Assembly (NCBI GenBank): GCA_046597055.1
Contig: JBKJLC010000037.1
Location: 64,001 to 128,000, forward strand
Length of the DNA stretch: 64,000 nucleotides
Direction of reading: 5' to 3'
DNA from: Kofleriaceae bacterium
Lineage (GTDB): Bacteria; Myxococcota_A; Polyangia; Haliangiales; Haliangiaceae
The stretch's first letter is position 1, and the number at the start of each line of letters is the position of its first letter. This document shows positions 1 through 64,000 of the stretch, piece after piece. The notes below the pieces were generated by a model that was not told the origin of the DNA, ran no database searches, and was given only the letters and a program-made list of their open reading frames with translations. Both the position numbers and the translations under genes were made by a program.

Positions 1-336
1 GTCGCGTGCGCGGCCTGTCACCAGGTGCCCACGTCGGTCACCGCGCCCGGTCACCTCGATGATGACCGTCCGGCCGAGGTCGAGCCGACCCTCGGCTGGG
101 ACCGGACCAGCGCGACCTGCGCCACCGCGTGGTGCCATGGCGACGCCCGGCCGGTCTGGACCGCGACCGGCGAGGCGGCCTGCGGCACCTGTCACGGGGT
201 GCCCCCCACCTCGCCGCCACACGCCGCGACGATGACGCTCACCGCCTGCGCGGCCTGCCACCCGGCGACGATGGACGGCACCGGCCGCATCCTGGTCGGT
301 GGCGCTCACCTGGATGGAGACGTCGATGCCCCATGA
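1..336 (+). CDS. Multiheme cytochrome c with CxxxxCH/CxxCH repeat (5' truncated by window edge)
   Basis: Frame open from base 1 (VACAACHQVP...); motifs CAACH, CATAWCH, CGTCH, CAACH; ends HLDGDVDAP. Confidence 0.85.
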   Translation, partial: VACAACHQVPTSVTAPGHLDDDRPAEVEPTLGWDRTSATCATAWCHGDARPVWTATGEAACGTCHGVPPTSPPHAATMTLTACAACHPATMDGTGRILVGGAHLDGDVDAP

Positions 337-991
337 CCCGTTTGCATGGGTGGCGCTGGCCGGCGCGGCGCTCGCGGTGCCCATCCTGCTGTGGTTCCTG
401 ATCCGACGTCCGGCGCTCGGACGGTCGACCAAGATCATGCTCCTGCTCGGCATCGGCGGGTTCCCGCTGCTGACCGCCGGCACCGGCAACGTGGCTGGCT
501 ACCAGGCGACCAAGACCCGCCGCTTCTGCGGGTCGTGCCACGTGATGACGCCGTACGCGGCCGACTCCGAGAACCCGACGAGCACGTCGCTGGCCTCGGT
601 CCACGCGCGCAACCAGGCGTTCGGCCCCGAGAACTGCTACGCGTGCCACGCCGACTACGGGATGTTCGGGACCGTCACCACCAAGATCGGCGGTCTGCGC
701 CACGTCTACGAGTACTCGTTCAACTTTCGACAGCTCTCGGTCGAGGAGGCGCTGCCGCGGATCCACCTGCTGCGGCCGTTTCGCAACGAGCGCTGCATGC
801 GCTGTCACTCGAGCGCGGCGCCCCGCTGGAGCAAGGTGCCTGACCACGACGGGCTGGTCGACGAGCTGCGCTCCGACGCGGTCAGCTGCGTCGGGAGCGG
901 ATGTCACGGACCGGCGCACCCGTTCAGCAAGCCGGCGGTCGTGGCGAAGCCGGCCGCGGCGCCGGACGTCTCGTCGCCGGGGGCCCCGTGA
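326..991 (+). CDS. NapC/NirT-family membrane-anchored tetraheme cytochrome c (quinol dehydrogenase-like)
   Basis: Two N-terminal hydrophobic helices, then FCGSCHVM, CYACH, CMRCH and CVGSGCH; ATG 326 overlaps the end of the upstream gene. Confidence 0.8.
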   Translation: MPHDPFAWVALAGAALAVPILLWFLIRRPALGRSTKIMLLLGIGGFPLLTAGTGNVAGYQATKTRRFCGSCHVMTPYAADSENPTSTSLASVHARNQAFGPENCYACHADYGMFGTVTTKIGGLRHVYEYSFNFRQLSVEEALPRIHLLRPFRNERCMRCHSSAAPRWSKVPDHDGLVDELRSDAVSCVGSGCHGPAHPFSKPAVVAKPAAAPDVSSPGAP

Positions 992-1422
992 GGACGCTGC
1001 TCCGCGCCGCCTCGGCGCTCACGCTGGTGGCGCTGGCGCTGATGGTGTGGTCGGTGCTGGTGCCGACCCCGATGCCGGTGATGCTGGCGATGTCGGTCGG
1101 CCAGGTGCTCGGCACGTCGGCGTTCGCGATGTTCGGCCTGGCCGTGCTGATCGATCTGCGGCGGTCGCGCCGGATGCAACGCGAGGCGCGCGGACTGCCG
1201 GGGCTGGTCGAGCTGTTGCGGCCGCCCGTGGGGGAGGCGACGGACAGTGGCGTGGATTCGTCGGGGGCGGCACCGGCATCGGCACCGGCACCGGCACCGG
1301 CATCGGCATCGGCATCGGCAGCGGCAGCGGCAGCGGCAGCGGCATCGGCATCGGCAGCGGCAGCGGCATCGGCATCGGCATCGGCATCGGCGGGTACGGT
1401 CGGGCCAGAGCGGTCGTCGTGA
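988..1422 (+). CDS. Small membrane protein (2 TM) with Ala/Ser/Pro low-complexity tail
   Basis: GTGA overlaps with both neighbours; hydrophobic N-terminal half. Confidence 0.65.
   Translation: MRTLLRAASALTLVALALMVWSVLVPTPMPVMLAMSVGQVLGTSAFAMFGLAVLIDLRRSRRMQREARGLPGLVELLRPPVGEATDSGVDSSGAAPASAPAPAPASASASAAAAAAAAASASAAAAASASASASAGTVGPERSS
1268..1391 (+). repeat. Tandem hexamer repeat (CGGCAC/CGGCAT/CGGCAG), about 20 units
   Basis: Directly visible; encodes the AP/AS/AA run. Confidence 0.9.
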
Positions 1423-2594
1423 GCGCGCGCGAGGTACTGGCGCTGCTCGTGGTCATGGCGGCGCCGGCCACGGCTGACCCACTGCGGCTGCGCGCGGACG
1501 CGCTGGCCAGCACCCAGTCGCCGGTCGGGCTCCTGACGCTGGAAGGCGAGGGGGACGCCGCCGGCTGGCTCACGGCCGAGGCGCTGGTGTGGCTCGGCGC
1601 CGGGGTCGGGGTGGGTGACGACGTGAGTGGCGCCAGCGACGGTGATGCGCTGGTGATCGCGCTGCGGGCCCGGCGGCCCGGGGGCGCCGCCGAGGCGCGG
1701 CTGGGTCGCATGGTGATCGTCAGCGGCGCGCTGCGCCCGCTCCACCTCGACGGCGTGGCCGGCCGCGTGCGCCTGCCGCGCCGCATGGATGCCGAGGCGT
1801 TCGTCGGGGTGCCGGTGGTCGCCGGGGTGGGCGCACAGGCCTGGGACTGGGCGGTCGGCGGACGGGTCTCGCGCCGGATCGGCGACTGGGGTAGCGGAGG
1901 CGTCGCGATGCTGGAGCGCCGCGAGGTCGGCCGGCTCGCGGCCCGCGAGCTCGGCCTCGATGGCGGGGCCGCGGTCGGCCGTGGCGACATCGCGGGCAAG
2001 GTCGCGCTCGACCTGCTCGACGGCGGTGCCCCCGCGGTGGCCCTGGCCGAGGCCTCGGCCGGCACCCGCCGCAGCGCCTGGCGCGGCGAGCTGTATGGCG
2101 GGTTCCGGTCGCCGTCGCACCTGGTGCCGGCGACCTCGCTGTTCTCGGTCCTCGGCGACGTCACCTCGCAGCAGGGCGGCGCCCGGATCACGTGGCGCGC
2201 CGCGCCGCGGCTCGACCTGTGGGCCGACGCCGGGGTCCGCCGCATCGACGACGACCTGGCCGAGGAGCTGGCCGCGCGGGCAACCCTGCGCCTCGACGAC
2301 CGCGGCCGTGGCGCGCTGATCGCCGAGCTGCGGCGCAACGGCGACTGGACCGGCGGCCGCGCCGCGGCCCGGGTGCCGGTGGCGACGGCGTGGACGGTGT
2401 CGAGCGAGGTCGAGCTGGTGATCCCGGATCAGCCCGGTGCGCGCGCGGCGATCTGGCCTTGGGCGCTCGCCGCGCTCGGCTGGACCGGAGGGCCATGGGA
2501 CGTGGCGCTGGCGCTCGAGGCGTCGGTGGCACCCGATCAACGGGGCCGGCTCGATGCGCTGTGCCGGGTCGGCCGGCGCTGGGGCCTGCCATGA
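1419..2594 (+). CDS. Putative outer-membrane beta-barrel (porin of a porin-cytochrome complex)
   Basis: Signal peptide ending APATA-D; alternating hydrophobic/Arg beta-strand pattern, Trp-rich; embedded between cytochrome genes with GTGA/ATGA coupling. Confidence 0.6.
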   Translation: MSAREVLALLVVMAAPATADPLRLRADALASTQSPVGLLTLEGEGDAAGWLTAEALVWLGAGVGVGDDVSGASDGDALVIALRARRPGGAAEARLGRMVIVSGALRPLHLDGVAGRVRLPRRMDAEAFVGVPVVAGVGAQAWDWAVGGRVSRRIGDWGSGGVAMLERREVGRLAARELGLDGGAAVGRGDIAGKVALDLLDGGAPAVALAEASAGTRRSAWRGELYGGFRSPSHLVPATSLFSVLGDVTSQQGGARITWRAAPRLDLWADAGVRRIDDDLAEELAARATLRLDDRGRGALIAELRRNGDWTGGRAAARVPVATAWTVSSEVELVIPDQPGARAAIWPWALAALGWTGGPWDVALALEASVAPDQRGRLDALCRVGRRWGLP

Positions 2595-3649
2595 GCCGCC
2601 GCCGGATCACCGCGCTGGTCGCGTTCGCGGTCACGCTTGGCCTGATGGCGTGCGCGGGCGTGCTCGGCCTGCGCCGCCCCGGTGATGCCAGGGTGTTCCC
2701 GCATCGGGCGCACGTCGTCGCCGGGGTGTCGTGCGTGACCTGCCACGCCGGCATTGCCGAGGCCGGCGACGACGGGCCGCTGCACCTGCCCGACGACGCG
2801 TCGTGCGCGACCTGCCACCTCAAGCCGCATGATCCGCGGCCGTGCCTCGGCTGTCACACCGACGCGCTCGCCGCCGGCGGCGCCGCCGACGCGCGCGCCC
2901 ACCTCCGCTTCGAGCACGCCCGCCACCAGGCGGTCACCAAGGGCAACTGCATGCGCTGCCACCAGGCGGTCGCCGAGGGCGACACCCGGCTGCGCCCGCC
3001 GATGGCGGCGTGCTGGAGCTGTCACGAGCACGACCGCGCCCGCGACGTGCGCGACTGCCAGGCCTGTCACCTGGATCTCGCCGAGGAGGGCACGGCGCCG
3101 GCCTCGCACCTCGTGCACGAGGGCGACTTCGTCAACAACCACGGCGTGAAGGCCGCGTCGTCGTCGGACACCTGCGCGAGCTGTCATGCCGAGCGCTTCT
3201 GCGCGAGCTGCCACGGCGTCACCGCGGCGGCGGTCCCGGCCCGGCTGTCGCCGGGCAACCCGATGCGGGCCAGCGTGCACCGCGCCGGGTTCCGCGGTCG
3301 CCACGCCGACGAGGCCAAGGTCGCGCCGGGCGCGTGCGCGTCGTGTCATCAGCCCGAGCGGTGCGAGGACTGCCACCGTGCCGAGGGCGTGACCGGCGCC
3401 GGCGCGGCGACCCCGCACCCGCCGGGCTGGGTCGGGCTGACTGCGGGCGAGAACCGGCACGGCCGCGCCGCCCGCCGCGACCCGGCCGCGTGCGCGAGCT
3501 GCCACGGCGGCGCCGGCGAGGCGCTGTGCGTCGGCTGCCACCGCGAGGGTGGCGTCGGCGGCAGCCCGCATCCGCCGGGGTGGTCATCGCGCCTGCCGCT
3601 GGCCGCGCTGCCATGCCGGCTCTGCCATACCAGCGGTGCCCGCCCGTGA
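2591..3649 (+). CDS. Exported multiheme cytochrome c (13 CxxCH)
   Basis: Signal/lipoprotein-like N-terminus (LMAC); c3-like FPHxxH pattern; 13 CxxCH counted. Confidence 0.9.
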   Translation: MSRRRITALVAFAVTLGLMACAGVLGLRRPGDARVFPHRAHVVAGVSCVTCHAGIAEAGDDGPLHLPDDASCATCHLKPHDPRPCLGCHTDALAAGGAADARAHLRFEHARHQAVTKGNCMRCHQAVAEGDTRLRPPMAACWSCHEHDRARDVRDCQACHLDLAEEGTAPASHLVHEGDFVNNHGVKAASSSDTCASCHAERFCASCHGVTAAAVPARLSPGNPMRASVHRAGFRGRHADEAKVAPGACASCHQPERCEDCHRAEGVTGAGAATPHPPGWVGLTAGENRHGRAARRDPAACASCHGGAGEALCVGCHREGGVGGSPHPPGWSSRLPLAALPCRLCHTSGARP

Positions 3650-5310
3650 GCGTGCGGGCGATCGCCGCGCTGGCGGTGATCCTCGGGCTCGGGGCCTGCG
3701 GTGGCACGCGGGGCGAGGACACGCCGGCGGTGCCGGTGACCTGGCACCAGGTGCGCGCCAGCCCGGGCCACATCGTCCACGTCACCAGCGGGGGCGTGCC
3801 GTGTCGCGACTGCCACGACGTGGTCAACGGCAGCTTCGCGCCGCCGGCGGCCGAGCTGTGCGTGAAGTGCCACGACGACGTCGTGACGCCGATGCACCCG
3901 GGGCAGCCCGGTGACCCCGCCGCCGCGCCCCCGCCGGCGTGCCAGGACTGTCACGGCTTCGGCGTCACCGCGCCGGCGACCCCGTGGACGTGCATGAGCT
4001 GTCACGAGCAGGCGCAGGGGACCTTCGTCCCGGCGGTCGGGGCCCACCGCGAGGAGGACTGCGGTCAGTGTCACCGCCCGCACGAGACCCCGTCGCTGGC
4101 GCCCCGCCCGTGCGCCGCGTGTCACGAAGACCAGGTCGCGCCTGGCGGCAAGCACGGCGCGAGCGAGCTCGGGGTCGACTCGTGCCTCGGCTGTCACCGC
4201 ACCCACGAGCCGGCGCTCGCGGCCGGCGATCGCTGCGTCGCGTGTCACGCTCAGCAGAAGAAGTCAGTCGGGCTCCGCGCGCTGTTCGCCGGGCATGACC
4301 AGTGCACGAGCTGTCACCAGCCCCACCGGTTCGCGGTTGCCGAGGTGCGCGCGTGCCGCGACTGCCACGCCGACGTCCGCGTGATCGCCGCCGCGGATCA
4401 CCAGGCGTGCGCGACCTGTCACCAGCCGCACCGGGCGGCCACGCCCAAGACCTGCACGTCATGCCACCGCGAGGTGGTGAAGCATCCCGCGCCGACGCCC
4501 GGCAGCGCGTGCCTGGGCTGTCACCCGCCGCACCGCGGTCCTCGCGGCGCGGTCGCGGTCAGCTGCGCCACGTGCCACGTCAAGGCGGGCCACGGCACCG
4601 CGACCTGCCGCGACTGCCACCAACCGCACGCCGCCGCGCCCGAGGCGGACGCGGCGCTGTGCGGAAAGTGCCATGCCGGCAGCGCCCGCAGCACCGCCGG
4701 CACCGGCCACGCCGCGTGCACGTCGTGTCATGTCGGCGCCTCCCACGGCCCGTCGCGTGACGCGCCGGCGTGCGCGACCTGCCACGCGCCGCAGGCCAGC
4801 TCGACCCGCGATGGTCCGGCCCGCGCCGGCCACGCCGCCTGCACCAGCTGCCACACCGGGGGACCGCACGGTCCTGCCGTGGCCACGCCGGCGTGCGCGC
4901 GCTGCCATCCGGTCGCGGCGAAGAGCGCGCCGGCCGGGCATCAGCGCTGCGAGGCCTGTCACGAGCCGCACTCCGGCGAGCGTCGCGCCGCCGCGACCTG
5001 CGCGAGCTGCCACGCCATGCCGGCGAGGCGCGGCCACGGCCCCCGCCTCGCGTGCGCCACCTGTCACCGCGCGCACGGCCCGGGAGGGCCGACCACCCCG
5101 CCGTCGTGCGCCTCGTGCCACCCGGCCGCCAGCCGCCCTGGGCTACACCGCGCGCCTGGCCACGATCGCTGCGACACCTGCCACGACGCGCACGAGGTCC
5201 GGCCCCGCGCCGACCGCGCGACCTGCGCGACCTGCCACGACGACCTGGCCACCCACGAGCCGACCGCGAAGACGTGCGCCGGGTGCCACCCGTTCGGCGA
5301 CGGCACCTAG
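3646..5310 (+). CDS. Lipoprotein multiheme cytochrome c (27 CxxCH, 554 aa)
   Basis: Lipobox LGAC; 27 CxxCH counted, many as H-xx-CxxCH-x-PH; GTGA overlap with upstream gene. Confidence 0.9.
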   Translation: MSVRAIAALAVILGLGACGGTRGEDTPAVPVTWHQVRASPGHIVHVTSGGVPCRDCHDVVNGSFAPPAAELCVKCHDDVVTPMHPGQPGDPAAAPPPACQDCHGFGVTAPATPWTCMSCHEQAQGTFVPAVGAHREEDCGQCHRPHETPSLAPRPCAACHEDQVAPGGKHGASELGVDSCLGCHRTHEPALAAGDRCVACHAQQKKSVGLRALFAGHDQCTSCHQPHRFAVAEVRACRDCHADVRVIAAADHQACATCHQPHRAATPKTCTSCHREVVKHPAPTPGSACLGCHPPHRGPRGAVAVSCATCHVKAGHGTATCRDCHQPHAAAPEADAALCGKCHAGSARSTAGTGHAACTSCHVGASHGPSRDAPACATCHAPQASSTRDGPARAGHAACTSCHTGGPHGPAVATPACARCHPVAAKSAPAGHQRCEACHEPHSGERRAAATCASCHAMPARRGHGPRLACATCHRAHGPGGPTTPPSCASCHPAASRPGLHRAPGHDRCDTCHDAHEVRPRADRATCATCHDDLATHEPTAKTCAGCHPFGDGT

Positions 5311-6025
5311 TACCAAGCGTCCGAAATAGCGTCACCGATACGCCGCGCCTCGCCGCCGATCGCTGCGTTGCCGTGCCTCGAGTTACAGGCAGTAACCCGG
5401 CGCATGCTGTGATCGTGCGTGGTTAACATCGGTTGGCACCTCGATGCTGCCACGCTGGCTGCCACGGGCTCTGCGGCAGCCTCCGTGGCGCGCTCGTTAC
5501 CTGGCTCGTTGCCGCGCTCGTCGGCTGGCTCGGCCCGCACACTGGGACGAGCGGGCGTTCGCTTGAGCAAGAAGGTCGACGGCATCGCGCCGGATTGGAC
5601 GGGTACCGCGCGGCGCTGCGCGGTTTCGGCACCGGTTTCGCGAAGGCCACCGGGGGGGCCGGGGCTACGGGAGGCGGAGGCAGTGGCGCCGGCTCGGACC
5701 TTGGTCGGCCTTCGGCGGTGCGCCGCACCATCGGTGACGGACAGCAAGCAGCGCAATGACGGCGCCGACCATCTGGCTCGCCCCGCGCACGTTGGATGCG
5801 CTCCGGTCCGACAGCGCCATCGCAAAAGCGCCTGCAGTTCTCTACCTGGCCGCGCACCGCATCCGCCCTTCTGCGCTCTCCAAAAGTGACCCACCTCTGC
5901 TCGCTCGCGGCCCCGCGTTGCGGGCGGTCGGCGCCGCGGCGACCCGCCCATCGGGCGTGACCCCTCTCTGCCCGTCCCGAACGGAGCCGTCGCGGTGGCT
6001 GCGCGGTGCGGGGCGACGGGTCGGG

Positions 6026-6136
6026 GAGCGGGCCAACGGGCCGGGGGAGCGGGCCAACGAGCCCCGCGAGCGGGCCAACGAGCGGGCCAACCAGCCCAGG
6101 GAGCGGGCCCGAGAGCGCGTCAGCGAGCGGGTCAAC
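6026..6136 (+). repeat. Direct repeats GAGCGGGCCAAC (4 perfect, 2 variant)
   Basis: Copies at 6026, 6047, 6068, 6080; variants at 6101 and 6125. Confidence 0.85.
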
Positions 6137-6479
6137 GAGCGATTCCCGACCTGGTTGGCCAGCCCGAAGTCGTTGAACGCACGTGGGTTCGTGCTCGTTT
6201 CCGCGCTCCGCGAAGCCCCCAAATGCACCGCTCGCCCCGCCACGACGTCGCCGTTCACCCCGAGCTACTCGCTCGCCTGGTCGCTCCTAGTGGCAAGGGT
6301 GGCAAGACCAGCGAGTGTCACCGCTGGAAGTGGGCCTCAACCAGGCCGGTGGCGACATTTTGAGAACTCGCTCGTCTTCACCGACGCATCCGGCAGCGGG
6401 TGGCCCGTGCCGCCGAGAACCGCAACGTGGCAGGTCCTCGCTACGTCCCCTACCCTGCGGAGGGCGACGAGGGGTGGCC

Positions 6480-6968
6480 ATGATCCGCACGCTGGGCGGC
6501 CGGCGAAACCGCGCGCTCATCCCGCCCGTGGTGTCACCGCGCATGGGCGCCGCGGTCGAACCGGCAACGGCCAGTCGGGCACTCGACGAGCTCGCGAGCC
6601 AGGGCAACCAGGGCAACCGACTCGCCGAGGAGACTGGCGTTCGCATCGTCGACGTCCACCTGGTCGTCGGCGCCAACACGGTCCCGCACCCGCTGGGCCG
6701 TGCCCCTTTCTCGGTGGTGGTCACCCCGCACGTCGCCTCTCCCCCCGTCACTGCCGGCTGGGACCCGGCACGGCCTGGCAACCCGAGCCCCACCGTTGAG
6801 ACGACGGTGATCTTGACGGCGAGAAACGTGCTCACCGAGCCGGTAAACCTGGGGTCGACGCTGGGCGTCGCCGGGTTGCTCACGGCGGCCGGTGGCGTGG
6901 CCGCCGGCGTGGGCCAGCACATCGCGACCGGTGACGCCGGGAGTATAAACACGGCGACCGGATTCTGA
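6480..6968 (+). CDS. Hypothetical protein, possibly phage-derived
   Basis: ATG preceded by GAGGGG; GC3-rich codons; NTVPHPLGRAP motif. Confidence 0.45.
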   Translation: MIRTLGGRRNRALIPPVVSPRMGAAVEPATASRALDELASQGNQGNRLAEETGVRIVDVHLVVGANTVPHPLGRAPFSVVVTPHVASPPVTAGWDPARPGNPSPTVETTVILTARNVLTEPVNLGSTLGVAGLLTAAGGVAAGVGQHIATGDAGSINTATGF

Positions 6969-7877
6969 TCTGAGGTCGGCGCGCTGCTGGTCCGGCGCCC
7001 ACATCGCGATGTCGACACCGTGCTGCTCACGACGGGCCTCGCACTCGGCATGGAGGGCGCCGACCTCGCGGACCTCTACTATTGCCGGTGGCCGGTGCAG
7101 GAGAACGCGTTCAAGGAGGGCGCCGCGGTGGGCCTGAGCGGAGCATCGCGGGAACTGCGGGCGGATCGTCGCCAACGTCGCGGTGGTCACCGAGCTGGAG
7201 CGGCTTGTGGCGCCTGCCGCGCGTGATGGCGAGGCCATGCGCGAGCTCCTCGCCGAGGAGCCAACCCTCGAGGCCAGGGCGACCGAGCGTGCCGCCGAGC
7301 AGCGACGGGCCAACGCCGCGCTCGCCACGCGACGCGAACGGCTCGACGCCCTCATCGCCCACGGCAAGACCGGCGGTAAGACCTTCATGCGGGTCGCGCT
7401 CGATCACCAGCAGGCGCTGGTTCGCCGAGACCGCCACGCAGCTCGCGACGAAGACGAGCCCGGCACTCGACACGAACCGTGCACGGCGGGCCGGACTCGA
7501 CGAGTATGGCGCCGACATCGCCGCACGCCGACACCGCCTGGCGTCGCAGCGCACCATCCGCCAGCTCGACACCACCCAGGACACGATCCTCACCGCCACC
7601 AAGCTCACCGCGCTCCAGCTCATCTCGTTCGTCCTCCGCGAGTACCTGCCGACGATGCCGTTGGCCGGCGACGTTCGTGCAGCGGGTGCTGTCCGTCCGC
7701 GGCCGCAAGGAGACGTCGCTGGACCAAGAGCTGGTCGTGTTCTATGAGAACCCCCGCGACCCAGCCGTCAACGACGCGCTTCGTGATGCGTGCGACCGAC
7801 TCAACCGGCGCAAGCTCGAGCGGGCGGATCGCCGGCTGCGCGTCGCCGTCGAGCCGCCGGCTGCCCGGTTCGAGTGA
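6969..7877 (+). pseudogene. Truncated, frameshifted DDE transposase (IS4-superfamily-like), C-terminal part
   Basis: YYCRWPVQENAFKE resembles the YREK signature; coding signal shifts frame near 7140, 7425 and 7665; no N-terminus. Confidence 0.65.
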
Positions 7878-7914
7878 TCTGATCTCTCGTTACCGGAGCT
7901 GGCCGAAGTCCCTG

Positions 7915-8802
7915 TCAGAAGGGCCAGGCGGTGGCGGGGGTCACGGCCACGAGGTCGAGGCCCGTGCCGTCCTGGTTCGCCTGGTACACCGCCACGGTCC
8001 GCGACGAGCCCGCCCGGATCGCGATCAGGAGCTCGCGACGCCCGTCTGCGTCGATGTCGGCGATGCCGAGTACATCGATCGACGTCTTGCCGCGGCCGTG
8101 CCAAGCGAACTGACGCTCGCATCCGTCGGCGCCACGCCGCTCGCCTCGAACCTCCTTCGCCGCTGTCGCGCCCTCGAGGAATGCGGCGAGCGCGAACGCC
8201 TCGTCGCGGCCGTCGCCGTCCACGTCAGCGATCAGCCTGCCCTTAACCAGGCATGACTCCGCCACCGCGATCTCGATCGCAGGCCGGCTGGGATCGGCGA
8301 CCACCGCGACCGCAAGGCTGCAGCCGCCGGCGGCTGCGCACAGCCAGTCGGCGACGTCCTCGCCGTCCTCGCCAGGGCGATCGAGTGTGCACGCACCGCG
8401 GCCGCTGTCGTTGAACTTGCCGACAAAGCCCATCGGCTCGGCCGCAGCCTCATCGATTGCCGTCACCAAACTCCCGCGCCGTGCCCCCTCGAAGCCGAGG
8501 ACGGTGAAGCGCTGCGGCGCCTCGATCAGCGGAGCACGGACTACCTCTACCACCGAACTCCACCAGTTCCGCTGCACCAAGAAGCGTGGAAACAGGTGCG
8601 CTCGGCTCAGGTGCATGTTGAGGCAGACCTCGCCGACCAAGTAGCGTGGCCCCTGCGGCGGTACCGGCATCGCAGCGGGCAGCGGGCCTGCCTCGACGGG
8701 CGTCGCATCGCGCGGCGGCGGTCTCGGCAGCGCCGTCCGAGGTGCGCAGCCGGTGGTCGCGATCGCGGCCACGCTCAGGGCCACCGTAGAGACGGAGAGC
8801 AT
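7915..8802 (-). CDS. Lipoprotein with DxDxDG (FG-GAP/VCBS-like Ca-binding) motifs
   Basis: Lipobox TTGC; ADVDGDGRDE and ADIDADGRRE; TAGTAT -10-like hexamer 7 nt before ATG. Confidence 0.7.
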   Translation of the reverse strand: MLSVSTVALSVAAIATTGCAPRTALPRPPPRDATPVEAGPLPAAMPVPPQGPRYLVGEVCLNMHLSRAHLFPRFLVQRNWWSSVVEVVRAPLIEAPQRFTVLGFEGARRGSLVTAIDEAAAEPMGFVGKFNDSGRGACTLDRPGEDGEDVADWLCAAAGGCSLAVAVVADPSRPAIEIAVAESCLVKGRLIADVDGDGRDEAFALAAFLEGATAAKEVRGERRGADGCERQFAWHGRGKTSIDVLGIADIDADGRRELLIAIRAGSSRTVAVYQANQDGTGLDLVAVTPATAWPF

Positions 8803-8970
8803 GCGGCTGATACTACTTCAACCTCGCGATCGAAAAACGCATGAAGCCGGCCAAGCTCGAACCTTGCGATGAAGAACACAACGCGATCCACGGTGTGTCG
8901 AGCACGTCGAGCACATCAGGTGCGCTTGACCGGGCTCTCGGGCCCGTGCCACATGTAATTGGGAACCACC

Positions 8971-10110
8971 ATGGACTACGGCTACGTCCCGGACAGAGAC
9001 CCATACCTCAACCGCCTCCGCGTAGTAGTCGACCGTCGTCCCAACACGGCCATGGTGAGTGTGCGGAGCGTCCGCAGTCTCCAGGCCTTCATCCAGCACC
9101 TCGATCGGGCGTCCAGCGTCACGCGGCCGATCGATCACATGGTCGTTGGCGGCCACGCCAATCGCTGGGCCTGGCAGGTGAACCTGTACGGCGCGAGTCA
9201 GGGTACGACCTTCGAGACCATCGTGGACTCGATGGCAGTTCCTGCCAACTCGATCGTGGTGCCAGATGCGGTGATCGGATTCGTTCCGGACCAGCCCAAT
9301 CCATCGGAGCACTTCTTTCATATCAAGGGCTGCAATTTGGGCAAGGCCCCCGCATTCCTCGAAAAGTTGAGCGAGGGACTCGGCGGCCGTCTCAAGATCA
9401 CCGCGCCCAAGCACTTCCATGGCGCTAGCACCCATGGGCGACACCTCTTCGAGTGGATGGCATACGAGTTCGTCATCTTCCAGAAGTCGAGACTAACCAC
9501 CAGGGCCGCACTGGCGGCTGCCTACCACGCAGCGCCATTGGTACTGATCGACGGCCGGACGAAAGTGCCCGAGGCGATGTGGGACAGGTGGCTAAGTCGA
9601 TTCCGAAACATCAATAGAACGCAAAGCGTTCCTGTCTGGTCGAGGCTTGGCGTCTCGCTCGGCCGTCGCGGACGCGTCGAGACGGCGACAGTCCTAACAG
9701 CGACCAGCCCTACGCTAGTCCGTCGGAGCGTCCGATACCCTTCGGAGGCCGACATCCCGACCGATCTGAACGAACGGATGGCTGAGCTGAGGCGGCAACT
9801 GTTGCTCATCGCCATGTACGAGGACACTCACCCCTTCCCAATGTTCAAGAGGCTTGGCTACGCTTCCTTCGAAGACATGATAGATGGCTTGGATTGGAAG
9901 ATTTTCACCAGCCGTCAGGGCGTGTGGCACTTGCTACATTTCGCCGGCAGTCGTTATGAATACCAATTGATGGTGCCGATCATGGATCAGTCCGGTAGCC
10001 TCGAGCCGCACCTCGGCACCATGATCTTCAACCACTGGCCGGCGACCGGCTCCTCGGTGAGTCGAGGGATCGTCGAGTCCGACAGCGCCTTCTTCGCGAC
10101 GGTCCCGTGA
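8971..10110 (+). CDS. Hypothetical protein with putative caspase-fold (DUF4347/clan CD-like) His-Cys N-terminal domain
   Basis: HMVVGGHAN and FHIKGCNLG motifs; AT-richer codons; GTGA overlap with next gene. Confidence 0.6.
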   Translation: MDYGYVPDRDPYLNRLRVVVDRRPNTAMVSVRSVRSLQAFIQHLDRASSVTRPIDHMVVGGHANRWAWQVNLYGASQGTTFETIVDSMAVPANSIVVPDAVIGFVPDQPNPSEHFFHIKGCNLGKAPAFLEKLSEGLGGRLKITAPKHFHGASTHGRHLFEWMAYEFVIFQKSRLTTRAALAAAYHAAPLVLIDGRTKVPEAMWDRWLSRFRNINRTQSVPVWSRLGVSLGRRGRVETATVLTATSPTLVRRSVRYPSEADIPTDLNERMAELRRQLLLIAMYEDTHPFPMFKRLGYASFEDMIDGLDWKIFTSRQGVWHLLHFAGSRYEYQLMVPIMDQSGSLEPHLGTMIFNHWPATGSSVSRGIVESDSAFFATVP

Positions 10111-13100
10111 CGGTACCAGAAACCCTGCGCGGGCTCTCCGAGCGGGTGGGCTTTGGCCTGATGCCGCTCCACGAGGCGTTGCGCGATGCCGACTCCTTAC
10201 GTGACTTCCTCGAGGAATTCGGATGGGATTTCGTGGCAGCGCCTGCCTCGCTCCTCGCGCTGCAGCCGGCGATCCAGCTCGCGGTGGAGAACGCGACCGG
10301 CATCGTCCACGACGCCGACATCTCTCTTGCCGTGGTCTTGCCGTCGCTGGTCGCGGCGTTCAACGGAATCGCGGCGTTGCAGAGCGCGTCAGACCTGCCG
10401 GCCGACTTCCGCGCGGAGTTCCCGGCCCAACTCGTCGACTACCTGCTGGTTAGGCAATTGCTCGACAACGTTCCCGGCTGGGGCGCGCTGTTGCAGGCCA
10501 TCGGGGTCGTGCGCATCGAGGACGTCGCGGCCGCTAGCGCGCGGCCCGAATACCAGCGCTACGTCCTGGATCGCGCAAAGCTCATCGACTACCTGCAAGA
10601 GCCGCTCGCGACGCTGAAGTCCACGTATCGCTGGGGAGACAGCGACTTCGACGGACAGGGGATGCTGCGCAGCGCCGTCGAGCTGGCGCAGCGCTGGGGC
10701 GCCGAGGTCTACGAGCACAGCCCGTCGGCCGCGCTGGTGGCAGCGCTCAACGCTGGCGCGCTCGACCCGGCAGCCACCGAGCACTCCGCGCCGCGGGCGA
10801 TCCTCGCGCTCGAGCGCGTCGAGCCCGGCGCCTTCGACGTTGGTGTCGCGTTGTTCTTGCTACCCGAGACCGCCACCGCGGCGCCGGGCTTCGCCGTGTT
10901 GCCAAGCGGCTCCGGTGAGCTCGGCGAAACGATCATGCTGCGCGACGACACGCGGCTCGACATCGGCGGCGACCTGACGGCGGGCCTCGGTGCGGTGGTG
11001 CGGCCGGGGCAGCCGATCGAGGCGATTGCCGGGGGAGGGATCGAGATCGCTTACAGCGTCGCGCGGGCCACTGCGACATCGCTGATAGGCAATCCCGAGG
11101 GCACGCGGCTCCAGGTGCAAGGCGCGGTTGGGCGGCTTGAGGTGTCGGGCACTGGTGGTGACGTCGAGTTGGTCGCGTCGATCGATACGACAGGGCTGGC
11201 GCTTGTTATCGACGGCGGCGACTCCGACGGTTTCGTCAGCGCCGCCCTGCCCGCCGCGTCGACGACGATCGAGTTCCCGTTCGGCGCGTCGTGGTCAAGC
11301 AAGACCGGCTTCGCGGTGCATGGGGGAAACAACCTCGCGGTGATGGTCCCGGTCGACGTTGGGCTCGGTCCGGTGCGCGTCTCCGGCGTGTCGGCAGCGC
11401 TGCGCGGTGAGCACTCCTTGGCGCAGCCGCCCCGCGTCATCCTCGAGGTCGGCGCGGCCATCCGCGGCGCGATCGGACCGGTGCAGTTCGAGATCCGCGG
11501 CGCCGGCGTCGAGCTCGGGCTGACGCTCGCCGATGGCAACCTCGGCCCGCTCGACGTCGCGGTCGGGTTCCGAGCGCCCGACGGCGTTGGCCTCGCGGTC
11601 GCGGCCGCCGTGGTCAAGGGCTCGGGCAGCGTCGCGTGCGATCGCGCGCGCAGCGAGTACGCCGGCTCGCTTCAGCTCGACGTCGGCGGCATCGGCGTCG
11701 CGGCGGCGGCGCTGCTAACGGCATCGCGTCCGGGGCAGCCCGCCGCCTACTCGCTGGTCGCGGCGATCTCGGCGGAGTTCGCCCCGATCCCGATCGGCCT
11801 TGGCTTCACGCTCGACGGGGTGGGCGGGTTGATCGGACTCCACCGCCGCGTCGATACTGCGGCGCTGCGGGCCGCCCTGCGGGGGCCCGGCATCGACAAC
11901 ATCTTCTTCGCCGACGACCCGGCGGCCCAGGCCTCGCGGTTGCTGACCGATCTCGCCACCTACTTCCCGGCGGCGCAGGGCCGCCACGTGTTCGGGCCGG
12001 CGGCGAAGTTCGGCTGGGGCACGCCGACGATCATCGAGGGTACGGTGGCGCTACTGCTGGAGGTGCCGGCGCCGGTGCGGCTGATGCTGCTGGGCAACGT
12101 GTCGACGGCGCTACCGACCAAGGACGAGCCGATCATCGAGCTCAACGTCGATGTGCTGGGCGAGCTGGACTTCTCGCGCAAGACGCTGGCCATCGACGCC
12201 GCGCTGCGCGACTCGCAGGTAGCTGGGTTCCCGATCACTGGCGACATGGCGCTGCGGATGGGATGGGGCGATTCGCCGAGCTTTGCGCTGTCGGTGGGCG
12301 GTTTTCACTCGCAGTTTCGGCCACCGCCCGGGTTCCCGGAGCTCCGACGCGTGCGCATCCCCATCGGCTCGGGAGACAATCCGCGTCTCGACATTCAGGG
12401 CTTCCTGGCGCTGACATCGAATACCGTGCAAGTGGGCGCGGCCGTGGACTTGTACGTGGCAGCGGGCCCGCTGAACATCGTCGGTAGCCTGGGGTTCGAG
12501 GCGCTGGTCCAGTTCGTGCCATTCGGCTTCGAGGTCGACCTCTGGGCGGGCGTGGCGCTGCGGCGCGGCAGCCGCGTGCTGGCGGGCGTGCACCTCGATG
12601 GCAAGCTACGGGGGCCGTCGCCGTGGCACTTCTCGGGCGAGGCATGTCTGTCGCTCTGGTTCGTCGATCTGTGCGTCGGCTTCGATGCGACGTTCGGCCA
12701 GGAGCGCCCCGTCGAGTTGCCGCAGCGCGAGATCTGGCCGCAGCTTGAGGCAGCGCTGAAGGATGTACGCAACTGGACCTCGGCGATGCGGCCGGCGGCG
12801 GCGCGCGCGGTAATCACAGCGCCTCCGGTCGATGATGGTGTGCCTGTGACGCGGATCGATCCGGCCTCGGCGCTATCGGTGCAGCAGAAGGTCGCGCCGC
12901 TCAATCGCCTCATCGAGCGCTTCGCGCAGGTAGCGCCATTGGGACCCGTCAAGTTCCAGATCCAGAACGCGAAGCTGGGCGAAACGGTGCTCACCCCGGG
13001 CCTGGTCGAGGACTGGTTTGCACCGGCGCAGTTCGAGGACCTCACCGATGCAGAGCGCATGTCGCGGCCCGGCTACGAGAAGATGGTGGCGGGCGTGACC

Positions 13101-13505
13101 CTCGCCAGCGACGCGGTCGTCACGGTCGGCTCCGAGCTGATCAGGCCGCTCGAGTACGAGACCATCAAGTTCCCCGACCCCGAGCCGCTGCTGGTGAAGT
13201 ATCGCCCGTCGGTGATGCTGCAGCTGGCCGGCACCACCAGGGCCGCCAGCGCAAATGCGCCGCTGCGCCACGGCGCCGCGGGTGCGTTCGCTCCGCTCCG
13301 CGGCACGCCCCCGCTGGTCACGCTGGAGGGGGAGCGCTTCGTGATCGTCTCCACGCTCGATCTCACGCCGCGCCTCGACATCACGCCGGCCGCCGGCCGG
13401 GGTGACGTAGAGCTAGCGCTCAAGACGCATCTGGCGGCCAACCCCGGCGCCCGTGACGCGTTGCAGGTGGTGCCGCGGTTCGAGGTCGAGGAGCTGTTGC
13501 GATGA
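10107..13505 (+). CDS. DUF6603-type large beta-rich protein (1132 aa)
   Basis: Motifs IPIGLGFTLDGVGGLIGLHR, FGWGTPT, SVGGFHSQF, GFLALTSNTVQVGA, LRGPSPW recognised as DUF6603-like. Confidence 0.75.
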   Translation: MTVPETLRGLSERVGFGLMPLHEALRDADSLRDFLEEFGWDFVAAPASLLALQPAIQLAVENATGIVHDADISLAVVLPSLVAAFNGIAALQSASDLPADFRAEFPAQLVDYLLVRQLLDNVPGWGALLQAIGVVRIEDVAAASARPEYQRYVLDRAKLIDYLQEPLATLKSTYRWGDSDFDGQGMLRSAVELAQRWGAEVYEHSPSAALVAALNAGALDPAATEHSAPRAILALERVEPGAFDVGVALFLLPETATAAPGFAVLPSGSGELGETIMLRDDTRLDIGGDLTAGLGAVVRPGQPIEAIAGGGIEIAYSVARATATSLIGNPEGTRLQVQGAVGRLEVSGTGGDVELVASIDTTGLALVIDGGDSDGFVSAALPAASTTIEFPFGASWSSKTGFAVHGGNNLAVMVPVDVGLGPVRVSGVSAALRGEHSLAQPPRVILEVGAAIRGAIGPVQFEIRGAGVELGLTLADGNLGPLDVAVGFRAPDGVGLAVAAAVVKGSGSVACDRARSEYAGSLQLDVGGIGVAAAALLTASRPGQPAAYSLVAAISAEFAPIPIGLGFTLDGVGGLIGLHRRVDTAALRAALRGPGIDNIFFADDPAAQASRLLTDLATYFPAAQGRHVFGPAAKFGWGTPTIIEGTVALLLEVPAPVRLMLLGNVSTALPTKDEPIIELNVDVLGELDFSRKTLAIDAALRDSQVAGFPITGDMALRMGWGDSPSFALSVGGFHSQFRPPPGFPELRRVRIPIGSGDNPRLDIQGFLALTSNTVQVGAAVDLYVAAGPLNIVGSLGFEALVQFVPFGFEVDLWAGVALRRGSRVLAGVHLDGKLRGPSPWHFSGEACLSLWFVDLCVGFDATFGQERPVELPQREIWPQLEAALKDVRNWTSAMRPAAARAVITAPPVDDGVPVTRIDPASALSVQQKVAPLNRLIERFAQVAPLGPVKFQIQNAKLGETVLTPGLVEDWFAPAQFEDLTDAERMSRPGYEKMVAGVTLASDAVVTVGSELIRPLEYETIKFPDPEPLLVKYRPSVMLQLAGTTRAASANAPLRHGAAGAFAPLRGTPPLVTLEGERFVIVSTLDLTPRLDITPAAGRGDVELALKTHLAANPGARDALQVVPRFEVEELLR

Positions 13506-16354
13506 GTCAGACCGGCGCTGCTTACCGGTTCCTCTCGTGGGCGCGGCGCGGTGCCGCGAGCCACATCGAGTTGCTTGACGGCAACACCGGCGCGGCGCGC
13601 GTCGAGGTGCCCATCGAGGTCCGTTTCAACGGGGGCAGCAACACCGCCTCGCTGAGGCTCGAGCTGCTCGGCCCGGGCGACGTGGTCTCGCTCGACCCGC
13701 GCGCCGTGACGCGCGTCTTTCCCCCGCCCGAGACGCGCGATGCCGAGCCCAACTACTTCCCGCTCATCGAGTTCGATCAGGTCGACCTGCCGTGGCGCTT
13801 CACGCCGCGCGCCGCCAACCCGACCAGCGGCCGCGTGCGTCCGTGGTTCTGCCTCATCGCCGTCGAGGAGGGCGAAGCGTTCCAGTACACGCCGTCCGGT
13901 GGTGGCCGCCCCACCGGCGTGGTCGAGATCCAGCCCAGCGTCCCGCTGCCGCTGCTCGATCAGTCGTGGGCCTGGGCCCACGTCCAGCTCAGCGGCGACG
14001 ACGCGCTGACCTCGCCTGAAGCCATCGCCGCCCAGCCCGAGCGCGCCGTCGCACGGCTGCTCTGTCCCCGCCGCCTCGACACCCGCAAGACCTACTGGGT
14101 GATGCTGGTCCCGACCTTCGAGGTCGGCCGCCTCGCCGGTCTGCGCCAGCCGCTCGGCACCGCCATCAACTCGCTCGCACCGGCGTGGCAAGAGCCTCGC
14201 GGAACGGTCGTGCGGCCGGTGTACTACCGCTGGCGCTTCGGGACGGGTCAGGGCGGTGACTTCGAGACGCTGGTTCGCCAGCTGCAGCCGCGTCCGCTGC
14301 CGGCGACGGTGGGCACCCGCCCCCTCGACGTCAGCCAGCCCGGCACGCTGCCACCCGCCTCGACCCGGTCTGTCCCCATCGGTGGGGCGCTGCGGGCGCC
14401 GCTCGGCGACCCGTGGGCGTGGCCGGGGGACGAGAGCCAGCGCGCCAGCTTCATCGATCTGCTCTCGGCACTGCTCGACCACCCCGACGTCCTGCGCCAG
14501 AGTGGCGGCGCGCCGGTGGTGGTGCCGCCCCTCTACGGCACCTGGCACGCGCGCAGCCGGCGCCTGCAGGCCGGCTCGCCGCCGCCGTGGTTCCGGGATC
14601 TCAACCAGGATCCACGCGCCCGCATCGGTGCGGCGCTCGGCACCGAGGTGATCCAGACGCTGCAGGATCTGTTGATGACGTCGGCGTGGGATCAGCTCGC
14701 CGGCATCCGCGACGCCAATGATCAGCTGCGCAAGGCCCAGTTCGCCCGCGCCATCGCCGAGCGCTTTCACGTGCGCTTCGTCCAGCCGGCCAACGCCGAC
14801 AACGTGCTGACCTTCACTGCGCCGGCGCTCGGCCACATCCGGCCGGCGATCAAGACGGTGCGGGCCCTGGTAGCGAACAGCCCAGCTCGCCTGGCACTGG
14901 TCAGCGGCACCTTCCGCCGGCTGGCGCGTCCACTCGGCCCGATGGGTCGCCGGCAAGGTCGGAAGAGCCTCGCGAGCGAGCCGCTGATCACGCGCGTCAA
15001 CAGTGGCCGGTACGACGGGGTGCTCGCCGCAGAGCCACCGACGTCGCAGGCATTGCCCACCTGGGACTGGGTGATGAAGGCCGACGCCTGGCCCTCTGTC
15101 TTCTCCGGGCCGCTCAGCCAGAGTCTCCTGAAGAACACGGTGCCGCCGCAGCCCCAGAAAACCGTGGGCGACGTCGAAGACGACGGGCCGCCGGTGGACG
15201 ACACCAGGAGCGAAACCGACGACAGCCCGTCAATGGCGCGCTTTCGCGCCGCCGCCATCGCCCTCGCGCTCGGCCGAACCAACCCGCTCGACCCGCCGAA
15301 GCCAGGCGAGACCCTCCACCAGCTCGACCTCCCAGCGGTCAAGGCCAGCGTGACCACCGGGGTCGATCCCAGGGTCACCATTCCAGCGGCGCTGCGCGAC
15401 CGCATGGTCGGCCGTCCGGATTTCGTGTGGAATCCGCCGGACCCGATCGAGCCAGTGATGGCCCACCCCGAGTTCCCGCAGCCGATGTACAAGCCGCTCG
15501 CCGAGCGCTCGCCCGAATGGATCTTGCCGGGCCTGGAGGCCGTGGAGGCCAACAGCGTTGGTCTCGCCGTCACCAACCCGGCGTTCATCGAGGCGTACAT
15601 GGTCGGCCTCAATCACGAGATGGCGCGCGAACTGTTGTGGAACGAGTACCCGACCGATCAGCGCGGCAGCTACTTCCGCCAGTTCTGGGATACCGCCGGC
15701 CTGGCACCGACGCCGGTCCCGGAGACGTTCAAGGACATCCGTCGCCTGCAGGAGTGGCCCGCCAGCTCCCTCCTCGGCACCCACAGCCCGCGCCCACCGA
15801 TCCCCGGTGGCGCACCGCATCTGGTGCTGCTGGTGCGCGGCGAGGTGCTGCGGCGGTATCCGGGCACGCTGGTGTACGCGCAGCGCGCGCGGGGGCCGAT
15901 CGCCGATCCCGAGCTCGCCGATCCCACCGCCGCCGGCGTGCTGCGTCGTCCGGTGTTCGGCGGCCGCCTGGATCCTGACATCGCCTTCTTCGGCTTCGAG
16001 CTGACCGATGCCGAGGCGCGGGGCGGCCCGAACGATCCGGGATGGTTCTTCGTGTTCGAGGAGCAGCCCGGGGAGCCGCGCTTCGGCCTCGATGCCTCGT
16101 TCACGGCGGCGAACCCGACGAGCTGGGATGACCTGGCGTGGCGGCACCTGGTGCCGGACGCGAACGATATCGCCACCATCAACTACATCGATCTCGCCGC
16201 TGACAAGCCGACCATCACCGGGGTCACCGCCCCCGGCGGCGCCGGCTGGCACGTCAGCGGCCCCGCCCCGGTCGCGAGGGGCGCCGATCACGCCTACATC
16301 ACCTTCCAGCGTCCGGTGCGAGTCGCGATGCACGGCTCCCTGCTGGTGCCGTGA
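13502..16354 (+). CDS. Large uncharacterised protein (950 aa)
   Basis: Long GC3-biased ORF, ATGA overlap; motif-like blocks GPGDV..EPNYFP..DLPWRFTP and FIEAYMVGLNHEMARELLWNEYPTDQRGSYFRQFWD. Confidence 0.85.
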   Translation: MSQTGAAYRFLSWARRGAASHIELLDGNTGAARVEVPIEVRFNGGSNTASLRLELLGPGDVVSLDPRAVTRVFPPPETRDAEPNYFPLIEFDQVDLPWRFTPRAANPTSGRVRPWFCLIAVEEGEAFQYTPSGGGRPTGVVEIQPSVPLPLLDQSWAWAHVQLSGDDALTSPEAIAAQPERAVARLLCPRRLDTRKTYWVMLVPTFEVGRLAGLRQPLGTAINSLAPAWQEPRGTVVRPVYYRWRFGTGQGGDFETLVRQLQPRPLPATVGTRPLDVSQPGTLPPASTRSVPIGGALRAPLGDPWAWPGDESQRASFIDLLSALLDHPDVLRQSGGAPVVVPPLYGTWHARSRRLQAGSPPPWFRDLNQDPRARIGAALGTEVIQTLQDLLMTSAWDQLAGIRDANDQLRKAQFARAIAERFHVRFVQPANADNVLTFTAPALGHIRPAIKTVRALVANSPARLALVSGTFRRLARPLGPMGRRQGRKSLASEPLITRVNSGRYDGVLAAEPPTSQALPTWDWVMKADAWPSVFSGPLSQSLLKNTVPPQPQKTVGDVEDDGPPVDDTRSETDDSPSMARFRAAAIALALGRTNPLDPPKPGETLHQLDLPAVKASVTTGVDPRVTIPAALRDRMVGRPDFVWNPPDPIEPVMAHPEFPQPMYKPLAERSPEWILPGLEAVEANSVGLAVTNPAFIEAYMVGLNHEMARELLWNEYPTDQRGSYFRQFWDTAGLAPTPVPETFKDIRRLQEWPASSLLGTHSPRPPIPGGAPHLVLLVRGEVLRRYPGTLVYAQRARGPIADPELADPTAAGVLRRPVFGGRLDPDIAFFGFELTDAEARGGPNDPGWFFVFEEQPGEPRFGLDASFTAANPTSWDDLAWRHLVPDANDIATINYIDLAADKPTITGVTAPGGAGWHVSGPAPVARGADHAYITFQRPVRVAMHGSLLVP

Positions 16355-16357
16355 GCC

Positions 16358-19300
16358 ATGCCTGACCTGTCCGACAACATCGAGACGCTGGACGCGGCGT
16401 ATCCCATCGCGCTGCTGCCGGTCCGCATCGAGACCCGCTTCGTCAGCGGGAGGAGCCCCGAGCTGCTGGTGCGCGTCTATCCCGACGAGATCGCGGCCGA
16501 GCTGGGCCATCTCATGACCAGCGACGCCGCTGAGGCGGCGCGCCAGTTCTGGCGCGAGGGCTGGCAGTACGCCGACGAGCTCGACGCCTGGCGCCGGCTG
16601 GTGCAGCGATATCCCGGGCAGGTCGCGGCTGCGCTGGTCGACGAGCACCGTCCCGACAACTGGACCAGTCGCCCCAGCGGTCAACCGACGTGGGCCAATG
16701 CGCCTCGGCCATCGTCGCCACAGACAGCGACCACCCGCGTGCTCCCCGATTGCTGGATCGCGGTCGGTTTCCGCAAGGGCCAGCAGACGCTGCGCCACAT
16801 CGGCAGCGCGATCGTCGAGCCGCTGGCGCTGTCGTTCCGCCGCGACATCGAGGAAGGTGCGCCAGAGCTGATCGATCACGATGGCCTCCAGGTCGAGCCT
16901 GCGCTGCGATGGACCGTCGACGTCGAGGAGGCGATCAAAGTCGGCATGGCGATGCGCATCCCGATCACCAGCCTCGATCTGGCCCAAGGCTTCGATCGGC
17001 TGGTGGTGTACGGCGTCAAGACCACGCTGTCTCCCGCGGACACTGGGGCGCGCCTCGAGACCCTGCTCGATAGTCACCGTCACAGCCGCGGGCTGGCGCT
17101 GGTTCCGCAAGGCACGCCCACCAACAACTCCAGCGAGGGCGGCTCGGGGTATCCGCCGCCCGACGATGCCGACCGCAGGTTCGTCATCGAGCGTGGTCCA
17201 CCGCTCCCCACCCCCGGTAGCGACGGCGATGTGCTGGCCAAGGCGCTCGGTCTGGCCACCGGCATCTTCGATCACGTCGAAGGCGCCGGCGGCGTGGAGC
17301 AGAAGCGCGCCCGCGCCATGAACCAGGCGCTGTGGCCGTGCACGCTCGGATACTTCCTCGAGCAAATGATGGCGCCGCTGGTGAGCGCCGCCAACGTCAC
17401 GGCCATCCGCAGCCACGTCGCCGACTTCGTGCGCGGGCGTGGGCCACTGCCTGCCTTCCGCGTGGGCCGCGTGCCATACGGCATCCTGCCGGTGACCCCG
17501 CTGTGGGGCTCGATCGATGGCTTCGAGACCGCCCTGGTGGAGCGGCTGAGCTCGTGGCAACCGCGCGTGCTCGAGCAGGTGCCCCACGTCGCGCGCATCG
17601 GCCGCACCGGCGATCCGGACGCCGATCTGCTCGGCATCCTCGCCCTCGACGCCAGCACGCGCGAGGTCCGTCTGCGCGAGGTCGTCGGCCCGGCGTACGT
17701 GCGCGCGGTGCTGCAGCTCCTGGACACCGATGCCTCGCTCGGCGTGAGCGAGCGTAGCGATCTGACCCAGCGCGTGATGACGGCGCTCGGAATGGCGGGT
17801 TCGCCGCGCGTCGGCACCATGACGTTCAGCAACAAGGCGCCGCGCATCGACCTGCCGATGGTCGCGCCCGAACCGCTGTCGGAAGATCAGACGCTCGTCG
17901 ACAACTACATCACCGACCTCCTGACCGCCAAGACCACAGAAGATCTGGAGCCGTCGCCGGTCTCGCGTCCCTTGCTGTTCCACCTTCTCCGTCAGGGCGC
18001 GCTGGTCGAGTACCACCGCGTCGCGGTCGACCTCGCCATCGCCGCCGGCCTCGATCCCAAGGGCGTCCCCTACGCCCAGGCGTCCGATCGCCGCGAGATC
18101 GAGCTGTTCCAGGTCCCGCCGCCCCCGGCCGGCGCCCCGTCACCGCAGCCGCCGCGGCGGAGTCCGAGCCAGCGCTTCGCCCAGACGCTGCCGGTCGCCG
18201 GCGGCTCCATGCTCAGCGACTGGCTCCTGAACCTGCCGACCGATCCGGCCAAGGACCACGGGCGCCAGCCGATCCGCGCGCACGTCGAGGCGCTGAAGGC
18301 GCTCGAGGGCGCGCCCACCGCCGAGCTCGAACGTCTGATGACCGAGACGCTCGACACCTGCTCGCACCGCCTCGACGCGTGGATCACCTCGCTGGCGACG
18401 CGCCGGCTGTCGGCGCGTCGCGCCACCCATCCCGAGGGCATCTACCTGGGCGGCTACGCGTTCGTCGAGAACCTGCGCGCCCGCCAGGCGCCGTTTCCCG
18501 GCCAGACCGGCGGCTTCATCCATGCGCCGTCGGCATCGCACGCCGCTGCCGCCGCCATCCTGCGCAACGGGTACCTCACTCACGAGAACACCGCGGAGGT
18601 TGCGATCGATCTGTCGTCGCAGCGGGTGCGGCGCGCGCTGTCGCTGTTCGACGGCGTGCGGCACGGCCAGCAGGCCGGCGCGGTGCTTGGCTACTGGTTC
18701 GAGCGCGGCCTGCACGACCGCCAGCTCGACCGCTACATCGCGCCGTTCCGTCGACTGTATCCGCTGGGCCGGTTGCCCGACGCTCCCGACGAAGGCCCCG
18801 ACGAGCCGATCGCCGCCCGCAACGTGGTCAACGGCCTGGCGCTGCGCGATGCATTGCTGCGGCGGCCGGTACTGCCGTGGACCGATGCCGACATCCTGCC
18901 GCTGGTGTCCGAGGCCGACCGCCCGGCGGTGCAGGTGTGCCTGGCGCAGCTCGAGGACGACGTCGACGCCGCTGCCGACCTGCTGGCCGCCGAGTCGGTC
19001 TATCAGGCGGTGCAGGGCAACACCGATCGCGCTGGGGCCAACCTGGCCAGCGGCGCCGGGACCGGCAGCCTGCCCACGCCGGGCATCGTCACGCCGCCCA
19101 CCTCCGGCACGGCGTTCACCCACCGGGTGGCCATCGTGCTAGGCGGCGCGCCGACGACGTTGGCATGGCCGGCGTCCGGCGCCCGCCGCATCGCCGAGCC
19201 ACGTCTCGACGCCTGGCTCGGCAACCGGATGGGCAGCGCGGCCGCCGTCCAGTGCCGCGCGCGGTACGACCAGACCGAGACCACGGTCACCATGCAGGAC

Positions 19301-20620
19301 CTCGGTCTGAGCGCCATCGACTTCGTGATCCTGGCGCGCCGTACCGGCGCCGCCGGCAGCGAGCTGGCGTCGCGCGTGATCGCCCACGTACGCGCGACGG
19401 TCAGCGGCATCACCGGGCCGGTCGAGGTTGACTTCGCGCGCCCCACCGCCGCTGTTCCGTCGTGGCCGTACAGCGTGTTCAGCGTCGACGAGGCACTGGA
19501 GACCGCGCGGCTGCTCGGCGACCTGGCGCTGGGCGCTCGCCCGCTCTCCAGCGACGATCTGATGTTGCCGCACGCCGCCGGCGCGCCGTTCACCGTCGAC
19601 ACCGCCGAGATGACCAGCCGCGCCACCGCGGCGCTGGGCCAGCTCGGCGCCGCCCGCAGCGCGCTCGACGCCGCCGTCACGGCTGCCGCATCGCCTTCAC
19701 CGCCACCCACCAGCCTCGACGATCTGCGCGCCGCCTTGTGGACCGCCGCCGGTTTCGGTGTGCGCGAGGCGGTTCCGGTCGACCTCGCCGGCACCGACGC
19801 CGTCGCCCGCGCCGCGCTGCGGGTCCAGGGCGCCACCATGCAGGCCGAGCTGGCCCGCCGCGACGCCGCCGCCAGCGTGGCGATCAGCGGCTTCGACAAG
19901 CTGATCGCCCTGTTCGGCCTCGAGGTGCCCATCCTGGTGCCGTTCACGCCGGCCAACCGCCCCGACCTCGACACCGCACTGGCGCAACCGCCTGGGAATC
20001 CGATCGGAACCCGTCACTGGCTGGAACGGATGGCGCGCCTGCGCGACCCGCTCGACCGCCTGCGGCTGGCCCACCTGGCCAGCGACGCCATGACCGGCAC
20101 CCCGGTGTCGGAGGCCGGTCTGCACTTCGAGATCGCCCAGCTGCCGTTCGTCCCCGGTGCGCCCTGGATCGGCAATTCGTTCGATCCCAGCGAGGCGTGG
20201 CAGCGCCCGCGCGCCGGCACCGTTTCGATCGCGGTCCACCGGCCCGTCGGCTTCGAGTACGCCGGCAGCTGGTCGGGCCTCCTGCTCGACGACTGGAGCG
20301 AGACCATCCCCGCGGCGTCACAGATGACGTCGTACGCGGTCCACCACCAGTCGCCGGGCGCCGAGGCGCCGCAGTGCGTGCTGCTTGCGGTGGCGCCGCC
20401 GACACCCGACGTCCCCCGCTGGGGTCCGTCGCTGGTCGAGGACTGCATCGAGCAGGCCTTCGACGTCGCGCGCATTCGCGCCGTCGACTCCGACCTCCTC
20501 CATCCCTATGCGCTGCTCGTGCCTTGCATCTACCTGGCCGCCAACGTCGCCCCGGACACCATCCGGTCGCCGCTCAGCCACGGGGTCATCCACGAGGCCG
20601 TCATCGCGCCGCCGGAGTGA
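16358..20620 (+). CDS. Large uncharacterised protein (1420 aa)
   Basis: Starts 3 nt after upstream stop; blocks PIALLPVRIETRF..RVYPD, LDTCSHRLDAWITSLA, GGFIHAPS, DDWSETIP..APQCVLLAV. Confidence 0.85.
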   Translation: MPDLSDNIETLDAAYPIALLPVRIETRFVSGRSPELLVRVYPDEIAAELGHLMTSDAAEAARQFWREGWQYADELDAWRRLVQRYPGQVAAALVDEHRPDNWTSRPSGQPTWANAPRPSSPQTATTRVLPDCWIAVGFRKGQQTLRHIGSAIVEPLALSFRRDIEEGAPELIDHDGLQVEPALRWTVDVEEAIKVGMAMRIPITSLDLAQGFDRLVVYGVKTTLSPADTGARLETLLDSHRHSRGLALVPQGTPTNNSSEGGSGYPPPDDADRRFVIERGPPLPTPGSDGDVLAKALGLATGIFDHVEGAGGVEQKRARAMNQALWPCTLGYFLEQMMAPLVSAANVTAIRSHVADFVRGRGPLPAFRVGRVPYGILPVTPLWGSIDGFETALVERLSSWQPRVLEQVPHVARIGRTGDPDADLLGILALDASTREVRLREVVGPAYVRAVLQLLDTDASLGVSERSDLTQRVMTALGMAGSPRVGTMTFSNKAPRIDLPMVAPEPLSEDQTLVDNYITDLLTAKTTEDLEPSPVSRPLLFHLLRQGALVEYHRVAVDLAIAAGLDPKGVPYAQASDRREIELFQVPPPPAGAPSPQPPRRSPSQRFAQTLPVAGGSMLSDWLLNLPTDPAKDHGRQPIRAHVEALKALEGAPTAELERLMTETLDTCSHRLDAWITSLATRRLSARRATHPEGIYLGGYAFVENLRARQAPFPGQTGGFIHAPSASHAAAAAILRNGYLTHENTAEVAIDLSSQRVRRALSLFDGVRHGQQAGAVLGYWFERGLHDRQLDRYIAPFRRLYPLGRLPDAPDEGPDEPIAARNVVNGLALRDALLRRPVLPWTDADILPLVSEADRPAVQVCLAQLEDDVDAAADLLAAESVYQAVQGNTDRAGANLASGAGTGSLPTPGIVTPPTSGTAFTHRVAIVLGGAPTTLAWPASGARRIAEPRLDAWLGNRMGSAAAVQCRARYDQTETTVTMQDLGLSAIDFVILARRTGAAGSELASRVIAHVRATVSGITGPVEVDFARPTAAVPSWPYSVFSVDEALETARLLGDLALGARPLSSDDLMLPHAAGAPFTVDTAEMTSRATAALGQLGAARSALDAAVTAAASPSPPPTSLDDLRAALWTAAGFGVREAVPVDLAGTDAVARAALRVQGATMQAELARRDAAASVAISGFDKLIALFGLEVPILVPFTPANRPDLDTALAQPPGNPIGTRHWLERMARLRDPLDRLRLAHLASDAMTGTPVSEAGLHFEIAQLPFVPGAPWIGNSFDPSEAWQRPRAGTVSIAVHRPVGFEYAGSWSGLLLDDWSETIPAASQMTSYAVHHQSPGAEAPQCVLLAVAPPTPDVPRWGPSLVEDCIEQAFDVARIRAVDSDLLHPYALLVPCIYLAANVAPDTIRSPLSHGVIHEAVIAPPE

Positions 20621-20623
20621 TCC

Positions 20624-22381
20624 ATGCCGTCCATCACCTACTGGAATCGTCTCGAACCCCGCGCGCGCTCTAGCGATCTTACCGGCGCGCTCGCCGCCCG
20701 CGTGCGCGACCCGGCGTGGTTTCTGGCCCGGCAATGGCAGCTCGGTGAGCTGGCTGGCGAGGATGCCGGCTCGCCGGCCTATGTGCGCATCAACGCCGCG
20801 GTGGCGCCGATGGTCGGATGGCAAGGCGCCACCGGTCCGGCGGTGCCGATGCAGGCCAACGTGCCGCTCGAGCGGGCCGCCCTGGCCGAGCCCATGGCCA
20901 CCGACGACATCTCGCGGTGGGCCGAGCTCGGGACCGTGGTCGACACCTTCCTGCTGTTCTACAACGTCGCCGATCTGCGCAGCCACTGGCTCGAGGCGTT
21001 CCCCATCGGTCCCGCACCGTCCGGTGCGCCGGACGACCCGCGCGCCGCACGGCTGCGCTTGCTGTGGCAGGGTCGCGTGATCAACGGGCTGGCGGTATAC
21101 ACGGCAGCCGGACAGACGCCGACGCCGCCGCCGGCGCCCCCACCCGCGGTGCCGGCAACCGTGCCGTCGACGCGCTGGGCCCAGTGCAACCTCGCCATGC
21201 AGGCGTTCCGCGCCTACGTCAACAGCAGCCATCCCGGCAGCCCGATCGGCGCGGCCGATGCCGCGGCGTGGCGGCCCGAGCGGCTCGAGCACGAGCTGCG
21301 CACCGTCACCGGCGAGCCAGGTGCTACGCCGGGCAGCGTCAGCAGCGCGGTGCTGCAGGCGTTCCCCGACCGTACCGGCGACCTGCCCTGGTACGGCTTC
21401 GACCGCGTCGCCGAGGCGGTCCCGTCCGGGCTGCCGGCGTCGGTGCGCACCGACATCTCGCGCACCGTCATTCCCGGCCCGGTGAGGTTCCGCGGCCAGC
21501 CCAACGAGCGGTTCTGGGACTTCGAGGACGGCCGCGTCGACTTCGGGGCGCTGCGTCTCGACCGCCGCGATCTGACCAGCATGTTGCTGGTCGACTTCAT
21601 GCTCGTCCACGGCAACGACTGGTACCTGGTTCCGTTCGAGCAGCCGGTCGGCACCGTGTGCCGCACCGAGCTCACCGTGGTCGACGTGTTCGGCGTCGTG
21701 ACGCCGGTGCCGCGCGCCGAGGACGCCGACCCGGTCGCTCCCGGCAAGCGCTTCTCCCTGTTCGGGGTCACCGGGCTGGCCAACGGCCACCTGGTGCCCG
21801 ACAGCGTCGCCGGCGTGGTGCAGGACGGACGCACCCTCGAAGAAGTGCGCTTCGTGCGCGACGAGACCGCCAACCTGGCGTGGGCGATCGAGCGCTCCAC
21901 CGAGAGTCATCTCGGACGCGCGCTGCCGGGCAGCGAACGCGCCGGCGCCGAGCCACCGTCGCCGATCACCAGCGGCGTGGCACCGCTCCGGTACCAGCTG
22001 CAGTCGCACGTCCCGGTGCACTGGATCCCGTTCCAGGCGGTGGCGCTGCCGCCGGCCACCAGCGGACAGGTGGTGCTGGAGATGGCGTCGCTCCTCGCGC
22101 CAGAGGGTCCGCCCGGCGCAGCGCTCCACGAGGCGCTGCCGGCCGGCAAGATCTTGCGGCCGTCATCGGTGGCTGGGGCGCCGTACCGCGTTCGCGAGGA
22201 AGAGGTTCCGCGCGAAGGCACCCACGTCATCCGCTTCGCGCGCTTCGCGCGCTCCAGCAACGGCGCCAGCCACCTGTGGGTGACCCGCAAGCGCGTCACC
22301 GGACGCGGCGAAGGCGGGAGCGGCCTTCGCTTCGACCGCACCATCCCTCTCGAGACCGTGGTGCCCGGGACCGATCCGTGA
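20624..22381 (+). CDS. Uncharacterised protein (585 aa)
   Basis: Starts 3 nt after upstream stop; blocks DPAWFLARQWQLGELAGEDAGSP, RFWDFEDG, GNDWY, RDETANLAWAIE, GEGGSGLRFD. Confidence 0.85.
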   Translation: MPSITYWNRLEPRARSSDLTGALAARVRDPAWFLARQWQLGELAGEDAGSPAYVRINAAVAPMVGWQGATGPAVPMQANVPLERAALAEPMATDDISRWAELGTVVDTFLLFYNVADLRSHWLEAFPIGPAPSGAPDDPRAARLRLLWQGRVINGLAVYTAAGQTPTPPPAPPPAVPATVPSTRWAQCNLAMQAFRAYVNSSHPGSPIGAADAAAWRPERLEHELRTVTGEPGATPGSVSSAVLQAFPDRTGDLPWYGFDRVAEAVPSGLPASVRTDISRTVIPGPVRFRGQPNERFWDFEDGRVDFGALRLDRRDLTSMLLVDFMLVHGNDWYLVPFEQPVGTVCRTELTVVDVFGVVTPVPRAEDADPVAPGKRFSLFGVTGLANGHLVPDSVAGVVQDGRTLEEVRFVRDETANLAWAIERSTESHLGRALPGSERAGAEPPSPITSGVAPLRYQLQSHVPVHWIPFQAVALPPATSGQVVLEMASLLAPEGPPGAALHEALPAGKILRPSSVAGAPYRVREEEVPREGTHVIRFARFARSSNGASHLWVTRKRVTGRGEGGSGLRFDRTIPLETVVPGTDP

Positions 22382-22622
22382 GGTGTCTCGGTCCTGACCC
22401 ATGCCCTTGACTCATACCCCGGGCTCGTCGGCGCCCTCGGTCGTGCTGCCACGATGCTGCCACGCAGGACGGCATACGGTGGGCAAGGCCGGGTCAGTTC
22501 GGGATCCAAGTGGTTGAAAGCTGTGCAAGCGGCCGTCGGAAATGGCTTCCCAAATAACAGGCAGTAGCCCTTCGGCCCGGCGTCTTGCGCTCGACGCCCC
22601 GCCCAGCCGACCTGCCCAGGCT

Positions 22623-23561
22623 TCACCGCTTCGGGTGAGCGTTCAGCCAGGGAAAGATCTGGGTAGCGGTGGCCGTGATGAAGAGCGTGTGCGGGCCGCC
22701 GACCACGGTCCATGACTCCACGTCGATGCCAGTCGGGCAACTGTCGTACGTCCGGGTGGTGGTCTCGGCGGTGGCATCGCCGATGAGGTCGATGGGCGCG
22801 CCGGGCGTCGCGGTGGTGGCGCAGCCATTGTAGGCGGCCCAACGCTGGTCGCTGCCCAGCGCCGATGGATACGGTGCTGCGGTGCCGTTGACCGTCGTCG
22901 AGCCACCTTCGTAGGCGATCGTCCGGTCATCGGTGCCGTGCGCGTGCAGCACGCTCACGGGCTCCGAGGGCGCACAGGCACCGGGATCGTTGAAGGTGGC
23001 GCCCCCGATCACGGCAATGGCGGCGAAGCGCCCGGCCGAGGCACAGGCCATGCGGAACGCCATGAACCCTCCGTTGGAGTCGCCGACAATGAAGACGCGG
23101 TCGGGGTCGACGTTGTAGGCGGCGCTGATCTCGTCGATGAGACCGTTCAGGTAGGCAACATCATCGACGGTCGAACCGTAGAAGTTGCAGCACGCGTCCG
23201 TCGCGTTCCAGAAATAGCGGCCGCCCTCGTCGAGCGTGCCGGTGGGTGCGATGAGCAGGAATCCGTCAGTTTCGTAGGCGTACGCCAGCCGCGTGACCCC
23301 GGTCACGTAGGTCGTGATCGAGCTGTAGCCGTGCAAGGCGATGACGAGCGGCATTGGTGTCGCGGCCGAGTAGCTCGACGGCACCAGCAACTCCGCCGGG
23401 CGCGTGCCGCCGAACGTTGTCGGCGGTGCGCCGTCCACCGCCGTCGCGTCGACGGCGACGGCGACGGGGCCGCCATCCACCGCGCTGCCGCCCTCACTCC
23501 CTCCGCAGCCGAGGACCGAGGCCAGCACGAGCGGCACCACCATCACTTCGAAAAAGCGCAT
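22623..23561 (-). CDS. PHB-depolymerase/LpqP-family alpha/beta hydrolase lipoprotein
   Basis: Lipobox VLGC; LHG, WNATDACC, GDSNGG nucleophile elbow, HGTDD. Confidence 0.85.
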   Translation of the reverse strand: MRFFEVMVVPLVLASVLGCGGSEGGSAVDGGPVAVAVDATAVDGAPPTTFGGTRPAELLVPSSYSAATPMPLVIALHGYSSITTYVTGVTRLAYAYETDGFLLIAPTGTLDEGGRYFWNATDACCNFYGSTVDDVAYLNGLIDEISAAYNVDPDRVFIVGDSNGGFMAFRMACASAGRFAAIAVIGGATFNDPGACAPSEPVSVLHAHGTDDRTIAYEGGSTTVNGTAAPYPSALGSDQRWAAYNGCATTATPGAPIDLIGDATAETTTRTYDSCPTGIDVESWTVVGGPHTLFITATATQIFPWLNAHPKR

Positions 23562-23673
23562 CGACCAGGGTAGCACGAGCCACGTCAGCGTCGCGCGCAC
23601 GGTCGGCCCGTGGACCGCCGGCCGGAGCCCGCGCCCGATCTGTACGGAGCAGCGGCGGCTCGCTTCGCTCGCT

Positions 23674-24831
23674 TCAGCCGCGGCGGGGCAGCAGGACGGT
23701 GAGCTCGGTGCCGTGGTCGGAGCGCACGTGGATCTCGCCGCCGTGCAGGGTCACCAGGCTGTGCACGATCGCCATGCCCATGCCGGTGCCGCCCTCCTTG
23801 GTCGAGAAGAACGGCTCGAACATCCGGGCCTCGACGTCGGGCGGGATGCCGGGGCCCTGATCGCGGACGCGGAGGGTGACGCCGCCGGGCACGGCCGCGA
23901 GGTCGACCGCGACCTGGCCGCCGGTCGGGCTCGCTTCGATCGCGTTGCGGAGCAGGTTCTGCACGACCTGGTGGATCTTGGTCGCGTCGACGTCGGCGTC
24001 GATCTGGGCCGGGGCCGCGAGCTCGATCGTCACCTCGCGCAGCGCGGCGGCCGGGCGCTCGAGCTCGATCACGTGGCGGGTGAGCGCGACCAGGTCGGCG
24101 CTGGTGGTCGACAGATCGGCGGGGCGCGCGAACGACAGGAACTCGTTGAGCAGCAGGGTCAGGCGCGCGATCTCCTGGTGGACCAGCTCGGCCGCCTGCA
24201 GCAGGCGCGGGTCGCTGTCGGTGCGACGCAGGCGGCGCTCGAGCAGCTCGAGCTGCAGCTTGGCCGCGTTGAGCGGGTTGCGGACCTCGTGGGCCAGGCC
24301 GGCCGACAGGGTCCGCATCGCCGCGAGCTTCTCGGCCTGGGCGTTGCGCTCGCGCCGGACCAGGCGCTCCTCGGCCTCGAGCTGGTAGTGGCGCAGCATG
24401 ATCGCCAGCTCCATGTCGAGCAGCTTGTCGACCGACTCGATCGTCTGCGACCGCTCGGTGGTGACCCGGGCCTCGACCAGCCGGTGGAGGTCGCGGCGCA
24501 GCACGTTCATCGCCGTGAACATGTACTGCTGCGGCAGGCCGATCGTGACGTGGCGGCGGCCGATGCGCGACCGCCGCTCGTAGTAGGCCTCGTCGTGGGG
24601 CCCGGCCAGGCCCGACGCCATCCACTCGACCAGCGTGTCCTTGAGCCGCGCGATCTGGGGCGGCCCCTCGGTGAGCGCGGCGCGGGCGCCGTCGTGCGTG
24701 ACCAGGACGTCGTAGAAGTGTTCGGCGACGGCGGGGAGCTGGTCGCGGACGAGCTCGTGCAGGCGCTGCAGCCGGGTGACGTCGGCAGGCCCGAACTCGA
24801 CGTACCGCTTGAGCTCGTCGAGATAACGCAC
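23674..24831 (-). CDS. Protoglobin (globin-coupled) sensor histidine kinase, NmpU-like
   Basis: N-terminal sensor globin (FYDVL..IGRRHVTIGL); H-box LAHEVRNPL; N, G1, F and G2 boxes. Confidence 0.9.
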   Translation of the reverse strand: MRYLDELKRYVEFGPADVTRLQRLHELVRDQLPAVAEHFYDVLVTHDGARAALTEGPPQIARLKDTLVEWMASGLAGPHDEAYYERRSRIGRRHVTIGLPQQYMFTAMNVLRRDLHRLVEARVTTERSQTIESVDKLLDMELAIMLRHYQLEAEERLVRRERNAQAEKLAAMRTLSAGLAHEVRNPLNAAKLQLELLERRLRRTDSDPRLLQAAELVHQEIARLTLLLNEFLSFARPADLSTTSADLVALTRHVIELERPAAALREVTIELAAPAQIDADVDATKIHQVVQNLLRNAIEASPTGGQVAVDLAAVPGGVTLRVRDQGPGIPPDVEARMFEPFFSTKEGGTGMGMAIVHSLVTLHGGEIHVRSDHGTELTVLLPRRG

Positions 24832-24836
24832 GGGCC

Positions 24837-26237
<1,401 letters not shown>

Positions 26238-26260
26238 TTGATTCTCCTCTGCGACGACAT

Positions 26261-26276
26261 TGCGAACGCTGTGCCA
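26261..26276 (-). promoter_or_regulatory. Sigma54 -24/-12 promoter of the regulator/kinase operon
   Basis: TGGCACAGCGTTCGCA (GG-N10-GC). Confidence 0.7.
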
Positions 26277-26306
26277 GCCCAGGGTAGCGCCGGAACCAGG
26301 TTTTGT

Positions 26307-26352
26307 GCGCAAACCCTGCGCGCGGCAGCGCAGTCGCGCGCAGATCTTGCGG
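26307..26352. promoter_or_regulatory. Tandem enhancer boxes GCGCA-N5-TGCGC
   Basis: Perfect box 26307-26321; one-mismatch box 26338-26352, 31 bp apart. Confidence 0.65.
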
Positions 26353-26413
26353 ATGCCGGATCCCGTGAACGGGCCGGCGCGAGGATTCATTGAATGCATG
26401 GGATCCCACATGG

Positions 26414-26429
26414 CGGTACGAGTCGTGCA
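26414..26429 (+). promoter_or_regulatory. Sigma54-like promoter of the norB remnant/nnrS unit
   Basis: CGGTACGAGTCGTGCA (GG-N10-GC), 14 nt before ATG 26442. Confidence 0.45.
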
Positions 26430-26441
26430 CTCCGGCACGGC

Positions 26442-26644
26442 ATGCGTCGTCTGTGGATCGCTCTTGCCGCCGTGCTGGTCGTGTGATTTGCCGTCCTGGG
26501 CTGGGTTGGCTCGCGGATCTACCAGCTGGCACCGTGTTCGCCGCCGGCGCCTTCGCGTTCGGGTTCGCGGTCGGACGCATGACCATGACCCGGGCCGCGG
26601 CGGTGCCCAAGGCCGACGTCGCCAAGACGCGCAAGCGGAGCTGA
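26442..26644 (+). pseudogene. norB: Internally deleted quinol-dependent nitric oxide reductase (qNor) remnant
   Basis: MRRLWIALAAVLVV*FAVLGWVGSRIYQLAP (qNor-like N-terminus) fused out of frame to TVFAAGAFAFGFAV...* (qNor-like C-terminal helix); directly upstream of nnrS. Confidence 0.7.
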
Positions 26645-26652
26645 CCCGGCCG

Positions 26653-27906
26653 ATGTCCGCGAACCCGCCTGCGATCGTGGCGCCCGCCGGCGCCGGCCCG
26701 CGCTGGTCGGTGCGTCGCCTCGGCGCTGCCCCGCACCGGCTGCTCTTCTTCGCCGGCGCGAGCAACCTGATGCTCGCGATGATGTGGTGGGCGGCCTGGA
26801 TCGTCAGCCTGCGCTGGCCGACCGTGCTCGGGCTCCCGTACCCGCCGGTGTTCCCCGGCTGGCTGCACGCCTTCGTGATGCAGTTCCAGGTGCTGCCGAC
26901 GTTCATCTTCGGGTTCCTGTTGACGACGTTCCCGAAGTGGACGAAGCAACCCGAGCTCGCGCCGCGACGGTTCGTGCCGGTCGGGCTCGCCCTGATCGCC
27001 GGTCAGCTCGCCACGCTCGCCGGGGCGCTCGGCTCGCACGTCGCGATCGTCGTCGGGGTCGGGCTGACGCTCCTCGGCTGGAGCGCCGCGCTGGTCGCGC
27101 TGGCGCCGATGCTGTGGCGCGCGCAGGGGACGACGTGGCATGCGCGGTCCTGCGTGGCCGCGCTCGTGCTGGGGTACCTCGGCATCCTGGCGTTCGCCGG
27201 GTTCCTGCTCGGGGCGTCGCCGAGGTGGGTGCCCGTCAGCATCGACCTGGGCACCTTCGGCCTCTTGCTGCCGGTGTTCTTCACGGTCGCACACCGGATG
27301 CTCCCGTTCTTCGCTGCTGGCGTCGTCGCCGGCTACCAGCCGTGGCGGCCAGGCTGGCTGCTCGCGGCGGTGTGGGCCGCGGCGCTCCTGCACCTGGGGC
27401 TCGGGCTCGCCCATGCCTCGCGCTGGAGCTGGACCGCGGACGGCGCGCTGCTGGTGCTGACCGCGGTCGCGTGGTGGCGGTGGTGGCCACGCGGCGCCCG
27501 GTCGGGGCTCCTCACCGTGCTGTTCCTGGGCCTGGCCTGGTTGCCGATCGCGATGGCGCTGTTCACCGTCGATGGGGTGAGCTTCGTGGCGACCGGCGCC
27601 CACCTGCTCGGGCGTGCCCCCAGCCACGCGCTGTCGATCGGATGCTTCGGGAGCCTGCTGGTCGCGATGGTCACCCGGGTCACCCAGGGGCATTCGGGCC
27701 GTCCGCTGGTGATGCCCGCGGTGGCGTGGTTCACGTTCATCGCGTGCCAGCTGATCGCCGGGGCGCGCATCGCCGCGGAGCTGGTGCCGGACCCGTACGC
27801 CTGGTTCGCGGTCGCGGCGGTCGGGTGGCTGGTCGGGTTCGGTCCGTGGGTGGCGCGGCTCGGCTGGATCTACCTGGCGCCCCGGGTGGACCACAAGCCC
27901 GGCTGA
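26653..27906 (+). CDS. nnrS: NnrS family membrane protein (NO response)
   Basis: APHRLLFF, WLHAF..FIFGFLLT, HALSIG, MVTRVTQGHSGR, PRVDHKPG. Confidence 0.9.
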   Translation: MSANPPAIVAPAGAGPRWSVRRLGAAPHRLLFFAGASNLMLAMMWWAAWIVSLRWPTVLGLPYPPVFPGWLHAFVMQFQVLPTFIFGFLLTTFPKWTKQPELAPRRFVPVGLALIAGQLATLAGALGSHVAIVVGVGLTLLGWSAALVALAPMLWRAQGTTWHARSCVAALVLGYLGILAFAGFLLGASPRWVPVSIDLGTFGLLLPVFFTVAHRMLPFFAAGVVAGYQPWRPGWLLAAVWAAALLHLGLGLAHASRWSWTADGALLVLTAVAWWRWWPRGARSGLLTVLFLGLAWLPIAMALFTVDGVSFVATGAHLLGRAPSHALSIGCFGSLLVAMVTRVTQGHSGRPLVMPAVAWFTFIACQLIAGARIAAELVPDPYAWFAVAAVGWLVGFGPWVARLGWIYLAPRVDHKPG

Positions 27907-28554
27907 TCAGCGGGCCGCGGCGCCGCGGAGCACGAGCACGACCGCCGCGAAGTGACAGATCGCCGCGGCGATCACCAGGGCGTGGAAGACCTCGTGATAT
28001 CCGAACACCCGCGGTGCGGGGTCGGGCCAGCGGAGCGCGTAGGTGAGGGCGCCCACCGTGTAGAGCACGCCGCCGGCGATGATCGCGGCGAGCGCCAGCG
28101 CGCCGGTCGTGGCGGCCACCACCGGCAGGTAGACGAGCACCGACCAGCCGAGCAGGACGTAGAGCGCGGCCGCGATCCAGCGCGGCGCGGTCGGCCACAC
28201 CAGCGCCCGCATCGCCCCGAGGACCGCGCCGGTCCAGATCACGACGAGCAACCGCAGCCCATCGGTGCCGCCGATGCCGAGCGCGCACAGCGGCGTGTAC
28301 GTGCCGGCGATGAACGTGAAGATGGTCGCGTGGTCCGCGCGTTGCCACCACCGCCGTGCCGCCGGCCGCCAGCCGCCGCGGTGGTAGGAGGCGCTCACGC
28401 CGAACAGCGCCGCCAGCGTCACCGCGTACACCGCGACCGGCCAGCGGCCGGTGAGCGCCAGCAAGGCGGCCCCCGCGCCGAGGGCCACGAAGAACGCGAA
28501 CTGGTGCGAGACCCCGCGGAGCCGGGGCGGTGCGCGCAGGATCTCGGTGCTCAT
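27907..28554 (-). CDS. Hemolysin III / PAQR family membrane protein
   Basis: PRLRGVSH, SASYH, DHATIF..AGTYTP, FGYHEVFH. Confidence 0.9.
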   Translation of the reverse strand: MSTEILRAPPRLRGVSHQFAFFVALGAGAALLALTGRWPVAVYAVTLAALFGVSASYHRGGWRPAARRWWQRADHATIFTFIAGTYTPLCALGIGGTDGLRLLVVIWTGAVLGAMRALVWPTAPRWIAAALYVLLGWSVLVYLPVVAATTGALALAAIIAGGVLYTVGALTYALRWPDPAPRVFGYHEVFHALVIAAAICHFAAVVLVLRGAAAR

Positions 28555-28644
28555 GACCGCAGGGTGCGCCCGGGTCCGTCACGGTCGGGTCGGGCCTCGC
28601 TCACGATGTGCACAGGAGCCGTGGCCCGCCCGGCCGCCCCTGCG

Positions 28645-28890
28645 TCAGTCGAAGATCTCCCACCACGACCGGCGCTTGCCACCGGCGCGGCGGTCGTCGT
28701 CGCGGTCGTCGTCGTCGTCGCGCTGGGCGTCGCGGTGGTCGGGGCCCTCGGCCGGCGCCGCGCGGGCGATCAGCTTCTCGAGCTCGCCTCGATCGAGCCA
28801 GATGCCGCGGCAGCCGTCGCACCGGTCGATGGTGACCCCATCTCGCTCGACCTCGGTCAGCTGCGAGGTTTCGCAACGGGGACAGGTCAT
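28645..28890 (-). CDS. zf-TFIIB zinc-ribbon protein (81 aa)
   Basis: MTCPRC..IDRCDGCRGIWLDRGELEK..KRRSWWEIFD; AGGAG RBS. Confidence 0.85.
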   Translation of the reverse strand: MTCPRCETSQLTEVERDGVTIDRCDGCRGIWLDRGELEKLIARAAPAEGPDHRDAQRDDDDDRDDDRRAGGKRRSWWEIFD

Positions 28891-28968
28891 GGCTCGACTC
28901 CTGGATGGTTGATGAGAACGTTCGGTCGGCATCGGTCCCCAAGTTGACGCGTGGACGGCCCCGGGCAA

Positions 28969-29005
28969 TGCGGAAGAGTCGAAGTGACGGCTCCGCTTTC
29001 TCGAA
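28969..29005. promoter_or_regulatory. Putative LysR (NhaR-type) operator pair between divergent genes
   Basis: TGCG-N7-CGAA and TCCG-N6-CGAA with the CGAA half-sites 22 bp apart. Confidence 0.35.
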
Positions 29006-29109
29006 CCGAGGGGGGCGTGGATGGTTTGGCGGAAGCGAAGCCTCGGCGCCGGATTTGGGCATCGACGTGCCGGCCGGGGCGCCCTATCGAGAGCAACCTG
29101 GAGGCCCCC

Positions 29110-30216
29110 ATGGAACTGCTCTATCTCGGGTTCATCGCGTTCATCCTGGCGCTGCTCGCGCTCGACCTCGGCGTCTTTCACCGGACCGCGCACGTCGTGC
29201 GGGTGAAAGAAGCGCTGGCCTGGTCGGCCGTGTGGATCTCGCTCGGGCTCGCCTTCGCCGGCTTCATCTACGCCGGCTACGAGCATCGATGGTTCGGGCT
29301 CGGCACCGGGACCGACACGATGGTGACGCCGACCGTGGGCGCCGACGGCGTGGTCGTCTACAACGACGGCGCCTCCGCCACGATCAAGTACCTCACCGGC
29401 TACCTCGTCGAGAAATCGCTCGCGGTCGACAACATCTTCGTCATCGCGATGATCTTCGGCTTCTTCGGCGTGCCGGCCATGTACCAGCACCGGGTGCTGT
29501 TCTGGGGCATCGCGGGCGCGCTGCTCATGCGCGGCGCCATGATCGCGGTCGGCGCGGCGCTGATCGTGCGCTTCTCCTGGATCGTCTACGTGTTCGGCGG
29601 GTTCCTGGTGCTGACCGGCGTGAAGATGCTGCTGCTGCGCGGCGCGGCCGCGGACCTCGACCAGAACCCGGTCGTGCGCCTGGTGCGGCGCCTGCTTCCG
29701 GTGACCGAGCGCTACCACGGCGAGAAGTTCGTGGTCCGGGCCGGCTCCGCCGCCAGCCGGGCCCCTGCCACCCCAGGTGCGCCGGTCGAGCGCGATCGCG
29801 TGGTCGAGGCCGCCCGCACCGGCGCGCTGCTGGTGACGCCGCTGTTCCTCGCCCTCGTGCTGGTCGAGCTCACCGATGTGATCTTCGCGGTCGACTCGAT
29901 CCCGGCGATCTTCGCGATCACGACCGACCCGTTCCTGGTCTTCACCAGCAACGTCTTCGCGATCCTGGGCCTGCGCAGCCTGTACTTCGCGCTGGCCGGC
30001 GCGATCGACTCGTTCCGGTACCTCAAGGCCGCGCTCGCGTTCGTCCTGATCGTGATCGGCGTCAAGATGCTGACCCACGCGTGGCTCAAGGCGTGGCTCG
30101 GCGCGAGCTTCAACTTCTACGTGCTCGGCGTCGTCGGCGGGATCATCGCGATCGGCGTCGTCGCCTCGCTGGTGGCGCGTCGAAGGATGGTCGGCGCTGG
30201 CTCGGTGGTGCCGTGA
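29110..30216 (+). CDS. TerC/Alx family metal-homeostasis membrane protein
   Basis: GYLVEKSLAVDNIFV, QHRVLFWGI, DVIFAVDSIPAIFAIT, SNVFAILGLRSLYF. Confidence 0.92.
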   Translation: MELLYLGFIAFILALLALDLGVFHRTAHVVRVKEALAWSAVWISLGLAFAGFIYAGYEHRWFGLGTGTDTMVTPTVGADGVVVYNDGASATIKYLTGYLVEKSLAVDNIFVIAMIFGFFGVPAMYQHRVLFWGIAGALLMRGAMIAVGAALIVRFSWIVYVFGGFLVLTGVKMLLLRGAAADLDQNPVVRLVRRLLPVTERYHGEKFVVRAGSAASRAPATPGAPVERDRVVEAARTGALLVTPLFLALVLVELTDVIFAVDSIPAIFAITTDPFLVFTSNVFAILGLRSLYFALAGAIDSFRYLKAALAFVLIVIGVKMLTHAWLKAWLGASFNFYVLGVVGGIIAIGVVASLVARRRMVGAGSVVP

Positions 30217-30227
30217 CGCCGGCGCCG

Positions 30228-31142
30228 TCAGCGTGGCGCGAGTCGAGCGAACAGGTCGCCGCGGGCCGCATCGCGGATCGCGAGCACCGCCGGGTGGACC
30301 AGGCGGCGCTCGGCGGAGATCGCGTAGAAGCGTTCCTTGACGGCCTCGACCCGGCCCACCGGGACCAGGTCGTAGCGGGTCCGCACCACGTCGATCACGA
30401 CGGTCGGGACGAACACCATCCCCATCCCGTCGGCCGCGAACGCCTTGAGCAAGGCGCTGTCCTCCGCCTCGGCCAGGATGCGCGGCCTCACCCCGATCGA
30501 GGCGAACCATGCGTCGAGGTTGCGGCGCAACGCCGAGCCCTCGAGCGGCAGGAGCAGCGGTGCCCCCTCGAGCGACGCCGGAAAGTCGCGGCGGAACGTC
30601 CGGGCCAGGCCCACCGGGCCGACCAGCGTCACGTCGCAGCCGCCGAGGAGATGATGGAAGGCCTTGATCGTGGACGCCGGCGGGACCGGGGCATCCGCGA
30701 TCACCAGGTCGAGCGTGTGCGCCGCCAGCTCGACCAGCAGGCGGTCGAAGCGGTCCTCGCGACAGACCAGCGCGACGGCGGTCGGCCCTTCGAAGGCGGG
30801 CGCCAGGAGCGTGCGCACGAGCAGCTTGGGCACGACGTCCGAGATGCCGACCACCAGCCGGCGCGGCCGGTCACCCGGTCGATCCCGCAGCACCTCCTGC
30901 AGCTCGCGGCCGAGCCCGAAGATCTCGTCGGCGTAGCGGTAGGTAACCCGGCCCATCTCGGTCAGCTCGAGGCGTCGGCCACGCTTCTGGAACAGCTCGA
31001 GCCCGAGCGCCTCTTCGAGCTTGCCGATCTGCCCGCTCAGGGTGGGGGCCGACAGGCGCAGGAGCTTGCCGGCCGGGGCCAGCCCACCTTCCCGAGCCAC
31101 GACCCAGAAGTAGAGTAGATGGTGGTAGTTGAGCCATTCCAT
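30228..31142 (-). CDS. nhaR: LysR-family transcriptional activator, NhaR-like
   Basis: MEWLNYHHLLYFW N-terminus, YADEIF..G.EL, EDSALLKAF, FYAISAERRLVHPAV. Confidence 0.85.
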   Translation of the reverse strand: MEWLNYHHLLYFWVVAREGGLAPAGKLLRLSAPTLSGQIGKLEEALGLELFQKRGRRLELTEMGRVTYRYADEIFGLGRELQEVLRDRPGDRPRRLVVGISDVVPKLLVRTLLAPAFEGPTAVALVCREDRFDRLLVELAAHTLDLVIADAPVPPASTIKAFHHLLGGCDVTLVGPVGLARTFRRDFPASLEGAPLLLPLEGSALRRNLDAWFASIGVRPRILAEAEDSALLKAFAADGMGMVFVPTVVIDVVRTRYDLVPVGRVEAVKERFYAISAERRLVHPAVLAIRDAARGDLFARLAPR

Positions 31143-31173
31143 GGGTCGGTCGCGCACCCTAGCGCACCCGGCC

Positions 31174-32043
31174 TCATGGCGAGGTACCGGTCCGGGCCCA
31201 CACGGCGACGTGATCGCGAATGTAGTCCGCGACGGTTCGCGGCGGGTGGCCGAGCAGGCGGGCCAGCGTCGGATCGATGCGCCGCTCGTCGGCACGACGG
31301 AGTTCGGTATGGAGGACGGTCTGGACCAGGGCCTGCTTCCACGGCAGGTCGCGCCGCTTGCGGAGGTGGCGCAGGTAGCCGACGATGCTCGCGGGTTGGT
31401 ACGTGATGGCTCGTCCAAGATGGAGCGTCAGGAGCGCGGCCACCTCGGCGAAGCTGGCGACGGCCGCCCCCGTCAGCGTGTAGCCGGCGCCGGCGTGCGG
31501 CGCCGGGTTGGCGAACACGTCGGCCGCGACGGTCGCGATGTCACGGACATCGACCCAGGCAACCCGGCCGCGGCCACACGGGACATGGAGCCGGTCGTCC
31601 TCACGGATGTCCCGGCGGTACGCGTCGCCCAGGTTCTGCGCGAAGAAGCCTGGGCGGAGGAACGTCCACGCCGTGGTCGTGGCGCGCAGGTGGCGCTCGG
31701 TCGCGTGGTGGGGCACCAGCGGATTGCGGGCAGCGCCGGCGACGGACAGGAAGACGATCTGCGTGTGGCCGGCCGCGATGGCCGCGTCGATCAGGGGATG
31801 GAGGGTCTCGGCGACGTCCGCGATGGCGGGTGGCCGGAGCAGGAACATCGCATCGCAGCCCGCGACCGCCGCCGGATAGGTCGTCGGCTTCCGCAAGTCG
31901 AGGACGGTCCGGTCAGGCGCGTGGACCTCGATCCCGCGTGTCTCGAGCGCGCGTGCGACCTGACGACCCACGTTGCCGCTCGCGCCGACGATCAGGACGC
32001 GGCGCGCGGGTCGTGAGGTGCGGAGCTCGGCGGTCGGTGGCAT
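31174..32043 (-). CDS. NmrA-like NAD(P)H-binding protein (atypical SDR)
   Basis: GASGNVG, LRPGFFAQN, VDVRDIA. Confidence 0.85.
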   Translation of the reverse strand: MPPTAELRTSRPARRVLIVGASGNVGRQVARALETRGIEVHAPDRTVLDLRKPTTYPAAVAGCDAMFLLRPPAIADVAETLHPLIDAAIAAGHTQIVFLSVAGAARNPLVPHHATERHLRATTTAWTFLRPGFFAQNLGDAYRRDIREDDRLHVPCGRGRVAWVDVRDIATVAADVFANPAPHAGAGYTLTGAAVASFAEVAALLTLHLGRAITYQPASIVGYLRHLRKRRDLPWKQALVQTVLHTELRRADERRIDPTLARLLGHPPRTVADYIRDHVAVWARTGTSP

Positions 32044-32137
32044 GGGCAGGATGCAGGGGCAGGGTGTGATGGAGTCGCCTGGACCTGGCGCGGGCGCCGA
32101 GATGCTACCTCGGCTCGACCCCTGGCCCGGGCGACGG

Positions 32138-35100
32138 TCATGCCGGGGGAGACGCGGCGGTGGCCGGCGGCAGCGTGCGGTGGCGCTGCCGGAGGCGCAG
32201 CTGGATCGCCCGCGCGGTCACGTAGAGGGTCGGCACGATCAGCAAGGTCATCAGCAGCAGCGTCACCAGGCCGCCGATCATCGGTGAGGCGATCCGCTGG
32301 GTGACGTCGGCGCCGGCGCCGCTCGACAGCATGATCGGCGCCAGGCCGACCAGGTTCATGCCCACGGTCATGAGCATCGGACGCACCCGCAGGACCGCGC
32401 CCTCGAGCGCACACGCGACCAGGTCCGGGACCGTGCGGATGGCCCCGGCGGCGAGCGCGCGCCGGTAGGCTTGCTCGAGATACACGACCATCATGGAGGC
32501 CGTCTCGGCGGCGATCCCGATCAGCGCGATCATCCCGACCCACACGGCGATGCTGGTGTTGAAGTCGAGGACATAGAGCAGCCAGAAGCTGCCGACCACC
32601 GCGAACGGCGCCGAGGTCATGACGAGGAACGACAGCCCGATCGAGCGAAACTGGAAGTACAGGAGGCCCATCACGAGCAGCAGCGTGATCGGGATGAGGA
32701 TCCGCATGCGGCGCTCGACGCGCTCGAGGAGCTCGAACTGACCCGTCCACTGCAGCCGGTAACCGGCCGGCAGGGGCAGGTCGGCGACGGCCTGCTTGGC
32801 CCGGGCGACGTAGCCGCCGAGGTCGTCGTCGCTGGTATCGATGAACACGTAGCCGACCAGCGAGCCATTCTCGTCCTTGATCATCGCGGGCCCGGCCCGC
32901 ACGGTGAACGTGCCGAGCTGCGCCATCGGCACCTGACCTGAAGCGGCGCCCCGCGCACCTGGCGAACTGGCTGCCATCCCGGTCATGCCGTCGGCCGGCG
33001 CGGTCCCGGCCGCGCCGGTGCGGACCGGCACCAGCACGCGCGCGAGCGTGTCGAGGCTGCCGCGCAGGTCGCGGGCATAGCGCACGTTGACGGTGAACCG
33101 CTGGCGACCCTCGACCGTCTGGTCGATCACCATCCCACCGATCGCGGTCTCGACCATCGCCAGCACGTCCTGGACCCGGAGCCCGTACCGCGCGATCGCG
33201 CGCCGGTCGGGGGCGAAGTCCAGGTAGGTGCCCTGGGTCTCGCGGTCGGCGTAGACGCTGCGGGTGCCCGGCACGTCGCGCAGCCGCCGCTCGATCTCCA
33301 GCCCGACCCGCTCGATCTGGGCGAGGTCGTCGCCGAAGACCTTGATGCCGACCGGGGTCCGGATGCCGGTGGTCAGCATGTCGATGCGTGCCCTGATCGG
33401 CATCGTCAGCGCACCCTGGATGCCCGGCAGGTCGAGCGCGGCCACGAGCTCGCGCTCGAGCCGGGCGCGGGTCATCCCGGCTCGCCAGCGCGCGCGGGGA
33501 TGGAGCACGATCACCGTCTCGAACATCGACAGGGGCGCCGGATCCGTGGCGGTGTCGGCGCGCCCGGCCTTGCCCATCACCGAGCGCACCTCGGGAAACT
33601 CGGCCAGGACCTGGTCCTGCCGCTGCAACAGGTCCCGGGCCTGCTCGATCGAGATGTTGGGGAACGTCACGGGCATGTAGAGGAAGGCGCCCTCGTCGAG
33701 CGGCGGCATGAACTCGGCGCCGATCCGTCGCGCCGGCCAGAGCGCCGAGGCGACCAGGGCGACCGCGACCAGGAGCACCGCGAGCCGGAACCGCAGACAG
33801 CACCGGAGGACCGGCCGGTACAGCGCGATCGCCAGCCGGTTGATCGGGTTGGCCCGCTCGGGTCGGATCCGGCCGCGGATGCACAGCACCATCAGCGCCG
33901 GCACGATCGTGACCGACAGGATCGCGGCCGCGGTCATCGCGAACGTCTTGGTGTACGCGAGCGGGGAGAACAGCCGCCCCTCCTGGGCCTCGAGCGCGAA
34001 CACCGGCAGGAACGCGACCGCGATGATCAGCAGCGATGCGAAGATCGGGCGAGCCAGCTCCCGGCAGGCCTCGATGATGAGCTCGGTGCGGCGGGCCGGC
34101 GCCGAGCCCTCGAGCCGGCGGTGGGCGTTCTCGATCAGCACCACGGTGGCGTCGACCATGTCGCCGACCGCGATGATGATCCCGCCGAGCGACATGATGT
34201 TGAGGCTGACGCCGGCGGCCCGGGTCGCGATGAACGCCGCCAGCACCGCGAGCGGCAGCGTCACGATCGCGACCAGCGCGCTGCGCACGTGGAGCAAGAA
34301 CAGGCCGATGAACAGCAGGACGACGATCAGCTCCTCGGTGAGCGCGACCCCCAACGTGTCGATCGAGGCCCGGATCAGCTCCGAGCGGTCATAGGCGATC
34401 TCGACCTCGATCCCGGCCGGCATCGACGGCGCGATCTCGCGCAGGCGCTGCTTGACCCGGTCGGTCACCTCGAGCGCGTTCTCGCCGCTGCGCATCACGA
34501 CGATGCCGCCGACCGCCTCGCCCTGGCCGTTCCATTCGAGCAGCCCGCGCCGGATCTCGGGCCCGATCTCGACCCGGGCGACGTTGCCGATCCGGACCGG
34601 CGTCCCGTCGTCGCCGACCTTGACCACCGCCTCTTCGAGATCCTCCTTGCGCTTCACGTAGCCGAGCCCGCGGAAGACGTACTCACGGCCGGCCCACTCG
34701 AGGACCCGGCCCCCGACGTCACCGTTGCTGGCGCGGGCGGCGTCGATCACGTCGGCGACCGCCACGCCGAACGAGGCGAGGCGAGCCGGGTCGACCACGA
34801 TCTGGTACTGCTTCTCGAAGCCGCCGACCGACGCGACCTCGGCGACCCCGGGCACGCTGGCCAGCGCGTAGCGCAGGTTGAAGTCCTGGAACGCCCGCAG
34901 CTCCTGCAGGTCGTGTTGCCCGGTCCGGTCGACCAGCACGTACTGGAAGATCCAGCCCGACCCGGTCGCGTCGGGGCCCAGGGTCGGGACCACGCCGGGC
35001 GGCAGCTTGCCGGCCGCGTTGGCGAGGTACTCGAGCGTGCGCGAGCGCGCCCAGTACGGATCGGTGCCGTCCTCGAAGATCACGTAGACGAAGCTCATGC

Positions 35101-35365
35101 CGAACATGGAGGCGCCGCGGACGGACTTCACGCGGGGCGCCGAGATGAAGCTGGTCACCAGCGGGTAGGTGATCTGATCCTCGACCAGCTGCGGGCTGCG
35201 ACCCATCCACTCGGTCCACACGATGACCTGGGTGTCGGTCAGGTCGGGGATCGCGTCGATCGGGCTCCGGCCGACGCTGTAGACGCCGACCGCGGCGATC
35301 ACCACGGCTGCCGCGAGCATCAGGCCGACCCGGCGCGCGCACCACTCGACCAGGCGCTCGAACAT
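32138..35365 (-). CDS. cusA: Heavy-metal efflux RND permease, CusA/SilA family
   Basis: IDAIPDLTDTQVIV, VEDQITYP, LGPDATG.GW, EFMPPLDEG, DPAPLSM.ET, RIDMLTTGI. Confidence 0.9.
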   Translation of the reverse strand: MFERLVEWCARRVGLMLAAAVVIAAVGVYSVGRSPIDAIPDLTDTQVIVWTEWMGRSPQLVEDQITYPLVTSFISAPRVKSVRGASMFGMSFVYVIFEDGTDPYWARSRTLEYLANAAGKLPPGVVPTLGPDATGSGWIFQYVLVDRTGQHDLQELRAFQDFNLRYALASVPGVAEVASVGGFEKQYQIVVDPARLASFGVAVADVIDAARASNGDVGGRVLEWAGREYVFRGLGYVKRKEDLEEAVVKVGDDGTPVRIGNVARVEIGPEIRRGLLEWNGQGEAVGGIVVMRSGENALEVTDRVKQRLREIAPSMPAGIEVEIAYDRSELIRASIDTLGVALTEELIVVLLFIGLFLLHVRSALVAIVTLPLAVLAAFIATRAAGVSLNIMSLGGIIIAVGDMVDATVVLIENAHRRLEGSAPARRTELIIEACRELARPIFASLLIIAVAFLPVFALEAQEGRLFSPLAYTKTFAMTAAAILSVTIVPALMVLCIRGRIRPERANPINRLAIALYRPVLRCCLRFRLAVLLVAVALVASALWPARRIGAEFMPPLDEGAFLYMPVTFPNISIEQARDLLQRQDQVLAEFPEVRSVMGKAGRADTATDPAPLSMFETVIVLHPRARWRAGMTRARLERELVAALDLPGIQGALTMPIRARIDMLTTGIRTPVGIKVFGDDLAQIERVGLEIERRLRDVPGTRSVYADRETQGTYLDFAPDRRAIARYGLRVQDVLAMVETAIGGMVIDQTVEGRQRFTVNVRYARDLRGSLDTLARVLVPVRTGAAGTAPADGMTGMAASSPGARGAASGQVPMAQLGTFTVRAGPAMIKDENGSLVGYVFIDTSDDDLGGYVARAKQAVADLPLPAGYRLQWTGQFELLERVERRMRILIPITLLLVMGLLYFQFRSIGLSFLVMTSAPFAVVGSFWLLYVLDFNTSIAVWVGMIALIGIAAETASMMVVYLEQAYRRALAAGAIRTVPDLVACALEGAVLRVRPMLMTVGMNLVGLAPIMLSSGAGADVTQRIASPMIGGLVTLLLMTLLIVPTLYVTARAIQLRLRQRHRTLPPATAASPPA

Positions 35366-36507
35366 CAGTGGCCCCCATGGCCGGGTGCCGCGCCGGTCGC
35401 GCGCAGGCGGCTCTCGCTGTCGACCAGGAACTGGGCGCTGACCACGACCCGATCGCCCTCGGCGACCCCGCGCCGGACCTCGGCGCGGCCGCTGACCCGG
35501 CGGCCGACCTCGATCTCGACCGGGCGGAAGCGCCCGGGCTCGACCTCGACATACACGAGCTGGCGGAGGCCGGTGTCGATCACGGCCTCCTCGGGCACCG
35601 TCAGGACCTCGCCGCCGGTCACGGGCAGCTCGACCGTCGCGAAGTTGCCCGGGCGCAGGTCGCCCGTGGGGTTGGCGACCACCATGCGCACCTTCACCGT
35701 GCGGCTGGCCGGGTCGACCGTCGGATAGACGTAGTCGAGCGGCGCGGTGAGCGGCTCGGCCCGGCCTTCGAGCCGGATGGTCGCGATGCCGGTCCGGTCG
35801 ATGCGGCCGAGCTCGTACTCGTAGACCTCGGCGATCACCCAGAGCCGCGACAGATCGGCGATCCGGTACAGCATCATGTCGGGCTCGAGGTAGTGGCCCT
35901 GGACGATGCGCTTCTCGATCACGGTGCCGGTGATCGGCGAGCGCACCGTCACCTTCTCGAGCGGCGCGCCCCGAGCCTCGAGCGCACGGATCTGATCGTC
36001 GGGAATCTCCCACCGGCGGAGCCGCTCGCGCGCGGCCGCGGCCAGCTCGGGGCTGAAGGTCCGCGCCCGCAGGTACTCCTGCTGCGCCACCAGCAGGTCC
36101 TGGGAATAGATGGTGTAGAGAGGCTGGCCGCGCTTGACCCGCTGGCCGACGGCGTTGACGAACAGATCGCGGACGTAGCCCATGATCCGCGAGTGCACGT
36201 GGGCTTCGCGTTGCTCGTCGGTCTGGACGGTGGCGGTGGCGCGCACCACGCCCGCGAGCGTGCCCCGGGTTGCCGGTGCGACCTCGAGACCCATCCGCTG
36301 CTGGCGGTCGGTGGGAATCTCGACCTCGGCGTGGCCGGCGGGCACGCCGCCGTGACCGCCGTGGTCGGCCGGTGCCGGTGCCGGTGCCGGTGCCGGTTGG
36401 GCGGGGCGGGGCTGGTGGCCGGTATGGTCGGTCGGCGCCGGATCCTTGCCGCAGGCCAGCACCAGCACGGCCGCGATCGCCACCGCGGATCGGGCTCCGC
36501 GCTTCAT
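35365..36507 (-). CDS. cusB: RND periplasmic adaptor, CusB family, with His-rich termini
   Basis: LACG lipobox; IYSQDL..AQQEYL, ADLSRLWV, YVYPTVD..SRTVKVR, AQFLVDSES, C-terminal GHGGH. Confidence 0.85.
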   Translation of the reverse strand: MKRGARSAVAIAAVLVLACGKDPAPTDHTGHQPRPAQPAPAPAPAPADHGGHGGVPAGHAEVEIPTDRQQRMGLEVAPATRGTLAGVVRATATVQTDEQREAHVHSRIMGYVRDLFVNAVGQRVKRGQPLYTIYSQDLLVAQQEYLRARTFSPELAAAARERLRRWEIPDDQIRALEARGAPLEKVTVRSPITGTVIEKRIVQGHYLEPDMMLYRIADLSRLWVIAEVYEYELGRIDRTGIATIRLEGRAEPLTAPLDYVYPTVDPASRTVKVRMVVANPTGDLRPGNFATVELPVTGGEVLTVPEEAVIDTGLRQLVYVEVEPGRFRPVEIEVGRRVSGRAEVRRGVAEGDRVVVSAQFLVDSESRLRATGAAPGHGGH

Positions 36508-37718
36508 CGCACGACCGCCAGACCGGCGATGCGGTCGATCTCGAACCGGGTCACGCCGCGGGTGGCGATGGCCTGGATCCGGCGGGCCTCGAGCTCCTGG
36601 AGCGCCATCGTCGCGTCGAGCAGGGCGAGGAAGTCGCCGCGCCCGGCGATGTAGGCGGCCTCGATCGACGCGATCGTCTCGCGCAGCCGGGGAATCGCGA
36701 CGTCCTCGAGCGACGCCACCGTCCGCTCGGCGGCCCGGCTCCGGCTCCACGCCATCCGGGCCTCGGCGCTGGCCATGGCGCGCATCGCGTCCTGCGCGCG
36801 GGCGGCCGCTCGGTCCATCGCCTTGGCCATCGCCACCTCGCTGCGTGGGCGGTCCCACCAGAGCGGGATCCGGATCGCGATCCCGCCGCCGATGCCGTCC
36901 GGCATGCCGCCGGTGTGCTGCTCGTACGCGAGCTCGACCATCACCATGGGCAAGTACATCTTGCGTGCCACCCGCAGCGACGCGGAGGCCTGCGCCCGCA
37001 TCGCCTGGGCGGCCTCCACCTCGGGCGCACCCGCCGCGGCGGCCGCCGTGGTCTCCAGCGATGGCAGCGGTGGCAGGGTCGGTAGCTCGGGCGGTCCGAG
37101 CGCGGCCTCGGGCTCGCGCCCGCGCAGCGTGTTCAGCATCGTGACGATCGCGGCCCGTTCGTCGTCGAGCGAGGCACGCTCGGCCTCCATCGCCGCGATC
37201 TGCGACTCGGCGCGCAGGACGTCGTGGTGTCCCATGTCCATCCCGGCGCGGACCCGCGCCAGCGCCGACTCCTTCATCCGGGCCAGCAGGCCCAGCTGCG
37301 CCGCGAGGACGCGCCGCATCTCGCCGTTCATCCACAGCTCGTAGAAGAGCGCCACCGCGCGCGCCCGCGCATCCCACGCGGTCCGCCGCAGCGCGGCTCG
37401 ATCGCGATCGACCGCCGTCCGCGCGAGGGCTCGGGCGGTGCCGCGACGGCCGAACAGGTTCAGCGGCTGACCGATCCGGTAGGCGATCATCGCGGGCTCG
37501 TCGTGCGCGCGGCCGGGCAACGCAAAGCCTTCGCCCATCACGGACAGCTCGGCATCGTCCCAGGCGCCCGCCACCCCGACCGCGGCCCGGCTGACGTCGA
37601 TCGTGGCTTCCGCGACCGCGACCGCCGGGGCCCGCTGGCCGACCTCTGCGAGGAGCTCGGGGAGCCGGAGCGGGCCCGGCGCCAGCAGGGCAACCAGGAC
37701 GCTGCAGGTGAGGAGCAT
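36504..37718 (-). CDS. TolC-family outer-membrane efflux protein
   Basis: Signal peptide, OEP helical repeats, IPLW, YIAGRGDF; first gene of the cus operon. Confidence 0.8.
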   Translation of the reverse strand: MLLTCSVLVALLAPGPLRLPELLAEVGQRAPAVAVAEATIDVSRAAVGVAGAWDDAELSVMGEGFALPGRAHDEPAMIAYRIGQPLNLFGRRGTARALARTAVDRDRAALRRTAWDARARAVALFYELWMNGEMRRVLAAQLGLLARMKESALARVRAGMDMGHHDVLRAESQIAAMEAERASLDDERAAIVTMLNTLRGREPEAALGPPELPTLPPLPSLETTAAAAAGAPEVEAAQAMRAQASASLRVARKMYLPMVMVELAYEQHTGGMPDGIGGGIAIRIPLWWDRPRSEVAMAKAMDRAAARAQDAMRAMASAEARMAWSRSRAAERTVASLEDVAIPRLRETIASIEAAYIAGRGDFLALLDATMALQELEARRIQAIATRGVTRFEIDRIAGLAVVR

Positions 37719-37730
37719 GGTGACCAGGGC

Positions 37731-37819
37731 AGCAACCGACGTGCCGCTGGCCGCGCACCCAGCAGGCGCGGACCGCGCATCGCCTGCGCTGCGCCCTTGC
37801 CGCCGCGCAACCTCTGCGT
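37731..37819 (-). promoter_or_regulatory. Sigma54 promoter plus two GCGCA-N5-TGCGC boxes for the tolC-cusBA operon
   Basis: CGGCACGTCGGTTGCT (37746-37731); boxes 37775-37789 (perfect) and 37805-37819. Confidence 0.7.
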
Positions 37820-37893
37820 GCATGGCCGCGCCCGGCGCCCGACCGAGCGTTGCCCGGCTCGCGGTGCCCCCTGGACGTCCACGAAGGTGGGCT

Positions 37894-38898
37894 TCATCGT
37901 GGCTCGGGACGACGCACGATCCGTGCGCGCGCCGTGGCCGGCGTCGTGGCCGGCGCGCGCGCCGGGCCGGGCACCGGCCACTGGATGGGGTGGGTGGGCC
38001 GGTAGCCCAGCTCGGCGCGCGCCCGGGTGTCATCGACGATGCCGCCGAGATGGAAGCGGCGGACGTTGAGGTCGTAGCGGAAGTCGAGCCCGACCGTCCG
38101 CGTGCGCAACCGGTACAGCGGGGCCAGCAAGGGGCCGGGCAGGGGCACGTCGTGCCGTCCCCAGCGCGCGATCAGGCGCGTGAGGGGCAGGGTATCGAGG
38201 CCGGCAACGTTGAAGACTCCCTGGGCTGGGCTGGCCAGCGCCAGCGCGACCGCGTCGACGGCATCGGCGAGCGACAGCACGTTGATCATCGGATCGAAGC
38301 CGAGCGGGCGCAGGCACACCCGTGACTGCAGGTAGTCCCACAGCTGGCTGCCGGTGTCCTCGGCGAGGATCTCGGCACAGCGGAGCACGACCACGCCAAA
38401 ACCGGTCAGGCCCATGCGGGCGCACACCGTCAGATCGGCCTCGACCCGGTCGCGGACCCACTGCGGCGTGCGGGGGTCGAGCTCGAGCGGGCCGTCCTCC
38501 TCGAGCAGGTTGGGCTCGCTGGTGCGCAGGGCGTAGACGGCGGCGGTGCTCGGGAAGACGAACCGGCGGAGCGTCGGCAGGCCGCCGCACGCGTGCAGCA
38601 GCGCGCGGGTGACGTCGACGTTGCGCCGGTGGACCTGTGGGCCCTCGTGGCGCGCGCTCCGGTGCAGCGCGGTATGCACGATCGCGTCGATGCCGGCGGC
38701 CCGGGCGGGACCGTGGATCAACGCGTGGACCGCGCGGGGCCGGGTCAGATCGGTCCGCTGGTAGCTCAGGCGGGGCGTGGCCTCGACGCCGGGCTCGACG
38801 CCGACCTCGAGCACGTGCTCGATCGCCGGATCGGCGAGCAAGCGTTGGATGACCGCGGCGCCGAACGGCGCGGTGGCACCGGTGACCATGACCCTCAT
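37894..38898 (-). CDS. NAD-dependent epimerase/dehydratase family protein
   Basis: VMVTGATAPFG, STAAVY, LGFDPM, ARAELGYRP. Confidence 0.8.
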   Translation of the reverse strand: MRVMVTGATAPFGAAVIQRLLADPAIEHVLEVGVEPGVEATPRLSYQRTDLTRPRAVHALIHGPARAAGIDAIVHTALHRSARHEGPQVHRRNVDVTRALLHACGGLPTLRRFVFPSTAAVYALRTSEPNLLEEDGPLELDPRTPQWVRDRVEADLTVCARMGLTGFGVVVLRCAEILAEDTGSQLWDYLQSRVCLRPLGFDPMINVLSLADAVDAVALALASPAQGVFNVAGLDTLPLTRLIARWGRHDVPLPGPLLAPLYRLRTRTVGLDFRYDLNVRRFHLGGIVDDTRARAELGYRPTHPIQWPVPGPARAPATTPATARARIVRRPEPR

Positions 38899-39659
38899 GA
38901 CCGGCGGTCCCGGCGCTCGCCCAGCGCCCGATCGAGCAGGGCGCGCACCGCGTCGTGCACCCGCGTGGCCGCCGCGGCCACGACCCGGGGGTCGTCGGCG
39001 TCGTCGACCGAGTGGCCGCGGTGGAGCGCGATCGGCGCGCCGTAGCGCAGGTGGATGCGGACCGGCAGCGGGACCGGCGACCACGGCACCGGCAGGTAGG
39101 GCGCGCCGAACACGTGCAGGCGGCGGAGGCGCAGCGCCACCGGCCAGCTCTCCTCGGCGCCGACGATCGCGACCGGGATGATCGGCGCGCGGTGACGGAT
39201 CGCGAGCTCGGCGTGACCGACCTGCCAGCGCTGCAGCTGGTAGCGCTCGCGGTATCGCTTGGCGGTCCCGGCCACACCCTCGGGGAAGATCGCCAGCAGC
39301 TCGCCGCGTTCGAGCAGCCGGCGCACGTTGGCCGCGGTGCCGGTGACCACGCCGACCCGCGCGAAGAGCGTGCTCACGAACGGAAGCATGGGAATGAAGC
39401 GGTCGGCGATGGGGCGAACCATCCGCCCGGTGTGGCGCACGATGTCGTGCCACAGCATGGCGCCGTCGACCGGGAGCATGCCGCCGTGGTTGGCGACCAG
39501 GATCGCCGGACCCGACGCCGGCACGTGCTCGCGGCCCTGGGCCTCGACCCGGAAGTAGTGATCGTAGACCGGCGCGACCAGGGCGACGGTGCGGGCGACG
39601 GCGCGCGGATGAAGCCCGAACTCGTCGTACCCGTGCCCGGCGTCGTGGAAGTCGATCAT
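38895..39659 (-). CDS. Lysophospholipid acyltransferase (PlsC-like)
   Basis: GYDEFG, ANHGGMLPVD, FPEG, IIPVAIVGAEE. Confidence 0.88.
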   Translation of the reverse strand: MIDFHDAGHGYDEFGLHPRAVARTVALVAPVYDHYFRVEAQGREHVPASGPAILVANHGGMLPVDGAMLWHDIVRHTGRMVRPIADRFIPMLPFVSTLFARVGVVTGTAANVRRLLERGELLAIFPEGVAGTAKRYRERYQLQRWQVGHAELAIRHRAPIIPVAIVGAEESWPVALRLRRLHVFGAPYLPVPWSPVPLPVRIHLRYGAPIALHRGHSVDDADDPRVVAAAATRVHDAVRALLDRALGERRDRRS

Positions 39660-39810
39660 CACTGGCTCCGCCGCGCATCCTTGCCAGTCCCGTGCCTGAC
39701 GGCGGCGTCCGTGTCCTCGGCGCGCCGCACCACTCGCGCCGCGACCGATGCGAGGACGAGGTGCTGCAAGCCACTTCGCCCGTGGGTGCCCATGACGATC
39801 AGGTCGCACG
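39659..39810 (-). pseudogene. C-terminal fragment of a universal stress protein
   Basis: CDLIVMGTHGRSGLQHLVLASVAARVVRRA...*, with no USP N-terminal half. Confidence 0.6.
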
Positions 39811-39860
39811 GCCGCTGGCGGGCGGCGGTGGTGTTCGCGGTCGCGGTCGCCGGCGCGCCC

Positions 39861-39905
39861 CCGCAGAAGCTGCGCGCGGCGTGGCTTCGAACGCAACGTC
39901 TGCGC
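39861..39905. promoter_or_regulatory. Tandem near-consensus GCGCA-N5-TGCGC boxes
   Basis: CCGCA-N5-TGCGC (39861) and ACGCA-N5-TGCGC (39891), 30 bp apart; sigma54-like AGGCACGGGACTGGCA at 39697-39682. Confidence 0.5.
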
Positions 39906-39909
39906 AGAG

Positions 39910-40380
39910 TCAGAGCGGCAAGTCGTGGTGGACGGGCAGGCGCGCGGTGAGCACCGCGCAGGTCGCGCGCCTGACCACGTGCTCGGCGATCGAGCCGAGC
40001 AGCATGTGCTTCAGCCCGCTGCGCCCGTGGGTACCCATCGCGATCAGATCGAACCCGGCTGCGCGCACGAGCTCGATCAGCTCGTCAGCGACCACGCCCT
40101 GCCGGACCATGCGCTCGACGCCGACCGCGCCGGCGGCCTTCGCCTGGGCCACGCTCCTGGCGAGCTCGAGCTCGATGCTGGCGAGCTGGTTGGCGATGAT
40201 CTCGGGCGGTGGGCTCCACGCGCCCTCCGCCGGACCCAGCGAGAAGACCGGAATCTGGTAGACGTGCGCGAGGGTCAGCGGGGCGCCACATAGCCTGGAC
40301 AGCTCGGACGCGATCCGGACGGCCTCGGCTGCGTGTCCGGAGAAGTCGACCGCAACGAGAATCTTGTGAAACGCAGGCAT
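39910..40380 (-). CDS. Universal stress protein
   Basis: ILVAVDFS, DLIAMGTHGRSG..LGSIAE.VVRRA.C.VL. Confidence 0.92.
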   Translation of the reverse strand: MPAFHKILVAVDFSGHAAEAVRIASELSRLCGAPLTLAHVYQIPVFSLGPAEGAWSPPPEIIANQLASIELELARSVAQAKAAGAVGVERMVRQGVVADELIELVRAAGFDLIAMGTHGRSGLKHMLLGSIAEHVVRRATCAVLTARLPVHHDLPL

Positions 40381-40392
40381 GTCGACTGCGAA

Positions 40393-40444
40393 TGCAAGCG
40401 AAGGGCCGGCTGGCCCTGGTGGCCCTGGTGGCCCGGCCGATGCA
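40393..40444. promoter_or_regulatory. Back-to-back divergent sigma54 promoters
   Basis: CGGCCCTTCGCTTGCA (minus, 40408-40393) and TGGCCCGGCCGATGCA (plus, 40429-40444), each 14 nt from its ATG. Confidence 0.55.
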
Positions 40445-40456
40445 TCCGGGTGATTC

Positions 40457-41215
40457 ATGCGTCGCCACCTGTTCCCGCTGGTCCTGTTCGCGCTTTCCGC
40501 GTGCGGTGGTTCGACCCGCCTCCCGGCGCGCACGCTCGGGGTCGGTGATCACCTGGCCGAGGCCGACCGTCACGACGCCGAGGCCCGCGAGCATGACGAG
40601 CTCGCGGCCGGCGCCGAGCGACGGGCGACCGTCGCGCCCCTGGTCTGCGGCGATCGCGCGCTGGCCGACCTGGCGACCTCTGGAGGTGAGGTGCTGGTGC
40701 TGTCTGCGCCGTGCTGGACCTCCGAGGCCCACGCGGTCGAGAACCACCGGGCGGCGGCCGCTCGACTGCGCGCCGATGCCGCCGACCACCGGGCCCGCGC
40801 CCGCAAGCTGCTCACCCGCGAGCGTGGGGCATGTGCGGGTCTGCCAGCGGCCGAGATCGATCACTCGCCGTTTGACCACCGCGGCGACATCGGTGCCGTC
40901 GCCGCCGAGGTCGACGGGGACCGGCTCGTGGGCGCCCGGGTGACGTTCGAGGCCGTGCCGGGCCTCAGCGCTGCCTGGCTGCGGCGAGCGCTGGCCTGCC
41001 ACCAGGCGCAGGCGGCGACGTCCGGGCATGATGGCCAGTTCCTGCCGACGTCGCCGTCGGTCGTCGCTGGTGCGGAGACCACGGTCCTCGATGAGCCGGG
41101 TGGTCTGGTCGTGGTCATTCGCGCCGGCGACCCGGCGGCGGCGCTGGTCGTCTACGCCCGGGCCGAGGCGCTGCTGGCCAGTGGCGTCGACGCCGCAGCG
41201 ACGTCACCGCGCTGA
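40457..41215 (+). CDS. Hypothetical lipoprotein
   Basis: Lipobox LSAC; His/Cys-containing helical region. Confidence 0.7.
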   Translation: MRRHLFPLVLFALSACGGSTRLPARTLGVGDHLAEADRHDAEAREHDELAAGAERRATVAPLVCGDRALADLATSGGEVLVLSAPCWTSEAHAVENHRAAAARLRADAADHRARARKLLTRERGACAGLPAAEIDHSPFDHRGDIGAVAAEVDGDRLVGARVTFEAVPGLSAAWLRRALACHQAQAATSGHDGQFLPTSPSVVAGAETTVLDEPGGLVVVIRAGDPAAALVVYARAEALLASGVDAAATSPR

Positions 41216-41371
41216 CTGACCGGTCACCAGGGTTCGTCAGTGTGCGGGGCCGGTCCAGGATTCGCATCCACCAGGCCGCCTTCGGATCCGATCATCACCG
41301 GTGCGCGGCGCCGGGCTGGTGACAGCGCGCGCGACCACGCATCCGGCCCACGACTTGCTCCGGTTCCTGGC

Positions 41372-42445
41372 ATGGACGCGATGTGTGCCTTCATCCGCGC
41401 GCGGTTCCCCGGGTGGACCGTGGTCGACAGTCAGCGGCTGGGCGACGACGAGGCCCCCGGCGACGCCACCACCAAGGGCGTCGGGTACGGCGTGCCCGTG
41501 CGGGTGACCTGCGAGGACGAGGCTGGTCAGCGTCGCGCGCTGGTGGTGCACACCGCGCGCGCGGACGACTTCGGCCACGACCGTCGATCGGACCGCGCGG
41601 CTGCGATGCTGCTGGCGTTCGATACCTACGGGCAGGTGCCGAGGCACGTCCCCGCACTCGACGTTGGCGTGATCGCCCGCGACGGGACCATGCGCTCGAT
41701 CGCCGATGGCACCGAGGTGTACCTGGTGACGGAGTGGCGCGCGGGGGAGCTGTACGCGCAGGATCTCCGCCGGATCGTGGTCAGCGGGCCCACGCCCCAG
41801 GATCAGCGCCGGGTCGACGCCCTGGCGGACTACCTCGTCAACCTGCACGCACGACACCAGGGCCGGCTCGCCGTCTACACCCGCGCGGTGCGCGATCTGG
41901 TCGGCTCCGGCGAGGGCATCTTCGGAATGATCGACGGCTATCCGGACGACGTGCCAGGGGCGCCGCCGGCGCGCCTGCGACGGATCGAGGAGGCCTGCCA
42001 CGGATGGCGCTGGCGTCTGCGCGGGCGTCAGCCTCGGGTCGCGCGCATCCACGGTGACTTCCATCCGTTCAACATCCTGTTCGCGGGCGAGACCGACCTG
42101 ACGCTGTTGGACGCCAGCCGGGGCGCCATGGGCGAGCCGGCGGATGACCTCACCGCGCTGGCGATCAACTACGTCTTCTTCGCGCTCGACCGCCCGGGCG
42201 CCTGGACCCGCGGCCTCGGGACGCTGTGGCATCGACTGTGGAATCGCTACCTGCGGGCCTCGAGCGATGCCGAGGTGCTCGAGGTCGCCGCGCCGTGGCT
42301 GGCCTGGCGCGCGCTCGTGGTCGCCAACCCGCGCTGGTACCCGGCGCTGTCGGTACGCGGGCGCGACCGGCTGCTGGGATGGGTCGAAGCGGTCCTGGCC
42401 GCGCCCCGCTTCGATCCGGACTCGGCCGATGGAGTCGCCGCGTGA
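41372..42445 (+). CDS. Aminoglycoside-phosphotransferase-like kinase
   Basis: HGDFHPFNILF Brenner motif, LLDASRG, GEPADD; sigma54-like CGGCCCACGACTTGCT at 41344-41359. Confidence 0.8.
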   Translation: MDAMCAFIRARFPGWTVVDSQRLGDDEAPGDATTKGVGYGVPVRVTCEDEAGQRRALVVHTARADDFGHDRRSDRAAAMLLAFDTYGQVPRHVPALDVGVIARDGTMRSIADGTEVYLVTEWRAGELYAQDLRRIVVSGPTPQDQRRVDALADYLVNLHARHQGRLAVYTRAVRDLVGSGEGIFGMIDGYPDDVPGAPPARLRRIEEACHGWRWRLRGRQPRVARIHGDFHPFNILFAGETDLTLLDASRGAMGEPADDLTALAINYVFFALDRPGAWTRGLGTLWHRLWNRYLRASSDAEVLEVAAPWLAWRALVVANPRWYPALSVRGRDRLLGWVEAVLAAPRFDPDSADGVAA

Positions 42446-42966
42446 GCCGCGGCGCGGTGGTCTGGTTCACCGGGTTGCCGGCGTCCGGCAAGACCACCGC
42501 CGCCGGGCAGCTGGTGCGGCGGCTGCGGGCGCGCGGGCGCGAGCCGGCGCTGCTCGACAGCGACGAGCTGCGTGCGCAGCTCGTGCCGCAGGGGGGATAC
42601 CAGCCCGACGCTCGCGACGGGTTCTACCGGACGCTCGCCAATCTCGCCGGCCTGCTCGCGGCGCAGGGCCTGATCGTGGTGGTCGCGGCCACCGCACATC
42701 GCCGGCAGTGGCGGGATCTGGCACGGGCCCGTGCGCCCGCCTTTGTCGAGGTCCATGTCGCGACCCCACTCGACGAATGCCAGCGGCGTGACCCCAAGCA
42801 CCTCTATGCCGAGCCGTCCGCGTGGGTGGCGCTGCCCGGCGCCGGGGTCGCGTACGAACCTCCGCTGCAGGCCGAGGTGGTGGTGCTGGGCGGCGACGCC
42901 CGGGCGTACCTCGACGCGGTGCTGGCGGCGCTGGACCGGGTGACCGCGGACCCGTCGTCGGGGTGA
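42442..42966 (+). CDS. Adenylyl-sulfate kinase-like P-loop kinase
   Basis: WFTGLPASGKTT, LDSDELR, RDPKHLY, YEPP; GTGA coupling. Confidence 0.8.
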   Translation: MSRGAVVWFTGLPASGKTTAAGQLVRRLRARGREPALLDSDELRAQLVPQGGYQPDARDGFYRTLANLAGLLAAQGLIVVVAATAHRRQWRDLARARAPAFVEVHVATPLDECQRRDPKHLYAEPSAWVALPGAGVAYEPPLQAEVVVLGGDARAYLDAVLAALDRVTADPSSG

Positions 42967-43018
42967 CCCGGGCGGCGTGGGCCTCGCCGCACCGCGCGCG
43001 GGTCGGCTCGACCCACGA

Positions 43019-44053
43019 TCAGCGACCGGGGAGCGCCCCAGCGCTGGGGTCCGGGGCTGCGGCGGCGCGCACCTCGTGCGCGAGCGGGGCACCCGCGGCA
43101 AACGCCGCGATGCTGGCGAGCGTGGTGTCCGCGATCGCGGCCAGCGCCTCGCGGGTCAGGAAGGCCTGGTGGGACGTGACGACGACGTTGGGGAAGGTCA
43201 AGAGGCGCGCCAGCACGTCGTCCTGCAGGACCTGGTTGGACAGGTCCTCGAAGAAGACCCCTTCCTCCTCCTCGTAGACGTCGAGGCCGGCGCCCCCGAT
43301 CTGCCCGCGCTTGAGGGCGTCGACCAGCGCCGGGGTGTCGATCAGCGCACCGCGGCCGGTGTTGATCAGGATCACGCCGCGCTTCATGCGATCGAGTGAG
43401 GCCGCATCGATCACGTGGCGGGTCGCCGGGGTCAGCGGCACGTGGAGCGAGATGATGTCCGACCGTCGGTAGAGCTCGTCGAGCCCGACGTAGGACACCA
43501 GCGAGGTCGGCGCCGCGACCAGATCGTGGGCGATGACGACACAGCCGAAGCCGCCGAAGATGCGGGCGGCCACCAGGCCGATCCGGCCGGTGCCGATCAG
43601 CCCGACGGTCTTGCCATGAAGATCGAAGCCAACCAGGCCGTCGAGCGAGAAGTTGCCATCGCGCACCCGGGCGTGGGCCCGCGGCAGCTTGCGCACCAGG
43701 GCGAGGACCAGCGCCACCGCATGCTCGGCGACGGCGTGGGGGGAGTACTCGGGGACCCGGACCACCGGCAGGTCGAGGCGGGCGGCCGCGGCCAGGTCGA
43801 CGTGGTTGAACCCGGCCGAGCGGAGCGCGATCAGGCGGACCCCGGCGGCGCGCAGGATCGCGAGCACGTCCGCGTCGAGCTGGTCGTTGACGAACGCGCA
43901 CACGACGTCGTGGCCGGCGGCCAGCGGCGCCGTCGCGCGGGTCAGCCGCACCTCGAGGAACGTCAGCTCGTGGGTGGCGTCGTGGTTGGCAGTCGTGAAC
44001 GACTCGCGATCGTAGCGGTGCGCATCGAACAGGAGGGTCTTCATCGGCGGCAT
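43019..44053 (-). CDS. ldhA: Fermentative D-lactate dehydrogenase (D-2-hydroxyacid dehydrogenase)
   Basis: RSAGFNHVD, YSPHAVAEH, GTGRIG, INTGRG, LDVYEEE, TSHQAF. Confidence 0.9.
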   Translation of the reverse strand: MPPMKTLLFDAHRYDRESFTTANHDATHELTFLEVRLTRATAPLAAGHDVVCAFVNDQLDADVLAILRAAGVRLIALRSAGFNHVDLAAAARLDLPVVRVPEYSPHAVAEHAVALVLALVRKLPRAHARVRDGNFSLDGLVGFDLHGKTVGLIGTGRIGLVAARIFGGFGCVVIAHDLVAAPTSLVSYVGLDELYRRSDIISLHVPLTPATRHVIDAASLDRMKRGVILINTGRGALIDTPALVDALKRGQIGGAGLDVYEEEEGVFFEDLSNQVLQDDVLARLLTFPNVVVTSHQAFLTREALAAIADTTLASIAAFAAGAPLAHEVRAAAAPDPSAGALPGR

Positions 44054-44125
44054 GGGCCCATCCTGCCTGGTTCGCCCGCGAACCGGCGGTCGCCCGGGGG
44101 TGGCGACCTGGTATAAACCTCGCCT

Positions 44126-45226
44126 GTGAGGAAGGCGGCGCCGGAATTTGCGGAGGAGGCGTATCACCTGCTGATCCAGGCCGCGCCCGACGGCGTGCTG
44201 GTGGTCGATGCCGGGGGGCGCATCATGCTCGCCAACCCGGAGCTCGCGCGCATGACGGGCTTCACGGCCGACGAGCTGGTTGGCCAGCTCATCGAGGCGC
44301 TGGTCCCACCCGCGGTGCGCGGCACCCACGTGGCGCACCGCGACGGGTACGCGCGTAACCCCCACGCCCGTCCGATGGGCTCGAACCTCGAGCTGGCGGC
44401 GATGCGCAAGGACGGCAGCTCGCTGCCGGTCGAGATCATGCTCAGCCCCATGCAGCTCGGCGACCGGCGGGTGACGATCGCGTTCGTCCGCGACTCGACC
44501 GAGCCGCGACGGCGACGCAAGGAGCTGGAGGATGCCAACGCGACCGCGCAGGCCGCCGTGCGCGAGCTCGAGGCGTTCAGCTACTCGGTCGCGCACGATC
44601 TGCGGACGCCCCTGCGCACGGTCGACGGGTTCTCCCAGGCGCTGCTCGAGGACTACGGCGACCGGCTCGACGCGACCGGCCGCGACTACCTGGCCCGGTC
44701 GCGCAGCGCGGCCCAGCGCATGGGCCACCTGATCGACGACCTGCTGGCGCTGGCCCGGCTGTCGCGGATCCAGCTCGCCCGCGAATCGATCGATCTCGCG
44801 CACTTCGTCCGCGAAGCGGACACTCGGCTGCGCCAGGCTCAGCCGGGGCGCCGGGTCGACCTGACCGTCCACGAGCCCCTGCGCGCCGACGCCGACCCGC
44901 GGCTGATCGCGCTGGTCCTCGACAACCTGCTCGGCAACGCCTGGAAGTTCTCGCGGCCGCGCGCGATCGCCCACGTCGAGGTCGGCCGCCGGGGCGACGC
45001 CTACTTCGTCCGGGACGACGGGGTCGGGTTCGACCCGCAGTACGCGGCGGCGCTGTTCCTGCCGTTCAAGCGCTTGCACGCCGCCCGCGAGTTCGAGGGG
45101 ACCGGGATCGGCCTGGCCACGGTCGCACGCGCGATCCAGCGCCACGGCGGCCGGATCTGGGCCGAGGCGACCCCGGACGGGGGCGCGACGTTCTTCTTCA
45201 CGTTGACCGCCGAGGAGACCCCATGA
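44126..45226 (+). CDS. PAS sensor histidine kinase
   Basis: PAS domain; FSYSVAHDLRTPL; NAWKF; GTGIGLA. Confidence 0.9.
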   Translation: MRKAAPEFAEEAYHLLIQAAPDGVLVVDAGGRIMLANPELARMTGFTADELVGQLIEALVPPAVRGTHVAHRDGYARNPHARPMGSNLELAAMRKDGSSLPVEIMLSPMQLGDRRVTIAFVRDSTEPRRRRKELEDANATAQAAVRELEAFSYSVAHDLRTPLRTVDGFSQALLEDYGDRLDATGRDYLARSRSAAQRMGHLIDDLLALARLSRIQLARESIDLAHFVREADTRLRQAQPGRRVDLTVHEPLRADADPRLIALVLDNLLGNAWKFSRPRAIAHVEVGRRGDAYFVRDDGVGFDPQYAAALFLPFKRLHAAREFEGTGIGLATVARAIQRHGGRIWAEATPDGGATFFFTLTAEETP

Positions 45227-45666
45227 CCGACGGCCTGATCCTCCTCGTCGAGGACAACCCCGACGACGAGACGCTGACCGTGCGCGCGCTGCGCAAGAAC
45301 CACATTCTCAACGAGGTCGTGGTGGCTCGTGATGGGATCGAGGCGCTCGAATGGCTGTTCGGCACCGGCGCCCACGTTGGGCGCGACGTGCGGATCCAGC
45401 CGCACGTGATCCTGCTCGATCTCAACATGCCACGCCTGTCGGGCCTCCAGGTCCTGGCGCGGATCCGCGGCGATGCCCGCACCGCGCTGGTGCCGGTGGT
45501 CGTGCTGACCTCTTCGAAAGAGGACGACGACGTCGTCAAGAGCTACGCGCTCGGGGCCAACAGCTACGTGCGCAAGCCGGTCGACTTCGCCGAGTTCGTC
45601 GAGGCGGCGCGCCGGCTCGGGATGTACTGGCTGCTGGTCAACCAGGTGGCACCGGCGAGGACGTGA
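45223..45666 (+). CDS. Single-domain response regulator (Rcp1-like)
   Basis: LLVEDNPDD, LLDLNMP, LTSS, GANSYVRKP, YW. Confidence 0.92.
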   Translation: MTDGLILLVEDNPDDETLTVRALRKNHILNEVVVARDGIEALEWLFGTGAHVGRDVRIQPHVILLDLNMPRLSGLQVLARIRGDARTALVPVVVLTSSKEDDDVVKSYALGANSYVRKPVDFAEFVEAARRLGMYWLLVNQVAPART

Positions 45667-46754
45667 TGGGCGGGGCGATCCGGGTCCTCTTCGTCGAGGA
45701 CAGCGAGGACGACGTCTTCGTGATCGTGCGCGAGCTCCGCCGCGGCGGCTTCGCGCCGACCTGGGCGCGGGTCGACGCCGCCGCCGCGCTCGCCGCGGCG
45801 CTGGTCGAGCCGTGGGATCTCGTGCTGTGCGATTACTCGCTGCCCGGGTTCGATGCGCTGGCCGCGCTGGCCCAGGTGCGCGCGCGCGCGGATCTGCCGT
45901 TCATCGTGGTGTCGGGGAAGGTCGGCGAGGAGATCGCGGTGGAGCTCATGCGCGCCGGCGTCCACGACTTCGTGCTCAAGGACCGCCTGGCGCGGCTGGT
46001 GCCGGCGGTGGAGCGCGAGCTGCGGGACGCGCGCGCGCGCGCCGATCTGCGCCGGGCCGAGGACACCTTGCGCCGGACCGAGAAGCTGCGCGCGCTCGGA
46101 CAGATGGCGGCCGGCATCGCCCACGACCTCAAGAACCTGATCAATCCGCTCGGCCTCCACGTCGAGATCGTGGAGCGCGCGCTGCGGCGCGCCGGCGCCG
46201 AGCGACCGGACGCCATCGAGACGATGCGCTCGATCCTCCAGCGCGGCGTCGAGACGATCGATCGCCTGTGCGCGTTCGGTCGGCTGGATCCGGTCGTGAT
46301 CGTGGAGCGGCTCGACCTCGCCGCCGCGGCGCGCGAGAGCATCGAGCTGGCCCGTCCGCGGCTGGCGGCGGTCCCGGGCGTGACGCTCACCGACGACGTC
46401 GCGGACGTCGGCACCGTGCCGGCCCTGTCGACCGAGGTGGTCGGCGCGATCGTCAACCTGATCGTCAACGCGATCGATGCCTGTGGCGACCGCGGGCAGA
46501 TCGCCGTGCGGGTCGGCGGCGACCTGACCCACGCCTGGGTCGAGGTCGGCGACGACGGCCCGGGCATGAGCCGCGAGGTCGAGGCGCGGGTCTTCGAGCC
46601 ATTCTTCACGACCAAGGGCAACGACGGGACCGGGCTCGGGCTCACCAACGTGTTCGCGACCATGGGCCGCCACGGCGGGCTGGTGCGGCTCGAGACCGCG
46701 CCGGGCCAGGGCTCGCGGTTCACCCTCTGGTTTCCGCGCGCGCCGGTGCGCTGA
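45666..46754 (+). CDS. Hybrid receiver-histidine kinase
   Basis: REC (VEDSEDD, LCDYSLP), IAHDLKN, FFTTK.GTGLGL. Confidence 0.9.
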   Translation: MGGAIRVLFVEDSEDDVFVIVRELRRGGFAPTWARVDAAAALAAALVEPWDLVLCDYSLPGFDALAALAQVRARADLPFIVVSGKVGEEIAVELMRAGVHDFVLKDRLARLVPAVERELRDARARADLRRAEDTLRRTEKLRALGQMAAGIAHDLKNLINPLGLHVEIVERALRRAGAERPDAIETMRSILQRGVETIDRLCAFGRLDPVVIVERLDLAAAARESIELARPRLAAVPGVTLTDDVADVGTVPALSTEVVGAIVNLIVNAIDACGDRGQIAVRVGGDLTHAWVEVGDDGPGMSREVEARVFEPFFTTKGNDGTGLGLTNVFATMGRHGGLVRLETAPGQGSRFTLWFPRAPVR

Positions 46755-46831
46755 CCGCGGCGACCGTCGTGCGCGGCATGCTGGCCTCGCGCGCGGGGCC
46801 TGGGGTCACGCCGACGGGGCGCCGCGCGATC

Positions 46832-46982
46832 GCGAAAATCCTGCGCTGCGCGAGCGGCGGAGCTGCCTCACGCGCACCGGTTGCGCACGGCGCCCCGGCA
46901 TCAGCCGGCCCCGGCAGGTGCCGCGGGCCGTGCGGGTCCGTCCGCGGATGCCGGCGCGGCCGGTGCTGGCGCGCCGCTTGCT
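46832..46982 (+). promoter_or_regulatory. GCGCA-N5-TGCGC boxes plus sigma54 promoter of the hemerythrin gene
   Basis: Boxes 46832-46846 (1 mismatch) and 46872-46886 (perfect); TGGCGCGCCGCTTGCT 46967-46982. Confidence 0.65.
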
Positions 46983-46995
46983 GCTTCGAGTCAGG

Positions 46996-47418
46996 ATGGA
47001 TCCCACCGAAGCCCGAGGCCTGCTCCTGGCGCAGCACGAGTGCCTGCGGGCGCTCCTGGCCTCGGCCCATGGCGAGGCCAAGCGGGTCATCGCCGGCGCG
47101 GCGGCGACCGGACTTCACGAGATCCTGGTCGAGTTGCGGCGAGCGTTCGCCGAGCACAACGCCAGCGAGGAGGCCTTGCTCGAGCCGATCCTGCGACGCG
47201 ATCCAGCCTGGGGAACGCCACGGATCGACCGCATGCTCGAGGAGCATGCCGGCGAGCACCTCGCGTTTCAGGCGGCGTTGTCCGGCACGGATCACGGGGT
47301 CGCGGCTGGCATGGCCGACCTGTGCGAGGAGGTCGAGGCGCACATGGCGGCCGAGGAGCGGACGTTCCTCAGCCCTGGCGTGCTGTGCCGTGACGTGGTG
47401 GGGCGCGATGGCCCGTGA
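46996..47418 (+). CDS. Hemerythrin/HHE-domain protein
   Basis: QH, HNASEE, EEH, HMAAEE ligand pattern. Confidence 0.8.
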   Translation: MDPTEARGLLLAQHECLRALLASAHGEAKRVIAGAAATGLHEILVELRRAFAEHNASEEALLEPILRRDPAWGTPRIDRMLEEHAGEHLAFQAALSGTDHGVAAGMADLCEEVEAHMAAEERTFLSPGVLCRDVVGRDGP

Positions 47419-47448
47419 CCGCGCCGCGCTAGCCGGTCCGGGTGCGCG

Positions 47449-47529
47449 GCGCACGGCTTGCGCGGCCGGCTGCGTCAGGACGCAGCGCGGCGCGGGTCCC
47501 GACCGCTCGGGGCTGGCATCGAGCGTGCT
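47449..47529 (+). promoter_or_regulatory. GCGCA-N5-TGCGC box plus sigma54 promoter of the USP gene
   Basis: Perfect box 47449-47463; TGGCATCGAGCGTGCT 47514-47529; GGAGGA RBS downstream. Confidence 0.65.
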
Positions 47530-47552
47530 TGTAAAAGGCGGAGGAGGACGTC

Positions 47553-48092
47553 ATGAGCAAGAGCCAGATCCTGATCGCATACGACTTCACCAAGCAGGCC
47601 GACATCGCCCTGGATCGGTCCGTGGAGCTCGCCTGTCGTGATCCCCAGTACGTCCTCCACTTCCTCACCGTGGTGAAGTCGCAGGAGACGTACCTGACGG
47701 CCGACCGGATCCGCGAGAGCCTGATCGAGCGGCTCACCGCGATCTTCCGGGCCCGCGAGCCGCACGCCGAAGTCGACTTCTGTGTCCACACCCGCCTCGG
47801 CTACCCCGAGAAGGAAATCCTGGCGCTCGCCGAGGAGATCGGCGCCGATCTGATCATCGTCGGCTCGCACGATCGCGGCAAGGTTGGCCGCATCTTCCTG
47901 GGCTCGGTCTCCGAAGCGGTGCTGCGCGGCGCCCGCTGCCCGGTCACGGTGGTGCGGCTCAAGAGCTACCCGCACGTCGAGCTGCAGCGGGTCATCGAGG
48001 TGCCACACGCCGAGCCGCACGCGCGGCCGCACCGGTACTCGTACCTGCCGTCGGCGATGCAGGCCCGCGCCAACGACCGGACGGTCCGGTAG
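47553..48092 (+). CDS. Universal stress protein
   Basis: ILIAYDF, DLIIVGSH..FLGSVSE.VLR.A.CPV. Confidence 0.9.
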   Translation: MSKSQILIAYDFTKQADIALDRSVELACRDPQYVLHFLTVVKSQETYLTADRIRESLIERLTAIFRAREPHAEVDFCVHTRLGYPEKEILALAEEIGADLIIVGSHDRGKVGRIFLGSVSEAVLRGARCPVTVVRLKSYPHVELQRVIEVPHAEPHARPHRYSYLPSAMQARANDRTVR

Positions 48093-48317
48093 CGGAGCCC
48101 GCCTCGCGGGTGTGCGCTTGCGGCGCAGTGGTGGCGCACGTCGCGCTTCTGCTTCTCGGTTCGCGCGCCCACGCTGCGAGGTGGGCGCGTCTCGGCGCGA
48201 GACCTGCGGGTCACGACACCAGGTGATCGCCAGGCCCACGATGGCGCCATGGTGCTCGGCGTACGGGCGGTGTTATCAAGCCTCGATGTTGCTCGCGCGC
48301 GCTCGGATCCCCTCGGC

Positions 48318-48998
48318 ATGACCACGCCCGACGACCCGAACGTGCTCCGCACCACCGCCGGGGACATGCCGCTCGAGGAGATCGAGCTGGTCGTGGCGGG
48401 GCGTACCTGGACGGTCCTGCACACCGGCGCGGTCATCAGCCGCGAGCAGGAGCAGGCGTTCTTGCGCGGTCAGACCACGACCCGGTGGCCGTACGGCATC
48501 GTGGTGTGGCCCGCGGCGATCGCGCTCGCGCACGAGGTCGCTTCGCGCCACCTCGCCGGGAAGCGCATCCTCGAGCTCGGCGCCGGGACCGGCCTGCCCG
48601 GCATCGTTGCCGCCGGGCTCGATGCGCGCGTGGTGCAGACCGACCGGCAGCAGGTCGCGCTGCACGTGTGCAGGCTGAACGCGGAACGCAACGGCGTCAC
48701 GACGATCGACCACCGGCTCGCGGACTGGACCGCATGGGACGACACCGAGCGCTACGACGTCATCCTCGGCGCAGACGTGCTCTATGCCGAGCCGCTCCAC
48801 GCCCACCTGCGGCACATCTTCGCGACCAACCTCGCCCCGGGTGGAACGGTGCTGCTCGCCGACCCGTTCCGCAAGCCGAGCCTGCGCTTCCTGGAAGCGA
48901 TGGAGGCCGAGGGGTGGCAGGTCACGCTCGACAAGTGGACCGTGGGGGTCACCCCACCCCCGCGGTCCGTCGGCGTCTACGCGTTGACGCGGACCTGA
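48318..48998 (+). CDS. Class I SAM methyltransferase (METTL21/family-16-like)
   Basis: YG..VWPAA, ILELGAGTGLPG, GADVLY. Confidence 0.85.
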   Translation: MTTPDDPNVLRTTAGDMPLEEIELVVAGRTWTVLHTGAVISREQEQAFLRGQTTTRWPYGIVVWPAAIALAHEVASRHLAGKRILELGAGTGLPGIVAAGLDARVVQTDRQQVALHVCRLNAERNGVTTIDHRLADWTAWDDTERYDVILGADVLYAEPLHAHLRHIFATNLAPGGTVLLADPFRKPSLRFLEAMEAEGWQVTLDKWTVGVTPPPRSVGVYALTRT

Positions 48999-49067
48999 GG
49001 CTCGAGCGCGGTATCACCACCGCAGCCCTCGGTCGGCGCGGCGGCCGGGTGCGGCCGCCGAGATCAC

Positions 49068-49388
49068 TCAGATCATGTCTTTGAGGGCCTTGAGCGGCCG
49101 GACCTTGATCTTGGTCGTCGCCTTGCGCGCGGCCACGTTCATGGTCTCGCCGGGCTTGAAGGGGTTCGGCACGTTCTTGCGCGCGGGCCGCGCCGGCACG
49201 GCCTTCTTCTCGATCTTGACCAGGCCCGGCAGGGCGAACACGCCGGGGCCTCGCTTGCCCAGGTTCTTCGCGATCTCGGCGACCAGTGCGTCGAAGACCT
49301 GGCTGACCTGCTTGCGGGTCAGCTGAGTCTCCTCGGCAATCGCGGTGAAAATCTCGGTCTTGGTAGCTGCCTTCGGTGCGTTCGCCAT
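49068..49388 (-). CDS. HU/IHF-family DNA-binding protein
   Basis: TKTEI..IAEETQL, LPGLVK, PAR..NPF, KVRPLKALKD; GGAG RBS. Confidence 0.88.
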   Translation of the reverse strand: MANAPKAATKTEIFTAIAEETQLTRKQVSQVFDALVAEIAKNLGKRGPGVFALPGLVKIEKKAVPARPARKNVPNPFKPGETMNVAARKATTKIKVRPLKALKDMI

Positions 49389-49660
49389 TGGTAATCCGTC
49401 TCCATAGGTCGCTCGATTGCGACTACGGCCCGACTTTAACCACGTAAAGGGCCGGCATGCCGTTCCTCCTGGCGAATTGCGGCCCGCTACGCCACGTCGC
49501 GATCCCGTCTCGCCCCCTGCGAATAGTTACGGCGAGGGCGGGTCGGCGGGGGCGAAGCCACGGTGTTGACGGACCGGTCTTGGCCCGCCAATGTGCCGGC
49601 GCAGGAGGAGACCCCGATGAGACTCGAGATCGCGAACCTCGACCTGGAGACACGGCCCTC

Positions 49661-50203
49661 ATGAAGGCGTCGGCGGGTCCTCCGCGCGAGGCTGGCACAA
49701 CGAAGCCCAAGGCCGAGGGCCAGGCGACCGGGGCGGCCGCGTCCCGGCTCATCGACCAGCGGATCCGCGACCTGGCGGACTGGCGCGGGCAGACCCTGGC
49801 CCGCATGCGGGCGATGATCCTCGAGGCCGCCCCCGCGGCGATCGAGGAGTGGAAGTGGATGGGCACGCCGGTCTGGTCCCACGACGGGATCATCTGCACC
49901 GGGGAGTCGTACAAGCAGGTCGTGAAGCTCACGTTCGCCCGGGGAGCCTCGGTCCCGGACCCCGCGCATCTCTTCAATTCCAGCCTCGAAGGCAACATGC
50001 GCCGGGCGATCGACCTCCGGGAGGGCGAGCAGGTCGACGCGGGCGCGTTCAAGGCGCTCGTGCAGGCCGCGGTGGTCCTCAACGGCTCGCGCGCGAAGAA
50101 AGCCCGCCCGGCCAAGCCCGCCGCGAAGGCCAAGCCCGCCGCCCAGGCCAGGCCCGCCGCGAAGGCCAAGCCCGCCGCGAAGGCCAAGCCGGTCAAGGGG
50201 TGA
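49661..50203 (+). CDS. DUF1801 (YdhG-like) protein with PAAKAK tail
   Basis: WRG.TL, EEWKW.GTPVW, LFNSSLEGN.RRAID. Confidence 0.85.
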   Translation: MKASAGPPREAGTTKPKAEGQATGAAASRLIDQRIRDLADWRGQTLARMRAMILEAAPAAIEEWKWMGTPVWSHDGIICTGESYKQVVKLTFARGASVPDPAHLFNSSLEGNMRRAIDLREGEQVDAGAFKALVQAAVVLNGSRAKKARPAKPAAKAKPAAQARPAAKAKPAAKAKPVKG

Positions 50204-51223
50204 TCACACCTCGCGCCGGCGCACCGACCAGATGAACCCGTCGTACCAAAAGTGCATCAGCGACACGACAATGGTCACGGCCCACAGCATCTCGAGGTCG
50301 GCGTCGAAGAGCTCGGCCGCGACGCCGTACGCGAGCACCGATCCGAAGAAGACGAGCGCCGCGAGCAGGCCGGCACGCCGCCGCGCGCCCAGGCGATCCA
50401 CCACCGTCTTCCGCTCCATCGCCCACACCAAGGCGAGGTACTGCACGGCATGGAACGAGTTCATGATGAAGAACGCCTCGCCCCAGCTGTTGAACCCCCA
50501 CGTGTAGATCGAGCACAGCCCGGTCGTCGCGAGCAGGTACACCTTGAGCATCGGCACGCGATAGCCGCGTCGCCGCAGCCGGGCGTAGCCGGCGAGATAG
50601 ACGCCGATGAACACGGTCCCGATCGCGATGACCGCGAGGGTGAGGGTCTGGCGGGCGCCCTGGGCGTGGGCGGGGACGGCGGAGAAGAAGGCCGCGTCGA
50701 CATCGTCGAACCCCTCGAAGACGTCGACGTGGTCCATCAGCGTCGCGCCCGCCAGGATCGGTCCGGCGTAGAGGAGCTGGTTGAGCCAGTAGTCGAGGCG
50801 GCGACCCGCCTCTGGTGGGTTGCCGACGTTGCGGTCGTAGATGCGCGCGAAGCCGAACGTCTGTGCGCCCGAGTGCCAGACGTCCCAGAACGTCGCCACC
50901 ACCGTCGCCGCGATCGCGAGCCAGGTCGAGCTGACGATCGCGATCCACAGGACCATCGGTACCAGGACGAAGCGGAGCGGATACCGGCGGAAGATCGCCG
51001 GGTTCCCGTGGCTGCGGAAGAACACCGCCACCAGGTGCGCGTGGATCAGGCTCCCGATGCAGACCGCGGCGAGCGTGGTCTCCTGGCCGTTGACCGCAAC
51101 CTGGTCGTCGGTGAACGACGTGCCAGCGATCAGCATGCCGACGACGAGGGCGCCCAGCGGTGGCAGCAGGAAGAACGCCCAGTCGTAGCGGGCGCTGACG
51201 AGGTAGGGCGAGCGCGCGCTCAC
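50204..51223 (-). CDS. Polytopic membrane protein with conserved-looking His motifs
   Basis: Multiple TM segments; [26 protein letters not shown]. Confidence 0.75.
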
Positions 51224-51879
51224 GGCGTGGGCTCCGCGCGCGTCTGCCAGTGCTCGGCCAGCGCCAGGAGGAAGCAGGTCACCCCGAGCAGCTCGAGCGC
51301 TTCCTCGACCCAGTCGATCGAGGCGTAGACGACGTTATCGGTGCCGGCGCGCGCGGTCCACCAGCCGAGGGGCAGCTCGGTGCCGACCGCGCCGGTCACG
51401 AAGATGGCACCGGCGATCACGAACTGACGGCGTCGCCGCGGCGGCAGGTCGCGCAGGAACGGAACGTAGAGCGCCCCGACCACGGCGACGATGACCAGGG
51501 CCGGGATGACCCAGTCGAAGTAGAGCAGGCCGTCACCGCCGAACCGCCCGCCCAGGTGCTCGTGGATCTCGATGGCCTCGTCGAGGGACATGTAGCCGAA
51601 GCCGGCCGCGAGGCCGATCCAGCGCGCGCGGTGGCGGCCGCCCCGGGCGCCCAGGTCCGCGGCGATCGCGCCGAGCAGCAGGGCGCAGGCCAGGAGGAGC
51701 GAGCTCGCATACCAGGTCGGGAGGTTGGCCTCGTAGCTGAGCGAGCACAGCTCGACCATGATCTCGACCACCGGCGCGTGCGAGCGGGTGTGGAGCAGCT
51801 CGACGGCAAGGCCGGCGAGCGCGATGACGAGGCCCACGACGATCAGCGGTCGCGCGATGAGCTCCCTCAGCGGTCGCAT
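51220..51879 (-). CDS. Hypothetical membrane protein
   Basis: [32 protein letters not shown] coupling. Confidence 0.75.
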
Positions 51880-52049
51880 GGTCGAACGGTGAATGTAGCG
51901 CACGATGTCTGTCGGCCTGGCGCCCACTCGTTCGGCCGAGTCAGACGATCACCGGGGCGACCAGAGCCGCTCGGCTCCGTCGGAGCCGCTCGGCTCCATG
52001 GAAGGTCGGCGGCGCGGGCCCAGGTGGCCGAACCTGCGAATGCGCGACG

Positions 52050-52065
52050 TGGCGTGCGGGTTGCT
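52050..52065 (+). promoter_or_regulatory. Sigma54 promoter
   Basis: TGGCGTGCGGGTTGCT, 16 nt before ATG 52080. Confidence 0.55.
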
Positions 52066-52079
52066 GTGTATCAGTAACA

Positions 52080-52706
52080 ATGATGCGCAGCCCCGTCGTG
52101 ATCGCGATCGCCGCACTGGCCCTCGCCGCCTGTGAGTCCGAGGGCGACATGCCCGCCACCGCCGCCGCCGGGGCGGTGCCGCCGGCCAAGGTGTCGGTGG
52201 AGGTGCCGAAGACCGCCGTCAGGCCCGAGCACTTCGACCTGGCGGGGACCGCCGACCTCGTCCGCGACAACCGCGTGAAGAATGGTGCCGAGCTCGAGGT
52301 GCAGCTCAACAAGAACACCCGGAACCGGGTCGATGTCGATGCCGACGGCAAGCGCGACCGCCTGCAGGTGGTCGAGGTCCGCACCGGCGCCGCGCGGACC
52401 CTCGAGGTCCGGGCGGTGCCCTCGAGTCAGCGCGGCGCGGCGGCCGCCCAGGCGGCGGTGCCGGTCGCCGTGGTCGAGCTCGCGCCGGCGGGCGACCGCG
52501 CCCACGTGACGGTCGGGTACGCCGACGTGGTCGTCGTGGACGAGCCGGTCGTGGTCACGTTCGACGCCCCGATCGTGGTCGGCGGCTTCTGTCACTGGGT
52601 GCTCGTCGTGGAGCGGCCGATCTTCATCGGGGTGGCCGTCGTGGTCGTGCCCGCGCGCTCCGAGCACTCCAAACACAAGAAGCACAAGCAGCACAAATGG
52701 AAGTAA
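52080..52706 (+). CDS. Lipoprotein with DxDxDG motif and His/Lys-rich C-terminus
   Basis: Lipobox LAAC; NRVDVDADGKRD; HSKHKKHKQHKWK. Confidence 0.75.
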   Translation: MMRSPVVIAIAALALAACESEGDMPATAAAGAVPPAKVSVEVPKTAVRPEHFDLAGTADLVRDNRVKNGAELEVQLNKNTRNRVDVDADGKRDRLQVVEVRTGAARTLEVRAVPSSQRGAAAAQAAVPVAVVELAPAGDRAHVTVGYADVVVVDEPVVVTFDAPIVVGGFCHWVLVVERPIFIGVAVVVVPARSEHSKHKKHKQHKWK

Positions 52707-52742
52707 CCACGACCGGTCGCGCCGCGCGCGCCCTGGTGAACG

Positions 52743-53624
52743 TCAGCCACGCCAGGCGATCGTCACGAGCTCCCTGAGCCGCGCCGGGTCGCTCGCCGAC
52801 GTCTTGCACATGAAGCCGCTCTTGTGCGCGAAGTGCACGTCGGGCTGGCCCTCGACTCGGGAGAAGTCGAGGCCGGGATGGTCCTCGTAGCGGCCGATGC
52901 CGAAGCCGTCGCCGCGTCGGTCCGGATACACGATGGCGGCGATGACCGCGTCGAGCTTCCGGGCCCGGATGTAGCTGCCGAGCATGGCGCTGGGCTCGTC
53001 GGCGGCGGGCTCGGTGCGCGGCAGGAACAGGGCCTCGACCCGGTCCTCGCCACAGGCGATCGTCCACCGCTCGACGCGCTGGTCGATGAAGTCGAGGCGC
53101 TCGCGAGCGACGCGCAGGTACTCGAGCAGGTCGGCGCCGACCATCCTCATGAACAGGTAGAGCGGATCGGTGGGCTCGAGCCGGGTCGCCTGCGCGAAGC
53201 GACGCAGCAGCGTCAGGTCGATCGGCGAGTTGAGCTGGGAGATCGCGCGGCGCGGCACACCCAGCCACTCGCCGGTCTTCTTGGGGCCGCGCGAATCGAA
53301 CCACTCCGCGGTCTCGAGCCAGTCGCAGAACTGCAGCGCGTCCTGGTACAGACCCAGGTGATCAAGGACCAGGCTGAGCGCGCAGGTCGGCGGGTGCTCG
53401 CGCGCGAAGTGGTGGTGGTCGAAGTTCGAGCGCGCCGGGTCGTGGATCCCGCCGATGTCGACCACGGCGACCGCGGGATCGTCGAGCTCGGCGGCCGTGG
53501 GCTCGCGGCGGACGATGGGACAGCCATGGAGCGCCGCCAGGACACAGACGGCGAGCAGGTCGTCCTTGTGAGCGCCGCCGGGATGCGTGACGATCGTGTG
53601 CACGTGGGTCGCGCACCCTACCAT
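52743..53624 (-). CDS. MYG1 family (DHH-like) metal-dependent hydrolase/exonuclease
   Basis: THPGGAHKDD, VDIGG.HD, FDHH, FAHKSGF; start ATG 53624 or GTG 53603. Confidence 0.8.
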   Translation of the reverse strand: MVGCATHVHTIVTHPGGAHKDDLLAVCVLAALHGCPIVRREPTAAELDDPAVAVVDIGGIHDPARSNFDHHHFAREHPPTCALSLVLDHLGLYQDALQFCDWLETAEWFDSRGPKKTGEWLGVPRRAISQLNSPIDLTLLRRFAQATRLEPTDPLYLFMRMVGADLLEYLRVARERLDFIDQRVERWTIACGEDRVEALFLPRTEPAADEPSAMLGSYIRARKLDAVIAAIVYPDRRGDGFGIGRYEDHPGLDFSRVEGQPDVHFAHKSGFMCKTSASDPARLRELVTIAWRG

Positions 53625-54655
53625 CACGCGCCCGCGTCCGATTCGACCGATGCGTCGATCATGGTGAGCGCGAGCCAGTTCTCGGCCAGCTCGCGCGCTG
53701 TCTGCTTCCGGTGTGCGGGCACCGAGATCCGGTGCTGCCAGCCGCCATCGCCGGTGAGATCGAAGCGGCCCCACGAGCGGATCGCCCCGAGCGCCTCGAG
53801 CTCGCGGATCAGCCCGCGCGCGGTGCCGTCGTAGCGGCCGCGGGTGTGGTCGTCGTCGCCGGCGATGATCAGCGTCGTGCCGGCCGGGGGATCGTCGGCA
53901 AGATCGGTGATCCGATCGACCGCCTCCGCGTCGGTGGCTGCATCGCCGATCGCGCGCACCGCGCCCCGCGCCTCGGCGAACAGCGCGCCCGCCGCGCGCT
54001 TGGTCAGCCGCGCGACATCGCGTGAGGGCGGCGCCGGGGCCGCCAGGTAGAAGGGCTCGGGATCGCCCATGCGAACGCCGTCGAGGCCGATCCGGGTGCC
54101 GAGCGCGAGTCGGGACAGCCAGCGCAACCAGGCCGGCATCGCCGCGCGGGGCGGCGCGGCGCGCAGCTCGGGATCGGTGACCAGCGGCACCGCGAGCAGG
54201 AGGGCCCAGCCGAAGCTGCCGAACCAGCCGAGCCCGTTGTGGCCGAGCGCGCGCGCCCGCACGAACCGGCGCACATGGGGCCAGGCGGCCTGGAACACCT
54301 CGTCGCGGCCGTGGTCGCGCAGGTGGGCGACCAGCAGCGCCGCGTCCCGCGGGCCGGCCCGCATGCGGCGCGCGAGGTCATCGTCGCCGGTCACGACCGT
54401 GACGTCGACCGAGACGCCCTCGAGGGTGCCATGCATGCGTGGCGGCAGGGTCGGGATGAGCGTCAGCCCGAGCGCGGCGGCGAGGCGCGCCGGATCGTCG
54501 TCCGAGACCAGCACGTCGACGTCGCCGGCGTGGGCCGGTGCGTAGACGCTCGAGCCGTACGGCTCGACGACGGCGCGCGGATCCGCGACGGCGCGCACCC
54601 GCGCGAGGACGCGCGCCGCGGGTGGGGAGCTCGAGTCGTGCGCTGATCCCGTCAT
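53624..54655 (-). CDS. Pol-beta-type nucleotidyltransferase with eukaryotic poly(A)-polymerase-like central domain
   Basis: YGSS..GDVDVLV, third Asp in VSVDV; VRRFVRARAL..NGLGWFGSFGWALLLA. Confidence 0.65.
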   Translation of the reverse strand: MTGSAHDSSSPPAARVLARVRAVADPRAVVEPYGSSVYAPAHAGDVDVLVSDDDPARLAAALGLTLIPTLPPRMHGTLEGVSVDVTVVTGDDDLARRMRAGPRDAALLVAHLRDHGRDEVFQAAWPHVRRFVRARALGHNGLGWFGSFGWALLLAVPLVTDPELRAAPPRAAMPAWLRWLSRLALGTRIGLDGVRMGDPEPFYLAAPAPPSRDVARLTKRAAGALFAEARGAVRAIGDAATDAEAVDRITDLADDPPAGTTLIIAGDDDHTRGRYDGTARGLIRELEALGAIRSWGRFDLTGDGGWQHRISVPAHRKQTARELAENWLALTMIDASVESDAGA

Positions 54656-54801
54656 CACGCGCAGGAGACCGTGGCGCGGGCGTGGGCGCCAGCGTTCTCG
54701 CACATCTTGATCTGCCCCCGTGAGCGGCTGCTGCGAGCGCGCCCCCCCGTCGCCTGGTCGGCCGGGGCGCGCCAGCGCATCGCGCGCGGTCCGGGGGCGG
54801 G

Positions 54802-54931
54802 TGAACCGTTCAGGTCGGGCGCTGAACGGTGCAGCTCGGACGCTGGACCGTCCGCGCCGGGCCGGGGCCCGCGGTCGGATCGGGTCGATCTGCGGAGAAT
54901 CAAACCAGGGCCAGCTGGTGCGGCGCTTGCT
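54802..54931 (+). promoter_or_regulatory. Tandem enhancer-like repeats and sigma54 promoter
   Basis: TGAACCGTTCAG (54802) and TGAACGGTGCAG (54823), 21 bp apart; TGGTGCGGCGCTTGCT 54916-54931. Confidence 0.5.
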
Positions 54932-54943
54932 CGACATCGAGAC

Positions 54944-55741
54944 GTGCCCAAGTCGTCCGTGCGTCCGCGAGTCCGGTTCTGGTTGCTGGCCGCCGCGTGG
55001 CTGGCCGCGTGCGGGACGGTCGAATCCGAGCCCGTGGCGGCGGTCGACGCGTCGTCGCCCGACGCCATGTCCACCGATGCCATGGCGGCGCCCGACGCCG
55101 CGGTGCTGACCGCGGCCTGCAGCCAGGATCCGAGCTGCGGCGAGGTCGAGACGATCTCGTCCGTGGACGACCTGATCGCGGTGACCCGGCGCTGTCCGAC
55201 CTGGGACGCGGTGCTGGTCGATCGCTACCGCAACCGGACCGCGACGATCCGCGTCGGGTCGGACATCGAGGTGTGCGTGGGCCACATCCCGCTGCCGCTC
55301 GACTGCTCGGGAGGCATCCCGTGCGAGGCGGGCGTGCGCCTGGAGGTGGACCGGTTCCTGGCGGGTGTCGACAGCAGCGTCGGGTGCCCGGGCGGCGTGG
55401 TGCTGGCGGCGGGGGCGCGCTTCCGGATCCGCTACGACGTCATGCCGGGCGGGCAACGCAGTCAATTCCGGGTTCCGAACCTGCGCTTCGAGCGCGCCTG
55501 CGACGCGGCCTGCAGCCCGAGCGAGCGCCGCTGCGACGGCAACGGCGGCTGCTACCCCGCGGACGAGGTGTGCTTCGCGTGCGGTCGCGGCACCCAGGAG
55601 CAGTGTGCGTGCCGGTCGCCCGACAACGGTGTCATTGGCGACTGCGAGTCGTGCGCGATCCGCGGCGAGGGAACCGTGTCCCCCGGTCACTGCCTCGGCG
55701 GGAGCTGCACGCGCGACGCGTGCGCGACCTGCCCGTGCTGA
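54944..55741 (+). CDS. Cys-rich lipoprotein
   Basis: Lipobox LAAC; DA-repeat linker; Cys-dense C-terminus; start codon uncertain. Confidence 0.7.
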   Translation: MPKSSVRPRVRFWLLAAAWLAACGTVESEPVAAVDASSPDAMSTDAMAAPDAAVLTAACSQDPSCGEVETISSVDDLIAVTRRCPTWDAVLVDRYRNRTATIRVGSDIEVCVGHIPLPLDCSGGIPCEAGVRLEVDRFLAGVDSSVGCPGGVVLAAGARFRIRYDVMPGGQRSQFRVPNLRFERACDAACSPSERRCDGNGGCYPADEVCFACGRGTQEQCACRSPDNGVIGDCESCAIRGEGTVSPGHCLGGSCTRDACATCPC

Positions 55742-55804
55742 CCCGAGGGGCGGGCGCGGCCGTCGAGGTCGCCGCCGGACCGGGCCGGTGGGCGGCGGGC
55801 GAGG

Positions 55805-57760
55805 TCAGCGGTGGGCCGCGCCCCCCTGGTCGAGCGCCGCGACGAGTTGATCGACGTCGACCGGCTTGACGAGGTGGGCGTCGAAGCCGGCGACCGCCGA
55901 GCGCTCTCGATCGCCCGGCTGGCCGTAGCCGGTGAGCGCGACCAGCCGGAGCGAGCCCAGTCCCGAGTGCTGGCGCACGCGCCGCGCGAGCTCGTAGCCG
56001 TCCATGACCGGCAGTCCGATGTCGAGGATGGCCACATCGGGGGTGAACGTCGCCAGCAGGGCGAGCGCGGCCGGCCCGTCATGCGCGATCCGCACGGTGT
56101 AGCCGAGCCCGTCCATGATCTCCGCGAGCATCTCGGCGGCGTCCTCGTTGTCGTCGACCACGAGGACGGACCGGCCCGCGGGGCGGGCCGCGACGACGGC
56201 CGGCTGTGGCGCCGCCGGCGCGTTCAGGCGCGCCTGCGCCACGGCGGGCAGCCGCACCGTGAACGTCGAGCCGTGGCCGAGCCCCGGGCTCGCCACCTCG
56301 ACCTCACCACCGTGGAGCTCGACCAGCCGACGCACGATCGCGAGGCCGAGCCCGAGGCCGCCCGGTGCCCGATCGAGGTCCTGACGCCCCTGCACGAACA
56401 GATCGAAGACCACCGGCAGCAGCTCGACCCCAAGGCCGACCCCGCTGTCGATGACGCGGACGACGATCGTCTCGCCCTCGCGCGCCGCGGTGATCGTGAT
56501 GCGCCCCTCCGCGGGGGTGTACTTCGCCGCGTTGGCCAGGAGGTTCGCGAAGACCTGTTGCAGGCGGTAGGCGTCGCCGACCACGGCCAGGCCAGCCGGA
56601 ACCTCGGCCCGCAGCCGGTGCCGACGCTGCTCGATCAGCGGACTGGCCGTCTCGATCGCGCGTTCGGTGATCTCACCGAGGTCGAGGACCTCGCGGGCCA
56701 GCTCCACCTTGCCACGCGTGATCCGCGAGACGTCGAGCAGGTCGTCGACCAGGCGGACGAGGTGGGTGACCTGGCGCTCGATCACGCCGCGCTCGCGCTC
56801 GGTGTCCGGGTTGCCCCGCAGCCGCATGAGCTCCAGGGCGGTCCGGATCGGCGCCAGCGGGTTGCGCAGCTCGTGGCCCAGCAGCGCGAGGAACTCGTCC
56901 TTGGCGCGGCTGGCCGACTCCGCTGCCGCGCGCGCCTCGGTCTCGCCCGCGAGCAGCTCGGCGCGCTGGCGCTCGGCCCGCTTGCGCTCGCTGACGTCGC
57001 GGAAGAAGACCGAGATGCCGCCGTCGCGCGCCGGGAACGCGTCGACCTCGGTCCAGACGTCGAGCGGTGCGTAGTACTCCTCGAAGTGCGCGTCGCAGCG
57101 CTCCTGCATGATGCGGTGGTACTCGGTCCAGCAGCGCGAGGTCGGCGTCGCGGTCTCCGGAAAGACCTCCCAGAAGGTGCGGCCCAGCGACTGATCGCGC
57201 GACGTCTGCGACACCCGCTCCTGGTTGCGGTTGACCCGGATGATGCGGTAGTCGCGATCGAGCAGGAGGAAGGCGTCGCTCATCGACTCGAGCGTGTCGC
57301 CCAGCTGCTCGAGCGCCCGCTTCTGGTCATCGATGTCGGTGTTGATCCCGATCCAGCGAACGATCGCGCCTCGCGCGTCCCGCATCGGCGTGACCCGGGT
57401 CAAGAACCAGCGGAAGGCGCCGTCGCGGCGCCGCAGCGGGAACTCCATCTCGAAGGGCTGCCCGGTCGCGATCGAGTGCTGCCAGCGCTCCATCACGCTC
57501 GGCAGCAGCGCCTGATCGTGCACCGACCGCCAGCCCCAGCCTTCCATGTCAGCGGGCGTGGTGCCGGTGTACTCGTACCAGCGCGGGTTGTAGTAGTCGA
57601 TGTAGCCGTCGGCCCGGGCCCACCAGGCCAGCTGCGGCATCCACTCGATCATCGTCCGGAACTGGTGGTCGCCCGCGTCGTCGGCAGGATCGCGAGGGCC
57701 GGCGTCCGGCCTTGGCAGGTCCTCCCTCTTGACGGGATTCTGACAGTGCTCGCAGATCAC
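55805..57760 (-). CDS. PAS-PAS hybrid histidine kinase-receiver
   Basis: Two PAS domains, LGHELRNPL, GGLGLGL, C-terminal REC (VDDN, LDIGLP, KP); start approximate. Confidence 0.92.
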   Translation of the reverse strand: MICEHCQNPVKREDLPRPDAGPRDPADDAGDHQFRTMIEWMPQLAWWARADGYIDYYNPRWYEYTGTTPADMEGWGWRSVHDQALLPSVMERWQHSIATGQPFEMEFPLRRRDGAFRWFLTRVTPMRDARGAIVRWIGINTDIDDQKRALEQLGDTLESMSDAFLLLDRDYRIIRVNRNQERVSQTSRDQSLGRTFWEVFPETATPTSRCWTEYHRIMQERCDAHFEEYYAPLDVWTEVDAFPARDGGISVFFRDVSERKRAERQRAELLAGETEARAAAESASRAKDEFLALLGHELRNPLAPIRTALELMRLRGNPDTERERGVIERQVTHLVRLVDDLLDVSRITRGKVELAREVLDLGEITERAIETASPLIEQRRHRLRAEVPAGLAVVGDAYRLQQVFANLLANAAKYTPAEGRITITAAREGETIVVRVIDSGVGLGVELLPVVFDLFVQGRQDLDRAPGGLGLGLAIVRRLVELHGGEVEVASPGLGHGSTFTVRLPAVAQARLNAPAAPQPAVVAARPAGRSVLVVDDNEDAAEMLAEIMDGLGYTVRIAHDGPAALALLATFTPDVAILDIGLPVMDGYELARRVRQHSGLGSLRLVALTGYGQPGDRERSAVAGFDAHLVKPVDVDQLVAALDQGGAAHR

Positions 57761-57929
57761 CGTAACAGTCTTGCTCGATCCTCGCCGTCCGTCCAGGGCA
57801 CGACACCCGCGGCGGGCCGGGTCCCCTGACGCGAAGCGCACCTCGGCAGGGGGCCGCGCCGAACGCCGCGGTCCACGCGGTCAGCGCGGCGGCTGGCGGG
57901 ACCCGCGTCTTGTGCCACCCTATCGCGCC

Positions 57930-58796
57930 ATGTCCGAACGCGACGCTACCCCGCTGCCTGCCGAAGTCTTTCAGCTCCTCGTCGAGCAGAGCGGTGACGG
58001 GATCATCGTCGCGGACGAGAATGGCGTCATCCGGGTCTTCAACCCGGAGGCCGAGCGACAGCATGGGGTTGCCCGCCGTCAGGTCGCGGCACCTGATTGG
58101 GCCGATACGTTTGGGCTCTATAGCCTGGACGGCGCCAAGCTTGCCTTGGCCGAGACGCCGCTGTACCGGGCGGTCCACGGAGAAGTCGTCAGGGGCGCGC
58201 GGTGGGCCGTGAAGCTGCCGAGCGGCGCCATGCGCACGCTGAGCGGGACGGCGACGCCGCTCCGCCACGCCGATGGCCGCGCCGCGGGCGCGCTGCTCAT
58301 CACGCGCGACGAGACCGAGCGGATCGACCTCGAGCGGCAGCGGCAGACGCTCGCCGAGGTCGTCGAGCAGAGCCGCGACTTCATCGGGATCGCAACGCCG
58401 CAAGGGGTTCCGTTCTATGTCAACTCGGCCGGCCGACGCCTGGTCGGACTCGACCACGAGCCCCTGGACGCACTCACGGTGGCCGACTTCTTCGGGCCGG
58501 CAGAGTACGAGCGCGTGGCGCACGCGATGACGTCCCTGGACCACAGCGCCCGCACTCACTTCCGGCATTTTCGAACCGGCGCGCTCATCCCGGTCTGTTG
58601 GCACGTGTTTCCGATCCGTGACGAGCACGGCGCGGTCACGGCGATCGCGACCGTGACCCGCGACCTCACGACCGAGGAAGCGCTGGCCGTGGAGCTCGCC
58701 GCCCAGCAGCGCGACGTGGTCGCGATGCTGCAGCGGCTGCTCGACGAGCGGCAGCAGCTCGAGCGGCGCATCGCGGAGCTCGAGGGACGCGCGTGA
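57930..58796 (+). CDS. Stand-alone PAS-PAS protein with C-terminal coiled coil
   Basis: Two PAS-like repeats, no kinase or output domain. Confidence 0.8.
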   Translation: MSERDATPLPAEVFQLLVEQSGDGIIVADENGVIRVFNPEAERQHGVARRQVAAPDWADTFGLYSLDGAKLALAETPLYRAVHGEVVRGARWAVKLPSGAMRTLSGTATPLRHADGRAAGALLITRDETERIDLERQRQTLAEVVEQSRDFIGIATPQGVPFYVNSAGRRLVGLDHEPLDALTVADFFGPAEYERVAHAMTSLDHSARTHFRHFRTGALIPVCWHVFPIRDEHGAVTAIATVTRDLTTEEALAVELAAQQRDVVAMLQRLLDERQQLERRIAELEGRA

Positions 58797-59053
58797 GCGA
58801 GCTGCACACGTCGACGGTGCAACGCATGCATCGCGTCCTGGGCGCGGACCGTGCCGACAGACTGCTGCGCGATGGCCTCGCCGCGATCGGGTGCGATCAG
58901 CTCGAGACGGCTGACGACCTGTACCGGTTCGCGCTGTGGCTCGGCACGAGCACTGGCTTCGAACAAGCCCTCGGCAGCCTGCTCGCCGTGCAGGCCGTCA
59001 TGCGCGGCGCCGGACGGAAAGTCACGGATCCGGACGACGCGGCAGGACGCTAG
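58793..59053 (+). CDS. Small hypothetical protein
   Basis: GTGA-coupled to the PAS gene; helical, 86 aa. Confidence 0.6.
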   Translation: MSELHTSTVQRMHRVLGADRADRLLRDGLAAIGCDQLETADDLYRFALWLGTSTGFEQALGSLLAVQAVMRGAGRKVTDPDDAAGR

Positions 59054-59789
59054 CCTCGCCGCGAGTCGTCGGAGCTCCGGTCGAGCCGCCGCGCGCCAGC
59101 TGGCGGGACCGGCCGTAGACGAGGGCGACGTAGAGGACGTCGAAGCAGAGGATGCCAGCGTAGAGCGTGAGGAGCAGCGGCGCGATCGGGTGGTAGGCCG
59201 CGGGGAGCAGCGCGTCCCAGTGCTCGTGGAGCGTCGGCGGCGACCAGAACAGGGCGAGCACGAACGCGAAGAAGCTGCCGAGCAGCTTGGCGACGCCGAT
59301 GGACACCGACTGGCCGCGCAGGCTGTCGCGGCGCAGGAACATGCACACGAACAGGATGGACATCATCAGGTTCTGGCCGAACGCGGCGTACCAGCCGATC
59401 GCGTCGTCGAGCTGGCGCACGAACGAGCCCAGGACGGCGAAGGCGAAGACGATGATGCCGGTCAGGCCCAGGTGGAAGTAGCGGACCACGAACGGGTGCG
59501 AGAAGTCGGCGCGTCCGTAGCGGAAGCACTGCACCAGGATGCCGAGATCGAGCAGCGTCCACGGCAGCAGCATGGCGAGCCGCGCGTCGTAGACGCCATG
59601 GTGGAGCGTGACGCCGAGGAAGATCAGCTCCCAGGACAGGTTCGCGGCCAGGGCGACCAGCGGCATGCCATAGGCGCGATCGCGCGCCGCCTGGCGGAGA
59701 ATGAGCACGTAGGTCAGGGTCCAGAACAGGCTGCTCAGCCCGCCGACGAGCAGTCCGAGCGTGTGATTGGCGTTGATGGCCGTGACCAT
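59022..59789 (-). CDS. Integral-membrane terpene cyclase (Pyr4/PaxB/XiaE-like)
   Basis: WTLTY..RDRAYGMPLVALAANLSWE, W.LLD, GQS..I...KLLGS; multi-TM, 255 aa. Confidence 0.75.
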   Translation of the reverse strand: MVTAINANHTLGLLVGGLSSLFWTLTYVLILRQAARDRAYGMPLVALAANLSWELIFLGVTLHHGVYDARLAMLLPWTLLDLGILVQCFRYGRADFSHPFVVRYFHLGLTGIIVFAFAVLGSFVRQLDDAIGWYAAFGQNLMMSILFVCMFLRRDSLRGQSVSIGVAKLLGSFFAFVLALFWSPPTLHEHWDALLPAAYHPIAPLLLTLYAGILCFDVLYVALVYGRSRQLARGGSTGAPTTRGEASVLPRRPDP

Positions 59790-59794
59790 GGGGC

Positions 59795-60829
59795 TCACGG
59801 CAGCCGGGGCGGCGTGGTCGGGGCGGTCGCGTGCAGGGCGACGTAGGGTTCGCCCGGGATGACCTTCTTGAACCTGACGTCGGTGAAGCCGGCCTCGCCC
59901 AGCTGGACCCGCAGCTCGGCCTCGGTCGGCAGCGGGCCCATCGCCGGTGTGCTGCTGGTCCACAGGTTGAGCACCCGCATCCCGGGCGAGCCGCCCTGGC
60001 ACGAGGTCGTGAGGATCAGCCGGCCGCCGGGCACCAGCCGCGCGGCCAGCATGCGCAGGAACGGCACGCGCTCGGCCGTGGCCAGGTAGTAGATGACGTT
60101 GTAGAGCGTGACGACGTCGAAGCGCGCCGCGCTCGCCAGGGCGCGCACGTCACCGGTCTCGATCTGCACGCGGTCGTGCAGGCCCCAGCGCGCGATGGCG
60201 ACGCGGCTGCTGGCGGCCACCTCCGGCTGCAGCTCGACCCCGACCGCCCGCAGCGCCGGGTTGCGACCGGCCGCGTACCGCAGGTAGGTCCCGGTGCCGC
60301 AGCCGACCTCGAGCAGGTGGATCGGGCCCGACGGCAGGGCCCAGTCGATCGCCTGGAAGACGAACGGCTCCATGATGCGCGAGGAGCGGGCGATCAGCGC
60401 GCCGTCGTGCTCGCTTGGTTCCCACCGGCGCCGGGCGCGCAGGCGGGTCGGGGTCTCGACGATGAGCCGGTGGTGGAAGGTGGCGACCTCCTCGACCAGC
60501 GCGGCGATCTCGTCGTTGTCGACCTCGGCGAGGCGGCGCACCAGGTAGCCCCGGAGCCGATAGCCGTGGCGGTCGAGGCCGAGCTCGCCGAGACCCACGC
60601 CGAGGTCAAGCCACGCAGCCAGCGAGGCGCGACCGCCGTCGCCGGGCGCCAGCTCCGCGGCCAGCGCGTCGAGCGACCGTGGGCCCGCTGCGAGCAGCCC
60701 GAGCAGGCCGCTGCGGACCGCGGCGGCGGCGAAGCTGAGCCGGTAGAACGGGGTGAACAGCTGGGTGACGTGCCACAGCAGGCGCAGTCGACCGCCGCGA
60801 ACCAGGGCGAGCGCGGTCTTGCCGTTCAT
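59795..60829 (-). CDS. Class I SAM-dependent methyltransferase with N-terminal wHTH/dimerisation domain
   Basis: LLEVGCGTG, GDV, NVIYY, PGG. Confidence 0.85.
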   Translation of the reverse strand: MNGKTALALVRGGRLRLLWHVTQLFTPFYRLSFAAAAVRSGLLGLLAAGPRSLDALAAELAPGDGGRASLAAWLDLGVGLGELGLDRHGYRLRGYLVRRLAEVDNDEIAALVEEVATFHHRLIVETPTRLRARRRWEPSEHDGALIARSSRIMEPFVFQAIDWALPSGPIHLLEVGCGTGTYLRYAAGRNPALRAVGVELQPEVAASSRVAIARWGLHDRVQIETGDVRALASAARFDVVTLYNVIYYLATAERVPFLRMLAARLVPGGRLILTTSCQGGSPGMRVLNLWTSSTPAMGPLPTEAELRVQLGEAGFTDVRFKKVIPGEPYVALHATAPTTPPRLP

Positions 60830-62187
60830 CAGGCCGACCTCAGGCGATCGGCCGCGGCCGCGGACCACCGGGCCACGAACCCGTCGCCGGTGGTCACCGC
60901 CGCCAGGTCGAGGCCCCCGAGCTCGCCGAGCCGCCGCAAGAAGGGCCGGAACAGCTCGCCGTGAAAGGCGGCGCCGAGCGCGGCCTCGTCGTACACGGCG
61001 AGCACCCGCAGGCCGCCGCGGAAGGTCGAGAACACCAGCATGATCTCCGCCGGCGCGAACAGCTGGGGGAAGGTCACGTAGTCGACGACCGCCGTGTCGC
61101 CGAAGCAGGGCAGGCGCGACGGACAGACGCCGGGATTGGTGAGCATGACGTTGCTCTTGAACAGCGCGGGCCACAGGCCGGCGAACCAGCGCTGCGGGAG
61201 CCACCGGCCGAACCCGGCGAACAGATCGTCGAAGCGCGCGGCGTGGCTGTAGATGTCGCCGTCACGCAGCCGCTCGATGGTCGCGGCGCAGCGGGTCAGC
61301 ACCTCGTCGTCGGTCCAGGCGGCGTCGAGCTCGACCGGGTACACCAGCGCCAGACAGTCGTAGCGGGGTGCCTGGTCGCCCCGGAGCGGCCGCACCGAGA
61401 AAAAATCCCACAGGCGCAGGCGCGCGCGCGCGACCCCGCGGCGGCGGTTGAAGTCGGTCGCGGTGCGCAGGAACGCCAGCTGGAAGAAGGCGTGGATCGA
61501 GCAGCCGCGGCGGCGGGCCGCCTGCCGGAGCTGGTCGGTCTCGGCCGGCGTGAGCGTGACGCGGGCCAGCTGGCGTCGGCCCGGCGCGGCGCGCCGCGGC
61601 GTGGCCAGGCCGCCGAACGGGGCGCGTAGATCGCGCGCGGTCTGCGCGACGCCGCGCGCGTGCGCCGCCAGCGCGTGGCGCCATCCGCGTGACCCTCGGT
61701 CGGGGCCCGGGGTGGCCGGGCTGGCCACCGACGCCAGCCCGGGGCCCGGTGCGCCCGGGGTCGCCCCGCGCCCACCATAGCTGGCAGCGATCTGCTCGGT
61801 CAGCAGATAGCAGGCGGTCGCGTCGGCGTGGACGTGGGTGTGGATCGTCTGGAAGTAGGTCTGGCCCGGCGTCTCGGTGACGTGGAACCGGACCGGCGCC
61901 GCGTCGGGCGCGAGCCGCTCGCTCCAGATGAGGCCGAGCAGGTGGTCGTCGACCCGCGCCGCGTCGTCGTCGGGCAGCGCGTGGAAGCGCAGCTGGAACG
62001 GCTGGCCGCGCAGGACCGGATGGCGGGCCAGGGTCGCGGTGATCGCCGCCCGCAGGCGGTCGTGGCCGAGCTTGCCAGCGAGGACGACGACGTCGCACGA
62101 GTTGGGGTTGACCACGGACCCGAGCGCCTCGAACAGCCAGTTGAGGGCGTGGGGCCGATGGTGGGTTGCGAGCGACGACAGGCGCAC
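60829..62187 (-). CDS. Condensation-domain/CoA-dependent acyltransferase-like protein
   Basis: RHPVLR, HVHADA (HxxxD), LTNPG. Confidence 0.65.
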   Translation of the reverse strand: MRLSSLATHHRPHALNWLFEALGSVVNPNSCDVVVLAGKLGHDRLRAAITATLARHPVLRGQPFQLRFHALPDDDAARVDDHLLGLIWSERLAPDAAPVRFHVTETPGQTYFQTIHTHVHADATACYLLTEQIAASYGGRGATPGAPGPGLASVASPATPGPDRGSRGWRHALAAHARGVAQTARDLRAPFGGLATPRRAAPGRRQLARVTLTPAETDQLRQAARRRGCSIHAFFQLAFLRTATDFNRRRGVARARLRLWDFFSVRPLRGDQAPRYDCLALVYPVELDAAWTDDEVLTRCAATIERLRDGDIYSHAARFDDLFAGFGRWLPQRWFAGLWPALFKSNVMLTNPGVCPSRLPCFGDTAVVDYVTFPQLFAPAEIMLVFSTFRGGLRVLAVYDEAALGAAFHGELFRPFLRRLGELGGLDLAAVTTGDGFVARWSAAAADRLRSA

Positions 62188-62190
62188 GGG

Positions 62191-63129
62191 TCACCGATCC
62201 AGCAGGAGATTGGCGAGCACGAGCGCGACGATGCCCGTGCGGATCACCAGGAAGCCGAGCCGGCGGGCCTGCAACCAGCGCCGCTGGCCCAGGCCGCACC
62301 ACAGCTGGTAGCCCTGGAGCGCCCAGACTGGTGTCAGCGCGAGCAGGTAGCCGCGCGGCAGGAGGCCGGTTGCCAGCGCGACGAGCCCGACCGCCGCCGA
62401 CGCGACGAACACGGCGAGGATGTAGCGACGGTTGCCGCGCTCGCTGGTCCGCGCCGCGATCGTCAGGCGCGCGGTCGCGCGGTCGCCGGCGGCGTCGTGG
62501 GTGTTCGAGAAGACCACGACCTGGGCGTGCCAGGCGCCGACCAGCGCGGCCTCGACCAGCAGGATTCCGCTCGGCTGGTGGGCGACCAGCGCGTAGGGAA
62601 TCAGCACGGTCCCGGCGGCGCCGACCCAGATCACCAGCTCGCCGGCGCCGTGGTAGCTCAGCTTCAGGCCGTACGAGTAGTTGACCGCCAGGAGCATCAT
62701 CGCCGGCATGGCGATCAGCAGCCAGGTCGGCAGCGGCCAGGCCAGCACCATCACGGCCGCGTAGGCCAGCGCGGCGACGACGCCGAGCAGATGGACGAAG
62801 CGAAACGCATGCTCCTCCGAGAGCTGACCGGTGAGGATCGGCTTGCGGACGCCCCAGCGAGCGTCGCCCTGGTGGGTGGCCTGGTCGACCCCGTCGCGCA
62901 CGCCGACGATGTCGTCGAGGCTGCAGGTCGCCGCGATCACCGCCACGCCGACCACCAGGATCGCCGCGAGGATCGTGAGCGCGCGCGCATCCTGGGTCGC
63001 CGCGGCGCCGAGCAGCGACACGCCCACGAAGAACCCGAGCCACAGCTCGACGATCCGGAGCTTGCCCAGCTCGAACCAGGCGCGCACCCGCTCGGCGGGC
63101 CCGCGCGTCCTCGGGGCGACCGCGGCCAT
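62191..63129 (-). CDS. UbiA-family prenyltransferase
   Basis: LDDIVG.RDGVD, KPI..G, NYSY.LKLSY.G.GE, NTHD..GD. Confidence 0.85.
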   Translation of the reverse strand: MAAVAPRTRGPAERVRAWFELGKLRIVELWLGFFVGVSLLGAAATQDARALTILAAILVVGVAVIAATCSLDDIVGVRDGVDQATHQGDARWGVRKPILTGQLSEEHAFRFVHLLGVVAALAYAAVMVLAWPLPTWLLIAMPAMMLLAVNYSYGLKLSYHGAGELVIWVGAAGTVLIPYALVAHQPSGILLVEAALVGAWHAQVVVFSNTHDAAGDRATARLTIAARTSERGNRRYILAVFVASAAVGLVALATGLLPRGYLLALTPVWALQGYQLWCGLGQRRWLQARRLGFLVIRTGIVALVLANLLLDR

Positions 63130-64000
63130 CAGGCGGGGTTCGGCCGGGTGTGGGCCACCGGGCGCAGCGCCTCGGCCACGAAGCGGTCGACCAGCGCGCG
63201 CAGCGCCGGCTCCTGGGCCAGGACCGGCGAGCGCTCGATGCCCATCAGCAGGTCGTCGATCCGCTGCCAGACCGCGGCCAGCGCGCCGTCGGCCGCGAAC
63301 CGGGCGATCACGTCCTCGATCGCGTCGCGCGCGGTCTCGGCCCGCGGTGCGGTCAGGATGCCGAGCAGCCAGGCGCGGTCGTCGGGGTGTAGCCGCAGGT
63401 GCTCGACCACGAACGCGGTCGCCTTGCCGCTCTGCGCCAGGTCGGAGCCCTTCATCTCGCGGCCGTTGTCGCCATAGAGGTCGAGGATGTCGTCCTGGAT
63501 CTGGAACAGCAGCCCGAGCGGGCGGAACGACGCCGCCAGCAGCGCCGCCGGCTCGGGCGAGCGCCCGGCGATCAGCGCCGCTCCCTCGATCGGCAACGAG
63601 AACAGCGCGGTGGTCTTGCCCTCCACGCAGGCCGCGTAGGCCTCCCAGGTGAGGGTGCCCGACGACAGGAGCTGGAGCTCGGCGGCCTGGCCCTCGACCA
63701 CCCGTCGCGCGGCCAGCGACACCAGCTGGGTGAGACGCCAGCGCAGGCCGTCGCTGACCGGGACCGCGCCGATCGCCAGGTAGCTGAGGACGATCGACAG
63801 GTCACCGGCGTTGATCGCCTGGGCGACGCCGTGGCGGGCCCACAGCGCGGGGCGACCGCGCCGGTAGCGATCGCCATCCTGGATGTCGTCGTGGATCAGC
63901 GAGGCGTTGTGGAGGAGCTCGCAGCAGGCCCCCCACGGCACGCCGTCTTCCATCCGTCCGCCGAGCGCGTTGACCGCGAACAGCGCCAGCCGCGCGCGCA
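63129..64000 (-). CDS. Polyprenyl diphosphate synthase (5' end beyond window)
   Basis: ELLHNASLIHDDIQDGD..RRG, GKT, FQIQDDILD; frame open to the window edge. Confidence 0.92.
   Translation of the reverse strand, partial: RARLALFAVNALGGRMEDGVPWGACCELLHNASLIHDDIQDGDRYRRGRPALWARHGVAQAINAGDLSIVLSYLAIGAVPVSDGLRWRLTQLVSLAARRVVEGQAAELQLLSSGTLTWEAYAACVEGKTTALFSLPIEGAALIAGRSPEPAALLAASFRPLGLLFQIQDDILDLYGDNGREMKGSDLAQSGKATAFVVEHLRLHPDDRAWLLGILTAPRAETARDAIEDVIARFAADGALAAVWQRIDDLLMGIERSPVLAQEPALRALVDRFVAEALRPVAHTRPNPA

Follow-up and report, generated by a model that had tools for sequence, protein, structure and literature searches.

A four-gene cassette built around a DUF6603 protein, with an exchangeable upstream enzyme gene, as a candidate enzyme-carrying assembly

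The stretch of DNA analysed here (the window, 64,000 nt), from a soil bacterium, contains five co-oriented, tightly coupled genes that encode large proteins with scarcely any recognisable domain. Do these genes form a single system, and what might such a system do? The initial annotation proposed a five-gene, undescribed multi-protein system. The ORF list confirms the gene sizes and the shared + strand (Table 1) as well as the junctions: genes 1 and 2 overlap by 4 nt at a GTGA (10107–10110), genes 2 and 3 overlap at an ATGA (13502–13505), and a 3 nt gap separates gene 3 from gene 4 and likewise gene 4 from gene 5. Two starts are available for gene 1, a TTG at 8959 (383 aa) and an ATG at 8971 (379 aa); the ATG was taken as the start because the family alignment fits 379 aa. 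GC3 is 0.86–0.90 in genes 2–5 and 0.77 in gene 1, the GC content of which is also lower (60.5 %); given these GC3 values in the called frames, all five genes look coding. A promoter is presumed, from position, to lie directly upstream of gene 1. The sigma-70 consensus scan returned zero sites in this region, and promoter and terminator consensus scans at the two ends of the operon were likewise empty.

Table 1. Features of the five-gene operon, in window coordinates
Feature	Positions	Strand	Basis
Presumed promoter region, 58 % GC	8803..8970		Between − strand ORF 7915..8802 and gene 1; GC 0.583
Gene 1 (P0001), 379 aa, occupant of the variable 'enzyme slot'	8971..10110	+	ORF list and translation
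Gene 2 (P0002), whole, 1132 aa	10107..13505	+	ORF list
Gene 2 N-terminal part, residues 1–416, variable, putative adaptor region	10107..11354	+	Identity tracks the upstream enzyme
Gene 2 conserved part, residues 417–1132, holding the DUF6603 domain (417–982)	11355..13505	+	Pfam
Gene 3 (P0003), 950 aa, conserved subunit	13502..16354	+	ORF list, relatives, AlphaFold2 model
Gene 3 residues 513–597, acidic low-confidence linker	15038..15292	+	pLDDT
Gene 4 (P0004), 1420 aa, conserved subunit, no family	16358..20620	+	ORF list, Pfam
Gene 5 (P0005), 585 aa, conserved subunit	20624..22381	+	ORF list, AlphaFold2 model

Database searches place only one of the five proteins. Gene 2 is a full-length member of Pfam family DUF6603 (PF20248; E 4.5e-118, 395.4 bits against a curated cut-off of 27 bits), the match covering positions 2–501 of the 502 in the model; this was the sole Pfam match among the five, and NCBIfam, PADLOC-DB 2.0.0 (2023) and PHROG gave zero matches for any of them. 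No function has been assigned to the DUF6603 family, and neither its name nor its accession was found in the literature searched; none of its three constant companions is covered by a model of any kind. PDB profile searches with genes 2–5 and the gene-1 family returned nothing credible, including for gene 4 and the conserved part of gene 2, in which an alignment of 58 sequences reveals glycine-rich conserved blocks. Matches to BRIL/cytochrome b562 and to designed coiled coils (E 3e-4 or weaker) were read as helical composition and rejected. Motif and hydropathy scans of the five proteins detected neither a Walker A motif nor an N-terminus resembling a signal peptide, in keeping with what had been noted before. 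HExxH is likewise absent, and hydrophobic segments are weak at most (highest 19-residue Kyte–Doolittle mean 1.98). Three motifs singled out earlier as conserved in appearance, LLPVRIETRF and WFLARQWQLGE among them, are present at gene 4 residue 19, gene 3 residue 704 and gene 5 residue 32, and all three also stand in the family consensus lines.

Genes 2–5 recur together well beyond this genome. In a search of 185,579 species genomes, at least 579 of at least 598 pattern matches also encode a gene-3 relative. Eighty related loci, drawn from more than 10 bacterial phyla, were kept; genes 2–5 are all present and in one order in 66 of them, and in the remaining 14 the cassette is cut by contig ends. 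Order and strand by best hit agree in 65 of the 66 complete loci; in the exception (L038) an additional copy further upstream gives the best gene-5 hit, and a gene 5 also occupies the usual place. In most loci genes 2 and 3 share 4 nt, and in 30 of the 55 loci with a called upstream gene that gene stops within 30 nt of gene 2. The window has the same arrangement, with the DUF6603 gene followed by genes 3, 4 and 5 on one strand, and a second cassette copy is found in the same genome. The statement in the initial annotation that these partners accompany DUF6603 in unrelated phyla is thus borne out. High-GC DNA yields many long spurious ORFs, and the operon could in principle be a set of chance neighbours or mis-called frames; however, the GC3 of the called frames, the hundreds of relatives of each protein, the order held across phyla and the confident structural models described below all contradict this. 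The conservation data refute that reading, to which next to no probability is attached. A small gene apparently missing from the gene 3–4 gaps of other loci was considered and rejected: these gaps belong to gene 4, which is extended there by a coiled coil at its N-terminus.

What is conserved is a unit of four genes rather than five. The gene-1 family was detected in none of the 80 related loci (0/80), gives one weak match in 401 genomes of an Acidobacteriota-side phylum, and is found in 0 of 5 genomes carrying other cassettes. The proposal of a conserved and undescribed system stands, with genes 2–5 as the unit; the window holds a single example of a widespread, unpublished cassette of four large leaderless proteins in fixed order. 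Its occurrence is patchy: 5 of the 401 genomes (~1 %) carry it, with up to three copies per genome, and DUF6603 was detected in none of 14 well-known control genomes. Four haloarchaeal plasmids (megaplasmids) carry the cassette, and one copy sits between tyrosine-recombinase genes. The plasmid carriage, the recombinase-flanked copy and the patchy occurrence support the earlier view of the locus as mobile-DNA (island) cargo. The sole match in a phage collection was an 'UNVERIFIED', unannotated faecal scaffold, set aside as uninformative.

The position filled by gene 1 is a variable slot, which holds unrelated enzymes in different lineages. The commonest occupant is a NAL1/trypsin-like protease, found in 22 of the 55 loci with a called upstream gene (PDB 7y77, E 1.9e-16); the same proteases match the NAL1 (NARROW LEAF 1) structure 8has. 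PhoD-like phosphatases occupy the slot in 10 loci and M64-like peptidases in 8, with a further case at L046 (4df9, E 7.5e-13). Other occupants are M14, PLD, tyrosinase, a galactose-oxidase-like protein, BSP peptidase, DUF2515 and unknowns. The main slot-enzyme families share no domain, hhalign comparisons between them were negative, and no signal peptide was detected in the slot enzymes. With the enzyme type mapped as 13 states, the gene-3 tree of 51 rows requires no fewer than 22 changes; 500 label shuffles on the same tree gave 24–31 changes (mean 28.6). Slot enzymes of these classes are usually secreted, and defence systems, too, commonly employ proteases, PLD and phosphoesterases as effectors. 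In place of the earlier 'protease-regulated', the cassette is better described as carrying an exchangeable enzyme, which is often a protease.

Gene 1 of the window belongs to a different, unnamed family of 691 representatives, some of which are fused to Peptidase_S8, Peptidase_M64 or Big_5. Its product contains 15 His and one Cys, and H62, C121, H148 and H150, and likewise K147 and E161, are invariant in 31 family sequences; the description 'His/Cys protein' is fair, because this Cys and these three His residues are among the invariant positions. The invariant His, Cys, Lys and Glu residues suggest that gene 1 encodes an enzyme. Clan CD (caspase-like) cysteine peptidases carry a dyad of His then Cys, each following a hydrophobic strand, within the caspase-hemoglobinase fold. 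H62 and C121 of gene 1 each follow a hydrophobic stretch, which may be a resemblance to this clan; no Pfam or PDB sequence match was obtained for gene 1. Of 22 P0001 relatives for which 1400 bp or more of downstream sequence is available, 15 are directly followed by a gene 2, and the other 7 are not next to a DUF6603 gene.

The boundary of the exchange lies within gene 2, a feature that is new in this analysis. Identity in the N-terminal part of gene 2 tracks the upstream enzyme and not the rest of the cassette. Between L011 and L012 the N-terminal part is 25–40 % identical, whereas the C-terminal part reaches 86 % and gene 3 reaches 92 %. L057 and L060 differ likewise in the enzyme (36 %) and the N-terminal part (32 %), with 91 % identity in the C-terminal part and 98 % in gene 3. 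Close pairs that share an enzyme retain the N-terminal part, as in L061 and L078 (90/90/89/88 %). The N-terminal part in the window is 26–37 % identical over ~430 residues to that of gene 2 proteins beside P0001 relatives, and the C-terminal part 30–39 %; in the nearest core relatives of the window the C-terminal part is 48–58 % identical, yet the N-terminal part only 23–27 %. The comparisons by enzyme family use related sequences, and binned medians therefore exaggerate how independent they are; it is the sharp close pairs that carry the evidence. What is exchanged, then, is the enzyme gene together with roughly the first 400 residues encoded by the DUF6603 gene.

Structure prediction supports a contact between the two exchanged parts. 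Gene 1 and the N-terminal part of gene 2 were predicted to form a complex with a score of 0.73 (runs 0.72, 0.75 and 0.73), a value that expresses model confidence and is not a measurement; the best of three controls scored 0.00. Of 157 solved complexes 116 attained this mark, against 2 of 215 mismatched pairs; these counts apply only roughly here, because own alignments were used for the prediction. At least 70 % of contacts are shared between the runs, and the partner pLDDT is 86. On the gene 2 side the predicted contacts involve residues 12–43, 64–69, 120–123, 142–150 and 188–205; on the gene 1 side they include residues 154–157, between the invariant H150 and E161. The predicted interface takes in residues 19–37 of gene 2 and 209–239 of gene 1. 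Of the multi-subunit machine proposed earlier, one contact thus gains support, that of gene 1 with the N-terminal part of gene 2.

The surroundings of the cassette bear on whether it could be an anti-phage or abortive-infection system. In such a case genes 2–5 would form a cytoplasmic, membrane-tethered sensor or scaffold and the slot enzyme would be the effector; infection would release or activate the enzyme, which the N-terminal part of gene 2 would restrain until then. A variable effector slot beside a conserved core, with fast turnover of the module, would be expected of defence genes, as would the patchy and sometimes multicopy occurrence, carriage on megaplasmids and between recombinase genes, presence in both bacteria and archaea, and proteins devoid of export signals. 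The predicted contact at residues 154–157 of gene 1 would also suit an inhibitory hold. However, among 135 flanking proteins of 18 loci (~6 kb upstream and ~3 kb downstream of each), only 8 had hits, all to generic domains such as kinase, ABC ATPase, TPR and methyltransferase, and no recognisable defence system was found. The check for enrichment near defence genes, suggested when the locus was first described, thus found none in this small sample. The silence of all five proteins against PADLOC-DB and the lack of any NTPase, nuclease or known sensor domain also count against defence, as does the absence of DUF6603 from the control genomes. Slot genes of the tyrosinase, galactose-oxidase-like and peptidoglycan-binding types would be unusual for cytoplasmic immunity, and the same applies to the FG-GAP, VCBS, LTD and surface-domain inserts described below. 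A defence role is, on this evidence, rather unlikely.

Genes 3, 4 and 5 offer few clues by homology. Gene 3 has at least 859 relatives, all annotated as 'hypothetical'. AlphaFold2 gave confident models for genes 3 (pLDDT 86, pTM 0.74) and 5 (pLDDT 82, pTM 0.77), the two proteins that were folded, and neither whole-protein model matched a known fold in the PDB with Foldseek at E ≤ 0.001. In the wide VIA-align search the best hit for gene 3 was to an Ig-like sandwich sub-domain (Z 6.8, 88 aligned, rmsd 3.5) and that for gene 5 to a SAM-like helical part (Z 5.5, 63 residues aligned, rmsd 2.5), both below the level expected by chance for models of this kind. The best match of gene 5 among the viral folds of BFVD had an E of 4.3e-3 at a TM of 0.07 and is no match; the ESM Atlas offered no usable match for gene 5 and only its own unnamed clusters for gene 4. 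Gene 5 comprises a conserved, unmodelled N-terminal motif (residues 1–46), a helical sub-domain and beta-rich domains. Its residues 97–200 resemble residues 772–870 of gene 4, a shared helical module (hhalign probability 85 %, E 6e-6) that was the only similarity detected by hhalign between subunits. An HExxH-type metalloprotease in gene 3 was considered and rejected: HExxH is absent, and in the NHEMARE motif E706 is invariant and H705 is conserved in less than 90 % of 67 sequences.

Domain inserts occur in single lineages. With Pfam at E ≤ 0.1, 12 relatives each of genes 3, 4 and 5 gave one FG-GAP insert in gene 4, that of Neobacillus, and chance-level hits; neither the window copy of gene 4 nor the other 11 relatives had a match. 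A VCBS domain is inserted in gene 3 of Streptomyces longwoodensis, where the slot gene is peptidoglycan-binding and an RHS protein is a neighbour, and an LTD on gene 5 and a haloarchaeal surface domain in gene 4 were also found.

A hydrophobic helical hairpin of ~40 residues, at about residues 545–610, is present in 43 of 66 gene-3 relatives and has been gained or lost at least eight times on the tree. The window copy has no hairpin; at that place stands the acidic linker, in which the mean pLDDT of 10-residue blocks is 47–74, residues 513–518, 528–539 and 593–597 lying below 50. Such a hairpin, found in most lineages, would suit an internal housekeeping scaffold, a membrane-associated docking platform or compartment that holds, positions or regulates a potentially harmful enzyme for the producer's own use (envelope remodelling, developmental lysis or nutrient scavenging) and leaving other cells unaffected. 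The lack of export signals, the predicted docking of the enzyme on its adaptor and the ordinary metabolic and regulatory neighbours would agree with this; presence in ~1 % of the genomes of a phylum, plasmid carriage, a position between recombinase genes and the swapping of enzyme types between near-identical cassettes fit poorly, and no shell-protein family was found with Pfam. Housekeeping of this kind is judged unlikely.

The anatomy of the locus is very probably that of a chassis with a swappable enzyme and an adaptor. Several known systems share parts of this plan. Tc (ABC) toxin complexes of Photorhabdus and Yersinia consist of a TcA-type pore subunit and TcB/TcC subunits with RHS repeats or SpvB, and their cargo is a C-terminal extension inside a cocoon. 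The likeness to the cassette is one of logic only: both encode very large leaderless subunits side by side, combine a conserved carrier with enzyme cargo that is hypervariable, and have many soil organisms among their hosts. In contrast to Tc complexes, the cargo of the cassette is a separate gene and the adaptor resides on another subunit; RHS, SpvB, VRP1 and TcA-type Pfam domains were detected in none of the five proteins or 36 relatives, and the models of genes 3 and 5 matched no fold in the PDB.

In polymorphic toxin systems, a T6SS effector is paired with an adaptor or VgrG, or an Rhs/CDI toxin tip with an immunity protein. There, as in the cassette, swaps at one end of conserved genes replace a variable enzyme along with its cognate partner segment. 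However, the cassette has no sheath, tube, baseplate, PAAR or VgrG family by Pfam and no PHROG match, the five proteins giving no hit to T6SS, eCIS or tailocin components; nor were sheath, tube, baseplate or spike genes found in the flanks of the 18 loci. No separate immunity gene, or immunity-like gene, was seen, and in the cassette the cognate segment forms the N-terminal end of a structural protein of 1132 residues. Encapsulin operons place a cargo gene upstream of the shell gene, and the cassette similarly has a variable enzyme gene directly upstream of conserved structural genes, with the enzyme predicted to dock. Unlike encapsulins, it has four different giant subunits and not one small shell protein, and its cargo types (proteases, PLD, tyrosinase) differ from known encapsulin cargo; no encapsulin, HK97-type or BMC shell family was detected by Pfam, nor any such fold in the gene 3 and gene 5 models.

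An outward-acting delivery role, in which the four-subunit chassis carries its swappable enzyme for action on other cells, is quite possible, if short of probable. Genes 2–5 would build the multi-subunit chassis, and the enzyme would be held by the N-terminal part of gene 2, an adaptor that might also keep the enzyme silent while within the producer. The gene-3 hairpin would tie the assembly to a membrane, or insert it there, in most lineages, the window copy having presumably lost it. After release from the producer, the assembly would bring the enzyme to a target beyond the cytoplasm of the producer, other cells or their envelopes being the likeliest. Against delivery, no lysis gene, secretion gene, ATPase, channel or signal peptide that could mark an exit route is conserved within or beside the cassette. 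Hints of extracellular action come from the usually secreted enzyme classes and from the extracellular-type domain inserts of single lineages. Such delivery would resemble the logic of cargo-carrying toxin complexes, with no sequence or fold relation to them. The hairpin can also be read simply as a cytoplasmic-membrane anchor, and this counts against delivery, as do its absence from the window copy and its repeated gain or loss, the lack of an immunity-like gene, the use of such enzymes as defence effectors and the P0001 relatives that are not beside a DUF6603 gene.

It is possible, if doubtful, that the cassette represents a new class of machine in bacteria and archaea, unrelated by sequence or fold to known secretion, injection, toxin-complex and defence systems, in which an interchangeable enzyme is loaded onto the DUF6603 N-terminal adaptor and brought to a target membrane or cell by a leaderless route, with no ATPase. 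If this is true, ~13 kb of conserved coding sequence in hundreds of species, across more than 10 phyla and in haloarchaea, would encode an undescribed kind of machine. The swap boundary and the predicted adaptor–enzyme contact provide an entry point, namely one protein pair, one interface and a natural panel of enzymes. Possible gains, on the same condition, are a novel path taken by leaderless enzymes to their targets, a further family of factors for competition or defence among soil bacteria, and a modular scaffold able to take very different enzymes.

The five genes of the operon (genes 1–5) form the co-oriented, coupled series of the sizes reported in the initial annotation, with junctions that are, in order, overlaps of GTGA and ATGA followed by two gaps of 3 nt. 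GC3 values of 0.86–0.90 in genes 2–5 and 0.77 in gene 1 reflect the bias of real genes in the called frames. Gene 2 encodes a full-length DUF6603 protein (Pfam PF20248, E 4.5e-118); genes 1, 3, 4 and 5 have no match in Pfam, NCBIfam, PADLOC or PHROGs. As annotated initially, a sequence scan of all five proteins found no signal peptide and no Walker A motif, nor did it find HExxH or a convincing transmembrane segment. The GC content of the window is ~72 %, and the closest relatives of its proteins are from Kofleriaceae and other Myxococcota. Neighbours of the operon include multihaem cytochromes, a sigma-54 activator and an RND efflux pump, and a 168-bp intergenic region of lower GC is common to gene 1 and a divergent 295-aa ORF. 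In other genomes, none of the downstream neighbours lies next to the cassette.

Coordinates of the operon, its paralogue and neighbouring or related features
Feature	Sequence	Position	Strand	Description
Five-gene operon	Window	8971–22381	+	ORFs of 379, 1132, 950, 1420 and 585 aa
Paralogous cassette (L083)	G000 (genome of the window), contig C188	8424–23049	-	Genes 2–5, 44–54 % identity to those of the window
Cytochrome gene run	Window	299–5307	+	Multihaem c-type (NapC/NirT-like, cytochrome c7/c3, MtrC-like domains); overlapping high-GC ORF calls, proper gene calling needed
295-aa ORF	Window	7915–8802	-	Weak FG-GAP-like repeat match; divergent from operon
Downstream genes	Window	22623–23600 (-) and 24837–38171		Esterase or PHB-depolymerase-like hydrolase, sigma-54 response regulator, NnrS, haemolysin-III-like protein, TerC, LysR regulator, NmrA-like protein, RND pump and its outer-membrane factor
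Plasmid cassette	L088 (Rhizobium lusitanum)	8939–21532		Gene 3 annotated as two genes (357 + 731 aa), gene 4 likewise (946 + 597 aa)
Extra DUF6603 gene	L060	1156–4761		Upstream of slot enzyme
Extra gene-5-like gene	L038	890–2623		Upstream of slot enzyme
Two M23 peptidase genes	L015 (Chloroflexia genome)	19341–22053		Directly downstream of cassette

The protein collection contains at least 859 relatives of gene 3, none of them named, and at least 579 places encoding one emerged when one genome per species was scanned. The best 80 of these loci span Myxococcota, Acidobacteriota, Gemmatimonadota, Bacteroidota, Actinomycetota (including Streptomyces), Bacillota (Neobacillus), Verrucomicrobiota, Planctomycetota, Chloroflexota, Ignavibacteriota, Gammaproteobacteria and further groups. 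A complete set of relatives of genes 2–5 is found in 66 of the 80, and in 65 of those 66 the four genes lie on one strand in numerical order by best match; the exception, L038, has an additional gene-5-like copy upstream of the usual one. In the remaining 14 loci a contig end falls inside the cassette or right beside it. The 4-nt overlap of genes 2 and 3 is seen in most loci. The initially noted co-occurrence of these partner types with DUF6603 across unrelated phyla is thus borne out, and in a fixed order. The proposed five-gene system stands for genes 2–5 only: the gene 1 family was found in none of these best 80 loci. The conserved unit is four genes, not five. In the Rhizobium plasmid copy, the splits of genes 3 and 4 may mark natural domain boundaries of these giant subunits.

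The second copy of genes 2–5 in the genome of the window has at its head a different gene, of 774 aa and matching no Pfam family; an ankyrin-repeat gene lies farther upstream. A search of 401 genomes of the window's phylum detected the gene 5 family in 5, with three copies in one genome of the same genus. Thirteen plasmid records carry the cassette, among them four haloarchaeal megaplasmids, in which the operon has the same five-gene layout, and five Streptomyces plasmids; one Streptomyces copy is flanked on both sides by sets of tyrosine-recombinase genes. Given this plasmid carriage, the recombinase flanks and the few genomes in the window's phylum, the cassette is mobile and its occurrence sporadic, in agreement with its initial description as island cargo.

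Gene 2 has a co-oriented gene upstream in 55 loci, and in 30 of these that gene ends within 30 nt of gene 2. The occupants of this slot are NAL1/trypsin-like serine proteases (22 loci; PDB 7y77, E 1.9e-16), PhoD-like metallophosphatases (10 loci), M64-like zinc peptidases (8 loci, plus L046; 4df9, E 7.5e-13) and, in one or two loci each, M14 carboxypeptidase, PLD, tyrosinase, galactose-oxidase-like fragments, BSP peptidase, DUF2515 and several unknowns. One Streptomyces plasmid has a 1514-residue peptidoglycan-binding protein, and in the Chloroflexia locus L015 two M64-like slot genes are in tandem. Profile comparison revealed no domain common to the main slot families, nor any that they share with gene 1; none of the slot families has a signal peptide. 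Slot type changes at least 22 times on the gene 3 tree (51 labelled rows, 13 types), compared with 24–31 changes after label shuffling. Gene 1 is therefore an occupant of the slot, not a fixed member of the system.

The gene 1 family has 691 representatives, with invariant H62, C121, K147, H148, H150 and E161; a His/Cys hydrolase is only a guess. A few proteins carry the domain as a fusion, placed either after a subtilase or M64 peptidase or joined to an Ig-like domain. The GC content of gene 1 is 60.5 %, against 69–73 % in the rest of the operon. A metagenome scan recovered 45 loci of the family, 22 with at least 1400 bp downstream, and in 15 of these 22 gene 2 follows directly. The other seven (L108, L110, L111, L112, L115, L124 and L133) have no DUF6603 gene next, so some members of the family occur outside the cassette.

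The main new result is a swap boundary that the alignments place inside gene 2: the enzyme gene and the N-terminal ~400 residues of the DUF6603 protein change together. Where near-identical cassettes carry different slot genes, sharp divergence is confined to this part of gene 2 (N-terminal part, residues 1–416; C-terminal part, 417–1132).

Identity between paired loci (%)
Loci	Slot gene	Gene 2 N-terminal part	Gene 2 C-terminal part	Gene 3
L011/L012 (tyrosinase/galactose-oxidase-like)	Different families	25–40	86	92
L057/L060	36	32	91	98
L054/L064	34	37	78	74
L061/L078 (same enzyme)	90	90	89	88
L033/L037 (same enzyme)	86	87	90	86

Over labelled pairs with C-terminal identity of 50–60 %, median N-terminal identity is 41 % for the same slot family (n=8) and 24 % for different families (n=38), and at 75 % or above it is 78 % (n=18) and 25 % (n=1), respectively; these medians are descriptive because the pairs are related to one another, and the argument rests on the close pairs. 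Likewise, in the 15 loci where gene 2 follows a gene 1 relative, its N-terminal part is 26–37 % identical to that of the window over ~430 residues, and its C-terminal part only 30–39 %. The slots of the window's nearest core relatives (C-terminal part 48–58 % identical) hold other genes, and the N-terminal parts of these relatives align only partially or at only 23–27 % identity. The paralogue, with its different upstream gene, shows 29 % in the N-terminal part versus 54 % in the C-terminal part.

Complex prediction for gene 1 and gene 2 residues 1–416, each with an alignment of cassette-linked relatives, supports binding between the two as modelled. The score was 0.73 (three runs: 0.72, 0.75 and 0.73; best of three controls 0.00), with at least 70 % of contacts agreeing among runs and a partner pLDDT of 86. 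Of 157 solved complexes, 116 reached the score mark, versus 2 of 215 mismatched pairs, counts that are only rough here because own alignments were used. The predicted contact involves the extreme N-terminus of gene 2 (residues 12–43, with further patches up to 205) and residues 209–239 and 154–157 of gene 1, the latter between invariant H150 and E161.

Profiles of genes 2–5 gave nothing credible against PDB sequences. AlphaFold2 models of gene 5 (pLDDT 82, pTM 0.77) and gene 3 (pLDDT 86, pTM 0.74) had no Foldseek match in the PDB at E <= 0.001; in a search independent of Foldseek the best Z scores, 5.5 for gene 5 (SAM-like helical sub-domain) and 6.8 for gene 3 (Ig-like sandwich), fell in the tool's 'common' range. 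The gene 5 model matched nothing in a viral library. The sole link found between subunits is a helical module of ~100 residues common to gene 4 (772–870) and gene 5 (97–200; hhalign probability 85 %). In 43 of 66 gene 3 relatives a very hydrophobic stretch of ~40 residues lies mid-protein (19-residue Kyte–Doolittle mean up to 3.6), resembling a pair of helices joined by a tight turn. It is absent from the window's gene 3, which has an acidic low-confidence linker there (residues 513–597), and from 23 other copies, with at least 8 changes on the gene 3 tree. Such a hairpin would put both halves of gene 3 on the same membrane side, and could serve either as a membrane anchor or for insertion, like the elements that soluble toxins bury.

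The enzyme may dock on the N-terminal segment of gene 2, as modelled, and genes 2–5 would presumably form one assembly, a chassis that carries it. Action of the enzyme outside the producer's cytoplasm is tentatively favoured, because tyrosinase, galactose-oxidase-like, PhoD-like, M14, M64-like and peptidoglycan-binding proteins belong to classes usually working outside cells, single lineages have extracellular-type binding domains inserted in core subunits (FG-GAP in a Neobacillus gene 4, VCBS in a Streptomyces gene 3, and LTD and a haloarchaeal surface domain in the archaeal genes 5 and 4, respectively), the hosts are, judging by organism names, mostly soil organisms, and the flanks, searched in 18 loci (135 proteins) for the enrichment near defence genes suggested initially, contained no defence systems. 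Against action outside the cytoplasm, no component for export, lysis or energy supply is conserved near the cassette, and the gene 3 hairpin may be a plain membrane anchor. A defence system with a variable effector is a less probable alternative, and an internal scaffold is given a slightly lower probability still.

In logic, the cassette resembles Tc toxin complexes, type VI secretion system effector–adaptor pairs and encapsulin operons with the cargo gene upstream; however, it lacks every membership feature of the three that was tested, including the folds as compared for genes 3 and 5. The terms 'DUF6603', 'PF20248' and 'IPR046538' were not found in the literature searched, which left aside subscription journals and supplements. 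With fold comparison covering two of the four core proteins, the cassette is rated, with caution, as a system of a new kind: its four core genes are fixed, its enzyme gene is exchangeable, and a cognate N-terminal segment on the DUF6603 protein changes with the enzyme.
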